In this document: in pieces, positions 1 through 64,000 of the stretch | Numbering within the stretch: the first letter of the stretch is position 1 | How the letters are laid out: every line of letters begins with the position of its first letter | NCBI GenBank assembly: GCA_963718665.1 | Contig: OY970359.1 | Span: 608,001-672,000, forward strand | Source: an uncultured Phycisphaerales bacterium | GTDB lineage: Bacteria > Planctomycetota > Phycisphaerae > Sedimentisphaerales > Anaerobacaceae | Reading direction: 5' to 3' | Length of the DNA: 64,000 bases | Notes under the pieces: model-generated | Told to the model about the DNA's origin: nothing | Database searches by the model: none | The model's input: only the letters and a program-made list of their open reading frames with translations | Made by a program: the position numbers and the translations under genes

Positions 1-254
1 CGCACTTTTGCTTCCTCTTCCCGACGCCCCACGCCCTTCTTCTAAAACAAAACATCATTGAATATCCAGTCGCATTATCGGACTATAGCAAAACCACTCG
101 TAATAAAGTCCGCGATTTCCCTATTTTGTGGCGGAAATACCTCGCTACGCCCTAAAAAGCCGTCTAAATGCTCAATCCGTCGTAATTTAACAACGATATA
201 AAGAGCATAATTCAGGTTTCAATGATTGTTTTTTCTGTTAACTGGGGACGATTT

Positions 255-1019
255 ATGAGCACTTTATTGACCGAAAAACCGGGCGTCATGAGTGCTGACG
301 AACGTGAAAAACTGCTCAAACAGATTGAAAGCATAAGCAAGGAATTCCAGGACTTCGTGTACATCATTTCACACGACCTGAAGGCGCCGTTGCGCGCGAT
401 AAATGCGCTGTCCGACTGGATTGCCACTGATTACGCCGACAAGTTTGACGACGACGGCAAAGAACAGCTCAAGATGCTTACCACCCGCGTAAACAGGATG
501 CAAAACCTCCTCGACGGCGTTCTGCAATACTCAAGAATCGGCCGTATTAAAGAAGACCCGGCTCCAATCGACCTCAATCAGCTTTTGCAGGAAATCATAA
601 AGCTGCTCGGCGCACCGGCTAATATACATATAACCGTCGAAGGCCGGCTGCCCGTTATCACCTCCGAACCAACCCGCATACAGCAGGTCTTTCAGCATCT
701 GCTCAGCAACGCCGTAAGATTTATGGATAAACCCGAAGGTTTCATCAAAGTCGCCTGCGCCGAGGAAAACGGCTTCTGGAAATTCAGCATCGCAGACAAC
801 GGGCCGGGCATCCCCGAACAGCACTTCGAAAAAATCTTCCGGCTCTTCCAGACCCTTCAGGCCAAAGACCAGTTCGAAAGCACAGGTGCAGGTCTGACGC
901 TCGCAAAAAAAATCGTCGAATTATACGGCGGCAAAATATGGCTCACCTCCACCGTCGGCCAGGGTTCAACGTTCTTTTTCACACTGCCAAAAACAGACGG
1001 CCAAATAAAAACCGATTAA
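255..1019 (+). CDS. Stand-alone histidine kinase (HisKA + HATPase, no sensor domain)
   Basis: H-box ISHDLKAPLR, N-box LLSNAVRF, G1 DNGPGI, G2 GAGLTL. ATG at 255 follows GGGGA (track start 222). Confidence 0.9.
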   Translation: MSTLLTEKPGVMSADEREKLLKQIESISKEFQDFVYIISHDLKAPLRAINALSDWIATDYADKFDDDGKEQLKMLTTRVNRMQNLLDGVLQYSRIGRIKEDPAPIDLNQLLQEIIKLLGAPANIHITVEGRLPVITSEPTRIQQVFQHLLSNAVRFMDKPEGFIKVACAEENGFWKFSIADNGPGIPEQHFEKIFRLFQTLQAKDQFESTGAGLTLAKKIVELYGGKIWLTSTVGQGSTFFFTLPKTDGQIKTD

Positions 1020-1034
1020 ACAGGGGACAACTAT

Positions 1035-2174
1035 ATGAAACTCGAACAAAATATATGGGCGCAAAAAACCGGCTGGCAGCCGTCAGCGCCCGGAGTAATT
1101 GGAAAATCCGCACAACTGGTCCTGGTTTTTGGTTCGACCGACCTGTTCAAACAGGCGCCCCTGCCAAAAGAACTGACCAACGCATATCCAGACGCACATT
1201 TTGTCGGCTGCTCCACGGCAGGAGAAATTTGCGGAACAACAGTATATGACGACTCCCTGACAACCGTGGCGGTACATTTTGAAAAAACCACCGTCAAAAC
1301 TCATGAAGTGGAAGTCAACTCCGTTGAGGATAGTTTCCTGGCCGGCGAGCGCCTCGCAGCAATTGTGAATCCGGCCAACCTGAGCCACCTCTTTGTACTT
1401 TCAAAAGGCGTTAATATCAACGGAAGTGAACTCGTCAAAGGGCTTGAAAAAAACCTCCCTGAGAGCGTAATTGTAACCGGAGGCCTGGCAGGAGACGGCC
1501 CGAAGTTTCAGGAAACATTAACCTTCTCCGACGGCGTTCCCAAAAATAACGTCATATCCGCAATCGCATTCTACGGCCACAAACTAAAAGTCGGCTATGG
1601 CTCCGTCGGCGGATGGGACCCTTTCGGCCCCGAAAGAATTGTCACCCGCTCAAAAGGTAACGTCCTCTATGAGCTTGACGGGAAAAACGCCCTGGAACTC
1701 TACAAGCAGTATCTCGGCGAACACGCGAAAGGCCTGCCCGCCACCGGCTTGTTTTTCCCCCTGGGTATTCGAGATAATGAGGCAACTACCAGTTTGGTCC
1801 GCACCATCCTGGCCACAAATGACAAAGAGCAGAGTATAACATTTGCAGGCGACGTCCCCCAGGGCTTCCACGCCCGCCTGATGAAGTTTAATTATGAACG
1901 AATGATAGATGCCGCAGCCCAGGCCGCGAAAAACTGCCTCGACACAATCGATTTCCCTAAAGTCGAGCTGGCAATTATCGTTAGTTGTTGTGGAAGAAAG
2001 TGGATTCTTAAACAGCGGGTTGAAGAAGAAATTGAAGCGGTCCGCGAAATCTTCAGTAATGACACCATCCTTACCGGTTTCTACTCATACGGAGAAATAG
2101 CGCCGGTCGCGGGCGGCAGAAAATGCGCCCTTCATAACGAGACAATGACAATAACCGCGTTTTCCGAGGCCTGA
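1035..2174 (+). CDS. FIST N/C domain signal transduction protein
   Basis: GCSTAGEI, GGLAGDG, GGWDPFGPER, GFYSYGEI, LHNETMT motifs. Confidence 0.9.
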   Translation: MKLEQNIWAQKTGWQPSAPGVIGKSAQLVLVFGSTDLFKQAPLPKELTNAYPDAHFVGCSTAGEICGTTVYDDSLTTVAVHFEKTTVKTHEVEVNSVEDSFLAGERLAAIVNPANLSHLFVLSKGVNINGSELVKGLEKNLPESVIVTGGLAGDGPKFQETLTFSDGVPKNNVISAIAFYGHKLKVGYGSVGGWDPFGPERIVTRSKGNVLYELDGKNALELYKQYLGEHAKGLPATGLFFPLGIRDNEATTSLVRTILATNDKEQSITFAGDVPQGFHARLMKFNYERMIDAAAQAAKNCLDTIDFPKVELAIIVSCCGRKWILKQRVEEEIEAVREIFSNDTILTGFYSYGEIAPVAGGRKCALHNETMTITAFSEA

Positions 2175-2176
2175 CA

Positions 2177-3565
2177 ATGGATAAAATGCACAGCTTACTC
2201 AGACGCCAGATTAAAAAAATCTTCGGCTCCGCCGATAACATCCCTAAAGATTTTCAGGAAATAATCGGCGTCGTCAACGAGGCATACTTCAATTTCGATG
2301 CCGACCGGCTCCTGCTTGAACGCTCCATCGAAATCAGCTCACATGAATTAGTCGAGGCCAACTCCCAGATGCGGTCTATCCTTCAGGCCATACCGGATAT
2401 GTTCCTCAGAATTGATGCCGACGGGAAAATCCTTGAATGCAAAATACCGGCAAACAACACTTTCAGCCATCTCAAAGCCAATGAACTCGTTGGAAAAAGT
2501 ATTTATACATGTTTTGGCCCTCTGGCCGCACGCCGACTCGAATGGTCAGTCAGAAGGGCCGTAAAAAACAAAACCGTCGAAATCGCGGAGTATTCAGTCC
2601 AGAACCAGGCAGAACAATTCCGTGAAGCGCGAGTGGTCTGGCTGGGTGATGAACAGCTTATAGTGATTGTCCGCGATATAACCGAAAGAAAACTCGCCGA
2701 AGACCGCCTGCTTGAGAGTCGGCGAACGCTTCAAACACTGATGAGCAACCTCCCGGGAATGGCATATCGCTGCCGGAATGACCGCGACTGGACTATGGAA
2801 TTTGTCAACGAAGGAAGCATCAATCTCACCGGCTATCGGCCCGCCGAACTCATCAACAACAGTAAAATAACATACAACCAGTTGATTCATCCGGATGAGT
2901 GCGAAAAGGTATGGGATACTATTCAGGCCGCACTGAAAGAACACAAACCGTTCCAGCTAACCTACAGAATAAAAACCGCTGACGGTGAACAAAAATGGGT
3001 ATTGGAGCAGGGACAGGGCATATTCACCTCCAAAGGTGAACTGCTGGCCATCGAAGGATTTATTTCAGACATCACCGACAAAGTGCAAATGCAGGAATCT
3101 ATCAAAGAAAGCGAACGTTTCCTTTCCGAAGTATTTGCCAGCATCCAGGACGGCATCAGCGTGCTTGATACCAACTTCAATATTGTCAGGACCAATGCGG
3201 CTATGGAAAAGTGGTATGCACACGCTATGCCTCTGGTAGGCAAGAAATGTTACGAAGCTTACCACGGACGCAAAACACGCTGCGACGCCTGCCCAACCTG
3301 TCGAACCCTTGAAACCGGCAAAGCTGATTACGATGTAGTCCCCAAAATAGGGCCGGGCGGAAAAGTTACGGGCTGGATTGACCTCTACAGCTTCCCCCTG
3401 ATTGATACTACAACAGGAAAACTAAAGGGTGTAATCGAGTATGTTCGTGAAATCACTGATGTCAATGCACGCAGGGCCGCCGAAAAAAAACTCGCAGAAT
3501 CGCCAAAAAAATCCGTCGACGATGAAGCCCCTGCCGTGGTAACAACATCGGCAACCGAAATATAA
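2177..3565 (+). CDS. Multi-PAS domain protein without output domain
   Basis: MHSLLRRQ N-terminus typical of FIST-linked genes; three PAS/PAC units (RDITERK, NLPGMAYRC..DW, GKKCYE..C..CP). Confidence 0.85.
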   Translation: MDKMHSLLRRQIKKIFGSADNIPKDFQEIIGVVNEAYFNFDADRLLLERSIEISSHELVEANSQMRSILQAIPDMFLRIDADGKILECKIPANNTFSHLKANELVGKSIYTCFGPLAARRLEWSVRRAVKNKTVEIAEYSVQNQAEQFREARVVWLGDEQLIVIVRDITERKLAEDRLLESRRTLQTLMSNLPGMAYRCRNDRDWTMEFVNEGSINLTGYRPAELINNSKITYNQLIHPDECEKVWDTIQAALKEHKPFQLTYRIKTADGEQKWVLEQGQGIFTSKGELLAIEGFISDITDKVQMQESIKESERFLSEVFASIQDGISVLDTNFNIVRTNAAMEKWYAHAMPLVGKKCYEAYHGRKTRCDACPTCRTLETGKADYDVVPKIGPGGKVTGWIDLYSFPLIDTTTGKLKGVIEYVREITDVNARRAAEKKLAESPKKSVDDEAPAVVTTSATEI

Positions 3566-3566
3566 T

Positions 3567-5995
3567 ATGCAAAGCGCAAATCCAATAACAACCAAGTCGC
3601 CGAAAAAAGATGGGGAAGCAATCAAATTGCCCATCCTCATACCGCTATTTGCCTCAATTTTGCTGTTGCTGATAATTTTCACCCTCGCTATCTATCGTCT
3701 CCAGCAAAAACACATCAACGATGACGTCCAGGCCCGCCTCAACAATGTCTCTCGCTATTTTAACCAGTTCCTCGCCTCGGATGCCCGACTCATCGGCGAA
3801 ACAACTCATTTCGTAAAGGATAATCCGGACATTCAAAACGCCTGGCTCGCAAAAGACCGCAACACCCTGCTGACCCTGACCGCCCCCATATTTGAAAAGC
3901 TCCACCAGGATTACAGGATAACACACCTGTATTTCATCGACGTTAATCAGACCTGCTTTCTGCGAGTCCATAATCCGCCGCGATTCGGCGACCACATAAC
4001 CCGCTTCACGCTCAAATCCGCAGCCGAAACCGTAAAACCATACTGGGGCATCGAGCTGGGACCATACGGCACTTTTACGCTACGAGTGGTTCAGCCCTGG
4101 TTCGTAAACAATACCCTAACCGGATTTGTGGAATTCGGCGAAGAAATCGACCATATCGCGCCACAGCTTAAAAGCGTTGTCAACGTTGACTTGGCTTTTC
4201 TGATAGATAAATCGCTCCTCAACCGCGATGACTGGCAGGAAGGGCTTAAAATGGTGGGACGCACAGGCGACTGGGACCTGATGCCTAACTGTGTAATAGC
4301 CGATTCCACTATGCCTGAAGTTACGCCGGAATTTATAAAACTCGCTGGCCTGCCGCACAAAGAACATCAAGACCATATCCTCACCGCAAAACTGGACGGC
4401 TCAACTTTTTCCGCCGGCTTCGTCAAACTTTCAGACGCCGCGGGACACGAAGTCGGCAACATCCTCGTTATTAAAAATATCACAAAAGAACGGACTTCGC
4501 TCCAGATGCTGCTGGTAACCATCGCAACCATGAGCTTCCTGATAGCATCCACGCTCATTTCGTTCTTCTACATCCACATCGCCGGCATAGAAAAACACAT
4601 TATTGAAACGCACGTCTCGCTCGCAACAGAAATCGAAAAACGAAAAGAAGTCGAGATACTGCTTCGCAAACACAAAGACAATCTTGAAGACACAGTCAAA
4701 GAACGAACAGGAGAACTTGAACAAACCAATAAATACCTTCAGGGAGAAATTGTTGAACGCCAAAAAGCGGAAAACTCGCTGCGAAAAAGCGAGGAACGCT
4801 TCAAACAGGTGGCCGAAAGCGCCGACGCCTGGATTTGGGAAGTTAATGCCGAAGGATTATATACTTATTCAAGCCATGTTGCAGAAAAGGTGCTTGGATA
4901 TAAGCCGGAAGAAATCGTCGGGAAAAAATATTTTATGACTTCTTCACCCCGGAAGTGAAGGAAGAGTTCAAGAAAGCCGCATTTGAAACTTTTAACAAGA
5001 AAGAGAGATTTAGCGGCTTCGTTAATCCTAATATACATAAGAACGGCAGCACCGTCATTTTAGAGACGACCGGCACACCAATCTTGGACGACAAAAGGAA
5101 TCTTTGTGGATATCGCGGAGCAGATGTAGACATTACCGAACGCAATAAGGCCCAGCAGCGTCAGACCCAGCTGCTCGAACAGTTGGAAAAGACCAACAAA
5201 CGCCTCCAGCAGGAAAACGAACTACGCACAAAGGCAGAAAAATCGCTTGAAAAACTCAACGCCGACCTCGAATCTACCGCCATCCAGTTAAGCCGAACCA
5301 ATAAACAGCTAAATGAATTCGCCCACTTGGCCACGCACGACCTGAAAACCCCCCTGCGCGGCATCGGCACGCTGGCACAATGGCTATACACCGATTATTA
5401 CGACAAGCTCGACGACGACGGACGCCAACAAATAAACCTGCTGGTCAAAAGAGTCAGGCGAATGGACAACATTATCAACGCCATTCTGCAATACTCCGCA
5501 ACCACCAGAGACAAACTCAAAGAACGCAAGGTCGATTTGAATATATTGCTCAAGACAGCCGTTGATAAAATTAACCCGCCCGAAAACATCAAAATAACTA
5601 TAAACAAAACCCTTCCCGTCCTGATATGCGAAGAGGAACACCTCTGGCAGGTATTTCTCAACCTTATCTCCAACGCCGTAAAATTTTCCGACAAACCGCA
5701 GGCGACCATCATAATCGACGTAGAAGACGAAAAATACTTCTGGAAGTTCAGCGTCGCCGACAACGGCCCCGGCATCGAACCGCAGCATTTCGATAGAATA
5801 TTCCAGCTCTTCCAGACGCTCAATAACCACGACGACGTCGAAAGCGAAGGCATTGGCCTGACCCTGACCAAAAAAATCGTCGAACTCTATGACGGCAAAA
5901 TCTGGCTCACCTCCAAAGTCGGCGTCGGCTCCACCTTCTTCTTCACCATCCCAAAGCAAATGACCGCCGTCTCAAAATCCCCCCAGCCCGCCTAA
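3567..5995 (+). pseudogene. Cache-PAS-histidine kinase split by a -1 frameshift (ORFs 3567-4958 and 4955-5995)
   Basis: TM-Cache-TM-coil-PAS, then PAC-HisKA (THDLKTPLR)-HATPase. Adding one T at 4931-4934 restores GKKYFYDFFTPEVKEEF across the break. Confidence 0.8.
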
Positions 5996-6290
5996 ATTCC
6001 ACCGCAATAATTTCACATTCCTGACCTGCGATTACCGCGAATTGTTTTTTTGCGAAATATTTTTTATCGTAAGCTTTCCCCCTGTAAGTACTTATGGATA
6101 ACAGGCGCAAAATCATTCGTTTTTTTTCATCAACATTAGCATTGGTCAGTCGCCTTCTGATATAGAAGCAGGAGAACTATGTTTATGACACTACCCAAAG
6201 TTCCAGAAATAGTCGCAATTCGGCAAGTTCAAGTAAACGCCGGTCAACACCCCACAAATGTATACGCAGGATTTATCGGAGGAAACCCCA

Positions 6291-8063
6291 ATGGCTAAAA
6301 GAATCATTCTAATCTCATCATTTCCCATTTGCGTCGTTCTTGTGATTATTGCCCTTATTTTGGCAGGCGTCGGACACGGACAACCGGCAAGTACCCCTGC
6401 AAACATTGAACAGGCAAAATCACAGACTATCTCATCGGTTAATTTGGGCAAATTAGATGACGCTAATACAGCGATTGATAAGCTTATCGCCGGCTATGCC
6501 AATAATGCGAATTCGGCCTCGACCCTTGCGGATGCCGCAAACCAGTGCGCCTGGGACAGAAATTACGATGGCGCCAATAGGTTATACCGTGCAGTTGTTG
6601 ATAAAGAGCCGAATAATCCAATGTCGGTTAAGGCCCGTTTAGGTTTGGCCCGGCTGAATGCCCTTACGCTTATTGAAGAAAAGAACTATCCTCCTGCTCA
6701 GCAGCAGGCCGATTCTATGGCCGTTGATTTCAACAGCGAATCGGACCTCCCGGTGGCATTATTTCATATCGGCAAGGAATTTACCTGGCAGCACAGATAT
6801 AGCGAGGCAAAAGACGCTCTTGCCCACATAGATAATAACTCCCTGTCTGATTCATTTTCAAAAGAGGTTCAATTGTGGACGGCAAGGGCGAATGTCTGCT
6901 CGCTTATCAACAAGACAACCGATACAGAGGTCGTTGCCGCAATAGATAAGCTGATGACTGATTTTGCGGGCGATTCGGGCTTGGCGGAGGCGGTTTACTG
7001 GATAAGCAAGGAATATGAGTGGAAAAAAGGCACATCGATTAACAGGGCGGGCTGGTACGACACGCCCAACAGCGTATATCAGAAAATAATGCAGGAGTTC
7101 AGCGATACGCCTTATGGTCAGGAGGCGGAATGGGACCAGAAGCGATTGGCATACCGGATGAAAATCTTCAAATTGATACAGGAGCCGAATCAGGCCGCAA
7201 CGGATGCCGCGATTGAAACTATGATAACTGACCTTAAAGGCAGACCTGAGCTTGCGGGTGAACTTTACTGGATTGCCTGCGGCTACGAAGAGCGGCCGGA
7301 TAAAGGTTCACAGGCAGAGCAGATGTACGCCCGGATAGTAAATGATTGCCCGGGAACGGACGAGGCGGACAGGGCCGTTCTCGATGTCCGGCGAAGGATT
7401 TTTAGCGACGTTCTCGATTCAGGCGACGTAAATTCGGCTTATACACTGCTGGACAATTTTATCGCTGACTTCAAACAGAATCTCTACGCCGGCGACTGCC
7501 TGGGCCGGGTTACTATGGGTTGTTATAAGAAGGCAGAGGAGCTTAGGGACCAGAATCAGCCGGATAAGGCAATGCTGTATCACCAGGTATGCGCGAATGT
7601 ATGGGAGCGGATACAAAACAACAGTCTGCCGATTACCAGCGACCTCGTGTATTTGTACTTCTACGTTGCCATTAATTATCACGAAATGCACAGGTGGACG
7701 GATGCTATCAATAATTATCAAAAAGTCCTCGACAACTGGCCTGATTTTGAACACGCCTGCGGGATACAGGCGGCAATCGGCGGCTGTTACGAAAAGCTTA
7801 GAGATAAGGAAGGAGTTCCGAAAGAAGGGGTAAATCCTTTAATAGAGGATGCCTACATAGCAATTTTGACTAATTACCCCAACTGTTATGCAATTAAAAA
7901 TGCGGCATATAAACTTGCCGGGATCATGCTGGAAAAAGGTGATAAGGCCTCTGCTGCGAAGTATTATAAGAAGTTTCTTGAAACAGCCAGACCTAATGAT
8001 GACCGTCTTGCACCTGTTAAAGCCAAACTTGCCGAATTGACCGCCGAAGGAGGGAACAACTAA
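6291..8063 (+). CDS. Exported TPR-repeat protein heading the Cys-rich cassette array
   Basis: Signal/TM segment, repeated helical TPR-like units; GGAGG RBS before ATG 6291; stop overlaps the next start (TAATG). Confidence 0.8.
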   Translation: MAKRIILISSFPICVVLVIIALILAGVGHGQPASTPANIEQAKSQTISSVNLGKLDDANTAIDKLIAGYANNANSASTLADAANQCAWDRNYDGANRLYRAVVDKEPNNPMSVKARLGLARLNALTLIEEKNYPPAQQQADSMAVDFNSESDLPVALFHIGKEFTWQHRYSEAKDALAHIDNNSLSDSFSKEVQLWTARANVCSLINKTTDTEVVAAIDKLMTDFAGDSGLAEAVYWISKEYEWKKGTSINRAGWYDTPNSVYQKIMQEFSDTPYGQEAEWDQKRLAYRMKIFKLIQEPNQAATDAAIETMITDLKGRPELAGELYWIACGYEERPDKGSQAEQMYARIVNDCPGTDEADRAVLDVRRRIFSDVLDSGDVNSAYTLLDNFIADFKQNLYAGDCLGRVTMGCYKKAEELRDQNQPDKAMLYHQVCANVWERIQNNSLPITSDLVYLYFYVAINYHEMHRWTDAINNYQKVLDNWPDFEHACGIQAAIGGCYEKLRDKEGVPKEGVNPLIEDAYIAILTNYPNCYAIKNAAYKLAGIMLEKGDKASAAKYYKKFLETARPNDDRLAPVKAKLAELTAEGGNN

Positions 8064-8983
8064 TGATAATGCTGCTTACAAAAAAGACCTTATGGACGTA
8101 TATTATTACAAGCATGGTTTTATTTATAACAATACTTGTTAATGATGCCTTCGGTGTTGGTGGTGGTGGTGGCCATCCGCCTTGCCCGGTATGCTATAGC
8201 TGGGGTTATGATGATGTCTTGGATGAGTGGGGATGTTATATTTGGACCTGCGGTAATCAACAGTGTTGCAACGGAACATGTTTTGACCCTAGTACCACGG
8301 GATGCTGTAACGGCGTAACCTATGACCTTAGTTCCCAGGCATGTTGCGGCGGGGCGATTCAGACTAAAGGCGGCTGTATGGACTGCATAAATAACGCATG
8401 GGTATCCACTTGCGATTCCTCCCAGTGCCAGACCTGCGATGGTAGTGGCGATTGTGTATCAAAGTGCGACCCAAGCCAATGCCAGACCTGTGTGAACGGC
8501 AACTGTCCGGTTTGTTATCCGCACAAGTTGAACTGCTGTGATGATTACGATTGCTATCATTGTGTCGAGAAATCCTTCGGCGAAATCTGCCAACCATGTC
8601 TTTGGAAACCCTGGTCTTATGCGGTATTAATGACGTGTCATATGATGCCTGATCCACTATTTGACCCATGTTCGGATGGATGTTCAAATCCTTTTGGTGA
8701 CCATCCAGATGACCCCGCCGATTGTTGCGCTCCGGATAATTCGAGCTTTTATTGGGCTTGTTATAACCACGATTTCTGCTATCAAACCTGTGGAATGCCC
8801 AAAAGCCCTTGTGACAATTACTTTGGCGATGATATGGAAGCTGTATGTTCGAGCACAACTCTCTTATGCCATATTGTATGTGAGGCCCAAAGGGTAATAT
8901 ACTGGACGGCAGTATCACTTTGCGGAGAAGGCCCTTACGAAAGTGACCAATTAGATGCATGTGTTTGTTGTGATTGTTCTTAA
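8063..8983 (+). CDS. Secreted Cys-rich protein copy 1, with C-terminal group XII-like phospholipase A2 domain
   Basis: Complete signal peptide, GVGGGGG, CCNGxxYD repeats, DGC...CYNHDFCYQTCG..K..CD..F..DM..VC. Confidence 0.8.
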   Translation: MIMLLTKKTLWTYIITSMVLFITILVNDAFGVGGGGGHPPCPVCYSWGYDDVLDEWGCYIWTCGNQQCCNGTCFDPSTTGCCNGVTYDLSSQACCGGAIQTKGGCMDCINNAWVSTCDSSQCQTCDGSGDCVSKCDPSQCQTCVNGNCPVCYPHKLNCCDDYDCYHCVEKSFGEICQPCLWKPWSYAVLMTCHMMPDPLFDPCSDGCSNPFGDHPDDPADCCAPDNSSFYWACYNHDFCYQTCGMPKSPCDNYFGDDMEAVCSSTTLLCHIVCEAQRVIYWTAVSLCGEGPYESDQLDACVCCDCS

Positions 8984-9015
8984 CAGGTAAAATGAAATGA
9001 AATAGGAGATTTGAA

Positions 9016-10224
9016 ATGCGATGCTTATCGAAAAATATGGCCGGACTTGTGATTTGTATTATGACGTCAAATTTATACGCAGAAAAATTGACCGTGGTTT
9101 GGGAAAAAGAATTAGGCGATGACAATAATCTCAGTTATGTCGGTCACGAGGCAGTATGCAATAATGGGACTCTACAAGTTGTTGGTTATGCGTTTGATTC
9201 AAAAGCGCGTTCATCCGGAAAGTACTGGTTCTGGCAGATTAATTCTGACGGTAACATCGTATCACATGAAGATTTCCACGCTGTTTCAAATGTACGTCCC
9301 TCGGATATTATTTTCGGCTCATGGCTAACAAAAGGATTGAAAGTTGACCAGAGCGGTATGTACTGTGCGGGCAAGTTCGGCTCAAAGGAGCACTCTTTCG
9401 CTAAGTTCGGAGCAAGCGACAAAAAATTGCTCAAAAAACAAATCCCAATTGACCCCAATAAAAAACCTGGTGATTCGAATCATATGTCAGAAGAATTTGT
9501 TCTCAAAATGGCTGACCTGTCGGATAACAAGTTCCTTTTGGTGGGAAGAGACTCGCAATCTAATGGTTTTGCCGCAAAAGTCGATTCGGATGGTGACGTT
9601 TATTGGTGCAGAGTGTTTGAGAAAAGCAAATTGTCTTTTATTGTCGATGCTGTTGAAGTCGAAAATAGTTTGATATTGTTGGAGTGTTTTTCAGATGGCG
9701 GACCTAAAAATAATTTCTATGAAGGTTTTAATTGTCGCCTTATAAAATGTGATTCCGACGGTAATATTCTTTATGAAAAGTCCTTTATCGGAAGCGGCGC
9801 ATTTCCAAACAAATACCCGGAATTGCACAAAACCGATTCAAACAGTTTCTCAGTCGGTTACGACAAACAGTGCGATTTGACCAGAATAGAATATTGTGTG
9901 GTCAAATATGATGATAAGCTAAATCTGTTGTCTGAAAAAACAATCATCGATAAGGAAACCAAAACACCTGTTTATATACATATATTGCCGGTTTCATCTG
10001 GAGGGTTTATTACTGCTTATAATGATACTTTGGGCAAAATTACCGTTAGCAAATATTCGGGTTCAGGAGATTTATCGACCTCTTTGACTTTGGATAATAT
10101 TGTTGTAATCGATGATTTCCGAATTGTCGGTTCAGGCAATAAGTGCTTTATTATCGCATTGTCAATGCCCGCAAGTACCGATAACCGTGTGAAGACGAAA
10201 ATAGCTGCTTTGACTATTGAATAA
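9016..10224 (+). CDS. Exported putative beta-propeller protein (copy A)
   Basis: Signal peptide; repeated K/Q-x-D/N-SDGN..W/Y blade-like motifs; AGGAG RBS. Confidence 0.65.
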   Translation: MRCLSKNMAGLVICIMTSNLYAEKLTVVWEKELGDDNNLSYVGHEAVCNNGTLQVVGYAFDSKARSSGKYWFWQINSDGNIVSHEDFHAVSNVRPSDIIFGSWLTKGLKVDQSGMYCAGKFGSKEHSFAKFGASDKKLLKKQIPIDPNKKPGDSNHMSEEFVLKMADLSDNKFLLVGRDSQSNGFAAKVDSDGDVYWCRVFEKSKLSFIVDAVEVENSLILLECFSDGGPKNNFYEGFNCRLIKCDSDGNILYEKSFIGSGAFPNKYPELHKTDSNSFSVGYDKQCDLTRIEYCVVKYDDKLNLLSEKTIIDKETKTPVYIHILPVSSGGFITAYNDTLGKITVSKYSGSGDLSTSLTLDNIVVIDDFRIVGSGNKCFIIALSMPASTDNRVKTKIAALTIE

Positions 10225-10681
10225 GAAAGTGAAACGTATGGGTAAGCATTTTCTGGCAGTCTTGTATTCTGTATTGTTGTTATTACTATGTGTCAGTGGA
10301 TGTTATGTGGCAGGCGGAAGGGGCGGAGGTGGTATTACGCATTATAGTCCACTAAGTAGTGTGGATTGCGGCAAACCATGGGTAATTTCAGTCGGCTATT
10401 CTCTTGCGATGGTTGACCGGAAAGAAAAACCCAGCAAGCTTATAGAAAGATTTAAGGCCGGTGTGGTTCATATTCATTATTCCTCAGATAATAATTTTAT
10501 CGACGTTCCTATGGTTTTTGAAAGCGTGAATCCTGAAACTGGCAAATTGAAAATGAAGGCAGACATGAAACCAATCCCCTGTGATTCCAATATTGAATAT
10601 GTAGGTTACCTTATAGATTTCATGTTCGACAATCACTATAAAAAGTCAAAATATCATATTGTCCCCGTCACCAAAAAATAA
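10217..10681 (+). CDS. Small lipoprotein (copy A), candidate cognate immunity/partner protein
   Basis: Lipobox VSGC followed by a Gly-rich linker; homologous to 20327-20782. Confidence 0.65.
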   Translation: MNKKVKRMGKHFLAVLYSVLLLLLCVSGCYVAGGRGGGGITHYSPLSSVDCGKPWVISVGYSLAMVDRKEKPSKLIERFKAGVVHIHYSSDNNFIDVPMVFESVNPETGKLKMKADMKPIPCDSNIEYVGYLIDFMFDNHYKKSKYHIVPVTKK

Positions 10682-10714
10682 TTTGTCTCATTTGATTCCG
10701 GCAGGATATAAAAA

Positions 10715-11860
10715 ATGAAAAGAATGGTGTTATTTTGTTTTATAATCTCATACATTTTATGTGGTTGCAGCTACAATAATAAAACGGAAGATAAAGAATA
10801 TATTCGGCGGTATGGAATGATGGTTGGTTATGTTCCCGGGCCGTTTTTCCAATATGGCCAAACAAAACTGGCCGAATCTCGGCATTTCGACCTTGGTAAT
10901 ATTCCTAACGAAGTTCGCAAAATAAAAGCTGTTGTTCCATTTTCTAATCCCGGCAGAGAGCCGTTAGTTATCGAAAAAGTTAACAGTCCCTGCCCCTGCT
11001 TTTCCGGCTGGGATGGTGATAAAGAGGTCACGCCTGATCAAAATGGCGTGATAAATATTTATTTTGATAAGGACAAAATAGAATCCGGCCATGTAAGTCG
11101 TTTTGTGCGCATAAATACAAACGACCCTGCCAATAGCGAAGTAAAAATACTTTTCGACCTCAACGTTATTCGTAGTCCGGAGGAAGAAGACATTCTTTCG
11201 CTGCGAGATGAAATCCAGAGGATAAAAAGCGAATTACAGTCCCTTCGTAAGGAAATCCGGCAACTGGCCCCTGCACGGAATACTGGCAGTAAGAGGGAAT
11301 CTGTCCCTTCAAATAAGTTGGATACGAATGTTTATGATGTTAATATTGGTTCATCTCCGACCCTCGGACCTGACAATGCCCCTGTCACAATTGTGGAATT
11401 TTTCGACTTTCAGTGCCCTTTCTGTGCGAAGGAATATCCAAAGATTAAGCAAATTATGGCTGAATACCCCGGCAAAATACGGGTTGTTTTTAAGCATTTT
11501 CCGCTGAATTTTCACAAGCAGGCCTTCGCCGTCCATGCGGTAACGGAATTTGCTCTTCGCCAAAAAGGGCCGGATGCTTTTTGGAAATTGCATGATATGA
11601 TTATGGCCGACCCCGAAAAGATAGATACCGCGACTTTACGAACATACGCACAAAAAATCGGATTGGATATAACCGAATTGGACAAACTATGGGCGGATGA
11701 GAAATCAATAGCGGAATTACTAAAGGCGGACAAAGAACTGGCGGAAAAATGCAACGTCAACAGCACGCCCACAATATTTATCAACGGCAGGAAACTTGCT
11801 GACCGTTCTTTGGATGGCTATCGCAGCCGAATTAAGGAAACGCTGAGCCAGGCCAAATGA
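10715..11860 (+). CDS. Lipoprotein with DUF1573-like Ig domain, coiled coil and DsbA-family thioredoxin domain (copy A)
   Basis: Lipobox LCGC; F.N.G.EPL.I..V.SPCPC; GPDNAPVTIVEFFDFQCPFC; STPT cis-Pro loop. Confidence 0.85.
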   Translation: MKRMVLFCFIISYILCGCSYNNKTEDKEYIRRYGMMVGYVPGPFFQYGQTKLAESRHFDLGNIPNEVRKIKAVVPFSNPGREPLVIEKVNSPCPCFSGWDGDKEVTPDQNGVINIYFDKDKIESGHVSRFVRINTNDPANSEVKILFDLNVIRSPEEEDILSLRDEIQRIKSELQSLRKEIRQLAPARNTGSKRESVPSNKLDTNVYDVNIGSSPTLGPDNAPVTIVEFFDFQCPFCAKEYPKIKQIMAEYPGKIRVVFKHFPLNFHKQAFAVHAVTEFALRQKGPDAFWKLHDMIMADPEKIDTATLRTYAQKIGLDITELDKLWADEKSIAELLKADKELAEKCNVNSTPTIFINGRKLADRSLDGYRSRIKETLSQAK

Positions 11861-11862
11861 TA

Positions 11863-11942
11863 GATTTTGAATACTCCTGCAGGGCACAGGCAGCCATCGG
11901 CTGTTTTACGGGCTAATTATCGTTATGGTTTTGCTCTTAACA
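11863..11942 (+). repeat. Cassette junction repeat J1
   Basis: GATTTTGAA..CCTG-N7-CAGG.. followed by the invariant 47-mer ATCGGCTGTTTTACGGGCTAATTATCGTTATGGTTTTGCTCTTAACA. Confidence 0.9.
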
Positions 11943-12794
11943 GCGACTGTTTATGATGCCTGTGGTGTTGGTGGTGGTGGCCATCCGCCTTGCCCGATAT
12001 GCTATAGCTGGGGTTATGATGATGTCTTGGATGAGTGGGGATGTTATATTTGGACCTGCGGTAAGCAACAGTGTTGCAACGGAACATGTTATGACCCTAG
12101 TACCACGGGATGCTGTAACGGCGTAACCTATGACCTTAGTTCCCAGGCATGTTGCGGCGGGGCGATTCAGACTAAAGGCGGCTGTATGGACTGCATAAAT
12201 AACGCATGGGTATCCACTTGCGATTCCTCCCAGTGCCAGACCTGCGTAGGCGGCCAATGCAAGGTTTGCGGCGGCGACGCAAACCAGGCCTGCTGTAACG
12301 GCACATGCTACGACATTAGCACCCAGGGCTGCTGTTATGGAGAATTGTACAGTTTTAATGACTGTAAGTATTGCGACGACGAAGCCGAAGCCCCGTTATC
12401 CACTTGTGACCCAAGCCAGTGCGAGACCTGCGATGGCAATGGCAGTTGTGTGGTTTGCGGCAACGACCCAAATCAATTCTGCTGTAACGGCGAATGCTAC
12501 GAGAACGACGATGACGATTCTGAAATGCTACTACAAACCGGCCGGTTAACCTTCAACCAAGGCAAATGGCAGGAGTCTATTTCCTATTTTGAAAGAGCGA
12601 TGACCAAATTTCCTGCCGGCAGTAAACCGCCCGATGCCCTCTATGCACTGGCGAGGATGTATGAAGAAACAGGGGATATATCTAAGGCAATGGATACCTA
12701 CGGGCAATTGCTCACTTTATTGGAAGACGGAAGCCCGGTAATTCAAAAGGTAAAAACGCGTATTATATCGTTCCAGGAAGAATCCGGAAATTAG
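11925..12794 (+). CDS. Cys-rich protein copy 2 (5'-truncated signal peptide) with C-terminal TPR pair
   Basis: Same constant N-terminus; C-terminus LLQTGRLTFNQGKWQES..DALYALARMYEETGD is TPR-like; no SD before ATG. Confidence 0.7.
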   Translation: MVLLLTATVYDACGVGGGGHPPCPICYSWGYDDVLDEWGCYIWTCGKQQCCNGTCYDPSTTGCCNGVTYDLSSQACCGGAIQTKGGCMDCINNAWVSTCDSSQCQTCVGGQCKVCGGDANQACCNGTCYDISTQGCCYGELYSFNDCKYCDDEAEAPLSTCDPSQCETCDGNGSCVVCGNDPNQFCCNGECYENDDDDSEMLLQTGRLTFNQGKWQESISYFERAMTKFPAGSKPPDALYALARMYEETGDISKAMDTYGQLLTLLEDGSPVIQKVKTRIISFQEESGN

Positions 12795-12809
12795 AAAGGA
12801 GATAAGTCA

Positions 12810-13151
12810 ATGGAACTTTTGAAGCGTATGAATTATGAGATTGTTTTTATTATAGCGACAACCATTGTTGCGATATGTACGGCGCTTCCTGCTTGCACGA
12901 TACGCGGAGAAAGAACTTTTGGAGGTGACAATACTGGCAAACGTTGCACACAGAATGTTTCACCTAATCCGAAATGCGCAACCAGACCTGGTGGAGAACC
13001 TTGCCCTCTTATACATACTCAGTGTAAACTCTCATGCACTGGTTCTTCAACTTGTACTGTTTGTTCAGATGCATCTGATGCATGTCGTCCCTGTAGGTTA
13101 GACCTTGTCCACTGTATAAATCAGCCCAACGAGGATTGTTATAGTGAGTAA
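12810..13151 (+). CDS. Small secreted Cys-rich peptide precursor with possible double-glycine site
   Basis: AAGGAG RBS, hydrophobic leader, ERTFGG then a Cys-rich core. Confidence 0.65.
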   Translation: MELLKRMNYEIVFIIATTIVAICTALPACTIRGERTFGGDNTGKRCTQNVSPNPKCATRPGGEPCPLIHTQCKLSCTGSSTCTVCSDASDACRPCRLDLVHCINQPNEDCYSE

Positions 13152-13195
13152 AAATAATCTGTGCCGAATAAAATGAAGTATATAGGAGCTATTTT

Positions 13196-14257
13196 ATGAT
13201 TAAGAAAAATTATTTATTGACTGCCATAATCGTTATGTCTCTGATGGTGTCTTCTGAGGGTATGGCGCTTACGGCCAGCCAGGTCCTCGATAAGTATAAG
13301 GAGTCGCTTAACTGGACTCGGTCTGTTTCAATGCGTGTTGATGTAAATGTGGACATTCTTGAGTGGCCTGACGCAAATATCCCCCGGTATTATTCAAGGC
13401 CTCAATTTGTTTATCGGCAAGACGGAAATAACTGCGAATGGATTGGAAAGGGCCTTGTATTCGATGCTAACTGGAAATTATTGGATGACAGCAGCTTAAA
13501 CATCCAGGACATCTTTGCAAATGGCCGGTATTTTACCATTTCTCCCACACAACATGGTCCGAACAAGATACCCCGTTATGCGATGATTACGCGCGATTCC
13601 AATCCGTATTATCAGCAGCGATTAGGAGAATTGAGCGCATCAAGCATATTTGGAGGGCCTTTGTTTGGCAAGATGGGTGGAAATAGTAATTATAGTATTG
13701 CCGACCTTCTTGGTAGTGACACAAATCTGCATTTGCGTCCGGATACAGAACCAATAAGAGGTAATTTATGTTATGTTCTTGAGGGCATAACAAAATATGG
13801 TCGCATAACGGCATGGATATCGTCAGACAATGCATACAATGCCCTGAAATGGTCTGTGGAAAAGGGACCAAATGACCTCGTTAATGATAAACCTGCAGGA
13901 ACAATTGTAGAAAAAAGTATTTATGAATTTGACCTCGTTGATTTCCATGAAGTAAACGGGATAATTGTTCCTAAAGATGCCTATTTAACAACAACTGGAA
14001 AATTATCTTTTGATGGTAAAACTATTGCTCGTTATACATATCAGATCTCGCAGGTCTCTTTAAAGCCGGATTTCAAAGCCCTTGGCGCCTTCACGCCAAA
14101 TGTGCCGGAGGGAACACGCGTAAAACTACTGGAAGCGCCGGGGGTTCGATATGTCTGGCGAAACAACAAAGCTGTCCTCGATGTCAATGAGGCAACGTTT
14201 GAAAAAATCGATAAGACAATCGAGCAGTTCAAGCAACAGCAAGATGCGAACCAATAG
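13196..14257 (+). CDS. Exported LolA-like (lipoprotein-sorting fold) protein 1
   Basis: ALTASQVL, E.I.G..CYVLE, WIS, VNGIIVP, F...VPEGTRV motifs. Confidence 0.6.
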   Translation: MIKKNYLLTAIIVMSLMVSSEGMALTASQVLDKYKESLNWTRSVSMRVDVNVDILEWPDANIPRYYSRPQFVYRQDGNNCEWIGKGLVFDANWKLLDDSSLNIQDIFANGRYFTISPTQHGPNKIPRYAMITRDSNPYYQQRLGELSASSIFGGPLFGKMGGNSNYSIADLLGSDTNLHLRPDTEPIRGNLCYVLEGITKYGRITAWISSDNAYNALKWSVEKGPNDLVNDKPAGTIVEKSIYEFDLVDFHEVNGIIVPKDAYLTTTGKLSFDGKTIARYTYQISQVSLKPDFKALGAFTPNVPEGTRVKLLEAPGVRYVWRNNKAVLDVNEATFEKIDKTIEQFKQQQDANQ

Positions 14258-14277
14258 GGAAAGGTTTAAACAACAAG

Positions 14278-15108
14278 GTGAAACCGATATCACTTAAACC
14301 ATTGCTATTTTTGGTTTTTCTGGTCGTTACTCTATGCGGCTTTTGCTTTGATTGCCAAGCAGCAGAACCAAATACTGTTTCCCTCCAGCAGAAATCATCC
14401 GGTGGTTATTGCGGGATTTATTCTTTGTATGGGGCGATGAAATATTTTGGGGTGCATGTTGAACCGAATGAGTTGCTGAAACCCGAATATATCGGCTCGA
14501 TTCAGGGTAGCTCTCTTGCTGAGTTGAAAAAGGCCGCAGAGAAATATGGCTTGTTTGCTATTCCGGTCGCGCGTCTATCTACGAAAGACCTTCGTAAATC
14601 ATCTTTACCCGTAATTATTCACGTCAAATCCTCACCAACCGACAGAAAGTATGACCACTATGAGTTATTTTTAGGTTCAAAGCAGGGACAAGCGTTGATT
14701 TATGACCCTCCGACCCCTATTGAATCGGTGGAGTTTTGGACATTGGCTCCGCGATGGGACGGCAGCGGGTTACTTATATCTAATAAGCCAATAAACCCCA
14801 ATTTTGTTTTTGCATCTTCCCGCTTGCGATTCGTCGGATATACGGGGATTGCAGTATTATTAGTTCTTGCAGCAAGGTGGGGACATAGATATTTGTTTGA
14901 TTATCGCCCAGCGATGTCTCGTAAACAAAAATTTCTATTGAGTATAGGTCAGTGTATGATTCTGGTACTGATTTCGGTTTTTATCGCTATTGTGTATCAT
15001 TCATACAATGATGAGGGATTGCTTTTGCGTAAACAGGCAACTCAAGCTATTCAACTGGCGTATAAATCAAACCATAACAATATACACAAGACAGGCGATA
15101 CCAAATGA
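14278..15108 (+). CDS. Membrane-anchored C39-family cysteine peptidase (no ABC domain)
   Basis: QQ..GGYCGIYSL, GSSLAELKKAA, LPVIIH, HYEL, IYDP (Cys-His-Asp); signal peptide and two C-terminal TMs. Confidence 0.8.
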   Translation: MKPISLKPLLFLVFLVVTLCGFCFDCQAAEPNTVSLQQKSSGGYCGIYSLYGAMKYFGVHVEPNELLKPEYIGSIQGSSLAELKKAAEKYGLFAIPVARLSTKDLRKSSLPVIIHVKSSPTDRKYDHYELFLGSKQGQALIYDPPTPIESVEFWTLAPRWDGSGLLISNKPINPNFVFASSRLRFVGYTGIAVLLVLAARWGHRYLFDYRPAMSRKQKFLLSIGQCMILVLISVFIAIVYHSYNDEGLLLRKQATQAIQLAYKSNHNNIHKTGDTK

Positions 15109-15563
15109 AACGTCAAATTGTTGAAGTTTTTGTGATTTTGGTGCGAATAGCGATTGGCAGTATTTTTATAGCCAGCAGCATACCAAAATTGCGCCAGCCA
15201 TACGATTTTCTGGCCAGCGTTTACAGTTATAAGCTTGTAGGGTTTCAATTCGGCCTCGCGGTGGCAGTGGTTTTGCCCTGGGTTGAACTTTTTGTGGGAA
15301 TCTGTTTGGTGGGGGGTATTTTAGTAACGGGGGCGCTTTTGGCAAGTATTGGATTGTTCACAATGTTCGGTTTCGTTCTGGCGTCTGCTTTATGGCGCGG
15401 CCTCAATATAAGCTGCGGCTGCTTTAATTCTTCTGATACGAACATTATCAGTTACTGGACTTTAGGCCGAGCAATAGGGCTGTTGTTAATATCATTAGCA
15501 ACATGGCTTTTCGCTGTAATTGTCACACGTATATCGAGTGAAAATTTAAACGTTCAAAAATGA
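15105..15563 (+). CDS. MauE/DoxX-family redox-associated membrane protein
   Basis: RIAIGSIF, LPWVELFVG, ISCGCF motif. Confidence 0.85.
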   Translation: MKRQIVEVFVILVRIAIGSIFIASSIPKLRQPYDFLASVYSYKLVGFQFGLAVAVVLPWVELFVGICLVGGILVTGALLASIGLFTMFGFVLASALWRGLNISCGCFNSSDTNIISYWTLGRAIGLLLISLATWLFAVIVTRISSENLNVQK

Positions 15564-15685
15564 CATCACAGAAAAACCACGTTCCGGTTCAAGAAAAACT
15601 CCGTTTTGCTTTATCGCCCTTTCACAAGTAAATAAGTAAAGCGTGGTCAAACGGGCAGCGAACACCCAAAGCTACCTTAGGGCAA

Positions 15686-16108
15686 ATGGATGCCGAGGCC
15701 ACGTTAATTGCCGCTGTCAATTACCATGAGATGGGCAGGTGGACGGACGCTATCAATAATTATCAAAAAGTCCTCGACAACTGGCCTGATTTTGAACACG
15801 CCTGCGGGATACAGGCGGCAATCGGCGGCTGTTACGAAAAGCTTAGAGATAAGGAAGGAGTTCCGAAAGAAGGGGTAAATCCTTTAATAGAGGATGCCTA
15901 CATAGCAATTTTGACTAATTACCCCAACTGTTATGCAATTAAAAATGCGGCATATAAACTTGCCGGGATCATGCTGGAAAAAGGTGATAAGGCCTCTGCT
16001 GCGAAGTATTATAAGAAGTTTCTTGAAACAGCCAGACCTAATGATGACCGTCTTGCACCTGTTAAAGCCAAACTTGCCGAATTGACCGCCGAAGGAGGGA
16101 ACAACTAA
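15686..16108 (+). pseudogene. Duplicated 3' fragment of the TPR gene
   Basis: From about 15748 the sequence is identical by eye to 7703-8063 (offset 8045), including the GAAGGAGGG RBS and the TAATG overlap. Confidence 0.85.
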
Positions 16109-17019
16109 TGATAATGCTGCTTACAAAAAAGACCTTATGGACGTATATTATTACAAGCATGGTTTTATTTATAACAATACTTGTTAATGATGCCTTCGGT
16201 GTTGGTGGTGGTGGTGGCCATCCGCCTTGCCCGATATGCTATAGCTGGGGTTATGATGATGTCTTGGATGAGTGGGGATGTTATATTTGGACCTGCGGTA
16301 ATCAACAGTGTTGCAACGGAACATGTTTTGACCCTAGTACCAAGGGATGCTGTAATGGCGTAACCTATGACCTTAGTTCCCAGGCATGTTGCGGCGGGGC
16401 GATTCAGACTAAAGGCGGCTGTATGGGTTGCGTAAATGATAACTGGGTATCCCTTTGCGACTCCTCCCAGTGCCAGACCTGCGTAGATGGTAACTGCAAA
16501 TCTTGCAATGAAGCAGATCCGAATAAAGATTGCTGTAACGGCGCATGCTATGACCCCGCAACCCAGGGATGCTGTAACGGCGAAATCTATGACCCCAATA
16601 CTGAAAAGTGTTGCTGCAATGGTACACCTCTCCCGAAGTGTAAGTTAACTGATGGAGAGGTTTGTGCAGACCCTTGTGGCCATTATCCCCCATGTAATTG
16701 GAGATGTACTTATATGACGGGTGATAATTGTCTTGGTGTATATTCAAGAGAATACAAAGGATGGACAGAAAAAATATGTAGCGGAGGTTGTCCAGGCGAA
16801 TGCGAGTCCAATGAAAGCGTTTGTTATATACAAACACAATGTCAAACAGTTTGGATGCCTGTAGTGTCTCAGCAATGCGTTGGGCCCTCGCCAGCTGGCG
16901 GATGTAAGTCGCTAAATGAAAATAATTTTGGCGTATGGTGCTTTCACTGTGACGTTATGCCTAATACTCAATGTAGTATAAAAAGACAAAATGATGCCTG
17001 TATAAGTTGTGGAGAATAA
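16108..17019 (+). CDS. Secreted Cys-rich protein copy 3, novel Cys-rich C-terminus
   Basis: Complete signal peptide identical to copy 1; diverges after CDSSQCQTC. Confidence 0.8.
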   Translation: MIMLLTKKTLWTYIITSMVLFITILVNDAFGVGGGGGHPPCPICYSWGYDDVLDEWGCYIWTCGNQQCCNGTCFDPSTKGCCNGVTYDLSSQACCGGAIQTKGGCMGCVNDNWVSLCDSSQCQTCVDGNCKSCNEADPNKDCCNGACYDPATQGCCNGEIYDPNTEKCCCNGTPLPKCKLTDGEVCADPCGHYPPCNWRCTYMTGDNCLGVYSREYKGWTEKICSGGCPGECESNESVCYIQTQCQTVWMPVVSQQCVGPSPAGGCKSLNENNFGVWCFHCDVMPNTQCSIKRQNDACISCGE

Positions 17020-17021
17020 TT

Positions 17022-18131
17022 ATGAAATCTGAAAAAATAATGTTTGTGATTGTCAGTTTATTGGCTTTTACGGCTTTTGTATATGGTGAGCCAAATGATT
17101 TTAAGCCGGTTTCGAGTAATGACGTAAACTACGTTTTGAATATGCTCGCAGCCCATACCCAGGATAATTATGACCGCATTAACACATGGGAGGGGGAAAT
17201 AGAAAATACAGACTATATATGGTTCCACGGAACATCTGCCGAAAGAATTTTTAGGGGGTATATGGATAGCAATGAACAAGCCCCTGATGAAATTAAAGAA
17301 ACAGTAAAGGGCAACAATGGCTTTTTGGTTGATAGCAAGAAGGACAACCTCTTAATTCGTAGCACTCCTGTCGGAAAAATAACTTTATTGGATATTAAAA
17401 CCAATCGTTCATATGAATCAGGTTTGCAAAGAAGTGAAGATGCTGTAATTACAACGCCAGATTATCAGATAAAGTGCGACCCTTACAGATTGAACCGTGT
17501 TTCAAAAGAAACAATACAAAGGATGGGTACCAAAAGTCCTGTCTCAGGTAATATTATGATGGCTATGGGGGAGAATGACCCAAGAATTGTATTAAAAGGC
17601 CGAGGTTTACCTGTCTGGTCTATATTGGAATCTTTGGCCAAAAAAGGGTTAGAGCAGGGAGGTGTTTCCAACAAACTCGAAGAAAGAGTCAATGTCGGTT
17701 TAGTTGATTATCGAATAGAAATACCAGGTGTTGCAGATGGAAATGTTGTGGGATTCCTGAGTATGCTTTTTTCAGGCAATAAAGGTTTTCTTGTAACAGA
17801 ATACGAGACCAGAAACAAAGATGGCAGCCTCCGAGCAAAAGAGATGATAGATTTTACTTTGGTTGATGGTGTCTATTTGCCGGCCCGAATCCATTACACT
17901 TCTTATGAAGATAGTGGAAAAATGATGGAGGATAGGATGCAAATATTCAAAAATATGCGGGTCAATAAAACTATTCCGGAGGATTCTTTTACATATAAAA
18001 ACGCCGGTTTGAAAAATGGTGATTTATTCGACGACAAAATCGAAGGCAAGAAATACAAATACCAGGACGCGAATCTTGTCTCGATTGAAGAGCCAAATAA
18101 GTTGCCAGAGCCGAATAATCCGCCAAAATGA
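17022..18131 (+). CDS. Exported LolA-like protein 2
   Basis: GGAG RBS at 17011; VDGVYLP, VN..IPEDSFT motifs. Confidence 0.6.
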   Translation: MKSEKIMFVIVSLLAFTAFVYGEPNDFKPVSSNDVNYVLNMLAAHTQDNYDRINTWEGEIENTDYIWFHGTSAERIFRGYMDSNEQAPDEIKETVKGNNGFLVDSKKDNLLIRSTPVGKITLLDIKTNRSYESGLQRSEDAVITTPDYQIKCDPYRLNRVSKETIQRMGTKSPVSGNIMMAMGENDPRIVLKGRGLPVWSILESLAKKGLEQGGVSNKLEERVNVGLVDYRIEIPGVADGNVVGFLSMLFSGNKGFLVTEYETRNKDGSLRAKEMIDFTLVDGVYLPARIHYTSYEDSGKMMEDRMQIFKNMRVNKTIPEDSFTYKNAGLKNGDLFDDKIEGKKYKYQDANLVSIEEPNKLPEPNNPPK

Positions 18132-18154
18132 CGGCGGATAAAATAGTTTGTCTC

Positions 18155-18244
18155 CAACTGGCCTGATTTTGAACCCGCCTGCGGAATACAGGTGGCCATC
18201 GGCTGTTTTACGGGCTAATTATCGTTATGGTTTTGCTCTTAACA
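18155..18244 (+). repeat. Cassette junction repeat J3
   Basis: CAACTGGCCTGATTTTGAA (matches TPR gene 7733-7751) plus the invariant 47-mer. Confidence 0.9.
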
Positions 18245-19093
18245 GCGACTGTTAATGATGCCTGTGGTGTTGGTGGTGGTGGCCATCCGCCTTGCCCGGT
18301 ATGCTATAGCTGGGGTTATGATGATGTCTTGGATGAGTGGGGATGTTATATTTGGACCTGCGGTAATCAACAGTGTTGCAACGGAACATGTTTTGACCCT
18401 AGTACCACGGGATGCTGTAACGGCGTAACCTATGACCTTAGTTCCCAGGCATGTTGCGGCGGGGCGATTCAGACTAAAGGCGGCTGTATGGGTTGCGTAA
18501 ATGATAACTGGGTATCCCTTTGCGACTCCTCCCAGTGCCAGACCTGCGGCGGCAATGGCATTTGCGTATCAAAGTGCGACCCAAGCCAATGCCAGACCTG
18601 TGTGAACGGCAACTGTCCGGTTTGTTATCCGCACAAGTTGAACTGCTGTGATGATTACGATTGCTATCATTGTGTCGAGAAATCCTTCGGCGAAATCTGC
18701 CAACCATGTCTTTGGAAACCCTGGTCTTATGCGGTATTAATGACGTGTAACAGAGTCGATGATCCAACATTTAATCCAAAAACAGATGGATGTTCAAATC
18801 CTTTTGGCGACCATCCTAATGACCCAGCCGATTGTTGCGCTCCGGACAATTCGAGCTTTTATTGGGCTTGTTATAACCACGATTTTTGTTATCAGACATG
18901 TGGTGCCGATAAAGGCGGTTGTGACTCTGCCTTTGGCAATGATATGGAAGCTGTTTGTGCAGGCACAAGTCTCTTATGCCATGTTGTATGTGAAGCGCAA
19001 AGAGTGATATATTGGGCGGCAGTTTCACTCTGCGGAGAAGGCCCTTACGAAAGTGACCAATTAGATGCATGTGTTTGTTGTGATTGTTCTTAA
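18227..19093 (+). CDS. Cys-rich protein copy 4 (5'-truncated signal) with PLA2-like domain, allele of copy 1
   Basis: CYNHDFCYQTCGADKGGCD; otherwise largely identical to 8063-8983. Confidence 0.75.
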   Translation: MVLLLTATVNDACGVGGGGHPPCPVCYSWGYDDVLDEWGCYIWTCGNQQCCNGTCFDPSTTGCCNGVTYDLSSQACCGGAIQTKGGCMGCVNDNWVSLCDSSQCQTCGGNGICVSKCDPSQCQTCVNGNCPVCYPHKLNCCDDYDCYHCVEKSFGEICQPCLWKPWSYAVLMTCNRVDDPTFNPKTDGCSNPFGDHPNDPADCCAPDNSSFYWACYNHDFCYQTCGADKGGCDSAFGNDMEAVCAGTSLLCHVVCEAQRVIYWAAVSLCGEGPYESDQLDACVCCDCS

Positions 19094-19125
19094 CAGGTAA
19101 AATGAAATGAAATAGGAGATTTGAA

Positions 19126-20334
19126 ATGCGATGCTTATCGAAAAATATGGCCGGACTCGTGATTTGTATTATGGCATCAAACTTATACGCGGAGAAGTTG
19201 ACCGTGGTTTGGGAAAAAGAATTAGGCGATGACAATAATCTCAGTTATGTCGGTCACGAGGCAGTATGCAATAATGGGACTCTACAAGTTGTTGGTTATG
19301 CGTTTGATTCAAAAACGCGTTCATCCGGAAAGTACTGGTTCTGGCAGATTAATTCTGACGGTAACATCGTATCACATGAAGATTTCCACGCTGTTTCAAA
19401 TGTGCGTCCCTCGGATATTATTTTTGGCTCATGGCTAACAAAAGGATTGAAAGTTGACCAGAGCGGTATGTACTGTGCGGGCAAGTTCGGCTCAAAGGAA
19501 CATTCTTTCGCCAAATTCGGAGCTAACGATAAAAAATTGCTAAAAAAACAAATACCGGCTGACCCGAATAAAAACCCGAGCGACTCAAATGATAAATCAG
19601 AGGAGTTTGTCCTCAAGATGGTTGACCTGTCAGATAACAAGTTTCTTTTGGTAGGAAGAGATGCAAAATCTAATGGTTTTGCCGCAAAAGTCGATTCGGA
19701 TGGTGATGTTTATTGGTGCAGAGTGTTTGAGAAAAGCAAATTGTCTTTTATTGTCGATGCTGTTGAAGTCGAAAATAGTTTGATATTGTTGGAGTGTTTT
19801 TCGGATGGCGGACCTAAAAATAATTTCTATGAAGGTTTTAATTGTCGCCTTATAAAATGTGATTCCGACGGTAATATTCTTTATGAAAAGTCCTTTATCG
19901 GAAGCGGCGCATTTCCAAACAAATACCCGGAATTACACAAAACCGATTCAAACAGCTTCTTAGTCGGTTATGACAAACAGTGCGATTTGACCAAGATAGA
20001 ATATTGTGTGGTCAAATATGATGATAAGCTAAATCTGTTGTCTGAAAAAACAATCATCGATAAGGAAACCAAAACACCTGTTTATATACATATATTGCCG
20101 GTTTCATCTGGAGGGTTTATTACTGCTTATAATGATACTTTGGGCAAAATTACCGTTAGCAAATATTCGGGTTCAGGAGATTTATCGACCTCTTTGACTT
20201 TGGATAATATTGTTGTAATCGATGATTTCCGAATTGCTGGTTCAGACAATAAGTATTTTGTCATCGCATTGTCAATGCCCGCAAGCACCGATAACCGTGT
20301 TAAAACCAAGATAGCCGCCTTGAATATTGAATAA
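19126..20334 (+). CDS. Exported putative beta-propeller protein (copy D)
   Basis: Near-identical to 9016-10224, same length (402 aa). Confidence 0.65.
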   Translation: MRCLSKNMAGLVICIMASNLYAEKLTVVWEKELGDDNNLSYVGHEAVCNNGTLQVVGYAFDSKTRSSGKYWFWQINSDGNIVSHEDFHAVSNVRPSDIIFGSWLTKGLKVDQSGMYCAGKFGSKEHSFAKFGANDKKLLKKQIPADPNKNPSDSNDKSEEFVLKMVDLSDNKFLLVGRDAKSNGFAAKVDSDGDVYWCRVFEKSKLSFIVDAVEVENSLILLECFSDGGPKNNFYEGFNCRLIKCDSDGNILYEKSFIGSGAFPNKYPELHKTDSNSFLVGYDKQCDLTKIEYCVVKYDDKLNLLSEKTIIDKETKTPVYIHILPVSSGGFITAYNDTLGKITVSKYSGSGDLSTSLTLDNIVVIDDFRIAGSDNKYFVIALSMPASTDNRVKTKIAALNIE

Positions 20335-20782
20335 AAAGGGAAAACATACGCGTAAATATTGCTCGGTATCGCTATATTTATTATTGTCTTTGGAACTACT
20401 ATGTATCAGCGGATGTCAAGTCGCAGGCGGTGGTGGCATGTTCTATTGCCCTCCAAACAATATTATTTGCGATAAACCATGGTATATTACAGTGAAATAT
20501 GTGGTTGTTCCGATTGACCCGAAAGAAAGATATGGTAAGCTGACTGAAAGATATAAAGATGTTATGATACATATTCGCAATTCCGTAAATAGTGATTTTG
20601 TCGCCGTGCCTATGGTTGTAGAGAACGCGAATCCAGCAAAGGGCGAAATACAATACATCGCAAATATGAAAGCGATTCCCTGTAACGCCGGTATTACGTA
20701 TGTGGAATATTATATAGATGAAATGTTTAAGGGTGTTTACAATGGAACAAAATCATACAGGGTCCCCGTAAACAAAAACTGA
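20327..20782 (+). CDS. Small lipoprotein (copy D)
   Basis: Lipobox ISGC; divergent homologue of 10217-10681. Confidence 0.65.
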   Translation: MNKKGKHTRKYCSVSLYLLLSLELLCISGCQVAGGGGMFYCPPNNIICDKPWYITVKYVVVPIDPKERYGKLTERYKDVMIHIRNSVNSDFVAVPMVVENANPAKGEIQYIANMKAIPCNAGITYVEYYIDEMFKGVYNGTKSYRVPVNKN

Positions 20783-20814
20783 TTTTTAGTATGTAACCTC
20801 CATGGGAAATCTAA

Positions 20815-21975
20815 ATGAAGAAGGCAGCGTTATTTTGTCTTATAGTAGTGTGTATTTTATGCGGATGCAGGCACAATCAGAATCAGGACGCAGAATATAT
20901 TCAGAGATATGGAATGATGGTTGGTTATGTTCCCGGACCATTTTTTCACTATGGTCAAACCAAACTGGCCGAATCGCGTCATTTTGACCTCGGTGATATT
21001 CCGCATGAAGTTCATAAAATAACAGCTACTATTCCTTTCACCAATCAAGGCAGAGAAACGTTGATTATCAAAAAAGTTGATAGCCCCTGCCCCTGCTTTG
21101 CCGGATGGGATGGCGATAAAGAGCTTGCCCCTCGCCAAAAAGGGGTGATTTACCAAAAGGGAGTGATTAATGTTTACTTCGACAAGGACAAAATAGAATC
21201 CGGACACGTAACCCGTTTTGTGCGTATAAATACAAATGACCCGTCCAATAACGAAATAAAAATATTCTTCGACTTCAATGTTATGCGCAGCCCGGAAGAA
21301 GAAGATATTCGCTCGTTACGAGATGAAGTCCAGAGGATAAAAGGCGAGTTGCAGACCCTTCGTAAGGAGATTCGACAGTTTACTCCCGCAAAAAACGCAA
21401 GCAATAACAGGAGAGCTGCCCCCGCAAACAATCCGGACACGAATGTTTACGACGTTAATATCGGCACATCACCCACCCTCGGTCCGGATAGTGCCCCTGT
21501 TACAATTGTTGAATTTTTTGACTTCCAGTGCCCGTTCTGCACAAAGGAATATCCAAAGATTAAGCAAATTATGGCTGAATACCCCGGCAAAATACGGCTT
21601 GTCTTTAAGCATTTCCCGTTGGATTTTCACAAGCAGGCCTTCGCCGCCAACGCCGTAACGGAATTTGCTCTTCGTCAAAAAGGGCCGGAAGCTTTCTGGG
21701 AGCTTCACGACATGATTTTGGCTGACCCCGAAAAAATCGACGCCGCAACTTTACGAGCATACGCACAAAAACTCGGATTGGATATAACCGAATTGGACAA
21801 ACTCTGGGCGGATGAGAAGGCGATAGTAGAATTACTAAAGGCAGACAAAGAACTGGCAGAAAAATGCAACGTCAACAGCACGCCCACAATATTTATCAAT
21901 GGCAGGAAACTTACTGACCGTTCTCTGGATGGCTATCGCAACAAAATTAAGGAAACGCTGAGCCAGGCCAAATAA
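20815..21975 (+). CDS. DUF1573-like + DsbA-family lipoprotein (copy D)
   Basis: CPC and CPFC motifs; paralogue of 10715-11860. Confidence 0.85.
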   Translation: MKKAALFCLIVVCILCGCRHNQNQDAEYIQRYGMMVGYVPGPFFHYGQTKLAESRHFDLGDIPHEVHKITATIPFTNQGRETLIIKKVDSPCPCFAGWDGDKELAPRQKGVIYQKGVINVYFDKDKIESGHVTRFVRINTNDPSNNEIKIFFDFNVMRSPEEEDIRSLRDEVQRIKGELQTLRKEIRQFTPAKNASNNRRAAPANNPDTNVYDVNIGTSPTLGPDSAPVTIVEFFDFQCPFCTKEYPKIKQIMAEYPGKIRLVFKHFPLDFHKQAFAANAVTEFALRQKGPEAFWELHDMILADPEKIDAATLRAYAQKLGLDITELDKLWADEKAIVELLKADKELAEKCNVNSTPTIFINGRKLTDRSLDGYRNKIKETLSQAK

Positions 21976-21977
21976 TT

Positions 21978-22059
21978 CTGACTTTGAATACGCCTGCGGG
22001 ATAGAGGCAGCTATCGGCTGTTTTACGGGCTAATTATCGTTATGGTTTTGCTCTTAACA
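21978..22059 (+). repeat. Cassette junction repeat J4
   Basis: CTGACTTTGAATACGCCTGCGGGATAGAGGC plus the invariant 47-mer, 2 bp after the upstream stop codon. Confidence 0.9.
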
Positions 22060-22620
22060 GCGACTGTTTATGATGCCTGTGGTGTTGGTGGTGGTGGTCA
22101 TCCGCCTTGCCCGATATGCTATAGCTGGGGTTATGATGATGTCTTGGATGAGTGGGGATGTTATATTTGGACCTGCGGTAATCAACAGTGTTGCAACGGA
22201 ACATGTTTTGACCCTAGTACCAAGGGATGCTGTAACGGCACACTCTATAACCTTAGCACCCAGCAGTGCTGTAGTGACATCTCGCCTTCCTATGTATGTG
22301 GTATTAATCAAGCATGCTGCAACGGGTCCTGCTGTAACCCATACAAGTGCCAGACTTGTTTTAGTGGTGAATGTCAGGTTTTATACATAGTGTGTCCAAG
22401 TGCCGCTGGGGGGTGCCTGGATGGCGGAGCTTGTGGAGTCGGAAATTATCATGAAGAAATTCAGTGGCTAACCATGTATCCTATGGACGAATACCCATGT
22501 CAAGATACACTCTATACATGTACTGTGTGGACACCATTCGTAGATGAAAATTGTATGGTATCTATAGCTGTTTACTGTCCCGAAACGTATTTGGGATGTA
22601 ACCCGGCAATTGGTACTTAG
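22042..22620 (+). CDS. Cys-rich protein copy 5 (5'-truncated signal), novel short C-terminus
   Basis: Constant region up to GCCNG, then unique sequence. Confidence 0.7.
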   Translation: MVLLLTATVYDACGVGGGGHPPCPICYSWGYDDVLDEWGCYIWTCGNQQCCNGTCFDPSTKGCCNGTLYNLSTQQCCSDISPSYVCGINQACCNGSCCNPYKCQTCFSGECQVLYIVCPSAAGGCLDGGACGVGNYHEEIQWLTMYPMDEYPCQDTLYTCTVWTPFVDENCMVSIAVYCPETYLGCNPAIGT

Positions 22621-22630
22621 GAGACAAAAA

Positions 22631-23551
22631 ATGAAATCGTCTTTGGTTTTATGTTCAGTAACAATCATAGTCGGGGCATTATGCCCTTCAACAACATCGG
22701 CTATTACTGCTGATGAGATTATCAACGGATTAGAGCAAAGAGAGCAAAGCATAAAAACTATTCATGGGGAATTTGATGTATGGGCTCAAATAAGAACAAA
22801 TGATGGGAACACCGAAGAAATTGAGAAGCAATACGAATGGACCAAAAATGGGAACACCCAAAAACTAATCACAGAATACAAAATGCTACCAGAAAGGCTC
22901 AAGCCTAAAGAGCAAAATAATATATGCCCTACTTGCCCAAATCCAATGAAAATGCATGTAATGGCTAATAAGGAAATTCGCTTATTTGATGGGCAAACGA
23001 CTCAACAATTTTTACCAGAAAGCAATAGTGCCGCCATTTTCCCAGGAGACCAGATATTTTTTGCAGGTAAAGTGCCTGAAGACTGGTTGATGAAAAGAAT
23101 CAAGCGGAAATCATTGTCGGTTTTTTTAAAACAACAAGATAATTTCTTGAAATATACAGGAGACATTAATTTGGAAGGGCAGCGATGTCATATCCTAGAA
23201 TTTAGCGATCACAATACGTATGATGGCAAACTATATATTGTAGATGGACAGAAACTATTTACGACCAAATTTGAGATAAACATAATAAATCACAATCTTC
23301 CATTCAACACACGAGAAGAGGATATATTCAGCGATTTCAAATCTTACGGTAATATAACTTTGCCATCGAAGGTTACCGTGACTGTTTACGATGTTTATCC
23401 GGAGAAAGAGCAATTATCAATGAAAGAAATTTTCACCGTTAAAAAATTAGAGATTAACGGTCAAATCACTAATTCTGATTTAAGCATGCGACTCCCAGTT
23501 GGTACGCGTGTTCATGATTCCGTAGCGAATAAAGATTTTGTTGTTCATTAG
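22631..23551 (+). CDS. Exported LolA-like protein 3
   Basis: AGGAG RBS; AITADEII, LFDG, LEGQRCHILE, ITLPSK, LPVGTRV.D. Confidence 0.6.
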   Translation: MKSSLVLCSVTIIVGALCPSTTSAITADEIINGLEQREQSIKTIHGEFDVWAQIRTNDGNTEEIEKQYEWTKNGNTQKLITEYKMLPERLKPKEQNNICPTCPNPMKMHVMANKEIRLFDGQTTQQFLPESNSAAIFPGDQIFFAGKVPEDWLMKRIKRKSLSVFLKQQDNFLKYTGDINLEGQRCHILEFSDHNTYDGKLYIVDGQKLFTTKFEINIINHNLPFNTREEDIFSDFKSYGNITLPSKVTVTVYDVYPEKEQLSMKEIFTVKKLEINGQITNSDLSMRLPVGTRVHDSVANKDFVVH

Positions 23552-23571
23552 AATTTTCAAGGTGGTATTAT

Positions 23572-23654
23572 CCTGACTTTGTACCCGCCTGCGGGATACA
23601 GGCGGCCATCGGCTGTTTTACGGGCTAATTATCGTTATGGTTTTGCTCTTAACA
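23572..23654 (+). repeat. Cassette junction repeat J5 (array end)
   Basis: CCGCCTG-CGGGATA-CAGGCGG plus the invariant 47-mer. Confidence 0.9.
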
Positions 23655-23825
23655 ACGATTGTTAACGATACATACGGCCTTGGCCCGTGTTCATCAATGC
23701 CCTGCGGCCAATACGGTTTTGGCTCGTCTGCCGATTTTAAGCCCCTGTTTTACCCGCGAGGCAGGCAAATTTTACCGCCCAACCGATGTGAAAAACACCC
23801 GCTAAAACCCCAAAAAACGCCCTAA
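23637..23825 (+). pseudogene. Remnant sixth Cys-rich precursor start
   Basis: MVLLLTTIVNDTYGLGPC matches the leader, then similarity is lost. Confidence 0.6.
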
Positions 23826-23916
23826 CCCCTAACCTTCTATTAAAAAACACCATATAACCATTATCATATCCCACATAAGCCAGGCCAAAAAATCCGCCAA
23901 ATTGCAAAAAAAATGA

Positions 23917-23945
23917 TTGTTATTACCCGCTTTGACGATTACTAT
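23917..23945 (+). promoter_or_regulatory. Putative sigma70-type promoter of the nusA operon
   Basis: TTGTTA-N17-TACTAT. Confidence 0.45.
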
Positions 23946-24227
23946 ATGTTTTCGTGTGCGAAAAATTACGGCTGCCCCGTGTTCTCGGGGAATGTAGTTA
24001 GGTGTATTCGATGATTTTTGCAGGGTCTGCTTACAGTGCGTATTAGCCGAACAATTGCTCGGTTCGGCGAAGGTTTCGCGCCGATTGTGGCCGGTATGCA
24101 AGGGTTTTTGCTCCAGCGACGGCCTATGAATCGGGTTGTTATACAACATTGGGTTGAACTACGGAGGCACAAGATGTAGCGTCAAACCAACGACAACCTC
24201 GATTTATTGGGCTTGAAGCGTGGATGT

Positions 24228-24254
24228 GGAAACCGGTATGGTTTCCTTTTTTTT
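24228..24254 (+). terminator. Intrinsic terminator/attenuator upstream of nusA
   Basis: GGAAACC-GGTAT-GGTTTCC followed by a T run. Confidence 0.7.
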
Positions 24255-24312
24255 ATTGCTCGTCTCCGCGAAGACGCTGAGTCGTAGCCGGATTGTAAGG
24301 AAGCATAAACAA

Positions 24313-25548
24313 ATGAATCAGGAATTACTTAGAATAGTTGAAAACGTAGCCAGAGACAAGAACATCGACAAAGAATCCATCTTTGCCGACCTTGAGGAGG
24401 CAATGGTTTCCGCTATAAGGAAGCATTTCGGAACACCCGAAAGCGAAATCGTCGTCCAGATTGACCGGGCCAGCGGTCAGGTTACCGCCTTCAAGGATAA
24501 ACAGCCAATCAATATCAATCAGCTTGGCCGAATATCCGCTCAGACCGCCAGGCAGGTTATGGTGCAAAAAATCAAGGCCGACGAAAGAGACAGCATTTAC
24601 ACCGAGTTTGCACAGAGAAAAGGCGAAATCGTCAACGGTTCCGTAGTCCGATACGAAGGCGGTTCCCTCGTCATCGGCCTCGACCACCGCACTGAGGCGT
24701 TTATGCCGAAGGGCGAGCAGATAGTCGGCCAAACCCACAGGCCGGGCGAAAGAATCAGGTGCCTCATTCTCGAAGTCAAAGAGGTCTCAAACCAGGTTAA
24801 AATCATCCTGTCTCGGACCCACCCGGACTTCATCCGCCGGCTCTTTGAGCAGGAAGTCCCCGAAATAGCCGAGGAAATTATCGAAATAAGGGCGCTTGCC
24901 CGCGAAGCCGGCTACCGAACAAAGGTCGCCGTCGCCTCACTCGACGAAAAGGTTGACCCCGTCGGCGCCTGCGTGGGCGTCCGCGGCAGCAGAATAAAAA
25001 ATATCGTCGATGAGCTTGGCGGCGAAAAAATCGACATCGTCCGATGGAGCGATTCATCGCAGGTCTTTATTACCAACGGCCTTATGCCCGCAAAGGTTAG
25101 CGAAATCGCACTGTGCTTTGAGCTCGGCAGGGCTACCGTCGTCGTCGATGAGGACCAGCTTAGTTTGGCGATAGGCAAGCACGGTCAGAACGTCCGGCTC
25201 GCAGCCCGGCTCACCGGCTGGGATATCGATATCCTCACACCCGATGAATACAATCAGGGCATTGAACGACTCACTAAATGCGTTAAAAGTATCGAGGGTG
25301 CTGATGATACCCTCGTTGATAAACTTATTGCGCTGGGTATAATATCGATTCTCGACCTGGATGATGTCGGCGCTGAACCCCTGGTAACGGAACTCAATAT
25401 AAAACCGGAACTTGCCGGGCAGCTTATTGCCGTAGCTGTCGAAGAAGCCAAAAAACTTGCGGCTGATAGTAAACAAAAACAAGCCGAAGAACTGCTACAG
25501 GAACAAGCGCAGCAAAATCCCCCGGCAGACAGCCCTAACCAAACCTGA
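24313..25548 (+). CDS. nusA: Transcription termination factor NusA
   Basis: LGRISAQTARQV, S1 and KH domains, AREAGYRTKVAV, DPVGACVG.RG, LAIGKHGQNVRLA. Confidence 0.98.
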   Translation: MNQELLRIVENVARDKNIDKESIFADLEEAMVSAIRKHFGTPESEIVVQIDRASGQVTAFKDKQPININQLGRISAQTARQVMVQKIKADERDSIYTEFAQRKGEIVNGSVVRYEGGSLVIGLDHRTEAFMPKGEQIVGQTHRPGERIRCLILEVKEVSNQVKIILSRTHPDFIRRLFEQEVPEIAEEIIEIRALAREAGYRTKVAVASLDEKVDPVGACVGVRGSRIKNIVDELGGEKIDIVRWSDSSQVFITNGLMPAKVSEIALCFELGRATVVVDEDQLSLAIGKHGQNVRLAARLTGWDIDILTPDEYNQGIERLTKCVKSIEGADDTLVDKLIALGIISILDLDDVGAEPLVTELNIKPELAGQLIAVAVEEAKKLAADSKQKQAEELLQEQAQQNPPADSPNQT

Positions 25549-25568
25549 TTTTTGGGAGTGTCTCAGCA

Positions 25569-28163
25569 GTGGCCATAACAAGAGTATATTTGTTGGCTCG
25601 CGAACTTGGTGTCTCAAGCACCGCTATTATGAAAAAGTGCCAGGATGAGGGGCTTGACATCAAAAACCACATGGCCACTATCTCCGCCGGGCTTGCGGCC
25701 ACTATAAAAGAATGGTTCAGTGAAGGAGACCATACCACCGCCATCGAAACCGCCCAGAAGGTTGACCTCGAAAAAGCCCGCGTCAGAAAATCAAGAGGTA
25801 AAAAAACCGCCGAAGCGGAGCCAGCTACTGCCGAAATACCACAGGAAACGCCCGCTGTTACCGAGATTCAGGAAGTACCACCGGCTTTGGAAACACCGGC
25901 TGAACCGACGCCTGCCACCAACAAACCCGCCCCGCCTCAGCCGAGACACGCCGTCGCCAGAATCGAACCGCCACCAATCATACCCGCCGGTCCTATGCTC
26001 GAAAAACCCGAGCCGGCCAAACTTACAGGCCCGCAGGTCGTGCGCATCGAGGCACCGGAACCCGCACCCGCAATGCGACGACCAAGACCAAAGCCGAGAT
26101 ACGATATGCCAGTAACCTCGCCTTTGATGGCCTCCGACAAGGATGAAGATACCATCGCACCGATGAGGGGCGGACAGGTCGCCACCAAAAAACCAAAAGA
26201 ACGAACGCATGGTCGCCGGCGAACCGAATACGAAACCGAAACCGTTAAAAAAACCAAGCTGATTACCCAGAGGCGAGAAAAAGATTTAGAAGAAAGACGA
26301 GCTCGGCTCGATGCCGCAGGAAGCGAAGGTTTACGACTCAGGCCGCTGCGGAAAATCACCTCAAAAACCCACCCTGAAGCCGCACAGCCCGTAATTAAAC
26401 CTACGTCTGCCTCAATTACAGAACCCATTACCGTTAAAAGTTTGGCTGCGGCGCTGGTCGTCAAGGTCTCCGATGTAATCGCCAAACTGCTGCAGCAAAA
26501 CCTCATTGCCACCGCTAACCAGATTATCAGCACAGAAGTCGCAGAGCTTGTATCAATGGAACTGGGCATCGAATTGCACGTCGAACACAAGGCCTCCCTT
26601 GAAGACCAGATAAAAACAGAATTTGAAAACAGACCCAGACCCAACCTCAAACGACGCCCGGTTATCGCTACCATGCTCGGCCACGTTGACCACGGCAAAA
26701 CAAGCTTGCTGGATAAAATTCGTTCCACAAACGTTACCGCAGGCGAAGCAGGCGGAATCACACAGCATATAGGCGCTTATCAGGTCAACGTCGGAAAGGG
26801 CAAAGTAACATTCCTCGATACGCCGGGCCATGAGGCGTTTACGGCTATGCGGGCAAGAGGCGCGACTATGACCGACGTCGTCGTGCTCGTCGTCGCCGCG
26901 GGTGACGGCGTTATGCCCCAGACAATCGAAGCAATTCACCACGCAAAAGCAGCCAACGTTCCCGTCATCGTCGCGCTAAACAAAATCGACCTGCCCGGAA
27001 GCGATATCAACCGCGTTTACTCACAACTGGCAGAGCACGAGTTGATTCCCGTGGAATGGAGCGGAACAACAGAAATCGTTAAAACAAGCGCAACAACCGG
27101 CGTAGGTATCGCCGACCTGCTCGAACACCTCGATTACGTCGCCGAACTGCTCGACCTTAAAGCCGACGACACCATACCCGCCACCGGCTGGGTTGTCGAA
27201 GCACACCTCTCGCAAACCAGGGGCCCCGTCGCCACTGTGCTTATCAAAGAAGGCGTTATGACCAAGGGAGACATAATCCTCGCCGGCTGCGCCTACGGCA
27301 GGGTCAAAACCCTCAAAGACGGCTTCGGCAAAAGCGTCAAATCAGCGACAAGCTCAACCCCCGTCGAGGTCAGTGGTCTTCAGTTTGTCCCCAACGCCGG
27401 CGACAAATTCTACATCCTCAGCGATATTAACAAAGCCAAGGCCGCCGCCAACGAAAACCAGATGCTCCATAGAGAAGGCGCTCTCGCCAAAAGAACTCAG
27501 ATTACCCTCGATAATCTCTTCACCCATATTAAAGCCGGAACCGTCAAAGAGCTTAATCTCATCATCCGCGCCGACGTTCAGGGCTCAGTTGACGTCCTGA
27601 CTAAATATATATCCGAAACGAGCACCGCCGAAGTCAAACTCAAGATTTTGCACACCGGCACAGGCGGCATCACCGAGGGAGACGTCGTTCTCGCTGAGGC
27701 GTCAAACGCTATCGTCATCGGCTTCAACGTCGTAGCAGACGAACTCGTCGCCAAAATGGCCGAGAAAAAAGGCGTCGATATCAGGTTCTACAACATCATC
27801 TACCGCATTACCGAAGACCTCCAGAAATCGATGGTCGGCCTGCTCGAACCGGAAGAGCGGGAAAAAACCATCGGAAGAGCCGCCGTCAGAACAACTTTCA
27901 AGGTATCAAAGGTCGGAACAATCGCCGGCTGCTTTGTCAACGACGGCGTCGTCAAAAAGAACGCGAAAATTCGCCTCATACGCGATAACATCGTCATACG
28001 CGACAATATGACCATCGAGTCGCTCAAGCACTTCAAAAACGACGCCAGCGAAGTAAAAGCCGGTCTCGAATGCGGCATCAAAATCGCCCGCTTCGACGAC
28101 GTGAAAGCAGATGACATATTTGAACTTTACGAAATCCAGAAGGTGGCGAGAACCCTCCAGTAG
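25569..28163 (+). CDS. infB: Translation initiation factor IF-2
   Basis: [34 protein letters not shown]. Confidence 0.98.
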
Positions 28164-28183
28164 GTATCGCTCTTTATACTATT

Positions 28184-28570
28184 ATGCCCACGAGAAGACA
28201 GGAGAAAATCGCACGTGTCGTAAGGGAGGCGGTTAGTGACGCCATCGCCAATCACCTCAGCGACCCGCGAATAGAATCACTTGTCAGCGTCACAAAGGTC
28301 GATGTCTCCGCGGATATGCGCATCGCCAACGTCTATCTCAGCATGTTCGGCGGCACCGAAACCGCCCAGAACAAAACCTTCATCGCGATTCTCCACGCCA
28401 GAAGACGAATCCAGATGCTCCTTGCAGAACAGGTTAAAAGCAGGTTCTGCCCCGTTATAAATCTCCACAAGGACGAAAATTTCAAGAAAACCATCGAAAC
28501 TATGAGGCTCATTGACGACCTGGCCGGTGAGTTCAAAGATAAAGATTCCATTGACCAGGAGCACGGTTGA
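28184..28570 (+). CDS. rbfA: Ribosome-binding factor A
   Basis: DPRI..VSVTKVDVSAD...A.VY; follows infB. Confidence 0.95.
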   Translation: MPTRRQEKIARVVREAVSDAIANHLSDPRIESLVSVTKVDVSADMRIANVYLSMFGGTETAQNKTFIAILHARRRIQMLLAEQVKSRFCPVINLHKDENFKKTIETMRLIDDLAGEFKDKDSIDQEHG

Positions 28571-28641
28571 TTGTTATATTTGCCGGCATGGCCGTTCCGG
28601 CCGCGTTTTCACGGGTTTAAGGCCTGTGCCACGGGATACTT

Positions 28642-29292
28642 ATGAAAGACAGTAAAGAATACTCGAAAAAAATTCAAAAACTATATCGCTCACTGAAGCG
28701 AAAACCGGGCAAGCATCACCCTGTTGAATACGATGAGCCCGTTGACGCACTCGTATTTGCCATCGTAAGCGAAAACCTCACGGAATCGCACGCGCAGGCT
28801 GCGATTAAAAAGCTCAAGGACTACTTTGTTGACTCGAATGATTTGCGGGTGGCAACCATCGAGGAAATAGTCGAAGTCCTCGGCCCGGATTTCGAGCCGG
28901 CACGCAGTATTGCCGCCACACTCGTCAGCGTGCTTAACGCCGTATTCAACAAACACAATATGCTCGGCCTGCAGTCGCTTCGCAAATTAGGCAAAAGGCC
29001 CACGAAAATACTGCTCGAAAAACTCAACGGCGCAACCCCCTTCGCCGTCGATTACTGTATGCTCACCTCAATGCAGGGCCACGCCATACCGCTGACCCCG
29101 AAAATGATTGAGTTTCTCAAAACCGGCCAGTTCATCCACGCCGAAGCCATTTACGAAGAAATCGAAGGGTTTCTCTGCCGGCTGATTTCAATCAAAAACG
29201 CCTGTGAATTTTACTCGCTCCTCAGGCGCGAAAGCGAATCGCCCAAAAAACAGCCGCCAAAAACAAAAAAGAAAATACAAAAAAATCCGTAA
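28642..29292 (+). CDS. Hypothetical protein, HhH-GPD/endonuclease III-like N-terminus
   Basis: LVFAIVSE, FVD.NDLRV...EI pattern; no Fe-S cluster motif. Confidence 0.55.
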   Translation: MKDSKEYSKKIQKLYRSLKRKPGKHHPVEYDEPVDALVFAIVSENLTESHAQAAIKKLKDYFVDSNDLRVATIEEIVEVLGPDFEPARSIAATLVSVLNAVFNKHNMLGLQSLRKLGKRPTKILLEKLNGATPFAVDYCMLTSMQGHAIPLTPKMIEFLKTGQFIHAEAIYEEIEGFLCRLISIKNACEFYSLLRRESESPKKQPPKTKKKIQKNP

Positions 29293-29320
29293 ATAACGCA
29301 ACTTTTCGAAAGAATATAAA

Positions 29321-30196
29321 ATGTCACAGGAAGTTTTAAAATTAGGTATCCCCGCCGGAAGCTTGCAAAAAGCAACCATCGAACTTTTCGCCAAGGCCGG
29401 CTTCAACATCACCGAATCCGACAGAAGCTATCTGCCCGCCATCGACGACGACCAGATACGGCCGACAATGCTCCGCGCTCAGGAAATGAGCCGGTACGTC
29501 GCCGACGGCGTCCTCGACGCCGGCATCACCGGCTACGACTGGATAATGGAAAACAACTCCGACGTAATCGAGGTCTGCCAGCTCGGTTACAGCAAAGCCA
29601 CAAGCAAACCCACAAGATGGGTCCTGGCTGTTCCCGAAGAATCGAAAGTCCAGAAGGTGCAGGACCTAAAAGGCGGAATCATCGCCACGGAGCTCGTCAA
29701 CGTAACCAAAAAATTCTTCGCCGACAAAAATATCGACGTCAAAATAGAATTTAGCTGGGGTGCAACCGAAGTCAAAGCCCGCCTCGTCGATGCGATTGTC
29801 GAGCTTACCGAAACCGGAAACTCTCTCGTCGCCAATAACCTGCGGATAATAGACACCGTTATTACTTCCACAACACGATTTATCGCCAACAAACAGGCCT
29901 GGCAAAACAAATTCAAAAAGGAAAAAATCGAAAACATCGCCATCCTGCTCAACGCCGCCATCGACGCCCGCAACATGGTCGGCCTCAAAATGAATATCGA
30001 AAAGACCAACCTCGACAAAATACTGAAAGTCCTGCCCTCGGAAAAAAGCCCCACCATTTCAAGTTTGGCTGACCCCAACTACATCGCCATTGAAGTTATT
30101 ATCGACGCCAAAATCGAACGCTCCCTTGTCCCCGCTCTCAAACGCGCCGGCGCTTCAGGAATAATTACCTATCCCCTCAACAAAGTGATTCATTAA
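29321..30196 (+). CDS. hisG: ATP phosphoribosyltransferase (long form)
   Basis: GIPAGSL, FSWGATEVK, VELTETG, SPTIS, GASGII. Confidence 0.95.
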   Translation: MSQEVLKLGIPAGSLQKATIELFAKAGFNITESDRSYLPAIDDDQIRPTMLRAQEMSRYVADGVLDAGITGYDWIMENNSDVIEVCQLGYSKATSKPTRWVLAVPEESKVQKVQDLKGGIIATELVNVTKKFFADKNIDVKIEFSWGATEVKARLVDAIVELTETGNSLVANNLRIIDTVITSTTRFIANKQAWQNKFKKEKIENIAILLNAAIDARNMVGLKMNIEKTNLDKILKVLPSEKSPTISSLADPNYIAIEVIIDAKIERSLVPALKRAGASGIITYPLNKVIH

Positions 30197-30202
30197 GGGC
30201 AT

Positions 30203-31333
30203 CTAAAAAATAGCGTTCAGCAGCCCTGCTAATGCTCCGCCCGCAATAAGCCAGGTCGAATTGACCTTGAACCGAATCAACAGCGCAAAAGAAATAATGG
30301 CAATCATAATGGTAAAGGGGCCGGTCAACGATGCCCTTCCTAACTGCCAGCTAACCGCAGCCATAAGTGCCAATGCCCCGACATTGACGCCGTCGAGAAA
30401 GGATGCCGCTAACTCAGATTTGCGAATGTGCGGCACAAGTGGTCCGGTAATTGCCACATAGACAAACGATGGAAGAAAGATAGCGACTGTGGCTACGATG
30501 GCGCCTGTTGGCCCGCCGAGCATATAGCCAATAAAAGTTGCTGTGGTGAAAACCGGGCCTGGCGTAAATTGCCCGACGGCAACAGCATCTATCAACTGGC
30601 TTTCTGTCATCCAATGTAGTTTTTGCACGAGGTCGGCGTTAAGAAAAGCCAACAGCACATAGCCGCTTCCAAAAAGCAATGCACCGACCTTCAGAAAAAC
30701 AAGAAAAAGAGGCCACAATCCAAAAGAAGCTATTGCCGCTCCCTGTGCAACGGGGGTAGAAGCAGAACCCAAAAATAATATAGATAACGCGGTATGCCGC
30801 CATTTATTGGCGCCACTTATAATTGCCACGACCAACCCGGAACCGAGTAGAACCAGCAATACGTTGAGACCGAGGAAACTGAAAGCCATAGCGATAACAG
30901 CAACTGCCCCAAGAAATCTGGACTTTACCGCGCTGCGGCCAAGCCGCCAGATGGCCTGCAAAATGACTGCAATTACAACTGGTTTAATCCCGTAGAAGAC
31001 GGCCGATACCTCGAGAAGCGTTCCGAATCGCACATACGCCCAGGCAATGGCGGTTACAAGAATCATTGCAGGTAAAATAAAACAAAGCCCCGCAAGTAAC
31101 AGCCCTGCTGCACCTGCGCGGGTATAGCCGATATAAATTGCCATTTCGGTAGAGCTTGGGCCGGGGATGAGATTGGCCGCTCCAAGCAAATCGAGGAATT
31201 TTTCGCGGGTTAGCCACTTACGCCGGACAACGGCTTCATCTTCCATCATCGCGATGTGGGCGGCGGGTCCGCCGAATGCCGTCAGACCCAGCTTGAGAAA
31301 TAATTTGGCCAGTCCGGCCAATCTTTGCGTCAT
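30203..31333 (-). CDS. chrA: Chromate efflux transporter
   Basis: AFGGPAAHIAM, LIPGPSSTEM, FGSGYVL, GQFTPGPVF. Confidence 0.92.
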   Translation of the reverse strand: MTQRLAGLAKLFLKLGLTAFGGPAAHIAMMEDEAVVRRKWLTREKFLDLLGAANLIPGPSSTEMAIYIGYTRAGAAGLLLAGLCFILPAMILVTAIAWAYVRFGTLLEVSAVFYGIKPVVIAVILQAIWRLGRSAVKSRFLGAVAVIAMAFSFLGLNVLLVLLGSGLVVAIISGANKWRHTALSILFLGSASTPVAQGAAIASFGLWPLFLVFLKVGALLFGSGYVLLAFLNADLVQKLHWMTESQLIDAVAVGQFTPGPVFTTATFIGYMLGGPTGAIVATVAIFLPSFVYVAITGPLVPHIRKSELAASFLDGVNVGALALMAAVSWQLGRASLTGPFTIMIAIISFALLIRFKVNSTWLIAGGALAGLLNAIF

Positions 31334-31372
31334 AAAACCCTCACCTCCTCTTTGCGGAATCCATCGGTATTC

Positions 31373-32401
31373 TTATTCATTTGAGGGTAATAAAGGAACT
31401 ACCAGGGCATCCCGCGGAATTTCCCCTGTCAGCGATTTTAAAAACGCGTTAATGTCCCCAAGCTCCTCTTTTGAAAGCTCTCTGCCTATCTGAATTTTAC
31501 CCATAATCCATTCGGCCTGCTCCAATGAGCCAACCGAGCCGTCGTGAAAATACGGCGAGGTTTTTTCAACGTTTCTCAACATCGGGACTTTGAATACAAA
31601 CTTGTCCGATTCTTCCTTTGTCACCTCGTATCTTCCGTTATCAACCGGTTCGCTTTTGGTATATTTCCAGTATGACTCAATGAGGCCGAATTTCATATAC
31701 ATCTGCCCCCCCGCGTAAACGCCCGAATGGCAGCCGGAGCAGCCGACGTCCATAAATGTCTTCAAACCCTTCTTTTCCCGTTCATTCAGTGCCTGCTGAT
31801 TCCTTGCCAAAAACGCGTCAAAAGGCGAAGGCGTAACGAGTGTCCGCTCAAATGCGCCGATTGCCTTCGCGAAATTGTCTATTGTAACAGCATTTACATC
31901 GCCCGGGAACGCCTCCTTGAACAATGGGCCGTATCCTATTTCCCCCAGCTTCTTTTCGACCGCCGCGTAGGAAGGCATACCGAATGAAGCCGGCCCTGTC
32001 ACCGACTGCTTCGCCTGGTCCTCGACCCCGGTTCGATTTCCAATCCAGTGCGCGGATATTTGGCCGGCAGCGTTCAAAACCGTCGGGCTGTTTCTTTGGT
32101 TGATTTTGCATTGGTTCCCGATTGCCTTTGGCAATCCGTCTGCCCCGTATAAGCTGAAAGGATGACATTTCGAACAGCTAACTGTCCCGTCCGAGGAAAT
32201 ACGGGTCTCGTAAAAAAGGATTTTGCCGAGCTTGACCTTTTCGGGTGTCACCGGATTTTTGTCCGATTCCATCACCTTCGGTAACTGGCCGAATACCTGC
32301 TTTGCCCGCGTTGCCAGGTCATCATCTGCGCTCTCGGCCAACGTCACAAAAGCAAAAGACAAAACAAAAGCAATTACAAGCGTCTTCACGTCTATCCACA
32401 C
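31373..32401 (-). CDS. Di-heme cytochrome c peroxidase family protein
   Basis: Two CxxCH (CSKCH, CSGCH), RNSPTVLN, FKVPMLRN, PYFHDG. Confidence 0.92.
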   Translation of the reverse strand: MWIDVKTLVIAFVLSFAFVTLAESADDDLATRAKQVFGQLPKVMESDKNPVTPEKVKLGKILFYETRISSDGTVSCSKCHPFSLYGADGLPKAIGNQCKINQRNSPTVLNAAGQISAHWIGNRTGVEDQAKQSVTGPASFGMPSYAAVEKKLGEIGYGPLFKEAFPGDVNAVTIDNFAKAIGAFERTLVTPSPFDAFLARNQQALNEREKKGLKTFMDVGCSGCHSGVYAGGQMYMKFGLIESYWKYTKSEPVDNGRYEVTKEESDKFVFKVPMLRNVEKTSPYFHDGSVGSLEQAEWIMGKIQIGRELSKEELGDINAFLKSLTGEIPRDALVVPLLPSNE

Positions 32402-32406
32402 TTTAA

Positions 32407-33135
32407 TTACGATGACGATTTAACTTTTACCGACGGCGCGGTAAACTTTGCCAAATCGGCCAGACCAAGCTCGGCTTCGATTTCGCTGATTTGCTTCACC
32501 GCATTCTCGAATCCATTTTTACCAAGCATCTCCTGCTCGATATCCTCGAATTTGTCGTTCATCTTGTCTAATTGTTTAGCGGTTAGGGTTTGTTTCCACG
32601 CGGGGAAAATAACCGTGTCCTCTCTTGCCGCGTGCGGCCGGTACATCCGCACCATCGACTCCATCGCCTTTGCCAACGGCTCTGTGTCACCAGATTCTAT
32701 TTTTGCGGCCTTTGTCACGGAAAGAATATACTCGGTTGTCTCACGGCCGCGATTATGCTGTTCGATTAGAATATCCGTGTAGCCCGCCGTATCGCCCCCC
32801 GCCTTTTTGACCGCCGGAAAAATAAATGCCTCTTCCAGTTTCTTCTCGTGATAATCCTCGCCAAAAGTGTGAAACAGATTGGCTGTCTTCTGAAGCGCGC
32901 CAGGCGAAACCTCCGAAAGATTGCTTCGCAGCCGCATTGCTGCTTCGCTGTAAACAAACAGTGCCCTTCGCAAAATACCGTGCTCCCGCATCAAATCCTC
33001 GGTCGCAGTAACTTCCCCGCCCATTGCCTCTTTGCTCGGCTCCGGCTCAACTACCCCCAGCGCCCTGCCCGCTAAAATCATACCGCTGCTTACGCCGCCG
33101 ATACCGACAAGTAAATCTCTTCTGCTCAAGCCCAT
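32407..33135 (-). CDS. Tat-exported hemerythrin-domain protein
   Basis: SRRDLL signal; EDLMREHG, YHEKKLEE, HAAREDTVIFP; AAGGAG RBS. Confidence 0.85.
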   Translation of the reverse strand: MGLSRRDLLVGIGGVSSGMILAGRALGVVEPEPSKEAMGGEVTATEDLMREHGILRRALFVYSEAAMRLRSNLSEVSPGALQKTANLFHTFGEDYHEKKLEEAFIFPAVKKAGGDTAGYTDILIEQHNRGRETTEYILSVTKAAKIESGDTEPLAKAMESMVRMYRPHAAREDTVIFPAWKQTLTAKQLDKMNDKFEDIEQEMLGKNGFENAVKQISEIEAELGLADLAKFTAPSVKVKSSS

Positions 33136-33294
33136 AGTAATCTCCTTAACCACAACTGCATATTAAATCTCTCGGTAAATCGCAGCTATAAGGAAATTGC
33201 TTAGACGTGAATTCATAATTGCTTAATGCCGGCCGGATTCCCGTGATACCTCATCGACCGAAACACGCGATGCAAACTATGCTGCTGTGCAGGA

Positions 33295-33855
33295 TTACTT
33301 GGTTACTCTGCCGAGATATGAACCGTCTTCGGTGTTGATGCGAACCACCTCGCCGACTTCGATAAAAGGCGGCACCCTTATTCTCAGGCCCGTCTCCAAA
33401 TCGGCGTCCTTCATCTGATTGGTAACAGTCGCTCCTTTGGGCTGGGGCGTCGTTTCCGTAACAGTCAATTCAACCGTCTTGGGAATTTCGATACTCACAA
33501 CGTTGCCGTTATTCAGCATTGCCGTCAGCATCGTATTGGGCTTGAAAAACTTTATCAGGTCGCCGATTATTTCGTTAGGGACCGTTATCTGGTCAAACGT
33601 CTTTGTGTCCATCAGGACATGCCCGTGACTGTCCGAGTAAAGGTATTCCATCTCGCGCTTATCAAGATACGCCTGCTCAAGTTCCTCCGTGGCGCGTAAA
33701 CGATTCTCAACAATGGTACCGTCGGAAATCCTCTTGAGTTTGGCCTGAACGAATGCCCGCAGGTTGCCGGGCGTCACGTGAGCAAACTTGGTGCAGATAT
33801 ACAACTGGCCTTGCACCTTAATGGCCATTCCGGGTCGCATTTCACTTGCCTTCAC
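33295..33855 (-). CDS. efp: Elongation factor P
   Basis: TPGN loop, YLYSD, LETG..I.VPPFI..GE.V.INT.DG.Y.GR. Confidence 0.95.
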   Translation of the reverse strand: MKASEMRPGMAIKVQGQLYICTKFAHVTPGNLRAFVQAKLKRISDGTIVENRLRATEELEQAYLDKREMEYLYSDSHGHVLMDTKTFDQITVPNEIIGDLIKFFKPNTMLTAMLNNGNVVSIEIPKTVELTVTETTPQPKGATVTNQMKDADLETGLRIRVPPFIEVGEVVRINTEDGSYLGRVTK

Positions 33856-33973
33856 AACATTCTCCTATACAAGCTATTTTCTTCAATAATCAATAAAGGG
33901 CTTATTTTAGCGTAAAGACCGCTTCCCGGTCAAGTGCAATCACCGCAAATCATCGATAATCAATTACCGATTA

Positions 33974-35833
33974 TCAGTTCTTGCCTTGGGGATTAAGGTA
34001 TTTGAACTCGAAGAAAAACCCGTCGGGCCTGCTGATTCCGTAGCCCGCCGACAGGCCAAAATACTTTTTCACCGCGCCAAACTCAGGCAGCAAACTAAAG
34101 TCCGCGAAATCCCACGCGTCAGGTCCCGCAAGGACAGCCGCCGCAGGCCCCATTCCCATGGAAGCCCGCCGTGATTTGGCGCTGTCCTTCAGCATCCACC
34201 ACAACAATTCCCCCGACGCCACGTTATCCTCAAATCCAGCCGACCCCACAACCGAAGGAATAGCCGCTTTTGCTGTGTTAAACCACTTTGCCGTACTCAC
34301 CGGCTCGTTTTCCGCCCCGCCCAAAGTCCGTATCGCTCGCTCAACCGCTGGCTCCGGCCCAAAAATCAAATGCGTATCAGTAATCATAAAAGCCAACCGC
34401 TCCCCCTTCGGTGTCGCACGCTGCGGCCCCGCCTCCACCATCGGCACAGACCCGCCCAAAACAGGCACTCCCGCCGGCCCAATAAGATAAAGCGTGTATC
34501 CAAGTAATTCACGCGTCGGCTCAGGATTGTTCGGCGCAATCAGCCGTTTGTGAATAAGCGACAGTGACTTCTCCAGCGCCGCCCGATTGTTCACACTCAC
34601 GGCTATATAAATATCCGTCGGCTCTTTATCCTTCGAAAACGGCTTGTTTACGCTCTGAGCAATCACAATCTCCGTGCCAAGATATTCTATTATGTCGGGC
34701 CTGATGGATATCCCCGGCTCACTGTCCGACCCCGTCCCCGGAATCGGCTGCTGAAGCAGCAGCGCCGTCGTCGGGTCAAATCCGTAAATTATGCTGCAAA
34801 GCTCGTCATACGCACGCTTGATATCCAGGTTCAAAAAACTCACCGAGCACGCCGACGCCGGCACAAATCGCGGAGCACGCACTGGGTCGGAACGCATCTC
34901 CAACATTTTCAAAATGCCCTTCCTCATCCCGGTCGTCCTCAAAAAAATCTTCCCACGAACCGTACTCTCCGCGTCAGGCACAATACCGGCAGAAAAACCA
35001 AGCCCCCCCGCTCCGTCAAGACCAAGATTAGCAATCTCCTTCTGTGATTCGCCCGTCGCGTCCCCATCGGCCAGTTGTTTTATCATCCGTTTTAAATTCA
35101 CATATACATCGACGTCATGATATGGCCCGACCGCTCCCATCGTCGCTGTGTAATCCGTATCGCCCGCCAGCGATGAAGCCCCCGCGCCCTTAATCTGCGA
35201 AACAACGAACTTTACCGCCTCCGCGTCGTTTGCCATTATCAGGCAATCACCGACAAAACAATAAACGTCTTTTTCCGACGTCGGCCCTGTTTTTTCCGCC
35301 ATATTATCATCGCTGTCTTTAACCGCCGGTTTTTCCGCCGCCGCCGTCGTCAGCGTTATGATATTTACGTCACGATAGCTCTCAATCCCCCTGTGCGCGC
35401 CTTTTTCAACGGACCTGGCCGTTATCTTCTCGATAACATCTCTCACCCTGCCGATATTGCGACCCCACTGACTTATCAGCATCATCGACATTTCCTGCTG
35501 CCCCACCGTCATCACAAACGTCAGTCGGCCTTCGGGCATAAGATTCGCGTCGAGTATGCCTTTTACAAATGAGTCCTTGTCGCCCTCTATCTTTTCACGA
35601 ACCTTGCCGGTGAAGTTTTTCACAAACGCAGACATCGACGGGTCATTATATAACTTATAAATACTGGTTTTTTCGAGTTTGGTCCTGAACTGATTGAAGT
35701 CGCCTATATCCACAAGCAGCACTGTATCCGCCCCGACAAGCTCCGCCGTCTTCGGCAGTCCTGCCCCCTTCGCGTTGTCAACCATCACTGCTGCACAAAT
35801 AACACAAATCGAAAATGCTGCTCTAATTTTCAT
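33974..35833 (-). CDS. Exported hypothetical protein (DUF3352-like)
   Basis: Signal peptide; 619-aa ORF with host codon usage; repeated 'LI.....AV...I' units. Confidence 0.6.
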   Translation of the reverse strand: MKIRAAFSICVICAAVMVDNAKGAGLPKTAELVGADTVLLVDIGDFNQFRTKLEKTSIYKLYNDPSMSAFVKNFTGKVREKIEGDKDSFVKGILDANLMPEGRLTFVMTVGQQEMSMMLISQWGRNIGRVRDVIEKITARSVEKGAHRGIESYRDVNIITLTTAAAEKPAVKDSDDNMAEKTGPTSEKDVYCFVGDCLIMANDAEAVKFVVSQIKGAGASSLAGDTDYTATMGAVGPYHDVDVYVNLKRMIKQLADGDATGESQKEIANLGLDGAGGLGFSAGIVPDAESTVRGKIFLRTTGMRKGILKMLEMRSDPVRAPRFVPASACSVSFLNLDIKRAYDELCSIIYGFDPTTALLLQQPIPGTGSDSEPGISIRPDIIEYLGTEIVIAQSVNKPFSKDKEPTDIYIAVSVNNRAALEKSLSLIHKRLIAPNNPEPTRELLGYTLYLIGPAGVPVLGGSVPMVEAGPQRATPKGERLAFMITDTHLIFGPEPAVERAIRTLGGAENEPVSTAKWFNTAKAAIPSVVGSAGFEDNVASGELLWWMLKDSAKSRRASMGMGPAAAVLAGPDAWDFADFSLLPEFGAVKKYFGLSAGYGISRPDGFFFEFKYLNPQGKN

Positions 35834-35845
35834 CTGCGCCTTTCA

Positions 35846-36829
35846 TCAATCAATCTTCGGCTTGCCTTTATTGCGTCTGCCGTCCGGCTGAATATACCTG
35901 TACCCCGTATTCGGATTGTTCTTGTCATACGCGAACGCGTCGCGGTTATCTATAAAATGCTTCACGTAATCCACAGGTATCGCAAACCCCAGCCCCCCGA
36001 GGAATACGTAACCCATATTCGTAACCCCGATAACCTCGCCCGACAGGTTAAACAAAGGCCCGCCTGAATTGCCCGGGTTAATCGCCGCGTCGGTCTGCAA
36101 ATAAATCAGCCCCTCAAACGCCCTGTTCGTCGTACTGATAACCCCGTTGGTCACAGTCCGCTCAAGACCCAGCGGATTACCAATCGCGAACACCTGCTCG
36201 CCCGCCCGTATCTCGCCGATATCGCCGAGATAAACAAACTTCACCTGCATATCGCCCAAATCCTCAACCTTCAAAAGTGCGAGGTCAACGAAAGGATTTA
36301 TCGCCTCAATCCGCACGCCCTTGAAAACCTTCTTATCGAAGCCGTCTTTTGCCTTCTTAAATACCGTTACCTCAATCTTTGTTTCCTTCTCGACGACGTG
36401 ATAATTCGTTATAAGATACCCCTGTTCATTTATAAAAAATCCCGACCCCATCCCCGCCGGGCTGCTAACCTTGACCACCGCCTCCCCAACTTCCGCCACA
36501 CACTGCTCAATTGTTCTCTTCTGGAATTTACCCGTGTAATACAGCCGACCTGTCGCTGGCTCCGCTTTTATCTCATTCGCTTCTGTCGCCGGCTGCATTG
36601 ACACCGCATTCGCATCTCCCGTTTTGTCATAGTGATATTCGAGAACATCCTCTCTGGGAACAGCTATCACCGTAACACCGACGTCCACGTAAATCTGCTC
36701 GTGCCTCTCCGCTACAATATCACCCACGAGCTTTTGCCCTCCCTTTAGCACAACGACGTCCGCCTGCACAAATCCCGCAAATAAACCGGCCAACACAACA
36801 CCCAACACGATTGTCCCGTAATATCTCAT
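35846..36829 (-). CDS. Trypsin-like (S1C/HtrA-type) serine protease without PDZ
   Basis: GSGF, TNYHV, DLALL, INPGNSGGPL. Confidence 0.9.
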   Translation of the reverse strand: MRYYGTIVLGVVLAGLFAGFVQADVVVLKGGQKLVGDIVAERHEQIYVDVGVTVIAVPREDVLEYHYDKTGDANAVSMQPATEANEIKAEPATGRLYYTGKFQKRTIEQCVAEVGEAVVKVSSPAGMGSGFFINEQGYLITNYHVVEKETKIEVTVFKKAKDGFDKKVFKGVRIEAINPFVDLALLKVEDLGDMQVKFVYLGDIGEIRAGEQVFAIGNPLGLERTVTNGVISTTNRAFEGLIYLQTDAAINPGNSGGPLFNLSGEVIGVTNMGYVFLGGLGFAIPVDYVKHFIDNRDAFAYDKNNPNTGYRYIQPDGRRNKGKPKID

Positions 36830-37014
36830 AAATTACCCGCCAATCAACGATAAATCCTTTCCCTGTTTTACGCCATAAACCCCGCCTTTTCAAGTACAAA
36901 CCGCCCTTATTATGATTTCTGTTGCAAATCATCGCTCTTTGTTGACAATGTTAAATCATAAATCAAAATTTATCCGCCAGTCAGTTTGGCGGAATCATAA
37001 ATCAAAAATTGAAA

Positions 37015-38637
37015 ATGGTTTTCACGCTTCACAGATATATTTTTCGCGAGGTCATCAGGGTTTTTATCCTCGCAACCGTGGCTCTGACGTTGATGATGAG
37101 CTTGGGCAGCATTCTGCGCCCGGTCCAGGAATTCGGCGTCGGCCCAGGGCAGGTCGTCCGCCTTATGATTTATTTCCTCCCTGTTACCCTCACCTTTGTT
37201 CTGCCTATGGCCGCGCTTTTCGCCACCACCCTCGTTTACGGCCGGCTCGCCAACGACAACGAGCTTGACGCCTGCAAGGCAAGCGGCATTTCCGTCCTCA
37301 CACTGGTTTACCCCGGCTTTATTCTCGCCGTCATTGTCGCCACCGCAAACCTGCTCCTCAGCTTTTATGTTATGCCTGCCTTTATACACCAGGCGGAAAA
37401 CTCCCTCAAAAACGACGCCAGGCAAATCCTTTTCAGAAATATCCAGCGAAAGGGTTACTATTCCCTGCCCCCCGACGGCCGCTGCAGGATTTACGCCGAC
37501 AACGCCGACATACAAAATAATGTGCTCTCAGGAGTTGTCGCCGTCGATATGGCCGCCAACGGCTCAATCAAAAGAATCGTTACCGCGGAAACTGCGAAAG
37601 TTGTCTTCGACCCTCATCAAAATATTAACGAGGTACGCATTAACGCCCACAACACCTACCAGATAGCCCCCGGTGAAGACGCCGCCTTCTTCGCTGAACA
37701 ACTCTCCCTGACCGCTGAATTCGGCGCACTGCTCGGCGACAATATCCAGTTCAAAAAAATCGGCGAAATGAAACAAATTCGCCGAAACCCCATGCTCTTC
37801 GAACCCGTCGATCGACTTGCCCGCCACCTCTATGCCATGTTCACCGCCGAGCTCCTCGCCCAGCAGATTAACGACGCCTTCTCCTCCCCCGCAAAAACAC
37901 CCTTCAAGCTCTTCAATGACCGTCAGGTTGTCGAATTTTCCGCAAAATCCTGTTCACTCAAGGATGAAGAATGCCTCATTCTCACTGATGACATTACTAT
38001 TACCGAACGGCCGGTCAGCAGCAACACATCGCCCCGAACACTGCGGTGCCAAAAGGCCTTTATCAATATCGAAGGCGATGAAATGGCCCCCACGCTTACT
38101 CTCGATATTCAAAACGCCAAATGGACATCCACCGACCCGCAAAACCCGCAGACACAGGAAAATATCCTCGCAAGACAAATCATCAGGGGGCTTGTTATGC
38201 CCGCTGCCGTTACCGACAATTTCAAAACCGACGATATCCTTAGCGAAATAAGCCCAAAAGCAATATCTGCCGCCCTCCACGACGGCCCCGACAAACAGTT
38301 GCTCGCCCTGCAGGACCAGCTTCGAAAAAGAATCGCCAGAACACTTACCTCTATAAGTGCCGAAATGAACTCACGCCTCGTCTTCGGCGTCGGATGCGTA
38401 ACACTTATTATGATTGGTATCGGCCTCGGAATCGTCCTCAAAGGCGGCCATCTCCTTACCGCCTTTGCGGCAAGCGCAGCACCGGCTCTCGTCTTCATCT
38501 CCTGTATTATTATGGGCAAAAACATCGCCGAAAACCCGTCTTCCAGAATCATATTCGGCGTCCCAATGATGTGGACAGGACTGATTATTCTCTCACTGCT
38601 TGGACTTGAATTATATCGGCGATTGCTTCGCCATTAA
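37015..38637 (+). CDS. lptF: LptF/LptG-family permease
   Basis: LHRYI, LP.....TT..YGRL..DNE..A..ASG; 3+3 TM layout; paired with next gene. Confidence 0.8.
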   Translation: MVFTLHRYIFREVIRVFILATVALTLMMSLGSILRPVQEFGVGPGQVVRLMIYFLPVTLTFVLPMAALFATTLVYGRLANDNELDACKASGISVLTLVYPGFILAVIVATANLLLSFYVMPAFIHQAENSLKNDARQILFRNIQRKGYYSLPPDGRCRIYADNADIQNNVLSGVVAVDMAANGSIKRIVTAETAKVVFDPHQNINEVRINAHNTYQIAPGEDAAFFAEQLSLTAEFGALLGDNIQFKKIGEMKQIRRNPMLFEPVDRLARHLYAMFTAELLAQQINDAFSSPAKTPFKLFNDRQVVEFSAKSCSLKDEECLILTDDITITERPVSSNTSPRTLRCQKAFINIEGDEMAPTLTLDIQNAKWTSTDPQNPQTQENILARQIIRGLVMPAAVTDNFKTDDILSEISPKAISAALHDGPDKQLLALQDQLRKRIARTLTSISAEMNSRLVFGVGCVTLIMIGIGLGIVLKGGHLLTAFAASAAPALVFISCIIMGKNIAENPSSRIIFGVPMMWTGLIILSLLGLELYRRLLRH

Positions 38638-38664
38638 GCGTTTAATAAACCAGCGAAAAATAAA

Positions 38665-39795
38665 ATGAAAATATTAGACAAATACGTTGCGAAAAACTTC
38701 CTCATCGGCTACGCCATTGCCTTTTGCGTCCTCATCGGCATGCGCATAACCATTGACCTCTTCGCAAATCTCGACGAATTCGTCGAGCATGCCGACCTCG
38801 ATACCATGGCTGTAATCGCCAACATCATCACTTATTACTCGCTCCAGAGCACTTTGTATTTCCGCGACTTCGCAGGTATGATTACCGTCGTCGCCGCCGC
38901 ATTCTCCCTCGGCAAAATGGTGCGATACAACGAGCTGATAGCCATGATGGCTTCGGGCGTCAGTTTAAAAAGAGTCATCACCCCCATCGTCATCCTCGCC
39001 GTCGTGTTCTCCGGCTTTCTCATAATCGACCAGGAATTGATTATCCCCGCTCTCGGCCCCAAACTCGTCCGGAGCTCAGATGCCATACCCGGCAAAGAAT
39101 CTTACAAAGTATGGTTCATAACCGACGCCAGCGGCTCACTTGTATCGGCCAAAAAATTTGACGTGGCTTCCTCGACTTTTGATGACCTCATCGTCGTAAC
39201 TCGATCCAAAAAACCCGATGCCCTCCTTTGGGAACCAACAGGTATTATCGAAGCCAGCAAGGCAACTTACGATTCCAAAAGCCAGACATGGCTCCTCACC
39301 GACGGCTTTTTCACCCCCATCCCGAAACTCGGCTTGCACCAGCCCGGCAGACAAAATGCCGCCGCCTCACGAACCCCTCTTTCCGCCTACCGCACCGACT
39401 TAACGCCAAACGACATCCCCATCAGGCGAAAAGCCGAGCACAAATCTCTCCTCAGCTCTCTGCAATTATCTCAACTGGCCTCGCAGGGAACGCAACTCAA
39501 AGACATCGCGAACCTCTACAGCCAGAAACATTTCAGAATTACCGACCCCATTATGAATCTCGTTATGCTTCTCGTCTGCCTGCCCGTCCTCGTTTGCCGC
39601 GACCCCAAATCAATGAAATCCGCCATCGCCATCAGCTTCGCCATCACCGCTGCCTCGCTCGTCATTAGTTTTGTCTGCAGAATACTCGCCACCGAAGACG
39701 TCTTCGGCAGAATCGTCCCCGAACTCTGGGCGTGGCTCCCTGTCTTTATCTTCGCTCCAATCGCCTTTCTTGAAATCGACTCAATGAAAACCTGA
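38665..39795 (+). CDS. lptG: LptF/LptG-family permease
   Basis: MKILDKY, NELIAM.ASGVSL.R, WAWLP. Confidence 0.8.
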   Translation: MKILDKYVAKNFLIGYAIAFCVLIGMRITIDLFANLDEFVEHADLDTMAVIANIITYYSLQSTLYFRDFAGMITVVAAAFSLGKMVRYNELIAMMASGVSLKRVITPIVILAVVFSGFLIIDQELIIPALGPKLVRSSDAIPGKESYKVWFITDASGSLVSAKKFDVASSTFDDLIVVTRSKKPDALLWEPTGIIEASKATYDSKSQTWLLTDGFFTPIPKLGLHQPGRQNAAASRTPLSAYRTDLTPNDIPIRRKAEHKSLLSSLQLSQLASQGTQLKDIANLYSQKHFRITDPIMNLVMLLVCLPVLVCRDPKSMKSAIAISFAITAASLVISFVCRILATEDVFGRIVPELWAWLPVFIFAPIAFLEIDSMKT

Positions 39796-40040
39796 AAACA
39801 ACATCAAGCATCCAGGCAAAGATCAACGGCTTTTTCTGCCCCCTCTTTACAAGGTTCAACTCTGTTTCCTGTTAGGCAGTTGCGAAGCATAAATTAAGCA
39901 TTTTCCTTATTTCGCTTTACCGGCTTCGCCGCTATTTTACAAACACAATATAGCAGGTTTTAATGTGTCCAATTACGTGCGTAGTAAAGTGCCAATTTGG
40001 GGCAATACCTAAATCGAACTCATTATGAAGGGACAAATTT

Positions 40041-41222
40041 ATGTGCTCTCAGCTAAATAGACGCGATTTTCTTAAAGTTGTCGGAGTCACTGGAATCAGC
40101 GCAACACTGTTTAGTATCGACTCATTGGCAACGGATTTGCCGATGCAAAACTTTTTCTTCGCCCAGTTGTCCGACACGCACTGGGGTTTCGATAACCCGG
40201 CCATAAACCCTGATTTTGCCGGAACATTGAAAAAAACCATTGCGGGTGTAAACGCACTCGAACAACAGCCCGATTTCATTGTCTTTACAGGCGACCTGAC
40301 TCATACCACCGACGACGGTAATGTTCGGAGAAAGCGAATGAAGGAGTTTCGCGAAATTATTAAGGAGCTGAAGGTTCGGAACATCAGGTTTTTACCGGGC
40401 GAGCACGATGCCTCCCTCGACAATGGCAATGCCTTCAAGGAATTTTTCGGAGATACCCACTATACTTTCGACCACAAGGGCGTTCATTTTATCGCCCTTG
40501 ATAACGTCTCCGACCCGCATGCGACCCTCGGCGAGGAACAGCTCGGCTGGCTCAAGGCCGACCTCGAAAAACTCGACAAAAACGCCAGAATTGTAGTTCT
40601 CACTCACCGCCCGCTCTTCGACCTTGCTGCCGACTGGGATTGGACCACAGCCGACGGAGCCAAAGCGATAGAGCTTCTGACTCCTTTCAGCAGCGTCATC
40701 GTTCTCTATGGCCACATCCACCAGGTTAATAACCACATGACAGGTCAAATCGCGCACCATTCCGCGATGGGCCTTATGTATCCGCTGCCCGCGCCGCACT
40801 CTGTCCCCAAAAAAATTCAGATACCCTGGGATGCCGCTCACCCATACAAAGGACTGGGTTATCGGCAGGTCCAGCCCAAAGTCAGCCCGGTTGATTTTGC
40901 GATAACCGACCTGCCGGTGGTCTCAGCCGGTGCAGACCAGCCGACAGAGCAGGTGATTAAAATTACCGCCAAAAAATTTGAGTACTCACCAAACAATATT
41001 ACTCTGAAAAAAGGTGTCCCCGTAACGCTTTCGCTGACATCCCTCGACCAATTACACGGATTTAACTGCCCCAGCCTTAACATCCGCTCTGACATCGCCC
41101 CTGGAAAGGTCAACACAATCCGTTTCACGCCGGAAAAAATCGGCACTTTCGATTTTCATTGCGACGTTTTCTGCGGAAGCGGCCACGAACAGATGACAGG
41201 AACAATCACTGTTACAGAATAG
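40041..41222 (+). CDS. Tat-exported metallophosphoesterase fused to a CuA-type cupredoxin
   Basis: NRRDFLK; DTH, GDL, GEHD, GHIH; HGF...CDVFCGSGHEQM. Confidence 0.85.
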   Translation: MCSQLNRRDFLKVVGVTGISATLFSIDSLATDLPMQNFFFAQLSDTHWGFDNPAINPDFAGTLKKTIAGVNALEQQPDFIVFTGDLTHTTDDGNVRRKRMKEFREIIKELKVRNIRFLPGEHDASLDNGNAFKEFFGDTHYTFDHKGVHFIALDNVSDPHATLGEEQLGWLKADLEKLDKNARIVVLTHRPLFDLAADWDWTTADGAKAIELLTPFSSVIVLYGHIHQVNNHMTGQIAHHSAMGLMYPLPAPHSVPKKIQIPWDAAHPYKGLGYRQVQPKVSPVDFAITDLPVVSAGADQPTEQVIKITAKKFEYSPNNITLKKGVPVTLSLTSLDQLHGFNCPSLNIRSDIAPGKVNTIRFTPEKIGTFDFHCDVFCGSGHEQMTGTITVTE

Positions 41223-41296
41223 TTTCGATTAGCTGATTTGTTTAACAGAACCTGTTATCTGGTGCGGGTAAATAGGAACGTTACTCTTCTTAATCA

Positions 41297-42619
41297 TTAA
41301 TAACTCCGCTCCCTATGTGTCCTTAATTTTTCACGGATTTCCTTGTTTATCCTCGCGCTGCACCATTGCTTGCCGCACATTGAGCAGTAATCCGCGATAC
41401 TCTTGCCGTTTTCCTCTATTCCCCTGCACGCCTCCTCGTGCATTCTCACTGCCGTCTCCGGGTCCAGCGACTGCGCAAGATGCCTGTCCCAGTCAAGGTT
41501 CGCTCTGGCAATACTCAATCCCCTGTCCCTGTCCGCCGCGCCTGCAAGTCCCCTCGCCACGTCGCCCGCGTGCGCCGCAATCCGCGCAGCAATCACGCCC
41601 GTCCGCACGTCCTCGGCATTCGGCAAACCCAAATGTTCCCTCGGCGTAACATAACACAAAAACGACGCCCCGTAATACGCCGCCGCTGTCCCCCCTATCG
41701 CCGACGTTATATGGTCATACCCCGGCGCAATATCCGTAACCACAGGCCCAAGAACATAAAACGGCGCGTTATGGCAAATCTCCTGCTGAATCTTCATATT
41801 GTGCTCTATCTGGTTAAACGGCACGTGCCCAGGCCCCTCGACCATAACCTGGCATCCCGCCTCAATCGCACGCTGAGTCAATTCACCAAGAGTCCGCAGC
41901 TCCGAAATTTGCGCCTCATCCGTCGCGTCCGCCAAACTCCCGGGCCGCAACCCGTCCCCCAAAGAAAAACAAACGTCATATTCACGCATCAACGCGCACA
42001 ATTCATCGAACATCTCATACAGCAGATTTTGCCTCCCGTGATAAAGCATCCATTCCGCCAATAACGCCCCGCCCCTGCTCACTATCCCCATTACACGCTT
42101 GCCCGTCAAAGGCAGATACTCCCTCAGTACCCCAGCGTGAATCGTAAAAAAATCAACCCCCTGCTTTGCCTGCCTCTCAATCACATCAAGAATTATCTTT
42201 TCATCAACCTCCTCCACCGTCCTGTCCGAAACCATCTGGTAAATCGGCACCGTCCCAAACGGAACAGAGCACTGGGCCAGCAATTCTTCCCTTATCGCGT
42301 CCAAATCCCCCCCGGTGCTCAAATCCATTATCGCGTCCGCCCCCATTTCTATCGCAACTCGCATCTTCTCAATTTCTTCCCCGACAGTGCTCCGAACGCT
42401 GCTCACCCCGATATTGGCGTTGACTTTCGTCGTCAGCACACGACCTATCCCACGGGGTTTCAAATTCCGCTTCAAATGAATCACATTGGCGGGTATCACC
42501 AACCGACCCGCCGCTATTTCATCACGCACTAAGCCCGCCTCAACACCTTCGGTCTTCGCCACGTATTCAACCTCCGAACTTATCCGACCGGCCTTCGCTG
42601 TCTCTAATTGTGTCGCCAT
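41297..42619 (-). CDS. thiC: Phosphomethylpyrimidine synthase
   Basis: KVNANIG, MDLSTGG, SRGG, GDGLRPG, EGPGHVP, CSMCG...C. Confidence 0.97.
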   Translation of the reverse strand: MATQLETAKAGRISSEVEYVAKTEGVEAGLVRDEIAAGRLVIPANVIHLKRNLKPRGIGRVLTTKVNANIGVSSVRSTVGEEIEKMRVAIEMGADAIMDLSTGGDLDAIREELLAQCSVPFGTVPIYQMVSDRTVEEVDEKIILDVIERQAKQGVDFFTIHAGVLREYLPLTGKRVMGIVSRGGALLAEWMLYHGRQNLLYEMFDELCALMREYDVCFSLGDGLRPGSLADATDEAQISELRTLGELTQRAIEAGCQVMVEGPGHVPFNQIEHNMKIQQEICHNAPFYVLGPVVTDIAPGYDHITSAIGGTAAAYYGASFLCYVTPREHLGLPNAEDVRTGVIAARIAAHAGDVARGLAGAADRDRGLSIARANLDWDRHLAQSLDPETAVRMHEEACRGIEENGKSIADYCSMCGKQWCSARINKEIREKLRTHRERSY

Positions 42620-42634
42620 TTCTTTTACCGCCTT

Positions 42635-42669
42635 AAAATAAAAAAATCGCTTTCATAAGGAAGCGATTT
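42635..42669 (-). terminator. Riboswitch-associated intrinsic terminator
   Basis: Minus strand AAATCGCTT-CCTTATGA-AAGCGATTT followed by TTTTATTTT. Confidence 0.75.
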
Positions 42670-42703
42670 CAATCTCATATCAACATCTTCGACTGTCTTC
42701 TAT

Positions 42704-42798
42704 CACTTCCCTACGCAGGCCTCGCCTCTTTCGGCTGTCCTGTTCAGGTTCAAAGGGTTTACTCTCAGGTTCGCGTCTCACGCAAACCACCCCTAGTG
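42704..42798 (-). ncRNA. TPP riboswitch
   Basis: CACTAGGGGTG...CTGAGA..AACCCTTTGAACCTGA.CAGG...GCCTGCGTAGGGAAGTG upstream of thiC. Confidence 0.92.
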
Positions 42799-42828
42799 AA
42801 CAACTGCTTTATATCTCAACGTTCTCGG

Positions 42829-43206
42829 CTAATACCAAATCGTAATGATAATATTCGGCTCCGTCTTCTTGCCGACAATATCGCCCGTAACCGTATTCGT
42901 CCGCTTTATGGTAACGCCCGGGTTATCCATCAGCCATTTGCATATCTGCTCATCCAGAAAATCAATCGCCCCCGAATGCAGCTTCGTGTAGAAATTCTTG
43001 ACGCCCGTAATCCGGTCGGGCCAGCTCACCTTCTTGCCTGTGTCCTTTATAACAGGCATAGGCATATCTTCCGATGCTTCGCTTGCGCTGCTCGATGTGC
43101 CCCCTCCGAGGTCCAATGGCGAATGTGACACCGACAACCCGTCATCAAACGGTATCGGCTTATCTGCGTTCTGTCCGCCCGGCTTGCCTGCTTGAAACTC
43201 ATCCAT
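42829..43206 (-). CDS. Hypothetical protein
   Basis: GGAGG RBS; globular C-terminal half (FYTKLH..LDEQI..WL). Confidence 0.7.
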   Translation of the reverse strand: MDEFQAGKPGGQNADKPIPFDDGLSVSHSPLDLGGGTSSSASEASEDMPMPVIKDTGKKVSWPDRITGVKNFYTKLHSGAIDFLDEQICKWLMDNPGVTIKRTNTVTGDIVGKKTEPNIIITIWY

Positions 43207-43316
43207 TATACTGCCCTCCAGAAAATTATAGATTCCTCATATTTCAAAAACATTTTAAGCTATTATTTAGTATAACAACCTTGTGATACCCGTCAAACAC
43301 TTTATTATATCAGCAA

Positions 43317-44651
43317 ATGAATACTAAAAAAATTACCGTTGGCTTTATATCCCTCGGCTGTCCCAAAAATATGGTCGATAGCGAACGTATGCTCGCACAA
43401 ATCGCCCAGACCGGCTTCTGCATAACACAGGACCCCGACAACGCCGCCGTCGTCGTCATCAATACCTGCGGCTTCATCGAACCCGCCAAAGCAGAAGCCC
43501 TCGACGCCATCAATCACGCCCTCAAACGAAAACAAAAAGGCCATATCCAGAAAATCATCGTCGCCGGCTGCCTCGCCCAGCGAATGGGCAAAAACCTCCT
43601 CAATGAAACCGTAGGAATCGACGCCATCCTTGGCCTTGAATCACGCGACAACATCGTCGATATAATTAAATCGACCTTCACATCCGACAAACCCGTTTCC
43701 GCCGTAACCGCCCCCCTCAAAATCCCATACGACGACCGAATCCGACTCCGCATCACCCCCCCACACTGGGCATACCTGAGAATCAGCGAGGGCTGCAACA
43801 AAAAATGCTCCTTCTGCACCATCCCCGCTATCAGGGGCAAAGCACGCAGCAAACCCAGACAACTCATCCTCACAGAAGCTAAAGAGCTCGTCGCCTCAGG
43901 CGCAGTCGAACTCAATATCATCGCTCAGGACATCACCGCCTATGGCCACGACCTCAATATCCAAAACGCCCTGCCAAAACTGCTTACCGACCTCGCCAAA
44001 ATCCCGCGACTCCGCTGGATTCGACTTCTTTATCTCTACCCCACCGGAATTACCGAACACCTCATCGAAACTGTCGGCACCTGCGATAAAATCCTCCCGT
44101 ATTTCGACGTCCCCCTCCAGCACATCAACCCCCAAATCCTCAAAGCAATGCGCCGCCCTCATTCCAAAGACAAAATTCGCCGGTTAATCGAAACCCTCCG
44201 AATCAAAATCCCCGGCTGCGTCCTCCGCACCACCTTCATCGTCGGCTTCCCCGGCGAAACCAACGCTCGCTTCAACGAACTTCTCGCTTTTCTCAAATGG
44301 GCACGATTCGACAACCTCGGCTGCTTCCCCTTCTACCCGGAACAGGGAACCCCCGCCGCCGACCTCCCTCACCAGATTCCTGATAACGTCAAAAAACTTC
44401 GTATCGAAAAACTTATGCTCACCCAGCAAAAAATTGCCTTTGATAAAAATAAATCCCGAATAGGCACCACACTGACCTGCCTCGTTGATAGCATCGACAA
44501 AAATCACACCGCCAAAGCCCGCTTCTTCGGCCAGGCACCCGATATCGACCCCATCTGCATAATCCGCAATTGCCATACCTCCCCCGGCTCCCTCATTAAC
44601 GCCAAAGTAACCTCCTTCAAAAACTACGACCTCCTCTGTAAAAAAATTTAA
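43317..44651 (+). CDS. rimO: Ribosomal protein S12 methylthiotransferase
   Basis: SLGCPKNMVDSE, NTCGFI, EGCNKKCSFC, QAPDID. Confidence 0.95.
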   Translation: MNTKKITVGFISLGCPKNMVDSERMLAQIAQTGFCITQDPDNAAVVVINTCGFIEPAKAEALDAINHALKRKQKGHIQKIIVAGCLAQRMGKNLLNETVGIDAILGLESRDNIVDIIKSTFTSDKPVSAVTAPLKIPYDDRIRLRITPPHWAYLRISEGCNKKCSFCTIPAIRGKARSKPRQLILTEAKELVASGAVELNIIAQDITAYGHDLNIQNALPKLLTDLAKIPRLRWIRLLYLYPTGITEHLIETVGTCDKILPYFDVPLQHINPQILKAMRRPHSKDKIRRLIETLRIKIPGCVLRTTFIVGFPGETNARFNELLAFLKWARFDNLGCFPFYPEQGTPAADLPHQIPDNVKKLRIEKLMLTQQKIAFDKNKSRIGTTLTCLVDSIDKNHTAKARFFGQAPDIDPICIIRNCHTSPGSLINAKVTSFKNYDLLCKKI

Positions 44652-44687
44652 TCTTGAATTACCCAAATCAATATGTAAACTCTGCCT

Positions 44688-45287
44688 ATGCTAAAACTGG
44701 TTCCTAACATATTGACCTTTGGCCGGCTCGTCCTGACCATACTCTTTCTTGGTATGCTTCTCTATATACCCCAGGCCAAAGACAAAACCTTCGTTTTCGA
44801 CAACGCCCTCACAGTCTTCATTATCGCCGCCCTCACCGACATCATCGACGGCCCCATCGCCCGAAAACTCAATGTCGCCAGCAAATTAGGCCGTATGCTT
44901 GACCCGCTCGCCGACAAAATCCTCGTCTGCGGTGCATTCATCTGCTTCGCCGTCATCCGCGAACCCTCCCTCTTCGCCATTCCCGAAACTTATATGAACG
45001 TTATCCGCTGGGGCATTGCCGCAATCCTGATTGGCAGAGAGGGCTATGTAACCATTCTTCGCCACGCCGCCGAGGCCAAAGGTATCGACTTCCGCGCCGT
45101 CGCCTCAGGCAAAATAAAAATGTTCCTCCAGTCCCTGGCCGTTGGAATCGTCCTTATCAAATCCGCCCACGCCCCAGCCGCGGCCTGGGCTAACTGGTTT
45201 GTCGCCATTACATTCCTGGCTATGCTCACGGCCACAATCATCTCCGGCTTTTCCGCCACCCGCCGAACCGCCCCAAAAAACGCCTGA
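44688..45287 (+). CDS. pgsA: CDP-alcohol phosphatidyltransferase (PGP synthase-like)
   Basis: PNILT..R, TD..DG.IAR.....S.LG..LDPLADK, GKIK...Q. Confidence 0.85.
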   Translation: MLKLVPNILTFGRLVLTILFLGMLLYIPQAKDKTFVFDNALTVFIIAALTDIIDGPIARKLNVASKLGRMLDPLADKILVCGAFICFAVIREPSLFAIPETYMNVIRWGIAAILIGREGYVTILRHAAEAKGIDFRAVASGKIKMFLQSLAVGIVLIKSAHAPAAAWANWFVAITFLAMLTATIISGFSATRRTAPKNA

Positions 45288-45447
45288 AGCAATCTTAAAC
45301 TGTTAACTTTAACATTCTATATTGAAAATTGAATATTGGATATTTCTTCGCCTTCTGCCTTCTAACTTCTCCCTTCTGCCTCCCCCAAATATCCTTTTGA
45401 TGAATCAGGGTGGCCAACAAAAATATTTTATTTTTTCAATATTTTAC

Positions 45448-45476
45448 TTGACATCGCATAGTATGCAATACATAAT
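45448..45476 (+). promoter_or_regulatory. Putative promoter with embedded palindrome (candidate PadR operator)
   Basis: TTGACA-N17-CATAAT containing GCATA-G-TATGC. Confidence 0.55.
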
Positions 45477-45530
45477 AAGTATAACAATACATTACTACGA
45501 TATACGATATTTTATGAAAAGGAGATTGGT

Positions 45531-45872
45531 ATGAAATTTGAAAGTCAGTTACTCAAAGGTATCGCCCCCGTAGTTGTGCTTCAGATTCTCTCGCGAGGTG
45601 AAATGTATGGCTACGAATTGACACGGACAATCGAAAACCGCAGCGACGAAATCCTCACGCTGGGCAAAGGCACCCTCTACCCCCTGCTTTACAACCTCGA
45701 AGCTAAACGCCTCGTCAAAGCCCGTGTTGAAACCGCTAAATCAGGCCGCAAAAGACGCTACTACTCAATCACCGGCAAAGGCAAAGAATATCTCTCAAGC
45801 CAGACCGAGCAGTTGCGAAAGCTGCGTTCAGGCCTTGATTTCGTCTTCGGCGGCGCGATTAAAACTGCATAA
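45531..45872 (+). CDS. PadR-family transcriptional regulator
   Basis: MYGYEL, GTLYPLL..LE, RKRRYYSIT.KG. Confidence 0.93.
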   Translation: MKFESQLLKGIAPVVVLQILSRGEMYGYELTRTIENRSDEILTLGKGTLYPLLYNLEAKRLVKARVETAKSGRKRRYYSITGKGKEYLSSQTEQLRKLRSGLDFVFGGAIKTA

Positions 45873-45917
45873 ACGAATAAGCCGTTAACCGAGCATCGAT
45901 AAATTAGGAGCAACGTT

Positions 45918-47555
45918 ATGGCTGAAAATGATAAAACATCCGAAAACCTCCCCAATAGCGCCGTCGAATACATCAACCTCGTCATCAAAAAAATGCGATA
46001 TCGCCGAAAGGCACGCGATGAAGTCCGCGAAGATCTGCTCGACCATTTCGAAGTTTACCTGAAAGATTGCGCCACTAACGAGGAAAAAGAGCAAAAAGCA
46101 CAACAATTAATATCAGGATTCGGCGACCCGAAAATCCTCGCCGTCCTTATGCGCCGCGCAAAAAAACGCTGCCGGCCACTCTGGCAGAAAATTCTCGTAA
46201 GAAGTTTTGCCTCCGCGCTGCTCATCTTCGCGTATCTGCTAATCTGTGCCTCTTGGCTTCGCATGGGCACCCCCACTATCAGGATTAACTACGCCCAATT
46301 GATGACCGACCAGCAAAAACAGGGCAGAGACGAATCCCTCAACGCCAAGATAGAAATGGACAAGGCAGCCCTGCTTTTGAGCAAATCCGATGATTCGCTG
46401 GCAGTATACAATATGCCTCATCTGTGGCCCGGCGATATGAATGACGCCCAAAAACAGCTAATATCCAAAACCCTGCAGGCCAACGCGGAAACCCTGAATA
46501 CGCTTAATAAATCACTGGAGAAACCGTATTACTGGGAAGATTACAATAGGTTCGGTTCGATTGCAATTGAAGCAAACTCAATCATTTATCTCAATCCTGA
46601 CCTTATACAAAGCGATATAAAACTCCTCGCACAATATAGACAAGTTGCCAGGCTTATGGCAACTCGAATCGAATTTGGTGCATACTCCGGCGATATCGAT
46701 GGGGCTGTCAACGATATAATATCGCTTCACAGATTCGCATCCCATCTGGAAGGGCAGGGATTGCTTATCGAACAGTTGGTGGCCATGGCAATAGAAGGCC
46801 TCGCCCACTCCAGAACAACTAATATCCTGGCGCGTGTTGACATCCCGGCCGCACAATTAAAACACCTGCAGGATGAATTAACAGTTACTTTTGCAAAACG
46901 CGAATTTCCCATTGATATCAACGATGAGAAAGCGTTCTGGTATGCGCTTATCCAGCAGTGTTTTACCGATGACGGAAGAGGCAACGGAAAAATGTTGAAA
47001 GCCGGCATGCACCGTTTCGTCCGCGACTGGAAAAATGCCGTCTGGTCTTTTCTTACTTTCAGCTACCCCGACAGGCGGCAAGCCCTTGCACAGGTCGAAA
47101 AAATATTCGCCGAAGGTCAACAAAATTACCAGACTACCCCTTGGCAAAAAAAAGGTAAAACATTTACAAAGCCAACTGATTCAGCATATGGGTTGTCTAT
47201 ATTCAGCTTGCTTACCCTGGCTAATGACAGGACTTCTGCCGTCGTCTGGCGTGCCAAAACACAACGAGAAGCCACTTTAACAATCCTCGCCGCCCTGCGT
47301 TTTCAAAAAGAGAAAGGTAAATTCCCCGATAATCTCGATGAGCTTGTTAAGGCCGGCTATCTGACAAAATTGCCTGTTGACCCCTTCAGCCCCGGCTCGC
47401 TAACCTACAAAAAAACCGCGGATGGTTTCCTCCTTTACAGTTGGGGTGAAAATCTCAAAGATGATGACGGACAGATTGCCCGTGATGAAAAAGGAAAACT
47501 TAAAATGTTCGCCGATACTGGCGACTGGGTATTCTGGCCTGTCGTAAAGAATTGA
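45918..47555 (+). CDS. PadR-associated single-TM protein with pseudopilin-like C-terminal motif
   Basis: E...HF..FGDP..LA N-terminus; FP..L.ELV..YL..LP.DPF...YSWG.N..DD.G. Confidence 0.7.
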   Translation: MAENDKTSENLPNSAVEYINLVIKKMRYRRKARDEVREDLLDHFEVYLKDCATNEEKEQKAQQLISGFGDPKILAVLMRRAKKRCRPLWQKILVRSFASALLIFAYLLICASWLRMGTPTIRINYAQLMTDQQKQGRDESLNAKIEMDKAALLLSKSDDSLAVYNMPHLWPGDMNDAQKQLISKTLQANAETLNTLNKSLEKPYYWEDYNRFGSIAIEANSIIYLNPDLIQSDIKLLAQYRQVARLMATRIEFGAYSGDIDGAVNDIISLHRFASHLEGQGLLIEQLVAMAIEGLAHSRTTNILARVDIPAAQLKHLQDELTVTFAKREFPIDINDEKAFWYALIQQCFTDDGRGNGKMLKAGMHRFVRDWKNAVWSFLTFSYPDRRQALAQVEKIFAEGQQNYQTTPWQKKGKTFTKPTDSAYGLSIFSLLTLANDRTSAVVWRAKTQREATLTILAALRFQKEKGKFPDNLDELVKAGYLTKLPVDPFSPGSLTYKKTADGFLLYSWGENLKDDDGQIARDEKGKLKMFADTGDWVFWPVVKN

Positions 47556-47561
47556 TTCCGA

Positions 47562-47765
47562 CTAAGTGGTTGGTCTGGGGCGGGGCGTAAAGGGCAGCAG
47601 TATCCGCTGTGCCTTGCGAATCCGTCGGCGGTTACGCTCAGAGGGCTTCTCATAATACGCGTTGCGCTTCATATCCCGTATCAACCCCTCTTTTTCGCAC
47701 AACTTCTTGAATCGCCTCATCATTTGCTGGACCGATTCGCCTGTTCTTGATTTAACTTTCAGCAT
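47562..47765 (-). CDS. rpsU: 30S ribosomal protein S21
   Basis: ES...MMRRFKK..EKEG....MK...YYEKPSE. Confidence 0.95.
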   Translation of the reverse strand: MLKVKSRTGESVQQMMRRFKKLCEKEGLIRDMKRNAYYEKPSERNRRRIRKAQRILLPFTPRPRPTT

Positions 47766-47975
47766 AATACAAAAACACCCCTTACACAAACCTGACTTGA
47801 AAGGTTTAATAAACTCAATTTTAACCAAATTATTCCTCTGATAATATATCCCCCCTGCCCGCCCTTTGCAAGCCAAAAATACCGAAAAAATCACATTCCC
47901 GCCTACCCCTTCTTTTATTGAAGAAACGAAGCAGATATGGTAACTTGGGCAGGTTATTTTGGAGATAACCGGTAA

Positions 47976-49313
47976 ATGGACAAAATGCGTGAGACCATCG
48001 GGGTTCGCAAAGAGCGGGCCATATTAGTCGCAGCCATTCTGCAACACCAGAAAGACAACGACGACCTCAAAGAGCTAACCGCGCTCGCCGAAAGTGCGGG
48101 TGCTATCGTCGTTGACCGCTTTCAGCAGAAAATCCATAAAATTAATCCCCCCCTGTACATCGGCAAAGGCAAGGTCGAACAGCTCGCCCAGCGCGTCAAG
48201 CGATTCGACGCCGACCTCATCATATTCGATAACGACCTCCTCCCGCGCCAAATCAGGGAGCTTGAAGCGATTGTCCCCGCCAAAGTCATCGACCGCAGCG
48301 AATTGATTCTCGACATCTTCGCCACCGGCGCAAAAACCACCCAGGCCAAACTCCAGGTCGAGCTTGCCCAGCTCGAATACACCTACCCGCGTCTCGCCCG
48401 TATGTGGTCGCACTTAGACAGCGTCGCCGGCGCAGGCGGAGCTACCACCGCAGGAGCCGTAGGCGGTATCGGCACTCGCGGCCCCGGCGAACAACAGCTC
48501 GAAACCGACAGGCGACTCGTAAACAAGCGCATAACCGACCTCGAACGCGAACTCGAAGGTATTGACAAACGCCGCGTCCGCGAAATCGACAGCAGAAAAG
48601 GTGCATTCCAGATTTGCCTCGTGGGTTACACGAACGTCGGCAAAAGCACGCTCCTCAATGCCCTCACCGACGCCGACGCCTATGTCGAAGACCGCCTCTT
48701 CGCGACCCTCGACACACGCACAAGAAAATGGCAGCTCGAAGGCGGTTGCGAAGTCCTCCTCAGCGATACCGTTGGCTTCATTCGCAACCTCCCGCATCAG
48801 CTCGTCGAGGCCTTTAAAGCAACCCTCGAAGAAGCAATCACCGCAGACCTTCTCCTGCACGTCGTCGATGTCTCAAACCCCGACGCCGGAAAACAAATAG
48901 AATCAGTGAACAAAGTCCTCGCCGACATCGGCTGCGGCGAAAAACAAATCCTCCTCGTCCTCAACAAAATCGACGTCCTCAGCGGCGTCAATACAATGGA
49001 AACGCTCCAAACCCTTTACCCCGACGCCATCGCCGTCTCCGCAAAAACCGGCTATGGCCTCAAACGCCTCCTTGAAGCAGTCATCGATAAATTCCACGGC
49101 GGCGTCATCACCGTCAAAGTTACCACAAGCCAGGCAAACGGCAAAATCCAGAGCTTCATGCACGCTTACACGACCATCCTCGATGAAAAATACACCGCTA
49201 ACAACGTCATCATCAAAGCCCAGTTAGGCCAAAACCAGCTTGTTAATCTCAAACGCCTCAAACCCGAAAAACTCGAAATCCTCACTGGCGGAAAATTATC
49301 GTCATGCGACTGA
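47976..49313 (+). CDS. hflX: GTPase HflX
   Basis: RGPGE.QLETDRR, GYTNVGKS, LFATLD, DTVGFI, NKID. Confidence 0.97.
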   Translation: MDKMRETIGVRKERAILVAAILQHQKDNDDLKELTALAESAGAIVVDRFQQKIHKINPPLYIGKGKVEQLAQRVKRFDADLIIFDNDLLPRQIRELEAIVPAKVIDRSELILDIFATGAKTTQAKLQVELAQLEYTYPRLARMWSHLDSVAGAGGATTAGAVGGIGTRGPGEQQLETDRRLVNKRITDLERELEGIDKRRVREIDSRKGAFQICLVGYTNVGKSTLLNALTDADAYVEDRLFATLDTRTRKWQLEGGCEVLLSDTVGFIRNLPHQLVEAFKATLEEAITADLLLHVVDVSNPDAGKQIESVNKVLADIGCGEKQILLVLNKIDVLSGVNTMETLQTLYPDAIAVSAKTGYGLKRLLEAVIDKFHGGVITVKVTTSQANGKIQSFMHAYTTILDEKYTANNVIIKAQLGQNQLVNLKRLKPEKLEILTGGKLSSCD

Positions 49314-49499
49314 TGACTATCGACTACACGTAGCGGAGCGCAGAGCCCGCTTCGGCAATCATAAATTGCAAATTGATTAATCCGCAATCTACCTTTCCCC
49401 TTCTAACTTCTAAATTTTTGCCATTTACTTTTTGCTTTTTGATTTGAGGTTGAACTGTCCGCTGAACGCTGTACGCTGTCCGCTGTCTTTGGTCTGCGG

Positions 49500-50684
49500 T
49501 TATTTCTCCGGTATTTTCAGTCGAGCATTGCATTGCGGGCATTTACCCGTCTTGCCTGCGTATTTTGCCGGCATCTTGACCCGCTTGCCGCACGCACAGG
49601 CGAACCGTATAAATTCGTCCTGGGGCTTTTGCGGCTCCAACGGTATCGTTTGCGGCTGCTCAGCAGGGTCGATTGATATGGTCTTTGGCTCAAATGGAAC
49701 AGGCGGTATGGGAGCCAGAGGCAGCTCCTCTTGCAGGTTTGCCGTCGCGTTTAGATAATTAGAATATCCCGCTGAGGGCTCCTCAATTGGCGACGGATGC
49801 CTGTATTCCTCAATTACCTGAAAAAGCGATTTTTCATATCGTTCCATTGTCACCATCTTGAATTTCAGCATCAAAACCGCCAGAACAACGCCTCCCGCGA
49901 AACCTCCGAGGTGCGCAAAATACGCCACCCCTCCCCCGCCCCACATCGCTCCCCAGATATCGAACGCCAGCCAGAATAATATCATCCAAGCGCTGCTTAC
50001 GTTGAATTCTCTGGGTTTTACAAAAATGATTAAATAACAGGTTATTTCATTTTGAGGAAAGAGCACCAGAAACATCCCTACGATGCCGTTTATAGCACCG
50101 CTGGCCCCAAGCGAGCTGCCGCCCGTAAATACGAGGTGAGAAATTCCCGCAACAAGGCCAAGGCCTATGTAAGCCAGTGCATAACGAATATTGCCTATTT
50201 TGGCGCAGATGGCATTACCGAATATCCACAAAAAAAGCATGTTGCCCAGAAGGTGAAAAATGCCCCCGTGCAGCCACATGTACCCGAACAATCCTTTTAA
50301 GTCAAATCCGTTCAAAATATACGGCCTTATCTCCCCCCACACATAATACCGCTCTAATATTACCCGCTTAACGAGTATCTCCTTTAATTGCTCCGGCTTA
50401 TACTTCACAAGGCCGGTTATATCTTCAATGTCAACGACATCGAGGGGGGCTTTTTCTACTGTTTTTTCAATATCGTTAAGATCCTTCTCCTTCACTCCGA
50501 ATTCTTTTGCCATCTCCTCGACCGGCACGTTCTCGTACTTTTTCATCATGCCGGGCATTTGTTCCCTGCGTTCATGGATACTTAACGTCTGAAGGACAAA
50601 TACCGCGATTGCGCCTGCGATTATCAGCCAGTTCACTACCGGATACCGGTCCTGCGGAACATCAACTCGTACTGGTATTATCAA
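49500..50684 (-). CDS. Rhomboid intramembrane protease with C-terminal zinc ribbon
   Basis: H....HLLGNMLFL, GASGA, AHLGG; CACG...CPQC; TTG start after GGAGG. Confidence 0.88.
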   Translation of the reverse strand: MIIPVRVDVPQDRYPVVNWLIIAGAIAVFVLQTLSIHERREQMPGMMKKYENVPVEEMAKEFGVKEKDLNDIEKTVEKAPLDVVDIEDITGLVKYKPEQLKEILVKRVILERYYVWGEIRPYILNGFDLKGLFGYMWLHGGIFHLLGNMLFLWIFGNAICAKIGNIRYALAYIGLGLVAGISHLVFTGGSSLGASGAINGIVGMFLVLFPQNEITCYLIIFVKPREFNVSSAWMILFWLAFDIWGAMWGGGGVAYFAHLGGFAGGVVLAVLMLKFKMVTMERYEKSLFQVIEEYRHPSPIEEPSAGYSNYLNATANLQEELPLAPIPPVPFEPKTISIDPAEQPQTIPLEPQKPQDEFIRFACACGKRVKMPAKYAGKTGKCPQCNARLKIPEK

Positions 50685-51058
50685 TCCGTCGCCTCCCGAC
50701 AACCGCCTGTCTGAATATGGCTCATTATGTTCTCCTCTGTTGCCTTGTCCCCTCCCCGCCAAAGCTCCCCTCATTATACCCTTTTAAATCCCCTTTTCAA
50801 GCGGTTCCCGCCTGTGGCAGGCTTTACTTTGATATTGGGCATTGGATATTCGATATTGGACATTCAATTCAGTCCTCCATCCACCTTAACTCAAAACTAA
50901 ACACTAAAAACCCCTTCTCCCTTCTAACTTCTGCCTTCCCCTTTCTCGATGGCTGAAAAATACTTGCCTTGCCCTGCCGGCAGGGATTATACTTCCCCAA
51001 AGAAAGCGGCTCAAAATAGCGAGATTGAAATAATGTCTGTTTTTGGAGGTCTATCAAA

Positions 51059-51841
51059 ATGAAAGCATTACCTTACATCCTGTTAATGTTGCTGGCGGTG
51101 GTATGGCCAAATAATGCCCGTGCCGCCGTCAAAACCCAAACCGTCGAATACAAAGACGGCAATACCGTCCTCGAAGGTTACCTTGCCTACGATGACGCCC
51201 TCAAAGGAAAACTGCCCGCCGTTTTAGTCGTGCACGAATGGACAGGTGTCGGTCCCTATGTTAAAAACAGGGCCGAGCAGTTGGCCGCCCTCGGCTATGT
51301 CGCCTTCGCCATCGATATTTACGGCAAAGGCGTCCGCCCCGCCAACACAACCGAAGCCGCAAAACAGGCGGCCATTTACCGCGCCGACAGACAACTTATG
51401 CGCCGGCGCGCCCTCGCAGGCCTTGAGCAGGTCAAAAAATACCCTTTTGTTGACCCCGACAAAATAGCCGCTATCGGTTATTGTTTCGGCGGAGGCGTTG
51501 TGCTTGAAATGGCTCGCAGCGGAGCCGACCTCAAAGGCGTCGTCAGTTTTCACGGCAATCTCGATACGCCGAACCCCGCCGACGCGAACAATATCAAGGC
51601 CAAAGTGCTCGTTTGCCACGGCGCTGACGACCCTTATGTCCAGCAGGAACAGGTTACCGCCTTCTGGAGCCAGATGCGTAATACGAAAGTTGACTGGCAA
51701 TTGATTATCTTCGCCAACGCCGTCCACGGCTTTACAAACCCCGATAATGGCAGCGACCCCTCCAAAGGCGCCGCCTATAACAAAAAAGCCGATATGCGCT
51801 CCTGGCTGGCTATGAAAGATTTCTTCAAAGAAATATTCTGA
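51059..51841 (+). CDS. Dienelactone hydrolase family protein (exported)
   Basis: HEW.G, GYCFGG, SFHG, HGADD, HGFT. Confidence 0.92.
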   Translation: MKALPYILLMLLAVVWPNNARAAVKTQTVEYKDGNTVLEGYLAYDDALKGKLPAVLVVHEWTGVGPYVKNRAEQLAALGYVAFAIDIYGKGVRPANTTEAAKQAAIYRADRQLMRRRALAGLEQVKKYPFVDPDKIAAIGYCFGGGVVLEMARSGADLKGVVSFHGNLDTPNPADANNIKAKVLVCHGADDPYVQQEQVTAFWSQMRNTKVDWQLIIFANAVHGFTNPDNGSDPSKGAAYNKKADMRSWLAMKDFFKEIF

Positions 51842-52024
51842 ACCTGACTAAAATTCGCATTTTCGCTATCGGCTCGTTTAGCCCTCAGGTTTACCCGCCG
51901 TTTGTGTGGCGGGCCTGCCTGGGGGTTTACCCTCTGTAGTTCGCAGAACGAAGGAGGGTCATAAAAATCCGCGTCTTATTAATTTCTTTCGGCCAATTTC
52001 GGCAAAATTGCCCATTTTCCGCCC

Positions 52025-52053
52025 TTGACGCCAAAGGCCGAAAAAGGTATCAT
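52025..52053 (+). promoter_or_regulatory. Putative sigma70 promoter of ppdK
   Basis: TTGACG-N17-TATCAT. Confidence 0.6.
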
Positions 52054-52144
52054 TTCAAACTTTGTTTTGAATCGTAAACTTCCCTGTAAAAGGGCATAAT
52101 TCCGCTTATATGCGGGTATGCGGTGAATTTATTAAAAGGAGAAA

Positions 52145-54865
52145 ATGATAATGGCGAACAAAATGGTGTATTTCTTCGGCGGGGGCTCGGGCGAAGGAAA
52201 TGCGAAAATGAAGAACCTCCTCGGCGGCAAAGGAGCTAATCTTGCCGAAATGGCCAACCTCGGCGTGCCCGTCCCGCCGGGCTTCACAATCACTACAGAG
52301 GTCTGCACTCATTACTATCAGAACAAAAAATCCTATCCCAAGGGCCTCAAGGAAAAGGTCGATGAGGCGATGCGCAGAATCGAAAAAATTATGGGCAAAA
52401 AATTCGGCGACCCCGCCGACCCTCTTCTGATGTCCGTCCGTTCCGGCGCCCGCAAATCCATGCCGGGAATGATGGAAACTGTTTTGAACGTCGGACTAAC
52501 TACACAGACAATACCAGGATTGATTGCCAAGAGCGGCAATGAGCGGTTTGTGTATGACGCGTATCGGCGGCTGATAATGATGTACTCGGACGTCGTGATG
52601 GAAAAGGCGGCGGGCATTGAGCCAAAGGATGACGAGGGGATTCGCAAACAGCTCGAAAAGATAATGGACCACCTCAAAGAACAAAAGGGCTACAAGACCG
52701 ATACGGATATGGACGCCATAGACCTCAAGAACCTCTGCGAACTGTTCAAGAGCAGGGTCAGAGAAGTATTGGGCAAGGATTTCCCTGATGACCCCAACGC
52801 TCAGCTCTGGGGCGGCATCACAGCGGTGTTCGCTTCGTGGAACGGCAGACGGGCCATCAGCTATCGCAAAATCGAAGGCATCCCCGATGAATGGGGCACA
52901 GCAGTAAACGTGCAAACAATGGTGTTTGGCAATATGGGCGAGAAATCAGCCACCGGCGTCGCGTTCACACGCAACCCCGGCAACGGCGAAAACTATTTCT
53001 ACGGCGAATACTTAGTCAATGCCCAGGGCGAAGACGTCGTCGCGGGCACCAGAACGCCGGCCCCGGTCAATGAGGATTCAAAGAGCGACCACAACAAGGA
53101 GCTGGTATCGCTCGAAAAGGGAATGCCAAAGATTTACAAGGAACTATACGCCACTCAGAAGAAACTCGAAAAGCATTACCGCGATATGCTGGATATCGAA
53201 TTCACAATCGAAAGCGAGCGGTTCTGGATGCTTCAGTGCCGAGTGGGCAAACGCAATGGCCCGGCGGCGGTGCGTATGGCTGTCGATATGGTAAAAGAAA
53301 AGCTCATCAAGAAGGAAGAGGCGGTAACTCGCGTTACGCCGGACCAGTTGGATGAGCTTCTGCACCCGATTATTGACCCCAAGGCGGAAAAGGCAAGCAA
53401 GATAATAGGAAAAGGATTGCCGGCGGGGCCGGGCGGCGCAGTCGGACAGATTGTGTTCTCCGCTCAAACAGCCGTTGACTGGAAAAAGTCGGGCAAGGAC
53501 GTCCTTTTAGTCCGTGAAGAAACAAACCCCGAAGACGTCGAAGGTATGAGAGCCGCACAGGGCATCCTGACTGCACGCGGCGGTATGACCTCACACGCGG
53601 CGCTGGTCGCTCGCGGCTGGGGCAAATGCTGCGTCGTCGGATGCAGCGCAATCGAAGTCGATTACGGCAAAAAAGAATTGCACATCGCAGGCAAAATCCT
53701 TAAGGAAGGCGACTGGCTCACGCTCAACGGCACAAAGGGCGCGGTTTACGAAGGCAAACTGCCGATGCTCGACGACACCGCGGAAAACGTCCTGCTCAAC
53801 AGCTTCCTCAAGATTTGCGACAGTATCAGGAAACTCGGCGTGCGCACCAACGCGGATACGCCCGAAGATGCTCAGAAGGCAAAACAGCTCGGCGCAGAAG
53901 GTATCGGCCTATTCAGGACCGAGCATATGTTCTACGGCAAAGGTTCCGATGAGCCGTTGTTTATCCTGCGTAAGATGATTGTCTCGAAGAACAAAGCGGA
54001 AAGACAAAAGGCGCTGGATGAGCTGTTCCCGTATGTTAAGAAAGCGATTAAGGGGACACTCGCGGCGATGGATAATCTGCCCGTTGTGATTCGTCTGCTC
54101 GACCCGCCTCTTCACGAGTTTGTGCCTGAGGACCAGGAAAAGCGAGAGCAATTGGCTAAAGAGCTGAATATATCGCTTGAGGACCTCGCAAAGAGAGCCG
54201 AGGCGATTCACGAAACCAACCCGATGATGGGACATCGCGGCGTGCGATTAGGCATCACGTATCCGGAAGTCAGCGAAATGCAGATTCGGGCGATTTTCGA
54301 GTCGGCAGCGGAACTGATTAAGGAAGGCAAAAAGCCCTATCCGGAGATTATGATTCCCGTTGTCTGCGACGTGAAGGAATTGAAGAACCAGCTCGATATG
54401 GCAAGAGCAATTTACAAACAGGTCGTCGCCAGGATGGGCGTAAAGAAGATTCGCCACAAATTAGGCACGATGATTGAAATACCGAGAGCGGCCTTAGTCG
54501 CCAACCAAATCGCCACAGAAGCGGAATTCTTCTCATTCGGCACCAACGACCTTACGCAGATGACGTTTGGTTTCTCACGCGACGACATCGGCGGATTCGT
54601 GCCTGATTATCTCAAGCAGGGAATACTGCCGGGAGACCCCTTCCAGAGTATCGACCAAATCGGCGTCGGCGAACTGATTAAGATTGCTATCGAGCGAGGC
54701 AGAAAGACACGCAAAGACCTCGAAATCGGCATCTGCGGCGAACACGGCGGAGACCCCGCAAGCGTCGAGTTCTGCCACAAGGTCAAGATGAATTACGTGT
54801 CCTGCTCGCCGTTCAGGGTACCAATCGCAAGATTGGCGGCGGCACAGGCGGTGGTAAACGAGTAA
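52145..54865 (+). CDS. ppdK: Pyruvate, phosphate dikinase
   Basis: LGGKGANLAEM, SMPGMM, GGMTSHAA, FSFGTNDLTQ, CGEHGG. Confidence 0.98.
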   Translation: MIMANKMVYFFGGGSGEGNAKMKNLLGGKGANLAEMANLGVPVPPGFTITTEVCTHYYQNKKSYPKGLKEKVDEAMRRIEKIMGKKFGDPADPLLMSVRSGARKSMPGMMETVLNVGLTTQTIPGLIAKSGNERFVYDAYRRLIMMYSDVVMEKAAGIEPKDDEGIRKQLEKIMDHLKEQKGYKTDTDMDAIDLKNLCELFKSRVREVLGKDFPDDPNAQLWGGITAVFASWNGRRAISYRKIEGIPDEWGTAVNVQTMVFGNMGEKSATGVAFTRNPGNGENYFYGEYLVNAQGEDVVAGTRTPAPVNEDSKSDHNKELVSLEKGMPKIYKELYATQKKLEKHYRDMLDIEFTIESERFWMLQCRVGKRNGPAAVRMAVDMVKEKLIKKEEAVTRVTPDQLDELLHPIIDPKAEKASKIIGKGLPAGPGGAVGQIVFSAQTAVDWKKSGKDVLLVREETNPEDVEGMRAAQGILTARGGMTSHAALVARGWGKCCVVGCSAIEVDYGKKELHIAGKILKEGDWLTLNGTKGAVYEGKLPMLDDTAENVLLNSFLKICDSIRKLGVRTNADTPEDAQKAKQLGAEGIGLFRTEHMFYGKGSDEPLFILRKMIVSKNKAERQKALDELFPYVKKAIKGTLAAMDNLPVVIRLLDPPLHEFVPEDQEKREQLAKELNISLEDLAKRAEAIHETNPMMGHRGVRLGITYPEVSEMQIRAIFESAAELIKEGKKPYPEIMIPVVCDVKELKNQLDMARAIYKQVVARMGVKKIRHKLGTMIEIPRAALVANQIATEAEFFSFGTNDLTQMTFGFSRDDIGGFVPDYLKQGILPGDPFQSIDQIGVGELIKIAIERGRKTRKDLEIGICGEHGGDPASVEFCHKVKMNYVSCSPFRVPIARLAAAQAVVNE

Positions 54866-54904
54866 GTCGTTAGTAGATAGTCGATAGTTGTTAGTCGTTA
54901 ATAT

Positions 54905-54938
54905 AAAAGCCCCGTCGAAAGATGGGGCTTTTTCTTTT
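54905..54938 (+). terminator. Intrinsic (bidirectional) terminator
   Basis: AAAAGCCCC-gtcgaaagat-GGGGCTTTT followed by TCTTTT. Confidence 0.85.
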
Positions 54939-55150
54939 CCGCCTATTATTTATTACAAAAACCAAAGTTGTCCTTGAAACGATTGGCAGGAAGCGTAAAA
55001 TTGGTTAGTACGCTTATAATGTCAGTATGGCATCTTAACGCGAGATTTTCGGGCCTGTTTATCAAAATCGGTCAGGCAATCAAAGAATTGCTGAAACACA
55101 ATAATCATAGAGGATGAAAAAAAGTTACAGGGTTATATATTTTTAAGGAG

Positions 55151-55423
55151 ATGATTATGAAACTCAATGTGAAGGCATTTGCGCTTGTCTGCGGGCTGAT
55201 GTGGGGATTCGGGGTATTTTGCCTCGCGTGGTGGGTAATGCTGTTCGAGGGCGCAACGAAAGAAGTAACCTTGCTCGGCCATCTGTATCGCGGGTTTAAC
55301 ATCAGTCCTTTAGGCAGCGTAATAGGGCTTGTCTGGGCGTTTTTTGACGGGCTTATCGGCGGAGCAATCTTCGCCTGGCTCTATAATAAACTGGCAACCG
55401 CCTGTCCCGGCAAGCAAACGTAA
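55151..55423 (+). CDS. Small two-TM membrane protein
   Basis: AAGGAG RBS; two hydrophobic helices; F.DG...G...AWLYN. Confidence 0.75.
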   Translation: MIMKLNVKAFALVCGLMWGFGVFCLAWWVMLFEGATKEVTLLGHLYRGFNISPLGSVIGLVWAFFDGLIGGAIFAWLYNKLATACPGKQT

Positions 55424-55754
55424 GGGATTCTTGATTTGAGATTTCGGATTGCGGATTGCGCCTTCGCCGGAAAAACTTTTACATTGGGCGTTGTATATTC
55501 AATATTGGACATTGTTCCGTCCTCTGTCTTCCGTCATCTGTCTTCTGCCTGCCCTGAGCTTGTCGAAGGGCTGCCCGCTGTACGCTGTACGCTACACGCT
55601 GAACGCTGCTTCGCTCTTGACTCTTCGTAGCGCAGCGGAGATTCCCGAGTGCTGCTACCTGGCCATAGAACAGGGAATCCAAGTTGACAATATCCGGCCA
55701 ACATACTAAATTGATGACAAATAATGGTGGGTATTATTGTGATAGGTAGACGAT

Positions 55755-56624
55755 ATGAAGAAAAAACTGATTGACTACTCTCAATATATAGTGAGACATG
55801 CAGCGCCTTTAGTAGAAGAAATGAATGGTCGAGGGGGGAGGTATGCCGATTGTGTCGAAGATAATAGAAAGGCCGAGGAATACAATAAAAAACATTATTA
55901 TGGGAAACGAGGCTTCTGTCCATTTTGCAGACATAATATACCAAAAATTAATGACGGATTACATAAAGGAATAAGCTATTATGATGTCTGGTCATGTCCA
56001 ATTTGTGGCTGGTGGGAAATTGAAAAACAAGAGTTTGGGATTCCAGCTGCAGGCCATCCAACCACGCAAGAATATAATTTTCAAGCAATAGTCAGAGCTT
56101 TTGATGTATCCGATAGGGAGCTACCCGAAGATATTCTTTTAACACATTTAAGAAAAGAGGCATCCATATTATATGACATACACCCTCGTAAGATGGAGGA
56201 AATAGTAAAATATGTATTTAGCAGTTATTATTCATGTGATGTAATACACTGTGGTAAATCACATGATGGTGGAGTTGACCTTATTATGATTGATTCTGAC
56301 GAGCCAACATTGATTCAGGTAAAGCGAAGACAAAATCCGGATTACATTGAATCAGTTTCTGCGATACGCGAATTCTTAGGTGCATTATTAATAAACAGAT
56401 CAAGGAAAGGTATTTTTGTTTCAACAACCGACCATTACTCCAAAGAGACTATTAAAACCATAAATATGATCCTAAAGGAAGATGTTGTCACGAGATTTGA
56501 GTTGATAGATTTCAAGAAATTTACGGCAATATTGAACATTATAAGAACTGAAAAAGATGAACCTATGGGTAAAACTAATAGAGTAGCTCTGCCTAACAAC
56601 CGGTTCAAGAAGGAATGGCATTAA
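55755..56624 (+). CDS. Mrr-like restriction endonuclease with N-terminal zinc ribbon
   Basis: CPFC..CPICGWW; P..MEE.V, DGGVD, IQVKR, IREFLGA, KGIFVST; AT-rich. Confidence 0.85.
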   Translation: MKKKLIDYSQYIVRHAAPLVEEMNGRGGRYADCVEDNRKAEEYNKKHYYGKRGFCPFCRHNIPKINDGLHKGISYYDVWSCPICGWWEIEKQEFGIPAAGHPTTQEYNFQAIVRAFDVSDRELPEDILLTHLRKEASILYDIHPRKMEEIVKYVFSSYYSCDVIHCGKSHDGGVDLIMIDSDEPTLIQVKRRQNPDYIESVSAIREFLGALLINRSRKGIFVSTTDHYSKETIKTINMILKEDVVTRFELIDFKKFTAILNIIRTEKDEPMGKTNRVALPNNRFKKEWH

Positions 56625-56741
56625 GCTGCCGCTCCATTCCAGGACATCAGCCAACCCATTATCATCCGTTGTTTGTCCGCCTAAGGCGGATAAATTTTTA
56701 ATCAGTTCGGTGGTACAGAACGTAATTTGCAAGGAGCATTG

Positions 56742-57698
56742 ATGAAAAAAAGTGGATGGCGTGCCGTCCCTACCCACGAAAAGACATTCACTGGGCTCCT
56801 GAATGATGAGTTTCTCTGCCTCGACGCGAATTACCCCAGGTGCTTACCTGATTTTGAGGACGCCAGAACGCTTCTGCTCGGTTCTGATTACAGCGGAGAA
56901 CATTCGGAAGCTCCATACACGGTGTACTCCTTTCTAATGACGTCTTTGGAGTCTTGGGCGGATTGGGAGCCGGTTCGACTCCGCGTGAGACAAACATATC
57001 TACGTGACTCACGGCGAATGTCGTACAAGCGTCTGAGTGATGGGCAGAGAAGACAAGCCCTGATTCCATTACTGGAGTCTGCAAATACCCTAAGGGGCTT
57101 GTCGTTTTCTGTCGCAATGAACAAGCAATGTGCCTCTATTTTTGCCGCCAACTCACCCCTAGACCTGAATAATCCTCAGTTTGCCGCTTATCAGAAATGG
57201 AAACCAGCAGTTCTCAACAAAGCGTTTTTTGTGTTGCACGTTTTTGGTGTTTTGCTGGCCGGTCTTGCTTCGACTGGGCAAAACGTGATGTGGTTCACTG
57301 ATGAGGACAGCATAGCCGCCAATGATGATCGAGTACGTGAACTGACGCAACTGTTTGCGTGGATAAGCAGCCAATATCTTACATTATCGCTCGGGCACTG
57401 CCGATGCGGCACAAGCAGGTGCGATGATGGTTCTGGTCAGGTCGAGGACTTCCTTGCCATCCCAGACTTAATCGCGGGAGCGATATCAGAGCAACTCTGT
57501 CTCAAGAGTATGGATCCGGCTGAGTTATCGAATGTTTTCTGGATGTCTCGAGGTGATTTCTCGGACAAGACACGGAAGATAACTTGGTGGTTCGCCGATT
57601 CAAAACAACCGCTTAAACGATTTGTGTGCATCGTTGACCCAACTGCTGATGGAAACGGCCATAAACTCAGTTGGTTCCACTTTCACGACCAAAAATGA
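56742..57698 (+). CDS. Hypothetical protein, DUF3800/RNase H-like
   Basis: LLGSDYSG near the N-terminus, FTDED, IPDLIAGA; AAGGAG RBS. Confidence 0.5.
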   Translation: MKKSGWRAVPTHEKTFTGLLNDEFLCLDANYPRCLPDFEDARTLLLGSDYSGEHSEAPYTVYSFLMTSLESWADWEPVRLRVRQTYLRDSRRMSYKRLSDGQRRQALIPLLESANTLRGLSFSVAMNKQCASIFAANSPLDLNNPQFAAYQKWKPAVLNKAFFVLHVFGVLLAGLASTGQNVMWFTDEDSIAANDDRVRELTQLFAWISSQYLTLSLGHCRCGTSRCDDGSGQVEDFLAIPDLIAGAISEQLCLKSMDPAELSNVFWMSRGDFSDKTRKITWWFADSKQPLKRFVCIVDPTADGNGHKLSWFHFHDQK

Positions 57699-58248
57699 CA
57701 GCGGGGGAATAAACAGGGACATTCTGTTTTTGGGGAAAACCCCGCCGAGCGAGAAATAAAACACTAAAAGCACCCCCAGGTAGGCCTGGGGGCTAACCTT
57801 TATCTTTCGGAATATAATCTTCCCTGACGGGCGAAAAAATCTCGGTTGCGGTGCTAATTATTTAAGGAAATAGTGTTAGTTAGCGTAAAACAACTTCGTG
57901 CCCCTTCTTTTTCTTCGTGGTAACGCATTTAAAAACAAGGACTTACGGCAAAAGTCAAATATTTTCCCAAAAATGTTAGATTTTTATTGAATATCATCCG
58001 ATTGTTTAGTAGGATGTGGATTCATCGGCAGATGCCCATTCGACAAGCTCAGGGCAGGCCGGTAGTAGTAGCGCAGAAGCGCACGCATTTCGGGGCAGCA
58101 GTTCCAAGCGGGCAAAAGGACGACAGAATTGAACGTCCAACGCCCAACATCGAACAACGAACATTGAACAATTAAAAACTGGGTCCCCTGCCGCGGAACC
58201 AATGGGGCGGGTTCTCGGGGATCTGCGCTTCGCTCCGAGGAGAGAGGT

Positions 58249-58896
58249 ATGAAGATTCAATTTGCGATTAATGTGCCGAGGCGGTTAGAGGTTGCGCTTG
58301 TATGGGTGGTTTTGAACTATCGCCGATTGCGCTACGGCGAGGCGTTCAGAATCATACCGCTTACAAAAGGATTGCGAGCAATCGTATCGCCTGAAGATTA
58401 CGACCGGCTTGCCGCGTGCAACTGGTGCGCGTCCAAATGCCGACATACAATTTATGCCCAGCGAACAGCCAGAACAACATCTGGCCCAAAAAGGCAGCAT
58501 AACGTGCGAATGCATCGCGAAGTGTTAGGCATCACCGATGACAGGTTCGTTGACCATCAGAATCACAACGGCCTCGACAACCGCCGCTCAAACCTGCGAA
58601 TTACCACACCCGCCCAGAATGGCTGGAATAGAAATAAAACCGCCTCCTCGTGTTCCTCTCGTTTCAAAGGTGTGTGTTGGTCAAGAAAGATGGTCAAATG
58701 GCATGCCCAAATCAAAGAAAACGGCAGACAGACAACTATCGGCTATTTTGACGATGAGGAATCGGCTGCGAGGGCCTATGACGCCAAGGCAAAGGAGCTT
58801 TATGGCCAATATGCTGCGTTGAATTTTCCGGGGCCGGAAAAAGACCCATTGGCCAAATGGAGCAATGCGATTTGCTACGGGAAATTCACAGGATAG
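58249..58896 (+). CDS. HNH endonuclease with AP2 DNA-binding domain
   Basis: MHR, VDH.NHNGLDNRRSNLR..T..QN..N, SRFKGV, IGYF.DE..AARAYD. Confidence 0.9.
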   Translation: MKIQFAINVPRRLEVALVWVVLNYRRLRYGEAFRIIPLTKGLRAIVSPEDYDRLAACNWCASKCRHTIYAQRTARTTSGPKRQHNVRMHREVLGITDDRFVDHQNHNGLDNRRSNLRITTPAQNGWNRNKTASSCSSRFKGVCWSRKMVKWHAQIKENGRQTTIGYFDDEESAARAYDAKAKELYGQYAALNFPGPEKDPLAKWSNAICYGKFTG

Positions 58897-59003
58897 GCAC
58901 AGGCAGTTTTGAGTTCTTAGTGTTTAGTTTTGAGTTAAGAAAAACGGGCCGGGATTGACAATTGCAAATAATCGGTTATGAGTGTAAAATAGTCAATCGT
59001 AGC

Positions 59004-59078
59004 GGTGAGAGTAGCTCAGTTGGATAGAGCATCGGATTGTGGTTCCGAGGGTCGCGGGTTCGAATCCCGTCTTTCACC
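59004..59078 (+). tRNA. tRNA-His (GTG)
   Basis: Cloverleaf with G-1, acceptor GTGAGAG/CTTTCAC, anticodon arm TCGGA-TTGTGGT-TCCGA, GTTCGAATC; CCA not encoded. Confidence 0.96.
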
Positions 59079-59167
59079 CTTTCCCGGTTATCAACAAGGG
59101 ATGAGAACACGCCTGACGCGAAGCGGCAGAGCAGGGTTCGACACGCCGAAGGCGGGCCTCGTTTCGA

Positions 59168-59188
59168 GAATCCCGTCTTTCACCCTTT
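59168..59188 (+). repeat. Direct repeat of the tRNA-His 3' end
   Basis: GAATCCCGTCTTTCACCCTTT also at 59062-59082. Confidence 0.9.
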
Positions 59189-59494
59189 TTTTGGGGTTAG
59201 ATATTGAACGCAGGATATGGCGGATTAACACCAATGACGAATGTTAAACGCCTTCCATCCACAATGCCCGAATCAGCGGTGAATTCATTAATATGACGGC
59301 TGCCAAAAAACCAATAGACAGCAACAGGGGGAACAGTAACACATCTTTGAATACTACATAAATCTTTGACATGGCAAACACTCCTTTTTGTTACAATTGC
59401 CGAACTTATCCCTTATCTGCGTCTTTCCTGACACAGGTATTACTTGCGCGAGCCGGTTGGATTCCAGGCCCGATATTTCCGCGACCAAATAATA

Positions 59495-60130
59495 CTGGGC
59501 CGAACAGGTTTGTTAACCTGACCGGCCCGGCGACTTTCACACTGTTATCTTAAAGCACAATCGCACAAACGATTATGCGAACAGCCATGCTGGGTTCGCC
59601 TGTTTTTGCAAACAAGACCTAACCCAGCGAAGAAAAGGGAGAGAAACTAATTTACCCGCCTCCACTACTACTTTACCCGCCTCCACTACCGTATTACTAT
59701 CGCAAACCTGAGGTCTGCGTTTTTGGACTGCTGGATTTGTGTAGAGAGTCCAAATCCAGCGAAGAAGGGGAGAGAGAATGAGTTTATTACCTTGTCGCGG
59801 CCGATTGACCGCGTATGGTTACGAGCTGGATTTGAGAAGAGAGAGAGTATCAAATCCAGCGAAGAAGGGAGAGAGAATATGTGTAGAATTTGTTATCTTA
59901 ATCACCCCGCTCTAAACAGAGCAGGATGTCGATATTCGTGCCGGGTTCGTTTACCTCGCTTTAGATTATATAATCTGTCTGGGGTAACAAACCCAGCTTG
60001 GGGGGAGAAAACTCCTCGTGAGCTATCTAATCACGGCGAGGGCCGTGCGTGCTCTCAGAAAGATGATGGCTTTTCAAAACCCCGACAGGTCTCGGCGAAA
60101 TCGCCAAGCCGCAGCCGGATAAGCCATCGT
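59495..60130 (-). ncRNA. Candidate multi-module structured ncRNA array (four repeated units)
   Basis: Four GC(T/C)GG(A/G)TT...AA(T/C)CCAGC stems, each flanked by a purine tract on + (CU-rich on -) and a second hairpin. Strand is inferred from the upstream gene. Confidence 0.6.
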
Positions 60131-60133
60131 AAA

Positions 60134-60562
60134 TCAGCCTTCTCTCATTAGCTCCTCAACATTACCAGCAGAAAATAATATTGCCTTGATAGCAACGCCA
60201 TCCTGGATACCGAGCAGATTGGCAACCGTGTCTCTTAAGACATTGTCGGTTGCGTCCTCAGCAAGGACCGCAGAGACGCCCAAAGACCTGGCAGCGATTT
60301 CCTGAGCTTTGCTGCCTGGCTTTACGATGGCAATCGTAGGGATATAGGGTTTAGCCGCTTTGAAAGATTTGAGAAATCTTCCATCGGGCATATCATCCAA
60401 ATCCCATCTGCTGATTACGCTGTTCACCTTTTCATTTTTCAAAGAACGAGCAGCCTCACGACCTGACTGCATTTTTATCAACCTTATCGGCAGTTCCCTT
60501 AACACTTCACTTCTGCCGCCTAAGCCCACTGTTAAAACTGTCGCCTGAACAAGAACTACCAT
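60134..60562 (-). CDS. Atypical single-domain receiver (CheY-like) protein
   Basis: SG.EA...L......VI..WDL.DM..G..L pattern, PTI, A..LGV..VL; canonical acidic residues look altered. Confidence 0.65.
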   Translation of the reverse strand: MVVLVQATVLTVGLGGRSEVLRELPIRLIKMQSGREAARSLKNEKVNSVISRWDLDDMPDGRFLKSFKAAKPYIPTIAIVKPGSKAQEIAARSLGVSAVLAEDATDNVLRDTVANLLGIQDGVAIKAILFSAGNVEELMREG

Positions 60563-60633
60563 CTACGTTCCTAAGTACTCTGCGGCTTATTCGCCTACGG
60601 GTGTTTTTATTTTTTTTCTTCGCTAATATATAA

Positions 60634-60649
60634 AGCGAATGGCGTGCCA
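60634..60649 (-). promoter_or_regulatory. Sigma54 (-24/-12) promoter
   Basis: TGGCACGCCATTCGCT (GG-N10-GC) on the minus strand, about 70 bp upstream of 60562. Confidence 0.7.
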
Positions 60650-60748
60650 GACCGTGCCGCGAAAAAAAGTATTTTTTAAGTCGTTTACAGCAAAGGAGTT
60701 ACATTGGTCGATTTTTACAGAGGCCTTGATAAGGCATAAAACAATTGC

Positions 60749-60786
60749 CGACCATATTGGTCATAGATAGGCGACAATTATTGTCG
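60749..60786. promoter_or_regulatory. Tandem palindromes, candidate enhancer-binding-protein sites
   Basis: GACCA-TAT-TGGTC and CGACAA-TTA-TTGTCG, 100-140 bp upstream of the sigma54 element. Confidence 0.6.
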
Positions 60787-61221
60787 TAAGTCATTGCGTT
60801 AGAATGGGACTTCGATGATATGACCACTTTGGCCGGGGGCGACCGAAATGGAACATCTTCCTCACCCCCCTGCTTGCCACGGTGTAGCCATAGGCGAAGC
60901 CGAATCCGCTATATTCTATACGCTGCTTGCCACGGCGAAGTTGAATAACGAAGCCGGGTATGCTGCCTGCTATGCAGGATATTATTGACGAAAGACAAAA
61001 ACTGGGGGATTGGGGGAATCTATTTCCGATTGCAGATTGTAGATTTGAAAATGGGTCCCCTGTTCTTGGCCAAGTAAGCAGCACTCGGGGATGACGCTTC
61101 GCGCCAATTGCGGATTTGGGATGAGGAGGATGCGGTTTTTAGATGTTGAAAAATGATACCGCTTGCGGTATTGTGGGGGCGGGAAGTTGGGGAGAATTGA
61201 AGTCGATGGAGTTATGTAAGG

Positions 61222-64000
61222 ATGGCGAAAACAAAAGCAAATGAGCGGGAATTTGCGGGGCAGGTAATCTCGTGGATAAAAGAGCAGTTGAAAGAAGGCG
61301 GATTGCCTTTTGAGAATGCCACGAATGACTCAAGTTTATATGGATTGCCACGAGTAAAATTCCCTGATGTTTTACTGACACAGGATTTTGAAGGTTTGCG
61401 GCCATTTTGCGGATGGGAATTGAAGACACCGAAAACGGATGCACGTGACAAAATACTTTTGAAGGACGCCGTCAAGAAGGCACAGACGATTGAGGCAAAG
61501 AACTTTGTTACGTGGAATATGCAAACGGCAATAATCTGGAAAACACCCGAGAAAATAAGGGCGACTGTCAACGAGGACGACAAGATTCGAGAATACGATA
61601 CTGATACCCAGATTACGAAAGTCGAAGATATCAGGGACAGACAGAAGGCGGATTGTCTCAGAGAGAGGTGTCGGGAAATAGTATCTGACCTTGGGCGACT
61701 TTACGAGGAAGAGAAGATAAATATACCAGTAGCAGACGCAACGGTTTTCGTTGGAATGGTTGGAGCTGCTTCTGAGAAAATGGCAAGTTCGCTTTTAGCG
61801 GATATAAACAGGGCAAGAGCGAACAGGGAATTTGCCAAGAGATTAAATGCCTGGGCGGCCAAGCAGGGAGTTTCTAAATACGACCAGGATTACTGGCAGA
61901 CACTTTCACAACAGATATCATACAAGATAATAGGCAAAATTCTGTTTTACCTAACCCTTCGACGACAAAACCAAAATCTTCAGAAAATGGCCCTGAATGG
62001 CGACAACTACAAGGCCGCAATGAAACGTATGCGTGCAATGTTTCAGTCGGCATTAGAAGTTGATTATCAGGCAATATTTGAGTCGGACATTACGGACGAA
62101 ATAGAGCTTTCAAGAGATACGGCAGAGGTGGTAATTGACCTTACGGACAAACTAACCCACTGGAGTTTCGAGCAAGTGCCGTTAGACGTGGTGGGAAACG
62201 TTTTGGAAAAGTTAGTGCCGGAGGATGCACGACACAGTTTAGGTCAATATTTTACACCTGACCGGTTATCAGATTTGGTAATTGCGTTTTGCGTAAACAA
62301 TGGCGATGCGAATGTGATGGACCCGACATGCGGAACTGGGACATTTTTAATTCGCAGTTATAATCGGTTGCGGCATTTGGGACTAAAAAGGCAGGCACAT
62401 CACGAATTGCTCAATCAAATTTGGGGGTTTGACATAGCGGGATTTCCGGCGGAATTAGCAACTATAAACCTTTGCAGACAGGATTTGGGCGATTATCTGA
62501 ATTTTCCACGAGTTTTATCAAAGGACTTTTTTGATGTGTCGCCGGGTGAGGAATTTGAATTTCCACCTGCAAAGAAAACGATAAAAGCCGGGGAACGAAT
62601 ACGCGTCAAAATTCCGAAATTTGATGCGTTGGTGGGAAATTTCCCGTTTATCAGGCAGGAACTTATTGAAAAGGTTGAACCGGGATATAAAGACCATCTT
62701 GCAAGAGTGTTGTATAAGAATTGGGGATTGGAATATCTAGATTTATTTCCTAACGTGAAGCAAGAGGGGCAAGGGGAACAGGAGGTAGAACTTGCCCTAT
62801 CGGGACAGGCGGATATTTACGCGTATATGTTTTACCACGCGGCGGCGCACCTTAAATTGGGCGGACGGATGGGGTTTATCACGAGCAATTCCTGGTTAGA
62901 TGTTGCATACGGGTATGAATTGCAGAAGTTTTTCCTTTCGAAGTTTAAATTAGTGGGGGTTTTTGAAAGCAGGTGCGAGCCGTGGTTTGAACAGTCGGCA
63001 GTAAATACTGTTTTCACGATTCTGGAAAGATGCAACGATAAAGAGGAGATAGAAAAGAATCCGGTTTACTTCGTTAAAATGAAAAAACCTTTGTCGCAAC
63101 TTTTCCCGCAGGACGCCTTGACTGATACACAGGCAAGATGGGACGCGATAACAAGGTTTGCGGAAAAGATAGAAGAACTGGGTATTAGAGCAGAGAACAT
63201 TGGAAAGACCGGGTTTGGCAAGAGTAAAGGGTTTAAAAGGTTTGAAAAGATAAACGCCGAATACGTAAAACAGCCGGAGATTGTGTCATACGAAGATGAT
63301 GAAGTTAGGGTGAGGATAATCAAGCAAAAGGGTTTAAAGGAAGAAGTTGAGGCGACAGAGCAGACAGTAAAGTGGGGACAATATCTGCGCGGGCCGGATA
63401 TTTACTTTGAAGTATTGGAGAAGTGCGCAGACAAACTTATACCACTCGACCAAATTGCAGATATTCGTTTTGGGATCAAGACAGGTATAAACGAATTTTT
63501 CTATTTAGATGAAGACCAGGTTAAGCATTGGGGTATTGAAAAGAAATTTTTGCAACCTGTTATGAAATCGCCGAAAGAATGTGATGGAATTTTACTAAAG
63601 CGGACGGATTTGAAACTCTTTGCGTTTGTATGCAATGAAGATAAATCAGAGTTAAAGGGAACGGGTGCGCTGAAATATATCAAATGGGGTGAGCAACAAA
63701 AAACGGAGGAAGGAAGGCCGTGGCCGGATGTGGAAAGCGTAAAGGGAAGGGGAAATTGGTATGAGTTACTGAAAAGAGAGCCGGGGAAATTGTTGCTTCC
63801 AATGATTACAGGGGACAGTTTGCGATGTATCGTAAATGAATGCAATGCTTATGTGGACCACAATCTATTTGAGGTTATTTCGGAAGACAAGGATATTCTC
63901 GCGGCGCTGGGATTATACTTAAATAGCACGGCAGCGTTTCTTAGCAGAGAGTTGACGGGACGGGCTAATCTGGGGGATGGCGCCTTGAAGGTTGAGGGTA
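61222..64000 (+). CDS. Type IIG-like fused restriction endonuclease / N6-adenine methyltransferase (3' end outside the window; not in the ORF track)
   Basis: MAKTKANEREF...FPDV...WELK (PD-ExK), GQYFTP, DPTCGTGTFL, VGNFPFIRQE, ITSNSWL; these segments and the last line of the window are in the same frame. Confidence 0.9.
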   Translation, partial: MAKTKANEREFAGQVISWIKEQLKEGGLPFENATNDSSLYGLPRVKFPDVLLTQDFEGLRPFCGWELKTPKTDARDKILLKDAVKKAQTIEAKNFVTWNMQTAIIWKTPEKIRATVNEDDKIREYDTDTQITKVEDIRDRQKADCLRERCREIVSDLGRLYEEEKINIPVADATVFVGMVGAASEKMASSLLADINRARANREFAKRLNAWAAKQGVSKYDQDYWQTLSQQISYKIIGKILFYLTLRRQNQNLQKMALNGDNYKAAMKRMRAMFQSALEVDYQAIFESDITDEIELSRDTAEVVIDLTDKLTHWSFEQVPLDVVGNVLEKLVPEDARHSLGQYFTPDRLSDLVIAFCVNNGDANVMDPTCGTGTFLIRSYNRLRHLGLKRQAHHELLNQIWGFDIAGFPAELATINLCRQDLGDYLNFPRVLSKDFFDVSPGEEFEFPPAKKTIKAGERIRVKIPKFDALVGNFPFIRQELIEKVEPGYKDHLARVLYKNWGLEYLDLFPNVKQEGQGEQEVELALSGQADIYAYMFYHAAAHLKLGGRMGFITSNSWLDVAYGYELQKFFLSKFKLVGVFESRCEPWFEQSAVNTVFTILERCNDKEEIEKNPVYFVKMKKPLSQLFPQDALTDTQARWDAITRFAEKIEELGIRAENIGKTGFGKSKGFKRFEKINAEYVKQPEIVSYEDDEVRVRIIKQKGLKEEVEATEQTVKWGQYLRGPDIYFEVLEKCADKLIPLDQIADIRFGIKTGINEFFYLDEDQVKHWGIEKKFLQPVMKSPKECDGILLKRTDLKLFAFVCNEDKSELKGTGALKYIKWGEQQKTEEGRPWPDVESVKGRGNWYELLKREPGKLLLPMITGDSLRCIVNECNAYVDHNLFEVISEDKDILAALGLYLNSTAAFLSRELTGRANLGDGALKVEG

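Follow-up and report, generated by a model that had tools for sequence, protein, structure and literature searches.

A putative toxin/antidote array with spare cassettes behind probable deletion scars in an uncultured planctomycete

In the MafB/MafI system of Neisseria, a signal-peptide protein with a constant N-terminus and a variable tip is followed directly by its cognate gene, a dedicated gene (mafA) lies upstream, start-less mafB-CT cassettes lie downstream, and strains can differ in whether a given tip is a cassette or full-length (PMC4287609). Salmonella Rhs loci combine a main gene with an orphan that lacks initiation and export signals and is activated by homologous recombination (PMC3967940). 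Polymorphic toxins have a toxin-then-immunity order and standalone cassettes, and their tips and immunity proteins include, respectively, a phospholipase A2 (PLA2) with the 1kp4 fold and HEAT repeats (PMC3482391). In the sfx/Rci shufflon of R64, a constant 5' part is joined to exchangeable 3' ends at sites with a 7-nt centre (PMC11852207).

An array with likenesses to each of these systems is present in the window, that is, the whole 64,000-nt stretch of DNA analysed. Its parts are as follows.

6046..6257, +, upstream region, common to a second array elsewhere in the genome (BLAST)
6258..8063, +, head TPR gene, called at 601 aa, start probably at 6291; stop overlaps next start
7733..7791, +, TPR-gene segment NWPDFEHACGIQAAIG with 6-bp inverted arms (7754-7772); recurs in the junctions
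8063..8983, +, head Cys-rich protein 1: full leader, constant N-terminus, PLA2-like tip (residues 172-306) with His-Asp
9016..10224, +, secreted beta-propeller, cognate partner of the PLA2 tip; candidate immunity protein
10217..11860, +, 154-aa gene outside known families, plus DUF1573-DsbA gene, travelling with the PLA2 module
11863..11942, +, junction 1: TPR piece, 7-nt shared word (11897-11903) and 47-bp leader block (11896-11942)
11925..15563, +, orphan module 2: Cys-rich ORF with TPR tip, 113-aa Cys-rich gene, 353-aa gene, C39 peptidase, MauE
15616..15634, +, boxA-like motif at module border
15719..16108, +, TPR-gene 3' fragment, 99-100% identical to head copy; retains ribosome site and full leader
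16108..17019, +, Cys-rich protein 3: full leader, Cys-only tip
17022..18131, +, cognate partner, LolA-superfamily fold
18118..18139, +, palindrome with 7-bp arms across the partner's stop; common to cassette ends in relatives
18155..18244, +, junction 2; its left part is also the end of the second array and of relatives' arrays
18227..21975, +, orphan module 4: second PLA2 module (tip, beta-propeller, 151-aa gene, DUF1573-DsbA)
21978..22059, +, junction 3; no contiguous inverted arms
22042..23551, +, orphan module 5: 192-aa Cys-rich ORF and 313-aa partner
23572..23654, +, junction 4; 7-bp perfect arms at 23585-23605
23637..23825, +, partnerless cassette remnant of 62 codons

At the head position, the TPR gene with its coupled start and the full signal peptide would allow a single variable-tipped, secreted Cys-rich protein to be expressed. 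The cognate partner comes directly after it, with what appear to be displaced modules behind. The likeness to MafB/MafI is one of layout; in contrast to that system, the present array has a 600-aa TPR protein upstream and a Cys-rich repeat stalk, its partners are secreted and 250-440 aa long, and behind the TPR-leader fusion its spares can retain almost all of the coding sequence. Unlike the Rhs loci, it has no Rhs repeats or type VI link, and its switching is something that we infer.

The array combines a constant N-terminus with a variable C-terminal domain, a directly downstream cognate gene that covaries with the tip, and standalone 5'-truncated cassettes behind a full gene, as in polymorphic toxins. 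Judging from sequence, we consider it probable that the locus is a polymorphic-toxin-like array with orphan cassettes and that its junctions are deletion scars fronting spare gene cassettes, the two being parts of a single explanation. The locus looks like a swap-the-tip toxin/antidote system of uncultured planctomycetes that has not previously been described, and searches of the literature found no paper on it. If this reading is correct, it would constitute a new conflict system for an uncultured planctomycete family.

Tips and partners covary. PLA2 tips are followed by a propeller in 4/4 cases, HExxH tips by a HEAT protein in 3/3, TPR tips by a small Cys protein in 2/2 and Cys-only tips by a LolA-family protein in 28/35; the LolA class is over-sampled in this table because many rows were fetched with the LolA profile, Cys-only tips make up 35 of the 44 rows, and HExxH was assigned by motif only. 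The partner family was found in 38 of the 276 genomes searched. Most tips have no known toxin domain, and the PLA2-like tip of the head protein matches Pfam PF09056 under the cut-off (E 6e-4) and PDB 1faz with E 0.006. The predicted complex of the PLA2 tip with its propeller scored 0.85 (best control, 0.02), with contact agreement of at least 78% and partner pLDDT of at least 83; the mark for such scores was reached by 116 of 157 solved pairs and by 2 of 215 mismatched pairs. In the portion of the polymorphic toxin survey drawn on here, no immunity family is listed for Tox-PLA2, HEAT proteins are paired with Tox-REase-7 and Ntox34, not with HExxH tips, and 'LolA' has 0 occurrences (PMC3482391). 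The new candidate pairings would then be PLA2 with a beta-propeller, HEAT proteins with HExxH tips and, as a large class, partners of LolA fold with small disulfide-rich tips. NCBIfam searches returned just generic TPR and C39 matches, and an atlas search gave no usable match for the Cys-rich protein.

The arrangement is family-wide: a TPR gene, a secreted Cys-rich protein and its cognate partner, then 5'-truncated spares, the head with truncated spares being seen in relatives also. Module 2, an orphan in the window, is the head of the array in genome G008, and one chromosomal slot, between a GH88 gene and an SH3 gene, carries differing cassettes in G000, G002, G008 and G020. Window positions 6046-8392 are 99.3% identical by BLAST to the second array at G000:C1:2227420-2229765, and the head TPR protein is identical to the copy in the second array. 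Module 4 is 86% identical to module 1 over 4 kb. A query with the TPR gene gave no matches in the genome collection, a query with the junction pattern gave 17 (3 in planctomycete MAGs and 14 in unrelated taxa, taken as chance), and viral contigs gave 0 matches.

The TPR-like pieces of the four junctions start at 11863, 18155, 21978 and 23572, each 2-23 nt past the preceding stop codon, in agreement with the original prediction on all four positions. Over 49-59 nt they share 80-88% identity with TPR-gene sequence, at 7733-7791 and 15778-15836 (E 7e-5 to 4e-14, BLAST against the 2.6-Mb genome), all on the + strand. The junction fronts are hence an internal TPR segment as proposed, although the homology on the left is short, with longest exact matches of 9, 20, 14 and 21 nt at junctions 1-4 in order. 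The leader block that had been described as common to the junctions is exactly 47 bp and identical in 4/4 (11896-11942, 18198-18244, 22013-22059 and 23608-23654); it translates as LFYGLIIVMVLLLT, and the 33 nt preceding it are merely 73-88% alike among junctions. Three of the junctions open full cassettes, as predicted; the fourth instead opens a 62-codon remnant without a partner gene, which runs into a sequence (23714-23756) common to the end of the second array.

The 47-bp block is the rear of an ordinary signal-peptide allele that relatives keep intact. A native full leader, MKTQNFKKDIDCRLFCGLIIVMALLLTT, is found in L061 and a similar one in G002, and junction 4 is 94.5% identical to the L061 leader over 55 nt by BLAST; identities of the block to native leaders combine BLAST figures with reading by eye, and signal peptides were likewise judged by eye. 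The block is a truncated leader, as had been claimed from its missing start, but its allele differs from the full leaders at 8063 and 16108. It meets the TPR piece at a 7-nt word common to both, which is present in the G002 and G008 TPR alleles too. Approximately 320 bp are missing at the join, namely the TPR end, the ribosome site and the start, and the distance from TPR site to leader site in L061 is 321 nt. A deletion of ∼320 bp between the 7-nt word in some TPR alleles (I-G-W codons) and in the leader allele (C-R-L codons) would have taken out all three elements. The scar would later have been duplicated along with the modules, with gene conversion holding the leader part uniform; the 5' regions are 93-98% alike and the DsbA genes ∼78%.

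The same join appears from sequence to have originated independently in a second species. Contig G008:C33 carries a separate join at the same spot between its own TPR allele and a G002-like leader, exact to its own TPR allele for 16 nt versus 13 nt to that of the window (by eye). Other words of 6-9 nt are common to TPR alleles and leader, some of them longer than the 7-nt word, so that the reuse of this one is only partly accounted for. Nine of 13 variant junction codons occur in other TPR alleles (expected 3.1-3.6, P 0.0005-0.002), which counts against one old scar, since that does not predict such codons. Truncation points in relatives vary: TPR residues ∼468, 482, 548 and ∼595, mid-leader, and the mature protein. 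The junction is less exotic than first supposed, yet it illustrates how displaced modules may be muted.

That the spares are orphan cassettes, as originally suggested, agrees with an in-frame ATG nearly devoid of a ribosome site (duplex energy -2.5 kcal/mol versus -13.5 kcal/mol at the full leader) and with the truncated spares of relatives. The further suggestion, that homology flanking the expression site would be of use on either side, is not supported: a crossover in the TPR-like piece would end the TPR frame a few codons on and lose the start, and therefore only the downstream arm would yield a working gene. Exact 5' coding identity to the head gene extends over 155, 221 and 108 nt in three of four cases. 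Ordinary RecA recombination of the head gene with this constant 5' coding region, or with just the leader, could turn a spare into the expressed tip, and import from another strain could do so too; a dedicated recombinase would be unnecessary for tip exchange. RecA and ComEC are encoded in the genome. No switch was seen directly; hints of tip exchange are the swap of head and orphan between genomes and one read contig linking a full leader start to a junction-type leader tail (depth 3.4, 34-nt side, 2 SNPs; in frame by hand count), a contig that may merely be another strain's allele. The read data were assembled contigs from four runs of one study, the best of which may be the source sample. 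A contig joint at 16593-18125 was rejected as a rearrangement, being accounted for by the second array.

An alternative that we regard as unlikely is that the end TPR-like piece is a working stacking arm. An incoming cassette would recombine at the front through TPR or leader and at the end piece against the TPR site, so that the newcomer enters at the head and the old cassette is shifted downstream, with recurrent deletion muting the displaced effector in an integrase-free, time-ordered array. The piece comes after the partner's stop at 5 of 10 partner ends within the genus; by inspection, it closes the second locus and the arrays in G006, G008, G010, G012 and L061. A G002 TPR fragment starts just upstream of the site, the junction pieces seem to be taken from several TPR alleles (the 9 of 13 codons above), and the join recurred in G008. 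Against this, 0 of 23 partner ends outside the genus have the piece though those genera have arrays, and inheritance is suggested by the end pieces of other species, for most of which the G000/G002-type TPR is a better-scoring match than the species' own. The window's junctions match the genome's own TPR exactly over just 9-21 nt, and in most relatives no sign was seen of end pieces evolving in concert with the resident TPR gene. No contig joining a TPR site to a junction was seen among the matches listed for the four runs (the best 17 of 69 loose ends and 32 of 226 pieces), although contigs drop rare forms. A long shot built on this idea is that end-piece homology alone stacks effector-immunity modules at the head, that recurrent deletion at the 7-nt word mutes the displaced effector, and that boxA-like sites at module borders sustain transcription of the immunity genes downstream. 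This would amount to an integrase-free, time-ordered immunity memory, in which LolA-fold proteins neutralise or carry disulfide-rich tips.

Translation of the cassettes is also improbable. It would begin at the ATG or at an in-frame CTG, or reach the leader from the TPR frame through a -1 slip at a T run, and would give a shortened but usable signal peptide, with the entire array as one expressed operon. The three long orphan ORFs are intact with omega 0.10-0.52 against homologues, indicating purifying selection, which fits recent displacement but translation as well. The hydrophobic core and cleavage region are retained, and at a run of four T the leader is read in the -1 frame relative to the TPR. 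The in-frame CTG 24 nt upstream of the ATG has ribosome-site energies of -3.2 to -7.7, those in three junctions (-5.8 to -7.7) overlapping ordinary genes here (-5.7 to -9.5). However, the ATG has a poor ribosome site (-2.5), at junction 2 the piece in the TPR frame lacks a start, the basic N-region is absent and a remnant lies behind the fourth junction. Truncations in relatives reach deep into the mature protein, and so translation is not a general constraint.

Finally, the junction inverted repeat had been likened to a tyrosine-recombinase site such as sfx. A shufflon- or integron-like site with its enzyme encoded elsewhere in the genome is very improbable and largely refuted, despite arms of 6-7 bp that flank 7 nt in junction 4 and in the TPR gene, and six tyrosine-recombinase matches above cut-off in the genome, because the core varies, codons for A-C and Q-A account for the arms, every copy is direct and breakpoints are scattered in relatives. 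Contiguous perfect arms around the 7-nt core measure 4, 4, 0 and 7 bp at junctions 1-4 and 6 bp in the window's TPR gene. The repeat is thus not common to the junctions as claimed, being broken in three of four; nor is it conserved at homologous loci, where 6-bp arms occur in 1 of 30 TPR sites and are broken in the other 29. Places with arms of at least 6 bp around a 7-nt spacer number 842 genome-wide. A profile search with PF00589 found no tyrosine recombinase in the window, as originally stated, nor any within 100 kb of either array. In the portion of the shufflon report drawn on here, sfx is defined by a fully conserved 7-bp core and a 12-bp right arm (PMC11852207); in contrast, the core differs among our four junctions, there is no 12-bp right arm, no invertase is adjacent and there are no inverted segments. 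The genome (94.6% complete) gave a best TIGR02249 match for the integron integrase IntI of 87 bits against a cut-off of 265, and neither a serine resolvase nor, by tblastn, a Y1 transposase was found in it. No attC sites with paired R boxes were seen by eye at junctions or array ends against the attC consensus. The junctions are most likely not recombinase sites.

Promoter and terminator scans gave the same counts as shuffled sequence, with no terminator called at any junction, and the single Rfam match over 5900-24300 was judged to be chance. A tRNA-like reading of the end of the second array was dropped, as junction 2 does not fit it by eye. The palindrome at 18118 was rejected as a REP element, its exact-arm copies in the genome numbering 2. 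A motif similar to the boxA-like motif at the module border lies 204 nt upstream of the genome's own 16S gene.

The array occupies positions 6046-23756 and has a GC content of 43%, against 49-50% in its flanks. In order, it comprises the following features.

TPR gene
Cys-rich protein 1, with a PLA2-like tip
beta-propeller gene
small gene
DUF1573-DsbA gene
11863, junction
11925-15563, module 2: TPR-tipped Cys-rich ORF, two genes (a 113-aa Cys-rich secreted gene follows the tip), C39 peptidase, MauE
TPR 3' fragment with full leader
Cys-rich protein 3
LolA-fold partner
18155, junction
second PLA2 module
21978, junction
module 5
23572, junction
remnant

The junction is a real feature; its reading as the border of orphan modules is largely right, and its reading as a recombinase site is most likely wrong. 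As originally predicted, TPR-like pieces start at 11863, 18155, 21978 and 23572. They lie 2-23 nt 3' of the preceding stop codon and align to the TPR gene over 49-59 nt with 80-88% identity; a 47-bp block, identical in all four, comes next. Three junctions open cassettes as had been proposed, but the fourth opens just a 62-codon remnant. Contigs from sequencing run X1, possibly the source sample, run across two of the junctions (18155 and 23572) and across the 15.6-kb boundary.

The inverted repeat had been likened to a shufflon sfx site, a comparison that fails on arms, core and nearby enzyme. Contiguous arms measure 4, 4, 0 and 7 bp at the four junctions, weaker than claimed, and 842 sites genome-wide have arms of at least 6 bp around 7 nt. 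Perfect 6-bp arms were present in 1 of the 30 TPR sites compared, that of the window's own genome, with 5 bp in one other; the arms are a consequence of A-C and Q-A codons. In PMC11852207 the sfx site is described as having a core and a right arm that are conserved, with Rci next to it; neither holds here. All seven PF00589 matches in the genome lie more than 100 kb from both of its arrays, and the whole genome gave no IntI over the cut-off, no resolvase and no Y1 transposase match. The start points of downstream modules are scattered in relatives, ranging from TPR residue ∼468 into the mature Cys-rich protein. Matches at the TPR site and junctions are shorter than 31 nt, so that a join between them could show in contigs; none was present among the contigs of 4 runs from one study, in which depth was low and rare forms are dropped. 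A Y1 (IS200-like) transposase gene, with no match in the window's genome, lies inside one relative's array (L044, G013:C4, 9901-10563).

The 47-bp block reads instead as part of an ordinary leader allele. A relative's locus (L061) carries it inside a full leader (MKTQNFKKDIDCRLFCGLIIVMALLLTT), to which the leader of another relative, G002, is close; over 55 nt, junction 4 is 94.5% identical to L061. The join sits on a 7-nt word common to that leader and to TPR alleles reading I-G-W. The TPR and leader spots are 321 nt apart in L061, so what was lost comprises the 3' end of the TPR gene, the ribosome site and the leader's first 12 codons. A leader-pattern search returned 10 matches in 7 of 276 genomes: the four junctions, the native G002 leader, a remnant in G020, a fusion in G008 (C33) and three matches with 2 mismatches. 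Read by eye, the fusion consists of G008's own TPR allele and a G002-like leader, joined at the same spot, which means that the proposed deletion has at least two origins. Longer words are also common to the leader and TPR alleles; because the 7-nt word is not the longest shared, its reuse is partly unexplained. Of 13 variant codons in the four TPR pieces, 9 are also present in a set of 12 other TPR alleles, against 3.1-3.6 expected; shared ancestry inflates the count, which nevertheless suggests that the pieces were drawn from more than one donor allele.

The prediction of silent or orphan cassettes was largely borne out as regards orphans. The ribosome site is strong at the head cassette (-13.5 kcal/mol) and poor at the orphan ATG (-2.5), and orphans 2, 4 and 5 share 155, 221 and 108 nt of exact identity with the head gene. 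Silence is less certain: the orphan ORFs are intact with omega of 0.10-0.52, and three junctions hold an in-frame CTG with a moderate ribosome site; translation may therefore occur at a low level. A single crossover within an exact stretch would bring the full leader in front of a different tip and its partner. If the crossover fell in the TPR piece, it would cut the TPR gene and lose the start, and this arm therefore cannot switch a cassette on. Gain of an orphan tip by such recombination has been shown for Rhs (PMC3967940) and argued for MafB (PMC4287609); in the window it is proposed. RecA and ComEC are encoded in the genome. In one X1 contig (depth 3.4), a full leader start carrying 2 SNPs runs into a junction-type tail (16150 to 23630), giving a hybrid leader that may be another strain's allele.

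Three genomic hallmarks of polymorphic toxin systems are present at the locus, which by analogy would work like a polymorphic toxin locus; the tips are candidate toxins, most with no match to a known toxin. No description of this layout was found in the literature, although the supplement of PMC3482391, outside the search, may bear on that. Tip type predicts partner type across 44 Cys-rich rows from 41 loci, many of them fetched with the LolA profile. PLA2 tips were paired with a propeller family (4/4), HExxH tips with HEAT (3/3) and TPR tips with a small Cys protein (2/2); Cys-only tips were followed by the LolA family in 28 of 35 rows, by other families in 6 and by none in 1, a wrong-strand row. 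Members of the LolA-fold partner family are present in 38 of the 276 genomes of the bacterial family, and a threshold of E 1e-10 gives 615 representatives. The predicted complex of the PLA2 tip with its propeller scored 0.85 (best control 0.02), a mark reached by 116 of 157 solved pairs and 2 of 215 mismatched pairs; with contact agreement of at least 78% and partner pLDDT of at least 83, this supports the predicted binding. Module 2, an orphan in the window, lies directly 3' of the TPR gene in G008, and the slot between the GH88 and SH3 genes differs in content in four species. Arrays from another genus (L054 and L056, G034) show a repeated junction of their own, placed after HEAT partners, together with several orphans that have HExxH tips.

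The second array of the genome (L001, G000:C1:2227420-2231710) encodes an identical TPR protein with another tip and another partner, and terminates in the left half of junction 2. The two arrays are 99.3% identical in promoter, TPR gene and leader. The 3' end of the window array has sequence in common with the intergenic stretch that follows the second array, which makes an array of that slot the probable source of the window array. TPR-C39-MauE groups like that of module 2 stand alone in G023, G022 and G004, which suggests that the array captured a peptide-maturation unit.

Within the genus, 5 of 10 rows have a TPR-like piece after the stop of the partner gene; outside it, 0 of 23 rows do, with 3 contig-end rows left out. 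It may be a relic, because in most relatives it is closer to the G000/G002-type TPR than to the host's own; alternatively, it may serve as an arm by which new cassettes are stacked at the head. In L096 (G006:C7, 8594-12811) the gene for a 1405-aa carboxypeptidase-regulatory-like repeat protein is flanked by a truncated TPR gene and the end piece, and a similar gene end precedes a junction in L205 (G021:C69). In G022, G005 and G021 there is a longer hairpin and then a motif also present 204 nt before the 16S gene of the window's genome; boxA likewise precedes 16S genes in other bacteria (PMC13753749). The boxA-like motif occurs in the window at 15616 only (15616-15634), in the genome's rRNA leader (G000:C1:1276624) and at module borders in several relatives, often 3' of a hairpin (L185, L187-L189, L206, L207 and L209). 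It could reload antitermination across untranslated orphan ORFs. The pattern is also found in other intergenic leaders across the family (33/276 genomes).

At 18021 an X1 loose end (depth 4) joins the conserved partner 3' end to a partner-gene allele absent from the assembly, an instance of cassettes varying between strains of the sample. Short intergenic repeats (families D13, D14 and D16) lie at 45306-45376, 49455-49499, 50826-50938 and 55475-55513. Two adjoining genes at 55755-57698 look acquired, the first resembling, by eye, a restriction-endonuclease-like protein.

Follow-up and report, generated by a model that had tools for sequence, protein, structure and literature searches.

Organization of the locus

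The DNA considered here, referred to below as the window, is a stretch of 64,000 nucleotides from the 2.6 Mb genome of an uncultured Phycisphaerales bacterium (genome G000). On its minus strand, a sigma54 promoter precedes a small receiver-like gene, behind which lies a structured non-coding tandem array (59495-60130) that has no match in Rfam; this arrangement, proposed in the first-pass annotation, stands. The promoter carries −24/−12 boxes of the form TGGCAC..TTCGC (60635-60649; predicted start near 60623). Two palindromic sites of the GACC-N5-GGTC type upstream are likely enhancers (UAS): a proximal one, recognised from sequence and kin (60750-60762, ∼113 nt upstream of the −24 box), and a distal one (60822-60834), at least one such site being found in most kin loci. 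The gene (60134-60562) encodes P0001, a CheY-like pseudo-receiver of 142 aa, recognised from Pfam and PDB matches and an alignment, with an arginine at the phospho-acceptor aspartate position. Its close homologues are assigned by their sources to Sedimentisphaerales, the planctomycete order from which the window most likely derives.

The array is a single locus in G000, with no second copy. On the minus strand, each module is laid out as a C/U seed of ∼20 nt, a first hairpin (P1), an A-rich linker of ∼10 nt, a second hairpin (P2) and an AU-rich tail. Module 1 (59895-60017; P1 59940-59997, P2 59903-59928) scores 37.6 bits with covariance model R1. Modules 2 (59788-59880; seed 59861-59879, P1 59825-59860, P2 59796-59813), 3 (59693-59780; seed 59761-59779, P1 59730-59760, P2 59701-59719) and 4 (59554-59648; seed 59629-59646, P1 59589-59628, P2 59555-59578, recognised also by its duplex) score 64.9, 73.5 and 46.2 bits, respectively, all three having belonged to the training set of the model. 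The seeds differ from one another in sequence; their unpaired probability in the fold is 0.97-0.98 in modules 2-4 and 0.55 in module 1, where the seed is partly self-paired.

Most of what the first-pass annotation had read from the letters is borne out. Its four main stems are the P1 helices, at the coordinates it gave, and its second hairpins are the P2 helices; the purine tracts, the repeat of TGTTATCTTAA at 59543 and 59891, the 18-nt duplication at 59651/59672 and the further stems at 60065-60128 and 59496-59528 are all present. The loops, described there as unrelated, proved otherwise: modules 2 and 3 have ACUCUCU in common, a loop that is frequent in the genus and is itself, as a second such stretch, partly complementary to the target site discussed below.

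Several elements surround the modules, all on the minus strand. The long hairpin at 60065-60128, a linker and an orphan P2 (60022-60056) look like a degenerate, seedless fifth module (module 0, 60022-60128), judging from the fold and from kin comparison. A GGAGG-containing spacer (59651-59689), in which the 18-mer is duplicated and which has 1-4 copies in genus kin, pairs with the seed of module 4 in the MFE fold and may mask it in the precursor. The AU-rich linker after P2 (59543-59553, and also 59891-59901) is a candidate endonuclease site. The array ends with a hairpin (59496-59528) that is likely a terminator or attenuator and whose homologue in distant kin has an anti-loop (K-) and a U tract. 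Beyond it, a hydrophobic small ORF of 42 aa with a Shine-Dalgarno (SD) sequence (59244-59372) occurs in 10 of the 20 loci examined, the window's included; it has no NCBIfam match, and its best Pfam E-value is 0.066. In other kin this membrane-type ORF is replaced by PEP-CTERM or unrelated genes.

Further along the window are a tRNA-His gene (59005-59078) whose 3′ end recurs as a 21-bp direct repeat (59062-59082 and 59168-59188), resembling an integration-site remnant, an HNH-AP2 gene (58249-58896), an Mrr-type endonuclease gene (55755-56624) and a pyruvate phosphate dikinase-like gene recognised by sequence (52145-54865).

A family of structured RNA modules

The region 59495-60130 contains five perfect stems of at least 8 bp, whereas 500 dinucleotide shuffles average 0.38 such stems and never exceed 3; the folding z-score of the region is −8.1 on the minus strand versus −4.3 on the plus strand (20 shuffles each). 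Among relatives, a parser yielded 150 modules, reduced to 51 compact non-redundant ones, of which 47 were aligned. In these 47, changes on both sides of the helix occur at 11 of 15 pairs, a level reached in none of 500 shuffles. Pairing is 95% for the true register and at most 42% in slid controls, the former figure being partly circular because modules were selected as hairpins. On the gene strand, P1 stems contain 118 G-U and 10 A-C combinations, an excess that fixes the minus strand and indicates RNA. The array is one of repeated two-hairpin modules with compensatory changes and a minus-strand G-U bias, and the modules are almost certainly functional RNA.

The same observations bear on the idea that the array is a DNA-level repeat offering recombination or binding sites, or that the coding frame 59723-60151 accounts for it. 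Palindromic arms, and the att-like duplication at the nearby tRNA-His gene, would suit a repeat of that kind. Against it stand the strand-biased G-U pairs, the variable loop lengths and the confinement to one locus in G000; as for the frame, which the first-pass annotation had named as a possible refutation of its own reading, the homologous frame is at most 59 codons long in 18 of 19 relatives. This explanation is largely refuted and barely credible.

The four modules of the window belong to an RNA family unmatched in Rfam. Within the window, the Rfam scan that had been suggested matches only the neighbouring tRNA, and no relevant match appears in 11 loci, arrays of the CUCCUCCUCC type included. 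By covariance model, modules occur in 83 of 151 genomes of the order Sedimentisphaerales and in none of 131 genomes from the other orders of the class. Among 61 relatives the model detects modules in 41, missing a divergent array in G043 that is visible by eye. The receiver gene is present in 41 of 61 related genomes, with modules downstream or flanking in the loci inspected; in G298, outside the class, the receiver gene is present and the covariance model finds no modules. Arrays contain 2-7 modules (39 loci).

Promoter, pseudo-receiver and orphan activator

In 40 of 42 homologous loci, a sigma54 box is found no more than 400 nt from the receiver gene. A palindromic site upstream is rare among the intergenic sigma54-like sites of G000, being present at 2 of 17. 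A scan for sigma70 promoters and terminators performed near chance.

Canonical receiver domains have a conserved phospho-acceptor aspartate and an acidic pocket. That aspartate is not conserved in the P0001 family: among 33 homologues the corresponding column, position 52, varies (R, K, N, T, F, H, L, A, C), while E88, A91, R92, G95 and V99 are invariant. P0001 falls below the cut-off of Pfam PF00072 (E 0.0014) and resembles the receivers of CheY, NtrC1 and LuxO among its PDB matches.

Just beyond the window, at G000:C1:674716-675789, lies the gene of a sigma54 activator, P0002 (357 aa), which consists of an AAA+ domain and an HTH and has no receiver. It scores 281 against TIGR02915 (cut-off 503) and 244 against the LuxO model (cut-off 800). 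In G000 it is located 6.2 kb upstream of the array, past an inserted block with a large DNA methyltransferase-like gene. The latter (1165 aa, restriction-modification by its motifs) occupies 61222-64000 and beyond, separating the activator from the promoter that it putatively controls; the gene content of this gap differs from kin to kin. In 61 genomes, receiver and activator are both present in 40, both absent in 17 and discordant in 4. In 27 of 44 loci the activator is encoded upstream on the same strand at a distance of at most 10 kb, and in 15 of at most 700 nt. The sigma54 site and the palindromic upstream sites are conserved, and the locus co-occurs with, and often adjoins, this one orphan activator. 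Although G000 has three other strong sigma54 activators, P0002 likely drives the sigma54 promoter of the array.

Complementarity between seeds and the activator leader

The activator leader has a conserved sigma70-type promoter, followed directly by a purine tract that constitutes both a toehold and the 5′ arm of a hairpin. The first ∼25 nt of the leader, at the predicted +1 to +25 and ∼110 nt before the start codon, are the best-supported predicted target of the seeds. The first-pass annotation had seen in them an anti-Shine-Dalgarno element; their best partner, and the one that co-varies, is instead this 5′-terminal site, and a weaker pairing with purine-rich SD sequences, those of PEP-CTERM genes included, is possible.

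In G000, 16 of 17 nt of the module 4 seed can pair with the leader, and 15-16 nt of modules 2 and 3 around a bulge. For modules 2-4 the leader site ranks first among 830 promoter-like 5′ windows, by at least 4.6 kcal/mol, and surpasses all 2125 start-codon windows; module 1 has no leader match in this genome, 72 of the 2125 windows being equal or better. Genome-wide, the site ranks 6, 30 and 45 by raw energy. Once target folding is charged it ranks only 68-119 of ∼147, so binding would need strand displacement or a co-transcriptional window. With patterns designed after the target site had been seen, the seed-derived pattern is found in G000 solely on the opposite strand of the array and in the activator leader; the same holds in G047 and G041, which have a different seed, and one or two extra sites occur in G045 and G038. 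A 13-nt perfect complement of the first-module seed, unannotated and common to these last two genomes (L135/L136; G045:C84, G038:C6), is a candidate second target.

The best seed beats composition-matched shuffled seeds (at most 10 of 200) in 31 of 36 genomes, a test in which the −10 box was hand-set in four and from which G001, G002, G017, G019, G043 and three paralogous loci were left out. The five training genomes that miss the cut (G007, G031, G033, G051 and G060) are not rescued by a whole-leader window. Cognate seed-leader pairs outperform non-cognate ones among 11 lineage representatives (permutation p=0.0008). Both held-out loci match. In 20 new genomes, a strict promoter rule gives 4 passes out of 10, with 10 uncalled; with the promoter anchor relaxed afterwards, 9 of 15 pass and 5 are uncalled (p=0.003), the value inside family f1 alone being p=0.09. 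Kin genomes in all these tests are not independent. Across lineages, seed and predicted leader site are shown to change in step, the held-out support being weaker, and on this comparative evidence the modules most probably pair with the activator leader.

Folding of 16 leaders revealed no consistent change in the accessibility of the ribosome-binding site (RBS) upon occupancy of the site, and an RBS switch triggered by seed binding was not seen. A short ORF starting within the target site was discarded, its start codon not being conserved across leaders. Paralogous loci (L037, L041, L043 and L122) contain an activator, a pseudo-receiver and an array amid PEP-CTERM genes, with a loop type of their own and extra loop motifs 3′ of the terminal hairpin. 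Their seeds match the SD region of the activator in two of four: an activator-region match exists in G015b and G047b, and none in G046b and L122.

Downstream genes and other possible targets

A complete PEP-CTERM tail is encoded downstream in 13 of 42 loci, one further regex match being spurious. In G000, the start regions of 19 PEP-CTERM genes out-pair 231 purine- and SD-matched controls for modules 2, 3 and 4 (p 0.001, 0.001 and 0.017). Compared with shuffled seeds the signal is weak: 5, 14, 150 and 35 of 200 for modules 2, 3, 4 and 1. The start regions of HNH-AP2 genes do not exceed shuffled seeds, module 1 excepted. A loose pattern finds 17 HNH-AP2 look-alikes with purine-rich SDs in G000, which suggests a multicopy mobile family.

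The advantage of PEP-CTERM start regions over matched controls is what a set of cuckoo-like anti-SD sRNAs would produce, acting on many targets and mainly repressing mRNAs with long purine-rich SDs, some of them of PEP-CTERM genes, with the activator match secondary. The CUCCUCCUCC seeds of several families and the 13-nt site common to G045 and G038 fit this proposal, which is compatible with pairing at the leader. As the primary role of the modules it is improbable: the signal against shuffled seeds is weak, and the seed varies between lineages and tracks the activator leader, though the 16S anti-SD of G000 is standard.

Modules might alternatively act in cis, as processing or stability elements that mark cleavage in sigma54/PEP-CTERM operons, or titrate away a protein that binds pyrimidines. 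In G024 (L098 1088-2797, G024:C8), single modules stand directly before three consecutive PEP-CTERM genes; this, the PEP-CTERM tails downstream in 13/42 loci and the freely varying copy number would all be expected of such elements. The lineage-matched complementarity to a distant leader is left unexplained. Sponges such as CsrB/RsmZ carry repeated GGA in their hairpin loops; inspection of the 47 aligned modules found no GGA in sense-strand loops, despite two CsrA genes in G000. Support was not found for the protein sponge that the first-pass annotation had envisaged, and the cis/titration explanation as a whole is very improbable. In G026 (L100 1959-2583, G026:C22), a second array, again of four modules, follows a sigma54 site and neighbours the genes of an activator with a receiver and of an Hpt-like protein.

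Expression and RNA machinery

Small shares of the stretch are contained in 19 RNA runs. Assembled RNA-library contigs from related strains cover 59203-60603 (four runs, peat and soil), and one contig links module 1 with the receiver gene; such contigs speak to presence only, strand, ends, processing and a single transcript being beyond them. The segment 60620-61800 has no RNA contig in the four runs, which strain divergence could explain, and is not counted as evidence.

As regards the machinery, G000 has RNase III. Its RNase E/G is split over two frames (G000:C1:1467992-1468800), through an assembly error or a true frameshift. RNase J was not found over the cut-off in G000, nor was Hfq (PF17209) in this 94.6% complete genome, the control being detected in 5/14.

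A proposed self-limiting circuit

The reading towards which we lean is that of a self-limiting response: the orphan activator would turn on the sigma54 operon, the modules would lower the activator mRNA by base-pairing at its 5′ end, and the activator protein would be held back by the pseudo-receiver. The pseudo-receiver gene and the array would be transcribed from the sigma54 promoter as one polycistronic sRNA precursor, cut in the AU-rich linkers into units of ∼90-120 nt. The unpaired seed would first bind the purine toehold, single-stranded at predicted leader positions +1 to +12, then displace the 5′ strand of the leader hairpin to give a duplex of 15-17 bp, a possible substrate of RNase III. 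How strongly this brake acts would depend on copy number (2-7). The output would be the downstream cargo, often PEP-CTERM surface proteins, together with weaker targets in SD regions.

The second, protein-level brake would be the binding of the pseudo-receiver to the AAA+ domain of the activator. The predicted complex of the two scores 0.88, compared with 0.68 for the best control. It lies exactly at the pass mark, which 116 of 157 solved pairs attain, as do 2 of 215 mismatched ones. All contacts (100%) recur between runs, the partner pLDDT is at least 87, and the lowest-error contacts include the family-invariant E88 and R92. Since receiver-AAA+ structures (NtrC1, LuxO) have already been solved, the pass may reflect likeness to them. 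The model thus gives borderline support to binding of the AAA+ domain by the pseudo-receiver.

If the modules do pair with the leader, the sign of the regulation is fairly likely negative. The opposite sign would arise if the modules capped and stabilised the 5′ end of the activator mRNA, in the manner of FasX-ska, creating a positive feedback and a bistable switch checked by the pseudo-receiver. The position of the site, at the predicted +1 to +25 and far (∼110 nt) from the start codon, the absence of RBS occlusion in folding, and the precedent of 5′-end pairing that raises mRNA half-life, as given in the available text of PMC7509114, are in line with stabilisation. Weighing against it are the length of the duplex (15-17 bp), which suits the RNase III present in G000, and the Qrr-LuxO precedent, which is negative according to the accessible part of PMC2632942. 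The rationale of protection from a 5′-exonuclease is weaker because RNase J was not found over the cut-off, and stabilisation is on balance rather unlikely.

Should the self-limiting circuit hold, planctomycetes would gain a defined sRNA circuit with a named target, predicted through natural co-evolution of seed and target. It would exemplify mRNA 5′-end pairing that is tuned by copy number and apparently does without Hfq. The circuit also hints at how a sensor-less sigma54 activator is restrained, by a split-off pseudo-receiver and by RNA, and its parts are short enough to be rebuilt with reporters in a laboratory host.

Relation to known systems

Qrr sRNAs are dependent on Hfq, which was not found in G000 (94.6% complete). 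The five Qrr sRNAs of Vibrio (Qrr1-5) are redundant, are controlled by the sigma54 activator LuxO and pair with the 5′ UTR of luxO mRNA, forming a negative feedback (PMC2632942, in the part available). Likewise, the array has a predicted sigma54 promoter (−24/−12 site in 40/42 loci) with putative enhancer sites, and by computation its modules are complementary to the 5′ UTR of their own activator (31/36 and 9/15 genomes). Unlike Qrr genes, the copies form one tandem array behind a protein gene, the site they would bind is the predicted 5′ terminus of that mRNA, and no Rfam Qrr match exists in the window. P0002 also departs from LuxO: it has no receiver, a separate pseudo-receiver existing instead, and is not of the phosphorylated response regulator type.

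In Alphaproteobacteria, the cuckoo RNAs CcsR1-4 with CcaF1 comprise a small protein gene, tandem two-hairpin RNAs with a C/U-rich seed, which RNase E cuts into monomers, and a terminal hairpin, as far as the available portions of PMC4615179 and PMC8034643 describe them. The analogy drawn in the first-pass annotation holds for the layout (small protein gene, tandem copies, end hairpin) and fails for the placement of CCUCCUCCC, which in these sources lies in hairpin loops, whereas the modules have a single-stranded, lineage-variable seed 5′ of P1. From the same portions, the cuckoo promoter depends on RpoH rather than sigma54, the upstream protein is a DUF1127 RNA-binding protein rather than the receiver fold of P0001, and the phylum differs. 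The cuckoo model of Rfam has no match in the window or in 11 loci. The array is therefore akin to Qrr-LuxO in logic and to CcsR in layout, and fails the defining tests of both.

Other systems share single traits. NfeR1-NtrBC of Sinorhizobium meliloti is an sRNA feedback loop with an NtrC-type system; in the available text of PMC10746234, NfeR1 is a single gene, is under NtrC repression and targets the ntrB translation start by pairing, and the array differs in each respect. FasX of Streptococcus pyogenes pairs, like the modules, at an mRNA 5′ end (that of ska), where it raises half-life; unlike them, it is single, stabilising and directed at a target other than its own activator, according to the part of the review PMC7509114 that is available. 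In the PEP-CTERM box/PrsR regulon, a sigma54 promoter and enhancer lie upstream of PEP-CTERM genes; no RNA array is described in the accessible text of PMC1569441, and P0002, without a receiver, is below the TIGR02915 cut-off. A search of the freely available literature, main texts only, found no description of the array; PMC11266412 contains no sRNA or sigma terms, and the main text of PMC5737381 does not contain the word ‘Planctomycetes’.

A possible loop-loop layer among distant relatives

The loop of the terminal hairpin complements a motif of the P1 loops in 12 of 45 loci, and a U tract usually follows this hairpin. In the 11 such loci with model matches, 38 of 39 modules have the motif. 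Three types of loop occur, module and terminal hairpin changing together. Of the changes at the nine inner positions, 25 preserve pairing as G-U and 11 are transversions, with no pair-breaking transition, compared with 1083 G-U-keeping and 1357 pair-breaking transitions among chance matches in G000; tandem copies in these counts are not independent, and modules of family f6 have a fixed mismatch. In family f5 the activator leader bears the motif in a hairpin, and in each of G056, G046 and G040 the exact motif has only three genomic occurrences, in the leader, the first hairpin and the terminal hairpin. The layer recurs in all five new f5 genomes. In all 12 new f1 genomes the terminal anti-loop and the leader motif are absent, and in the window's genus the layer is missing from modules, leader and terminal loop.

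These comparisons allow a tentative, doubtful proposal for an order-wide module, in which one sigma54 transcript would supply both an RNA array that can expand and a receiver that cannot be phosphorylated, the two acting on one orphan activator; ancestrally, the loop motif of every module and of the leader would dock on the loop of the terminal terminator hairpin. If so, one docking site would be common to many selectors, and either read-through into surface-protein genes or array processing would be coupled to the level of activator mRNA, without Hfq. In G052, where receiver gene and array were not found, the loop motif lies right after a promoter-like site, before a gene for a secreted protein (L134; G052:C58 ∼87850).
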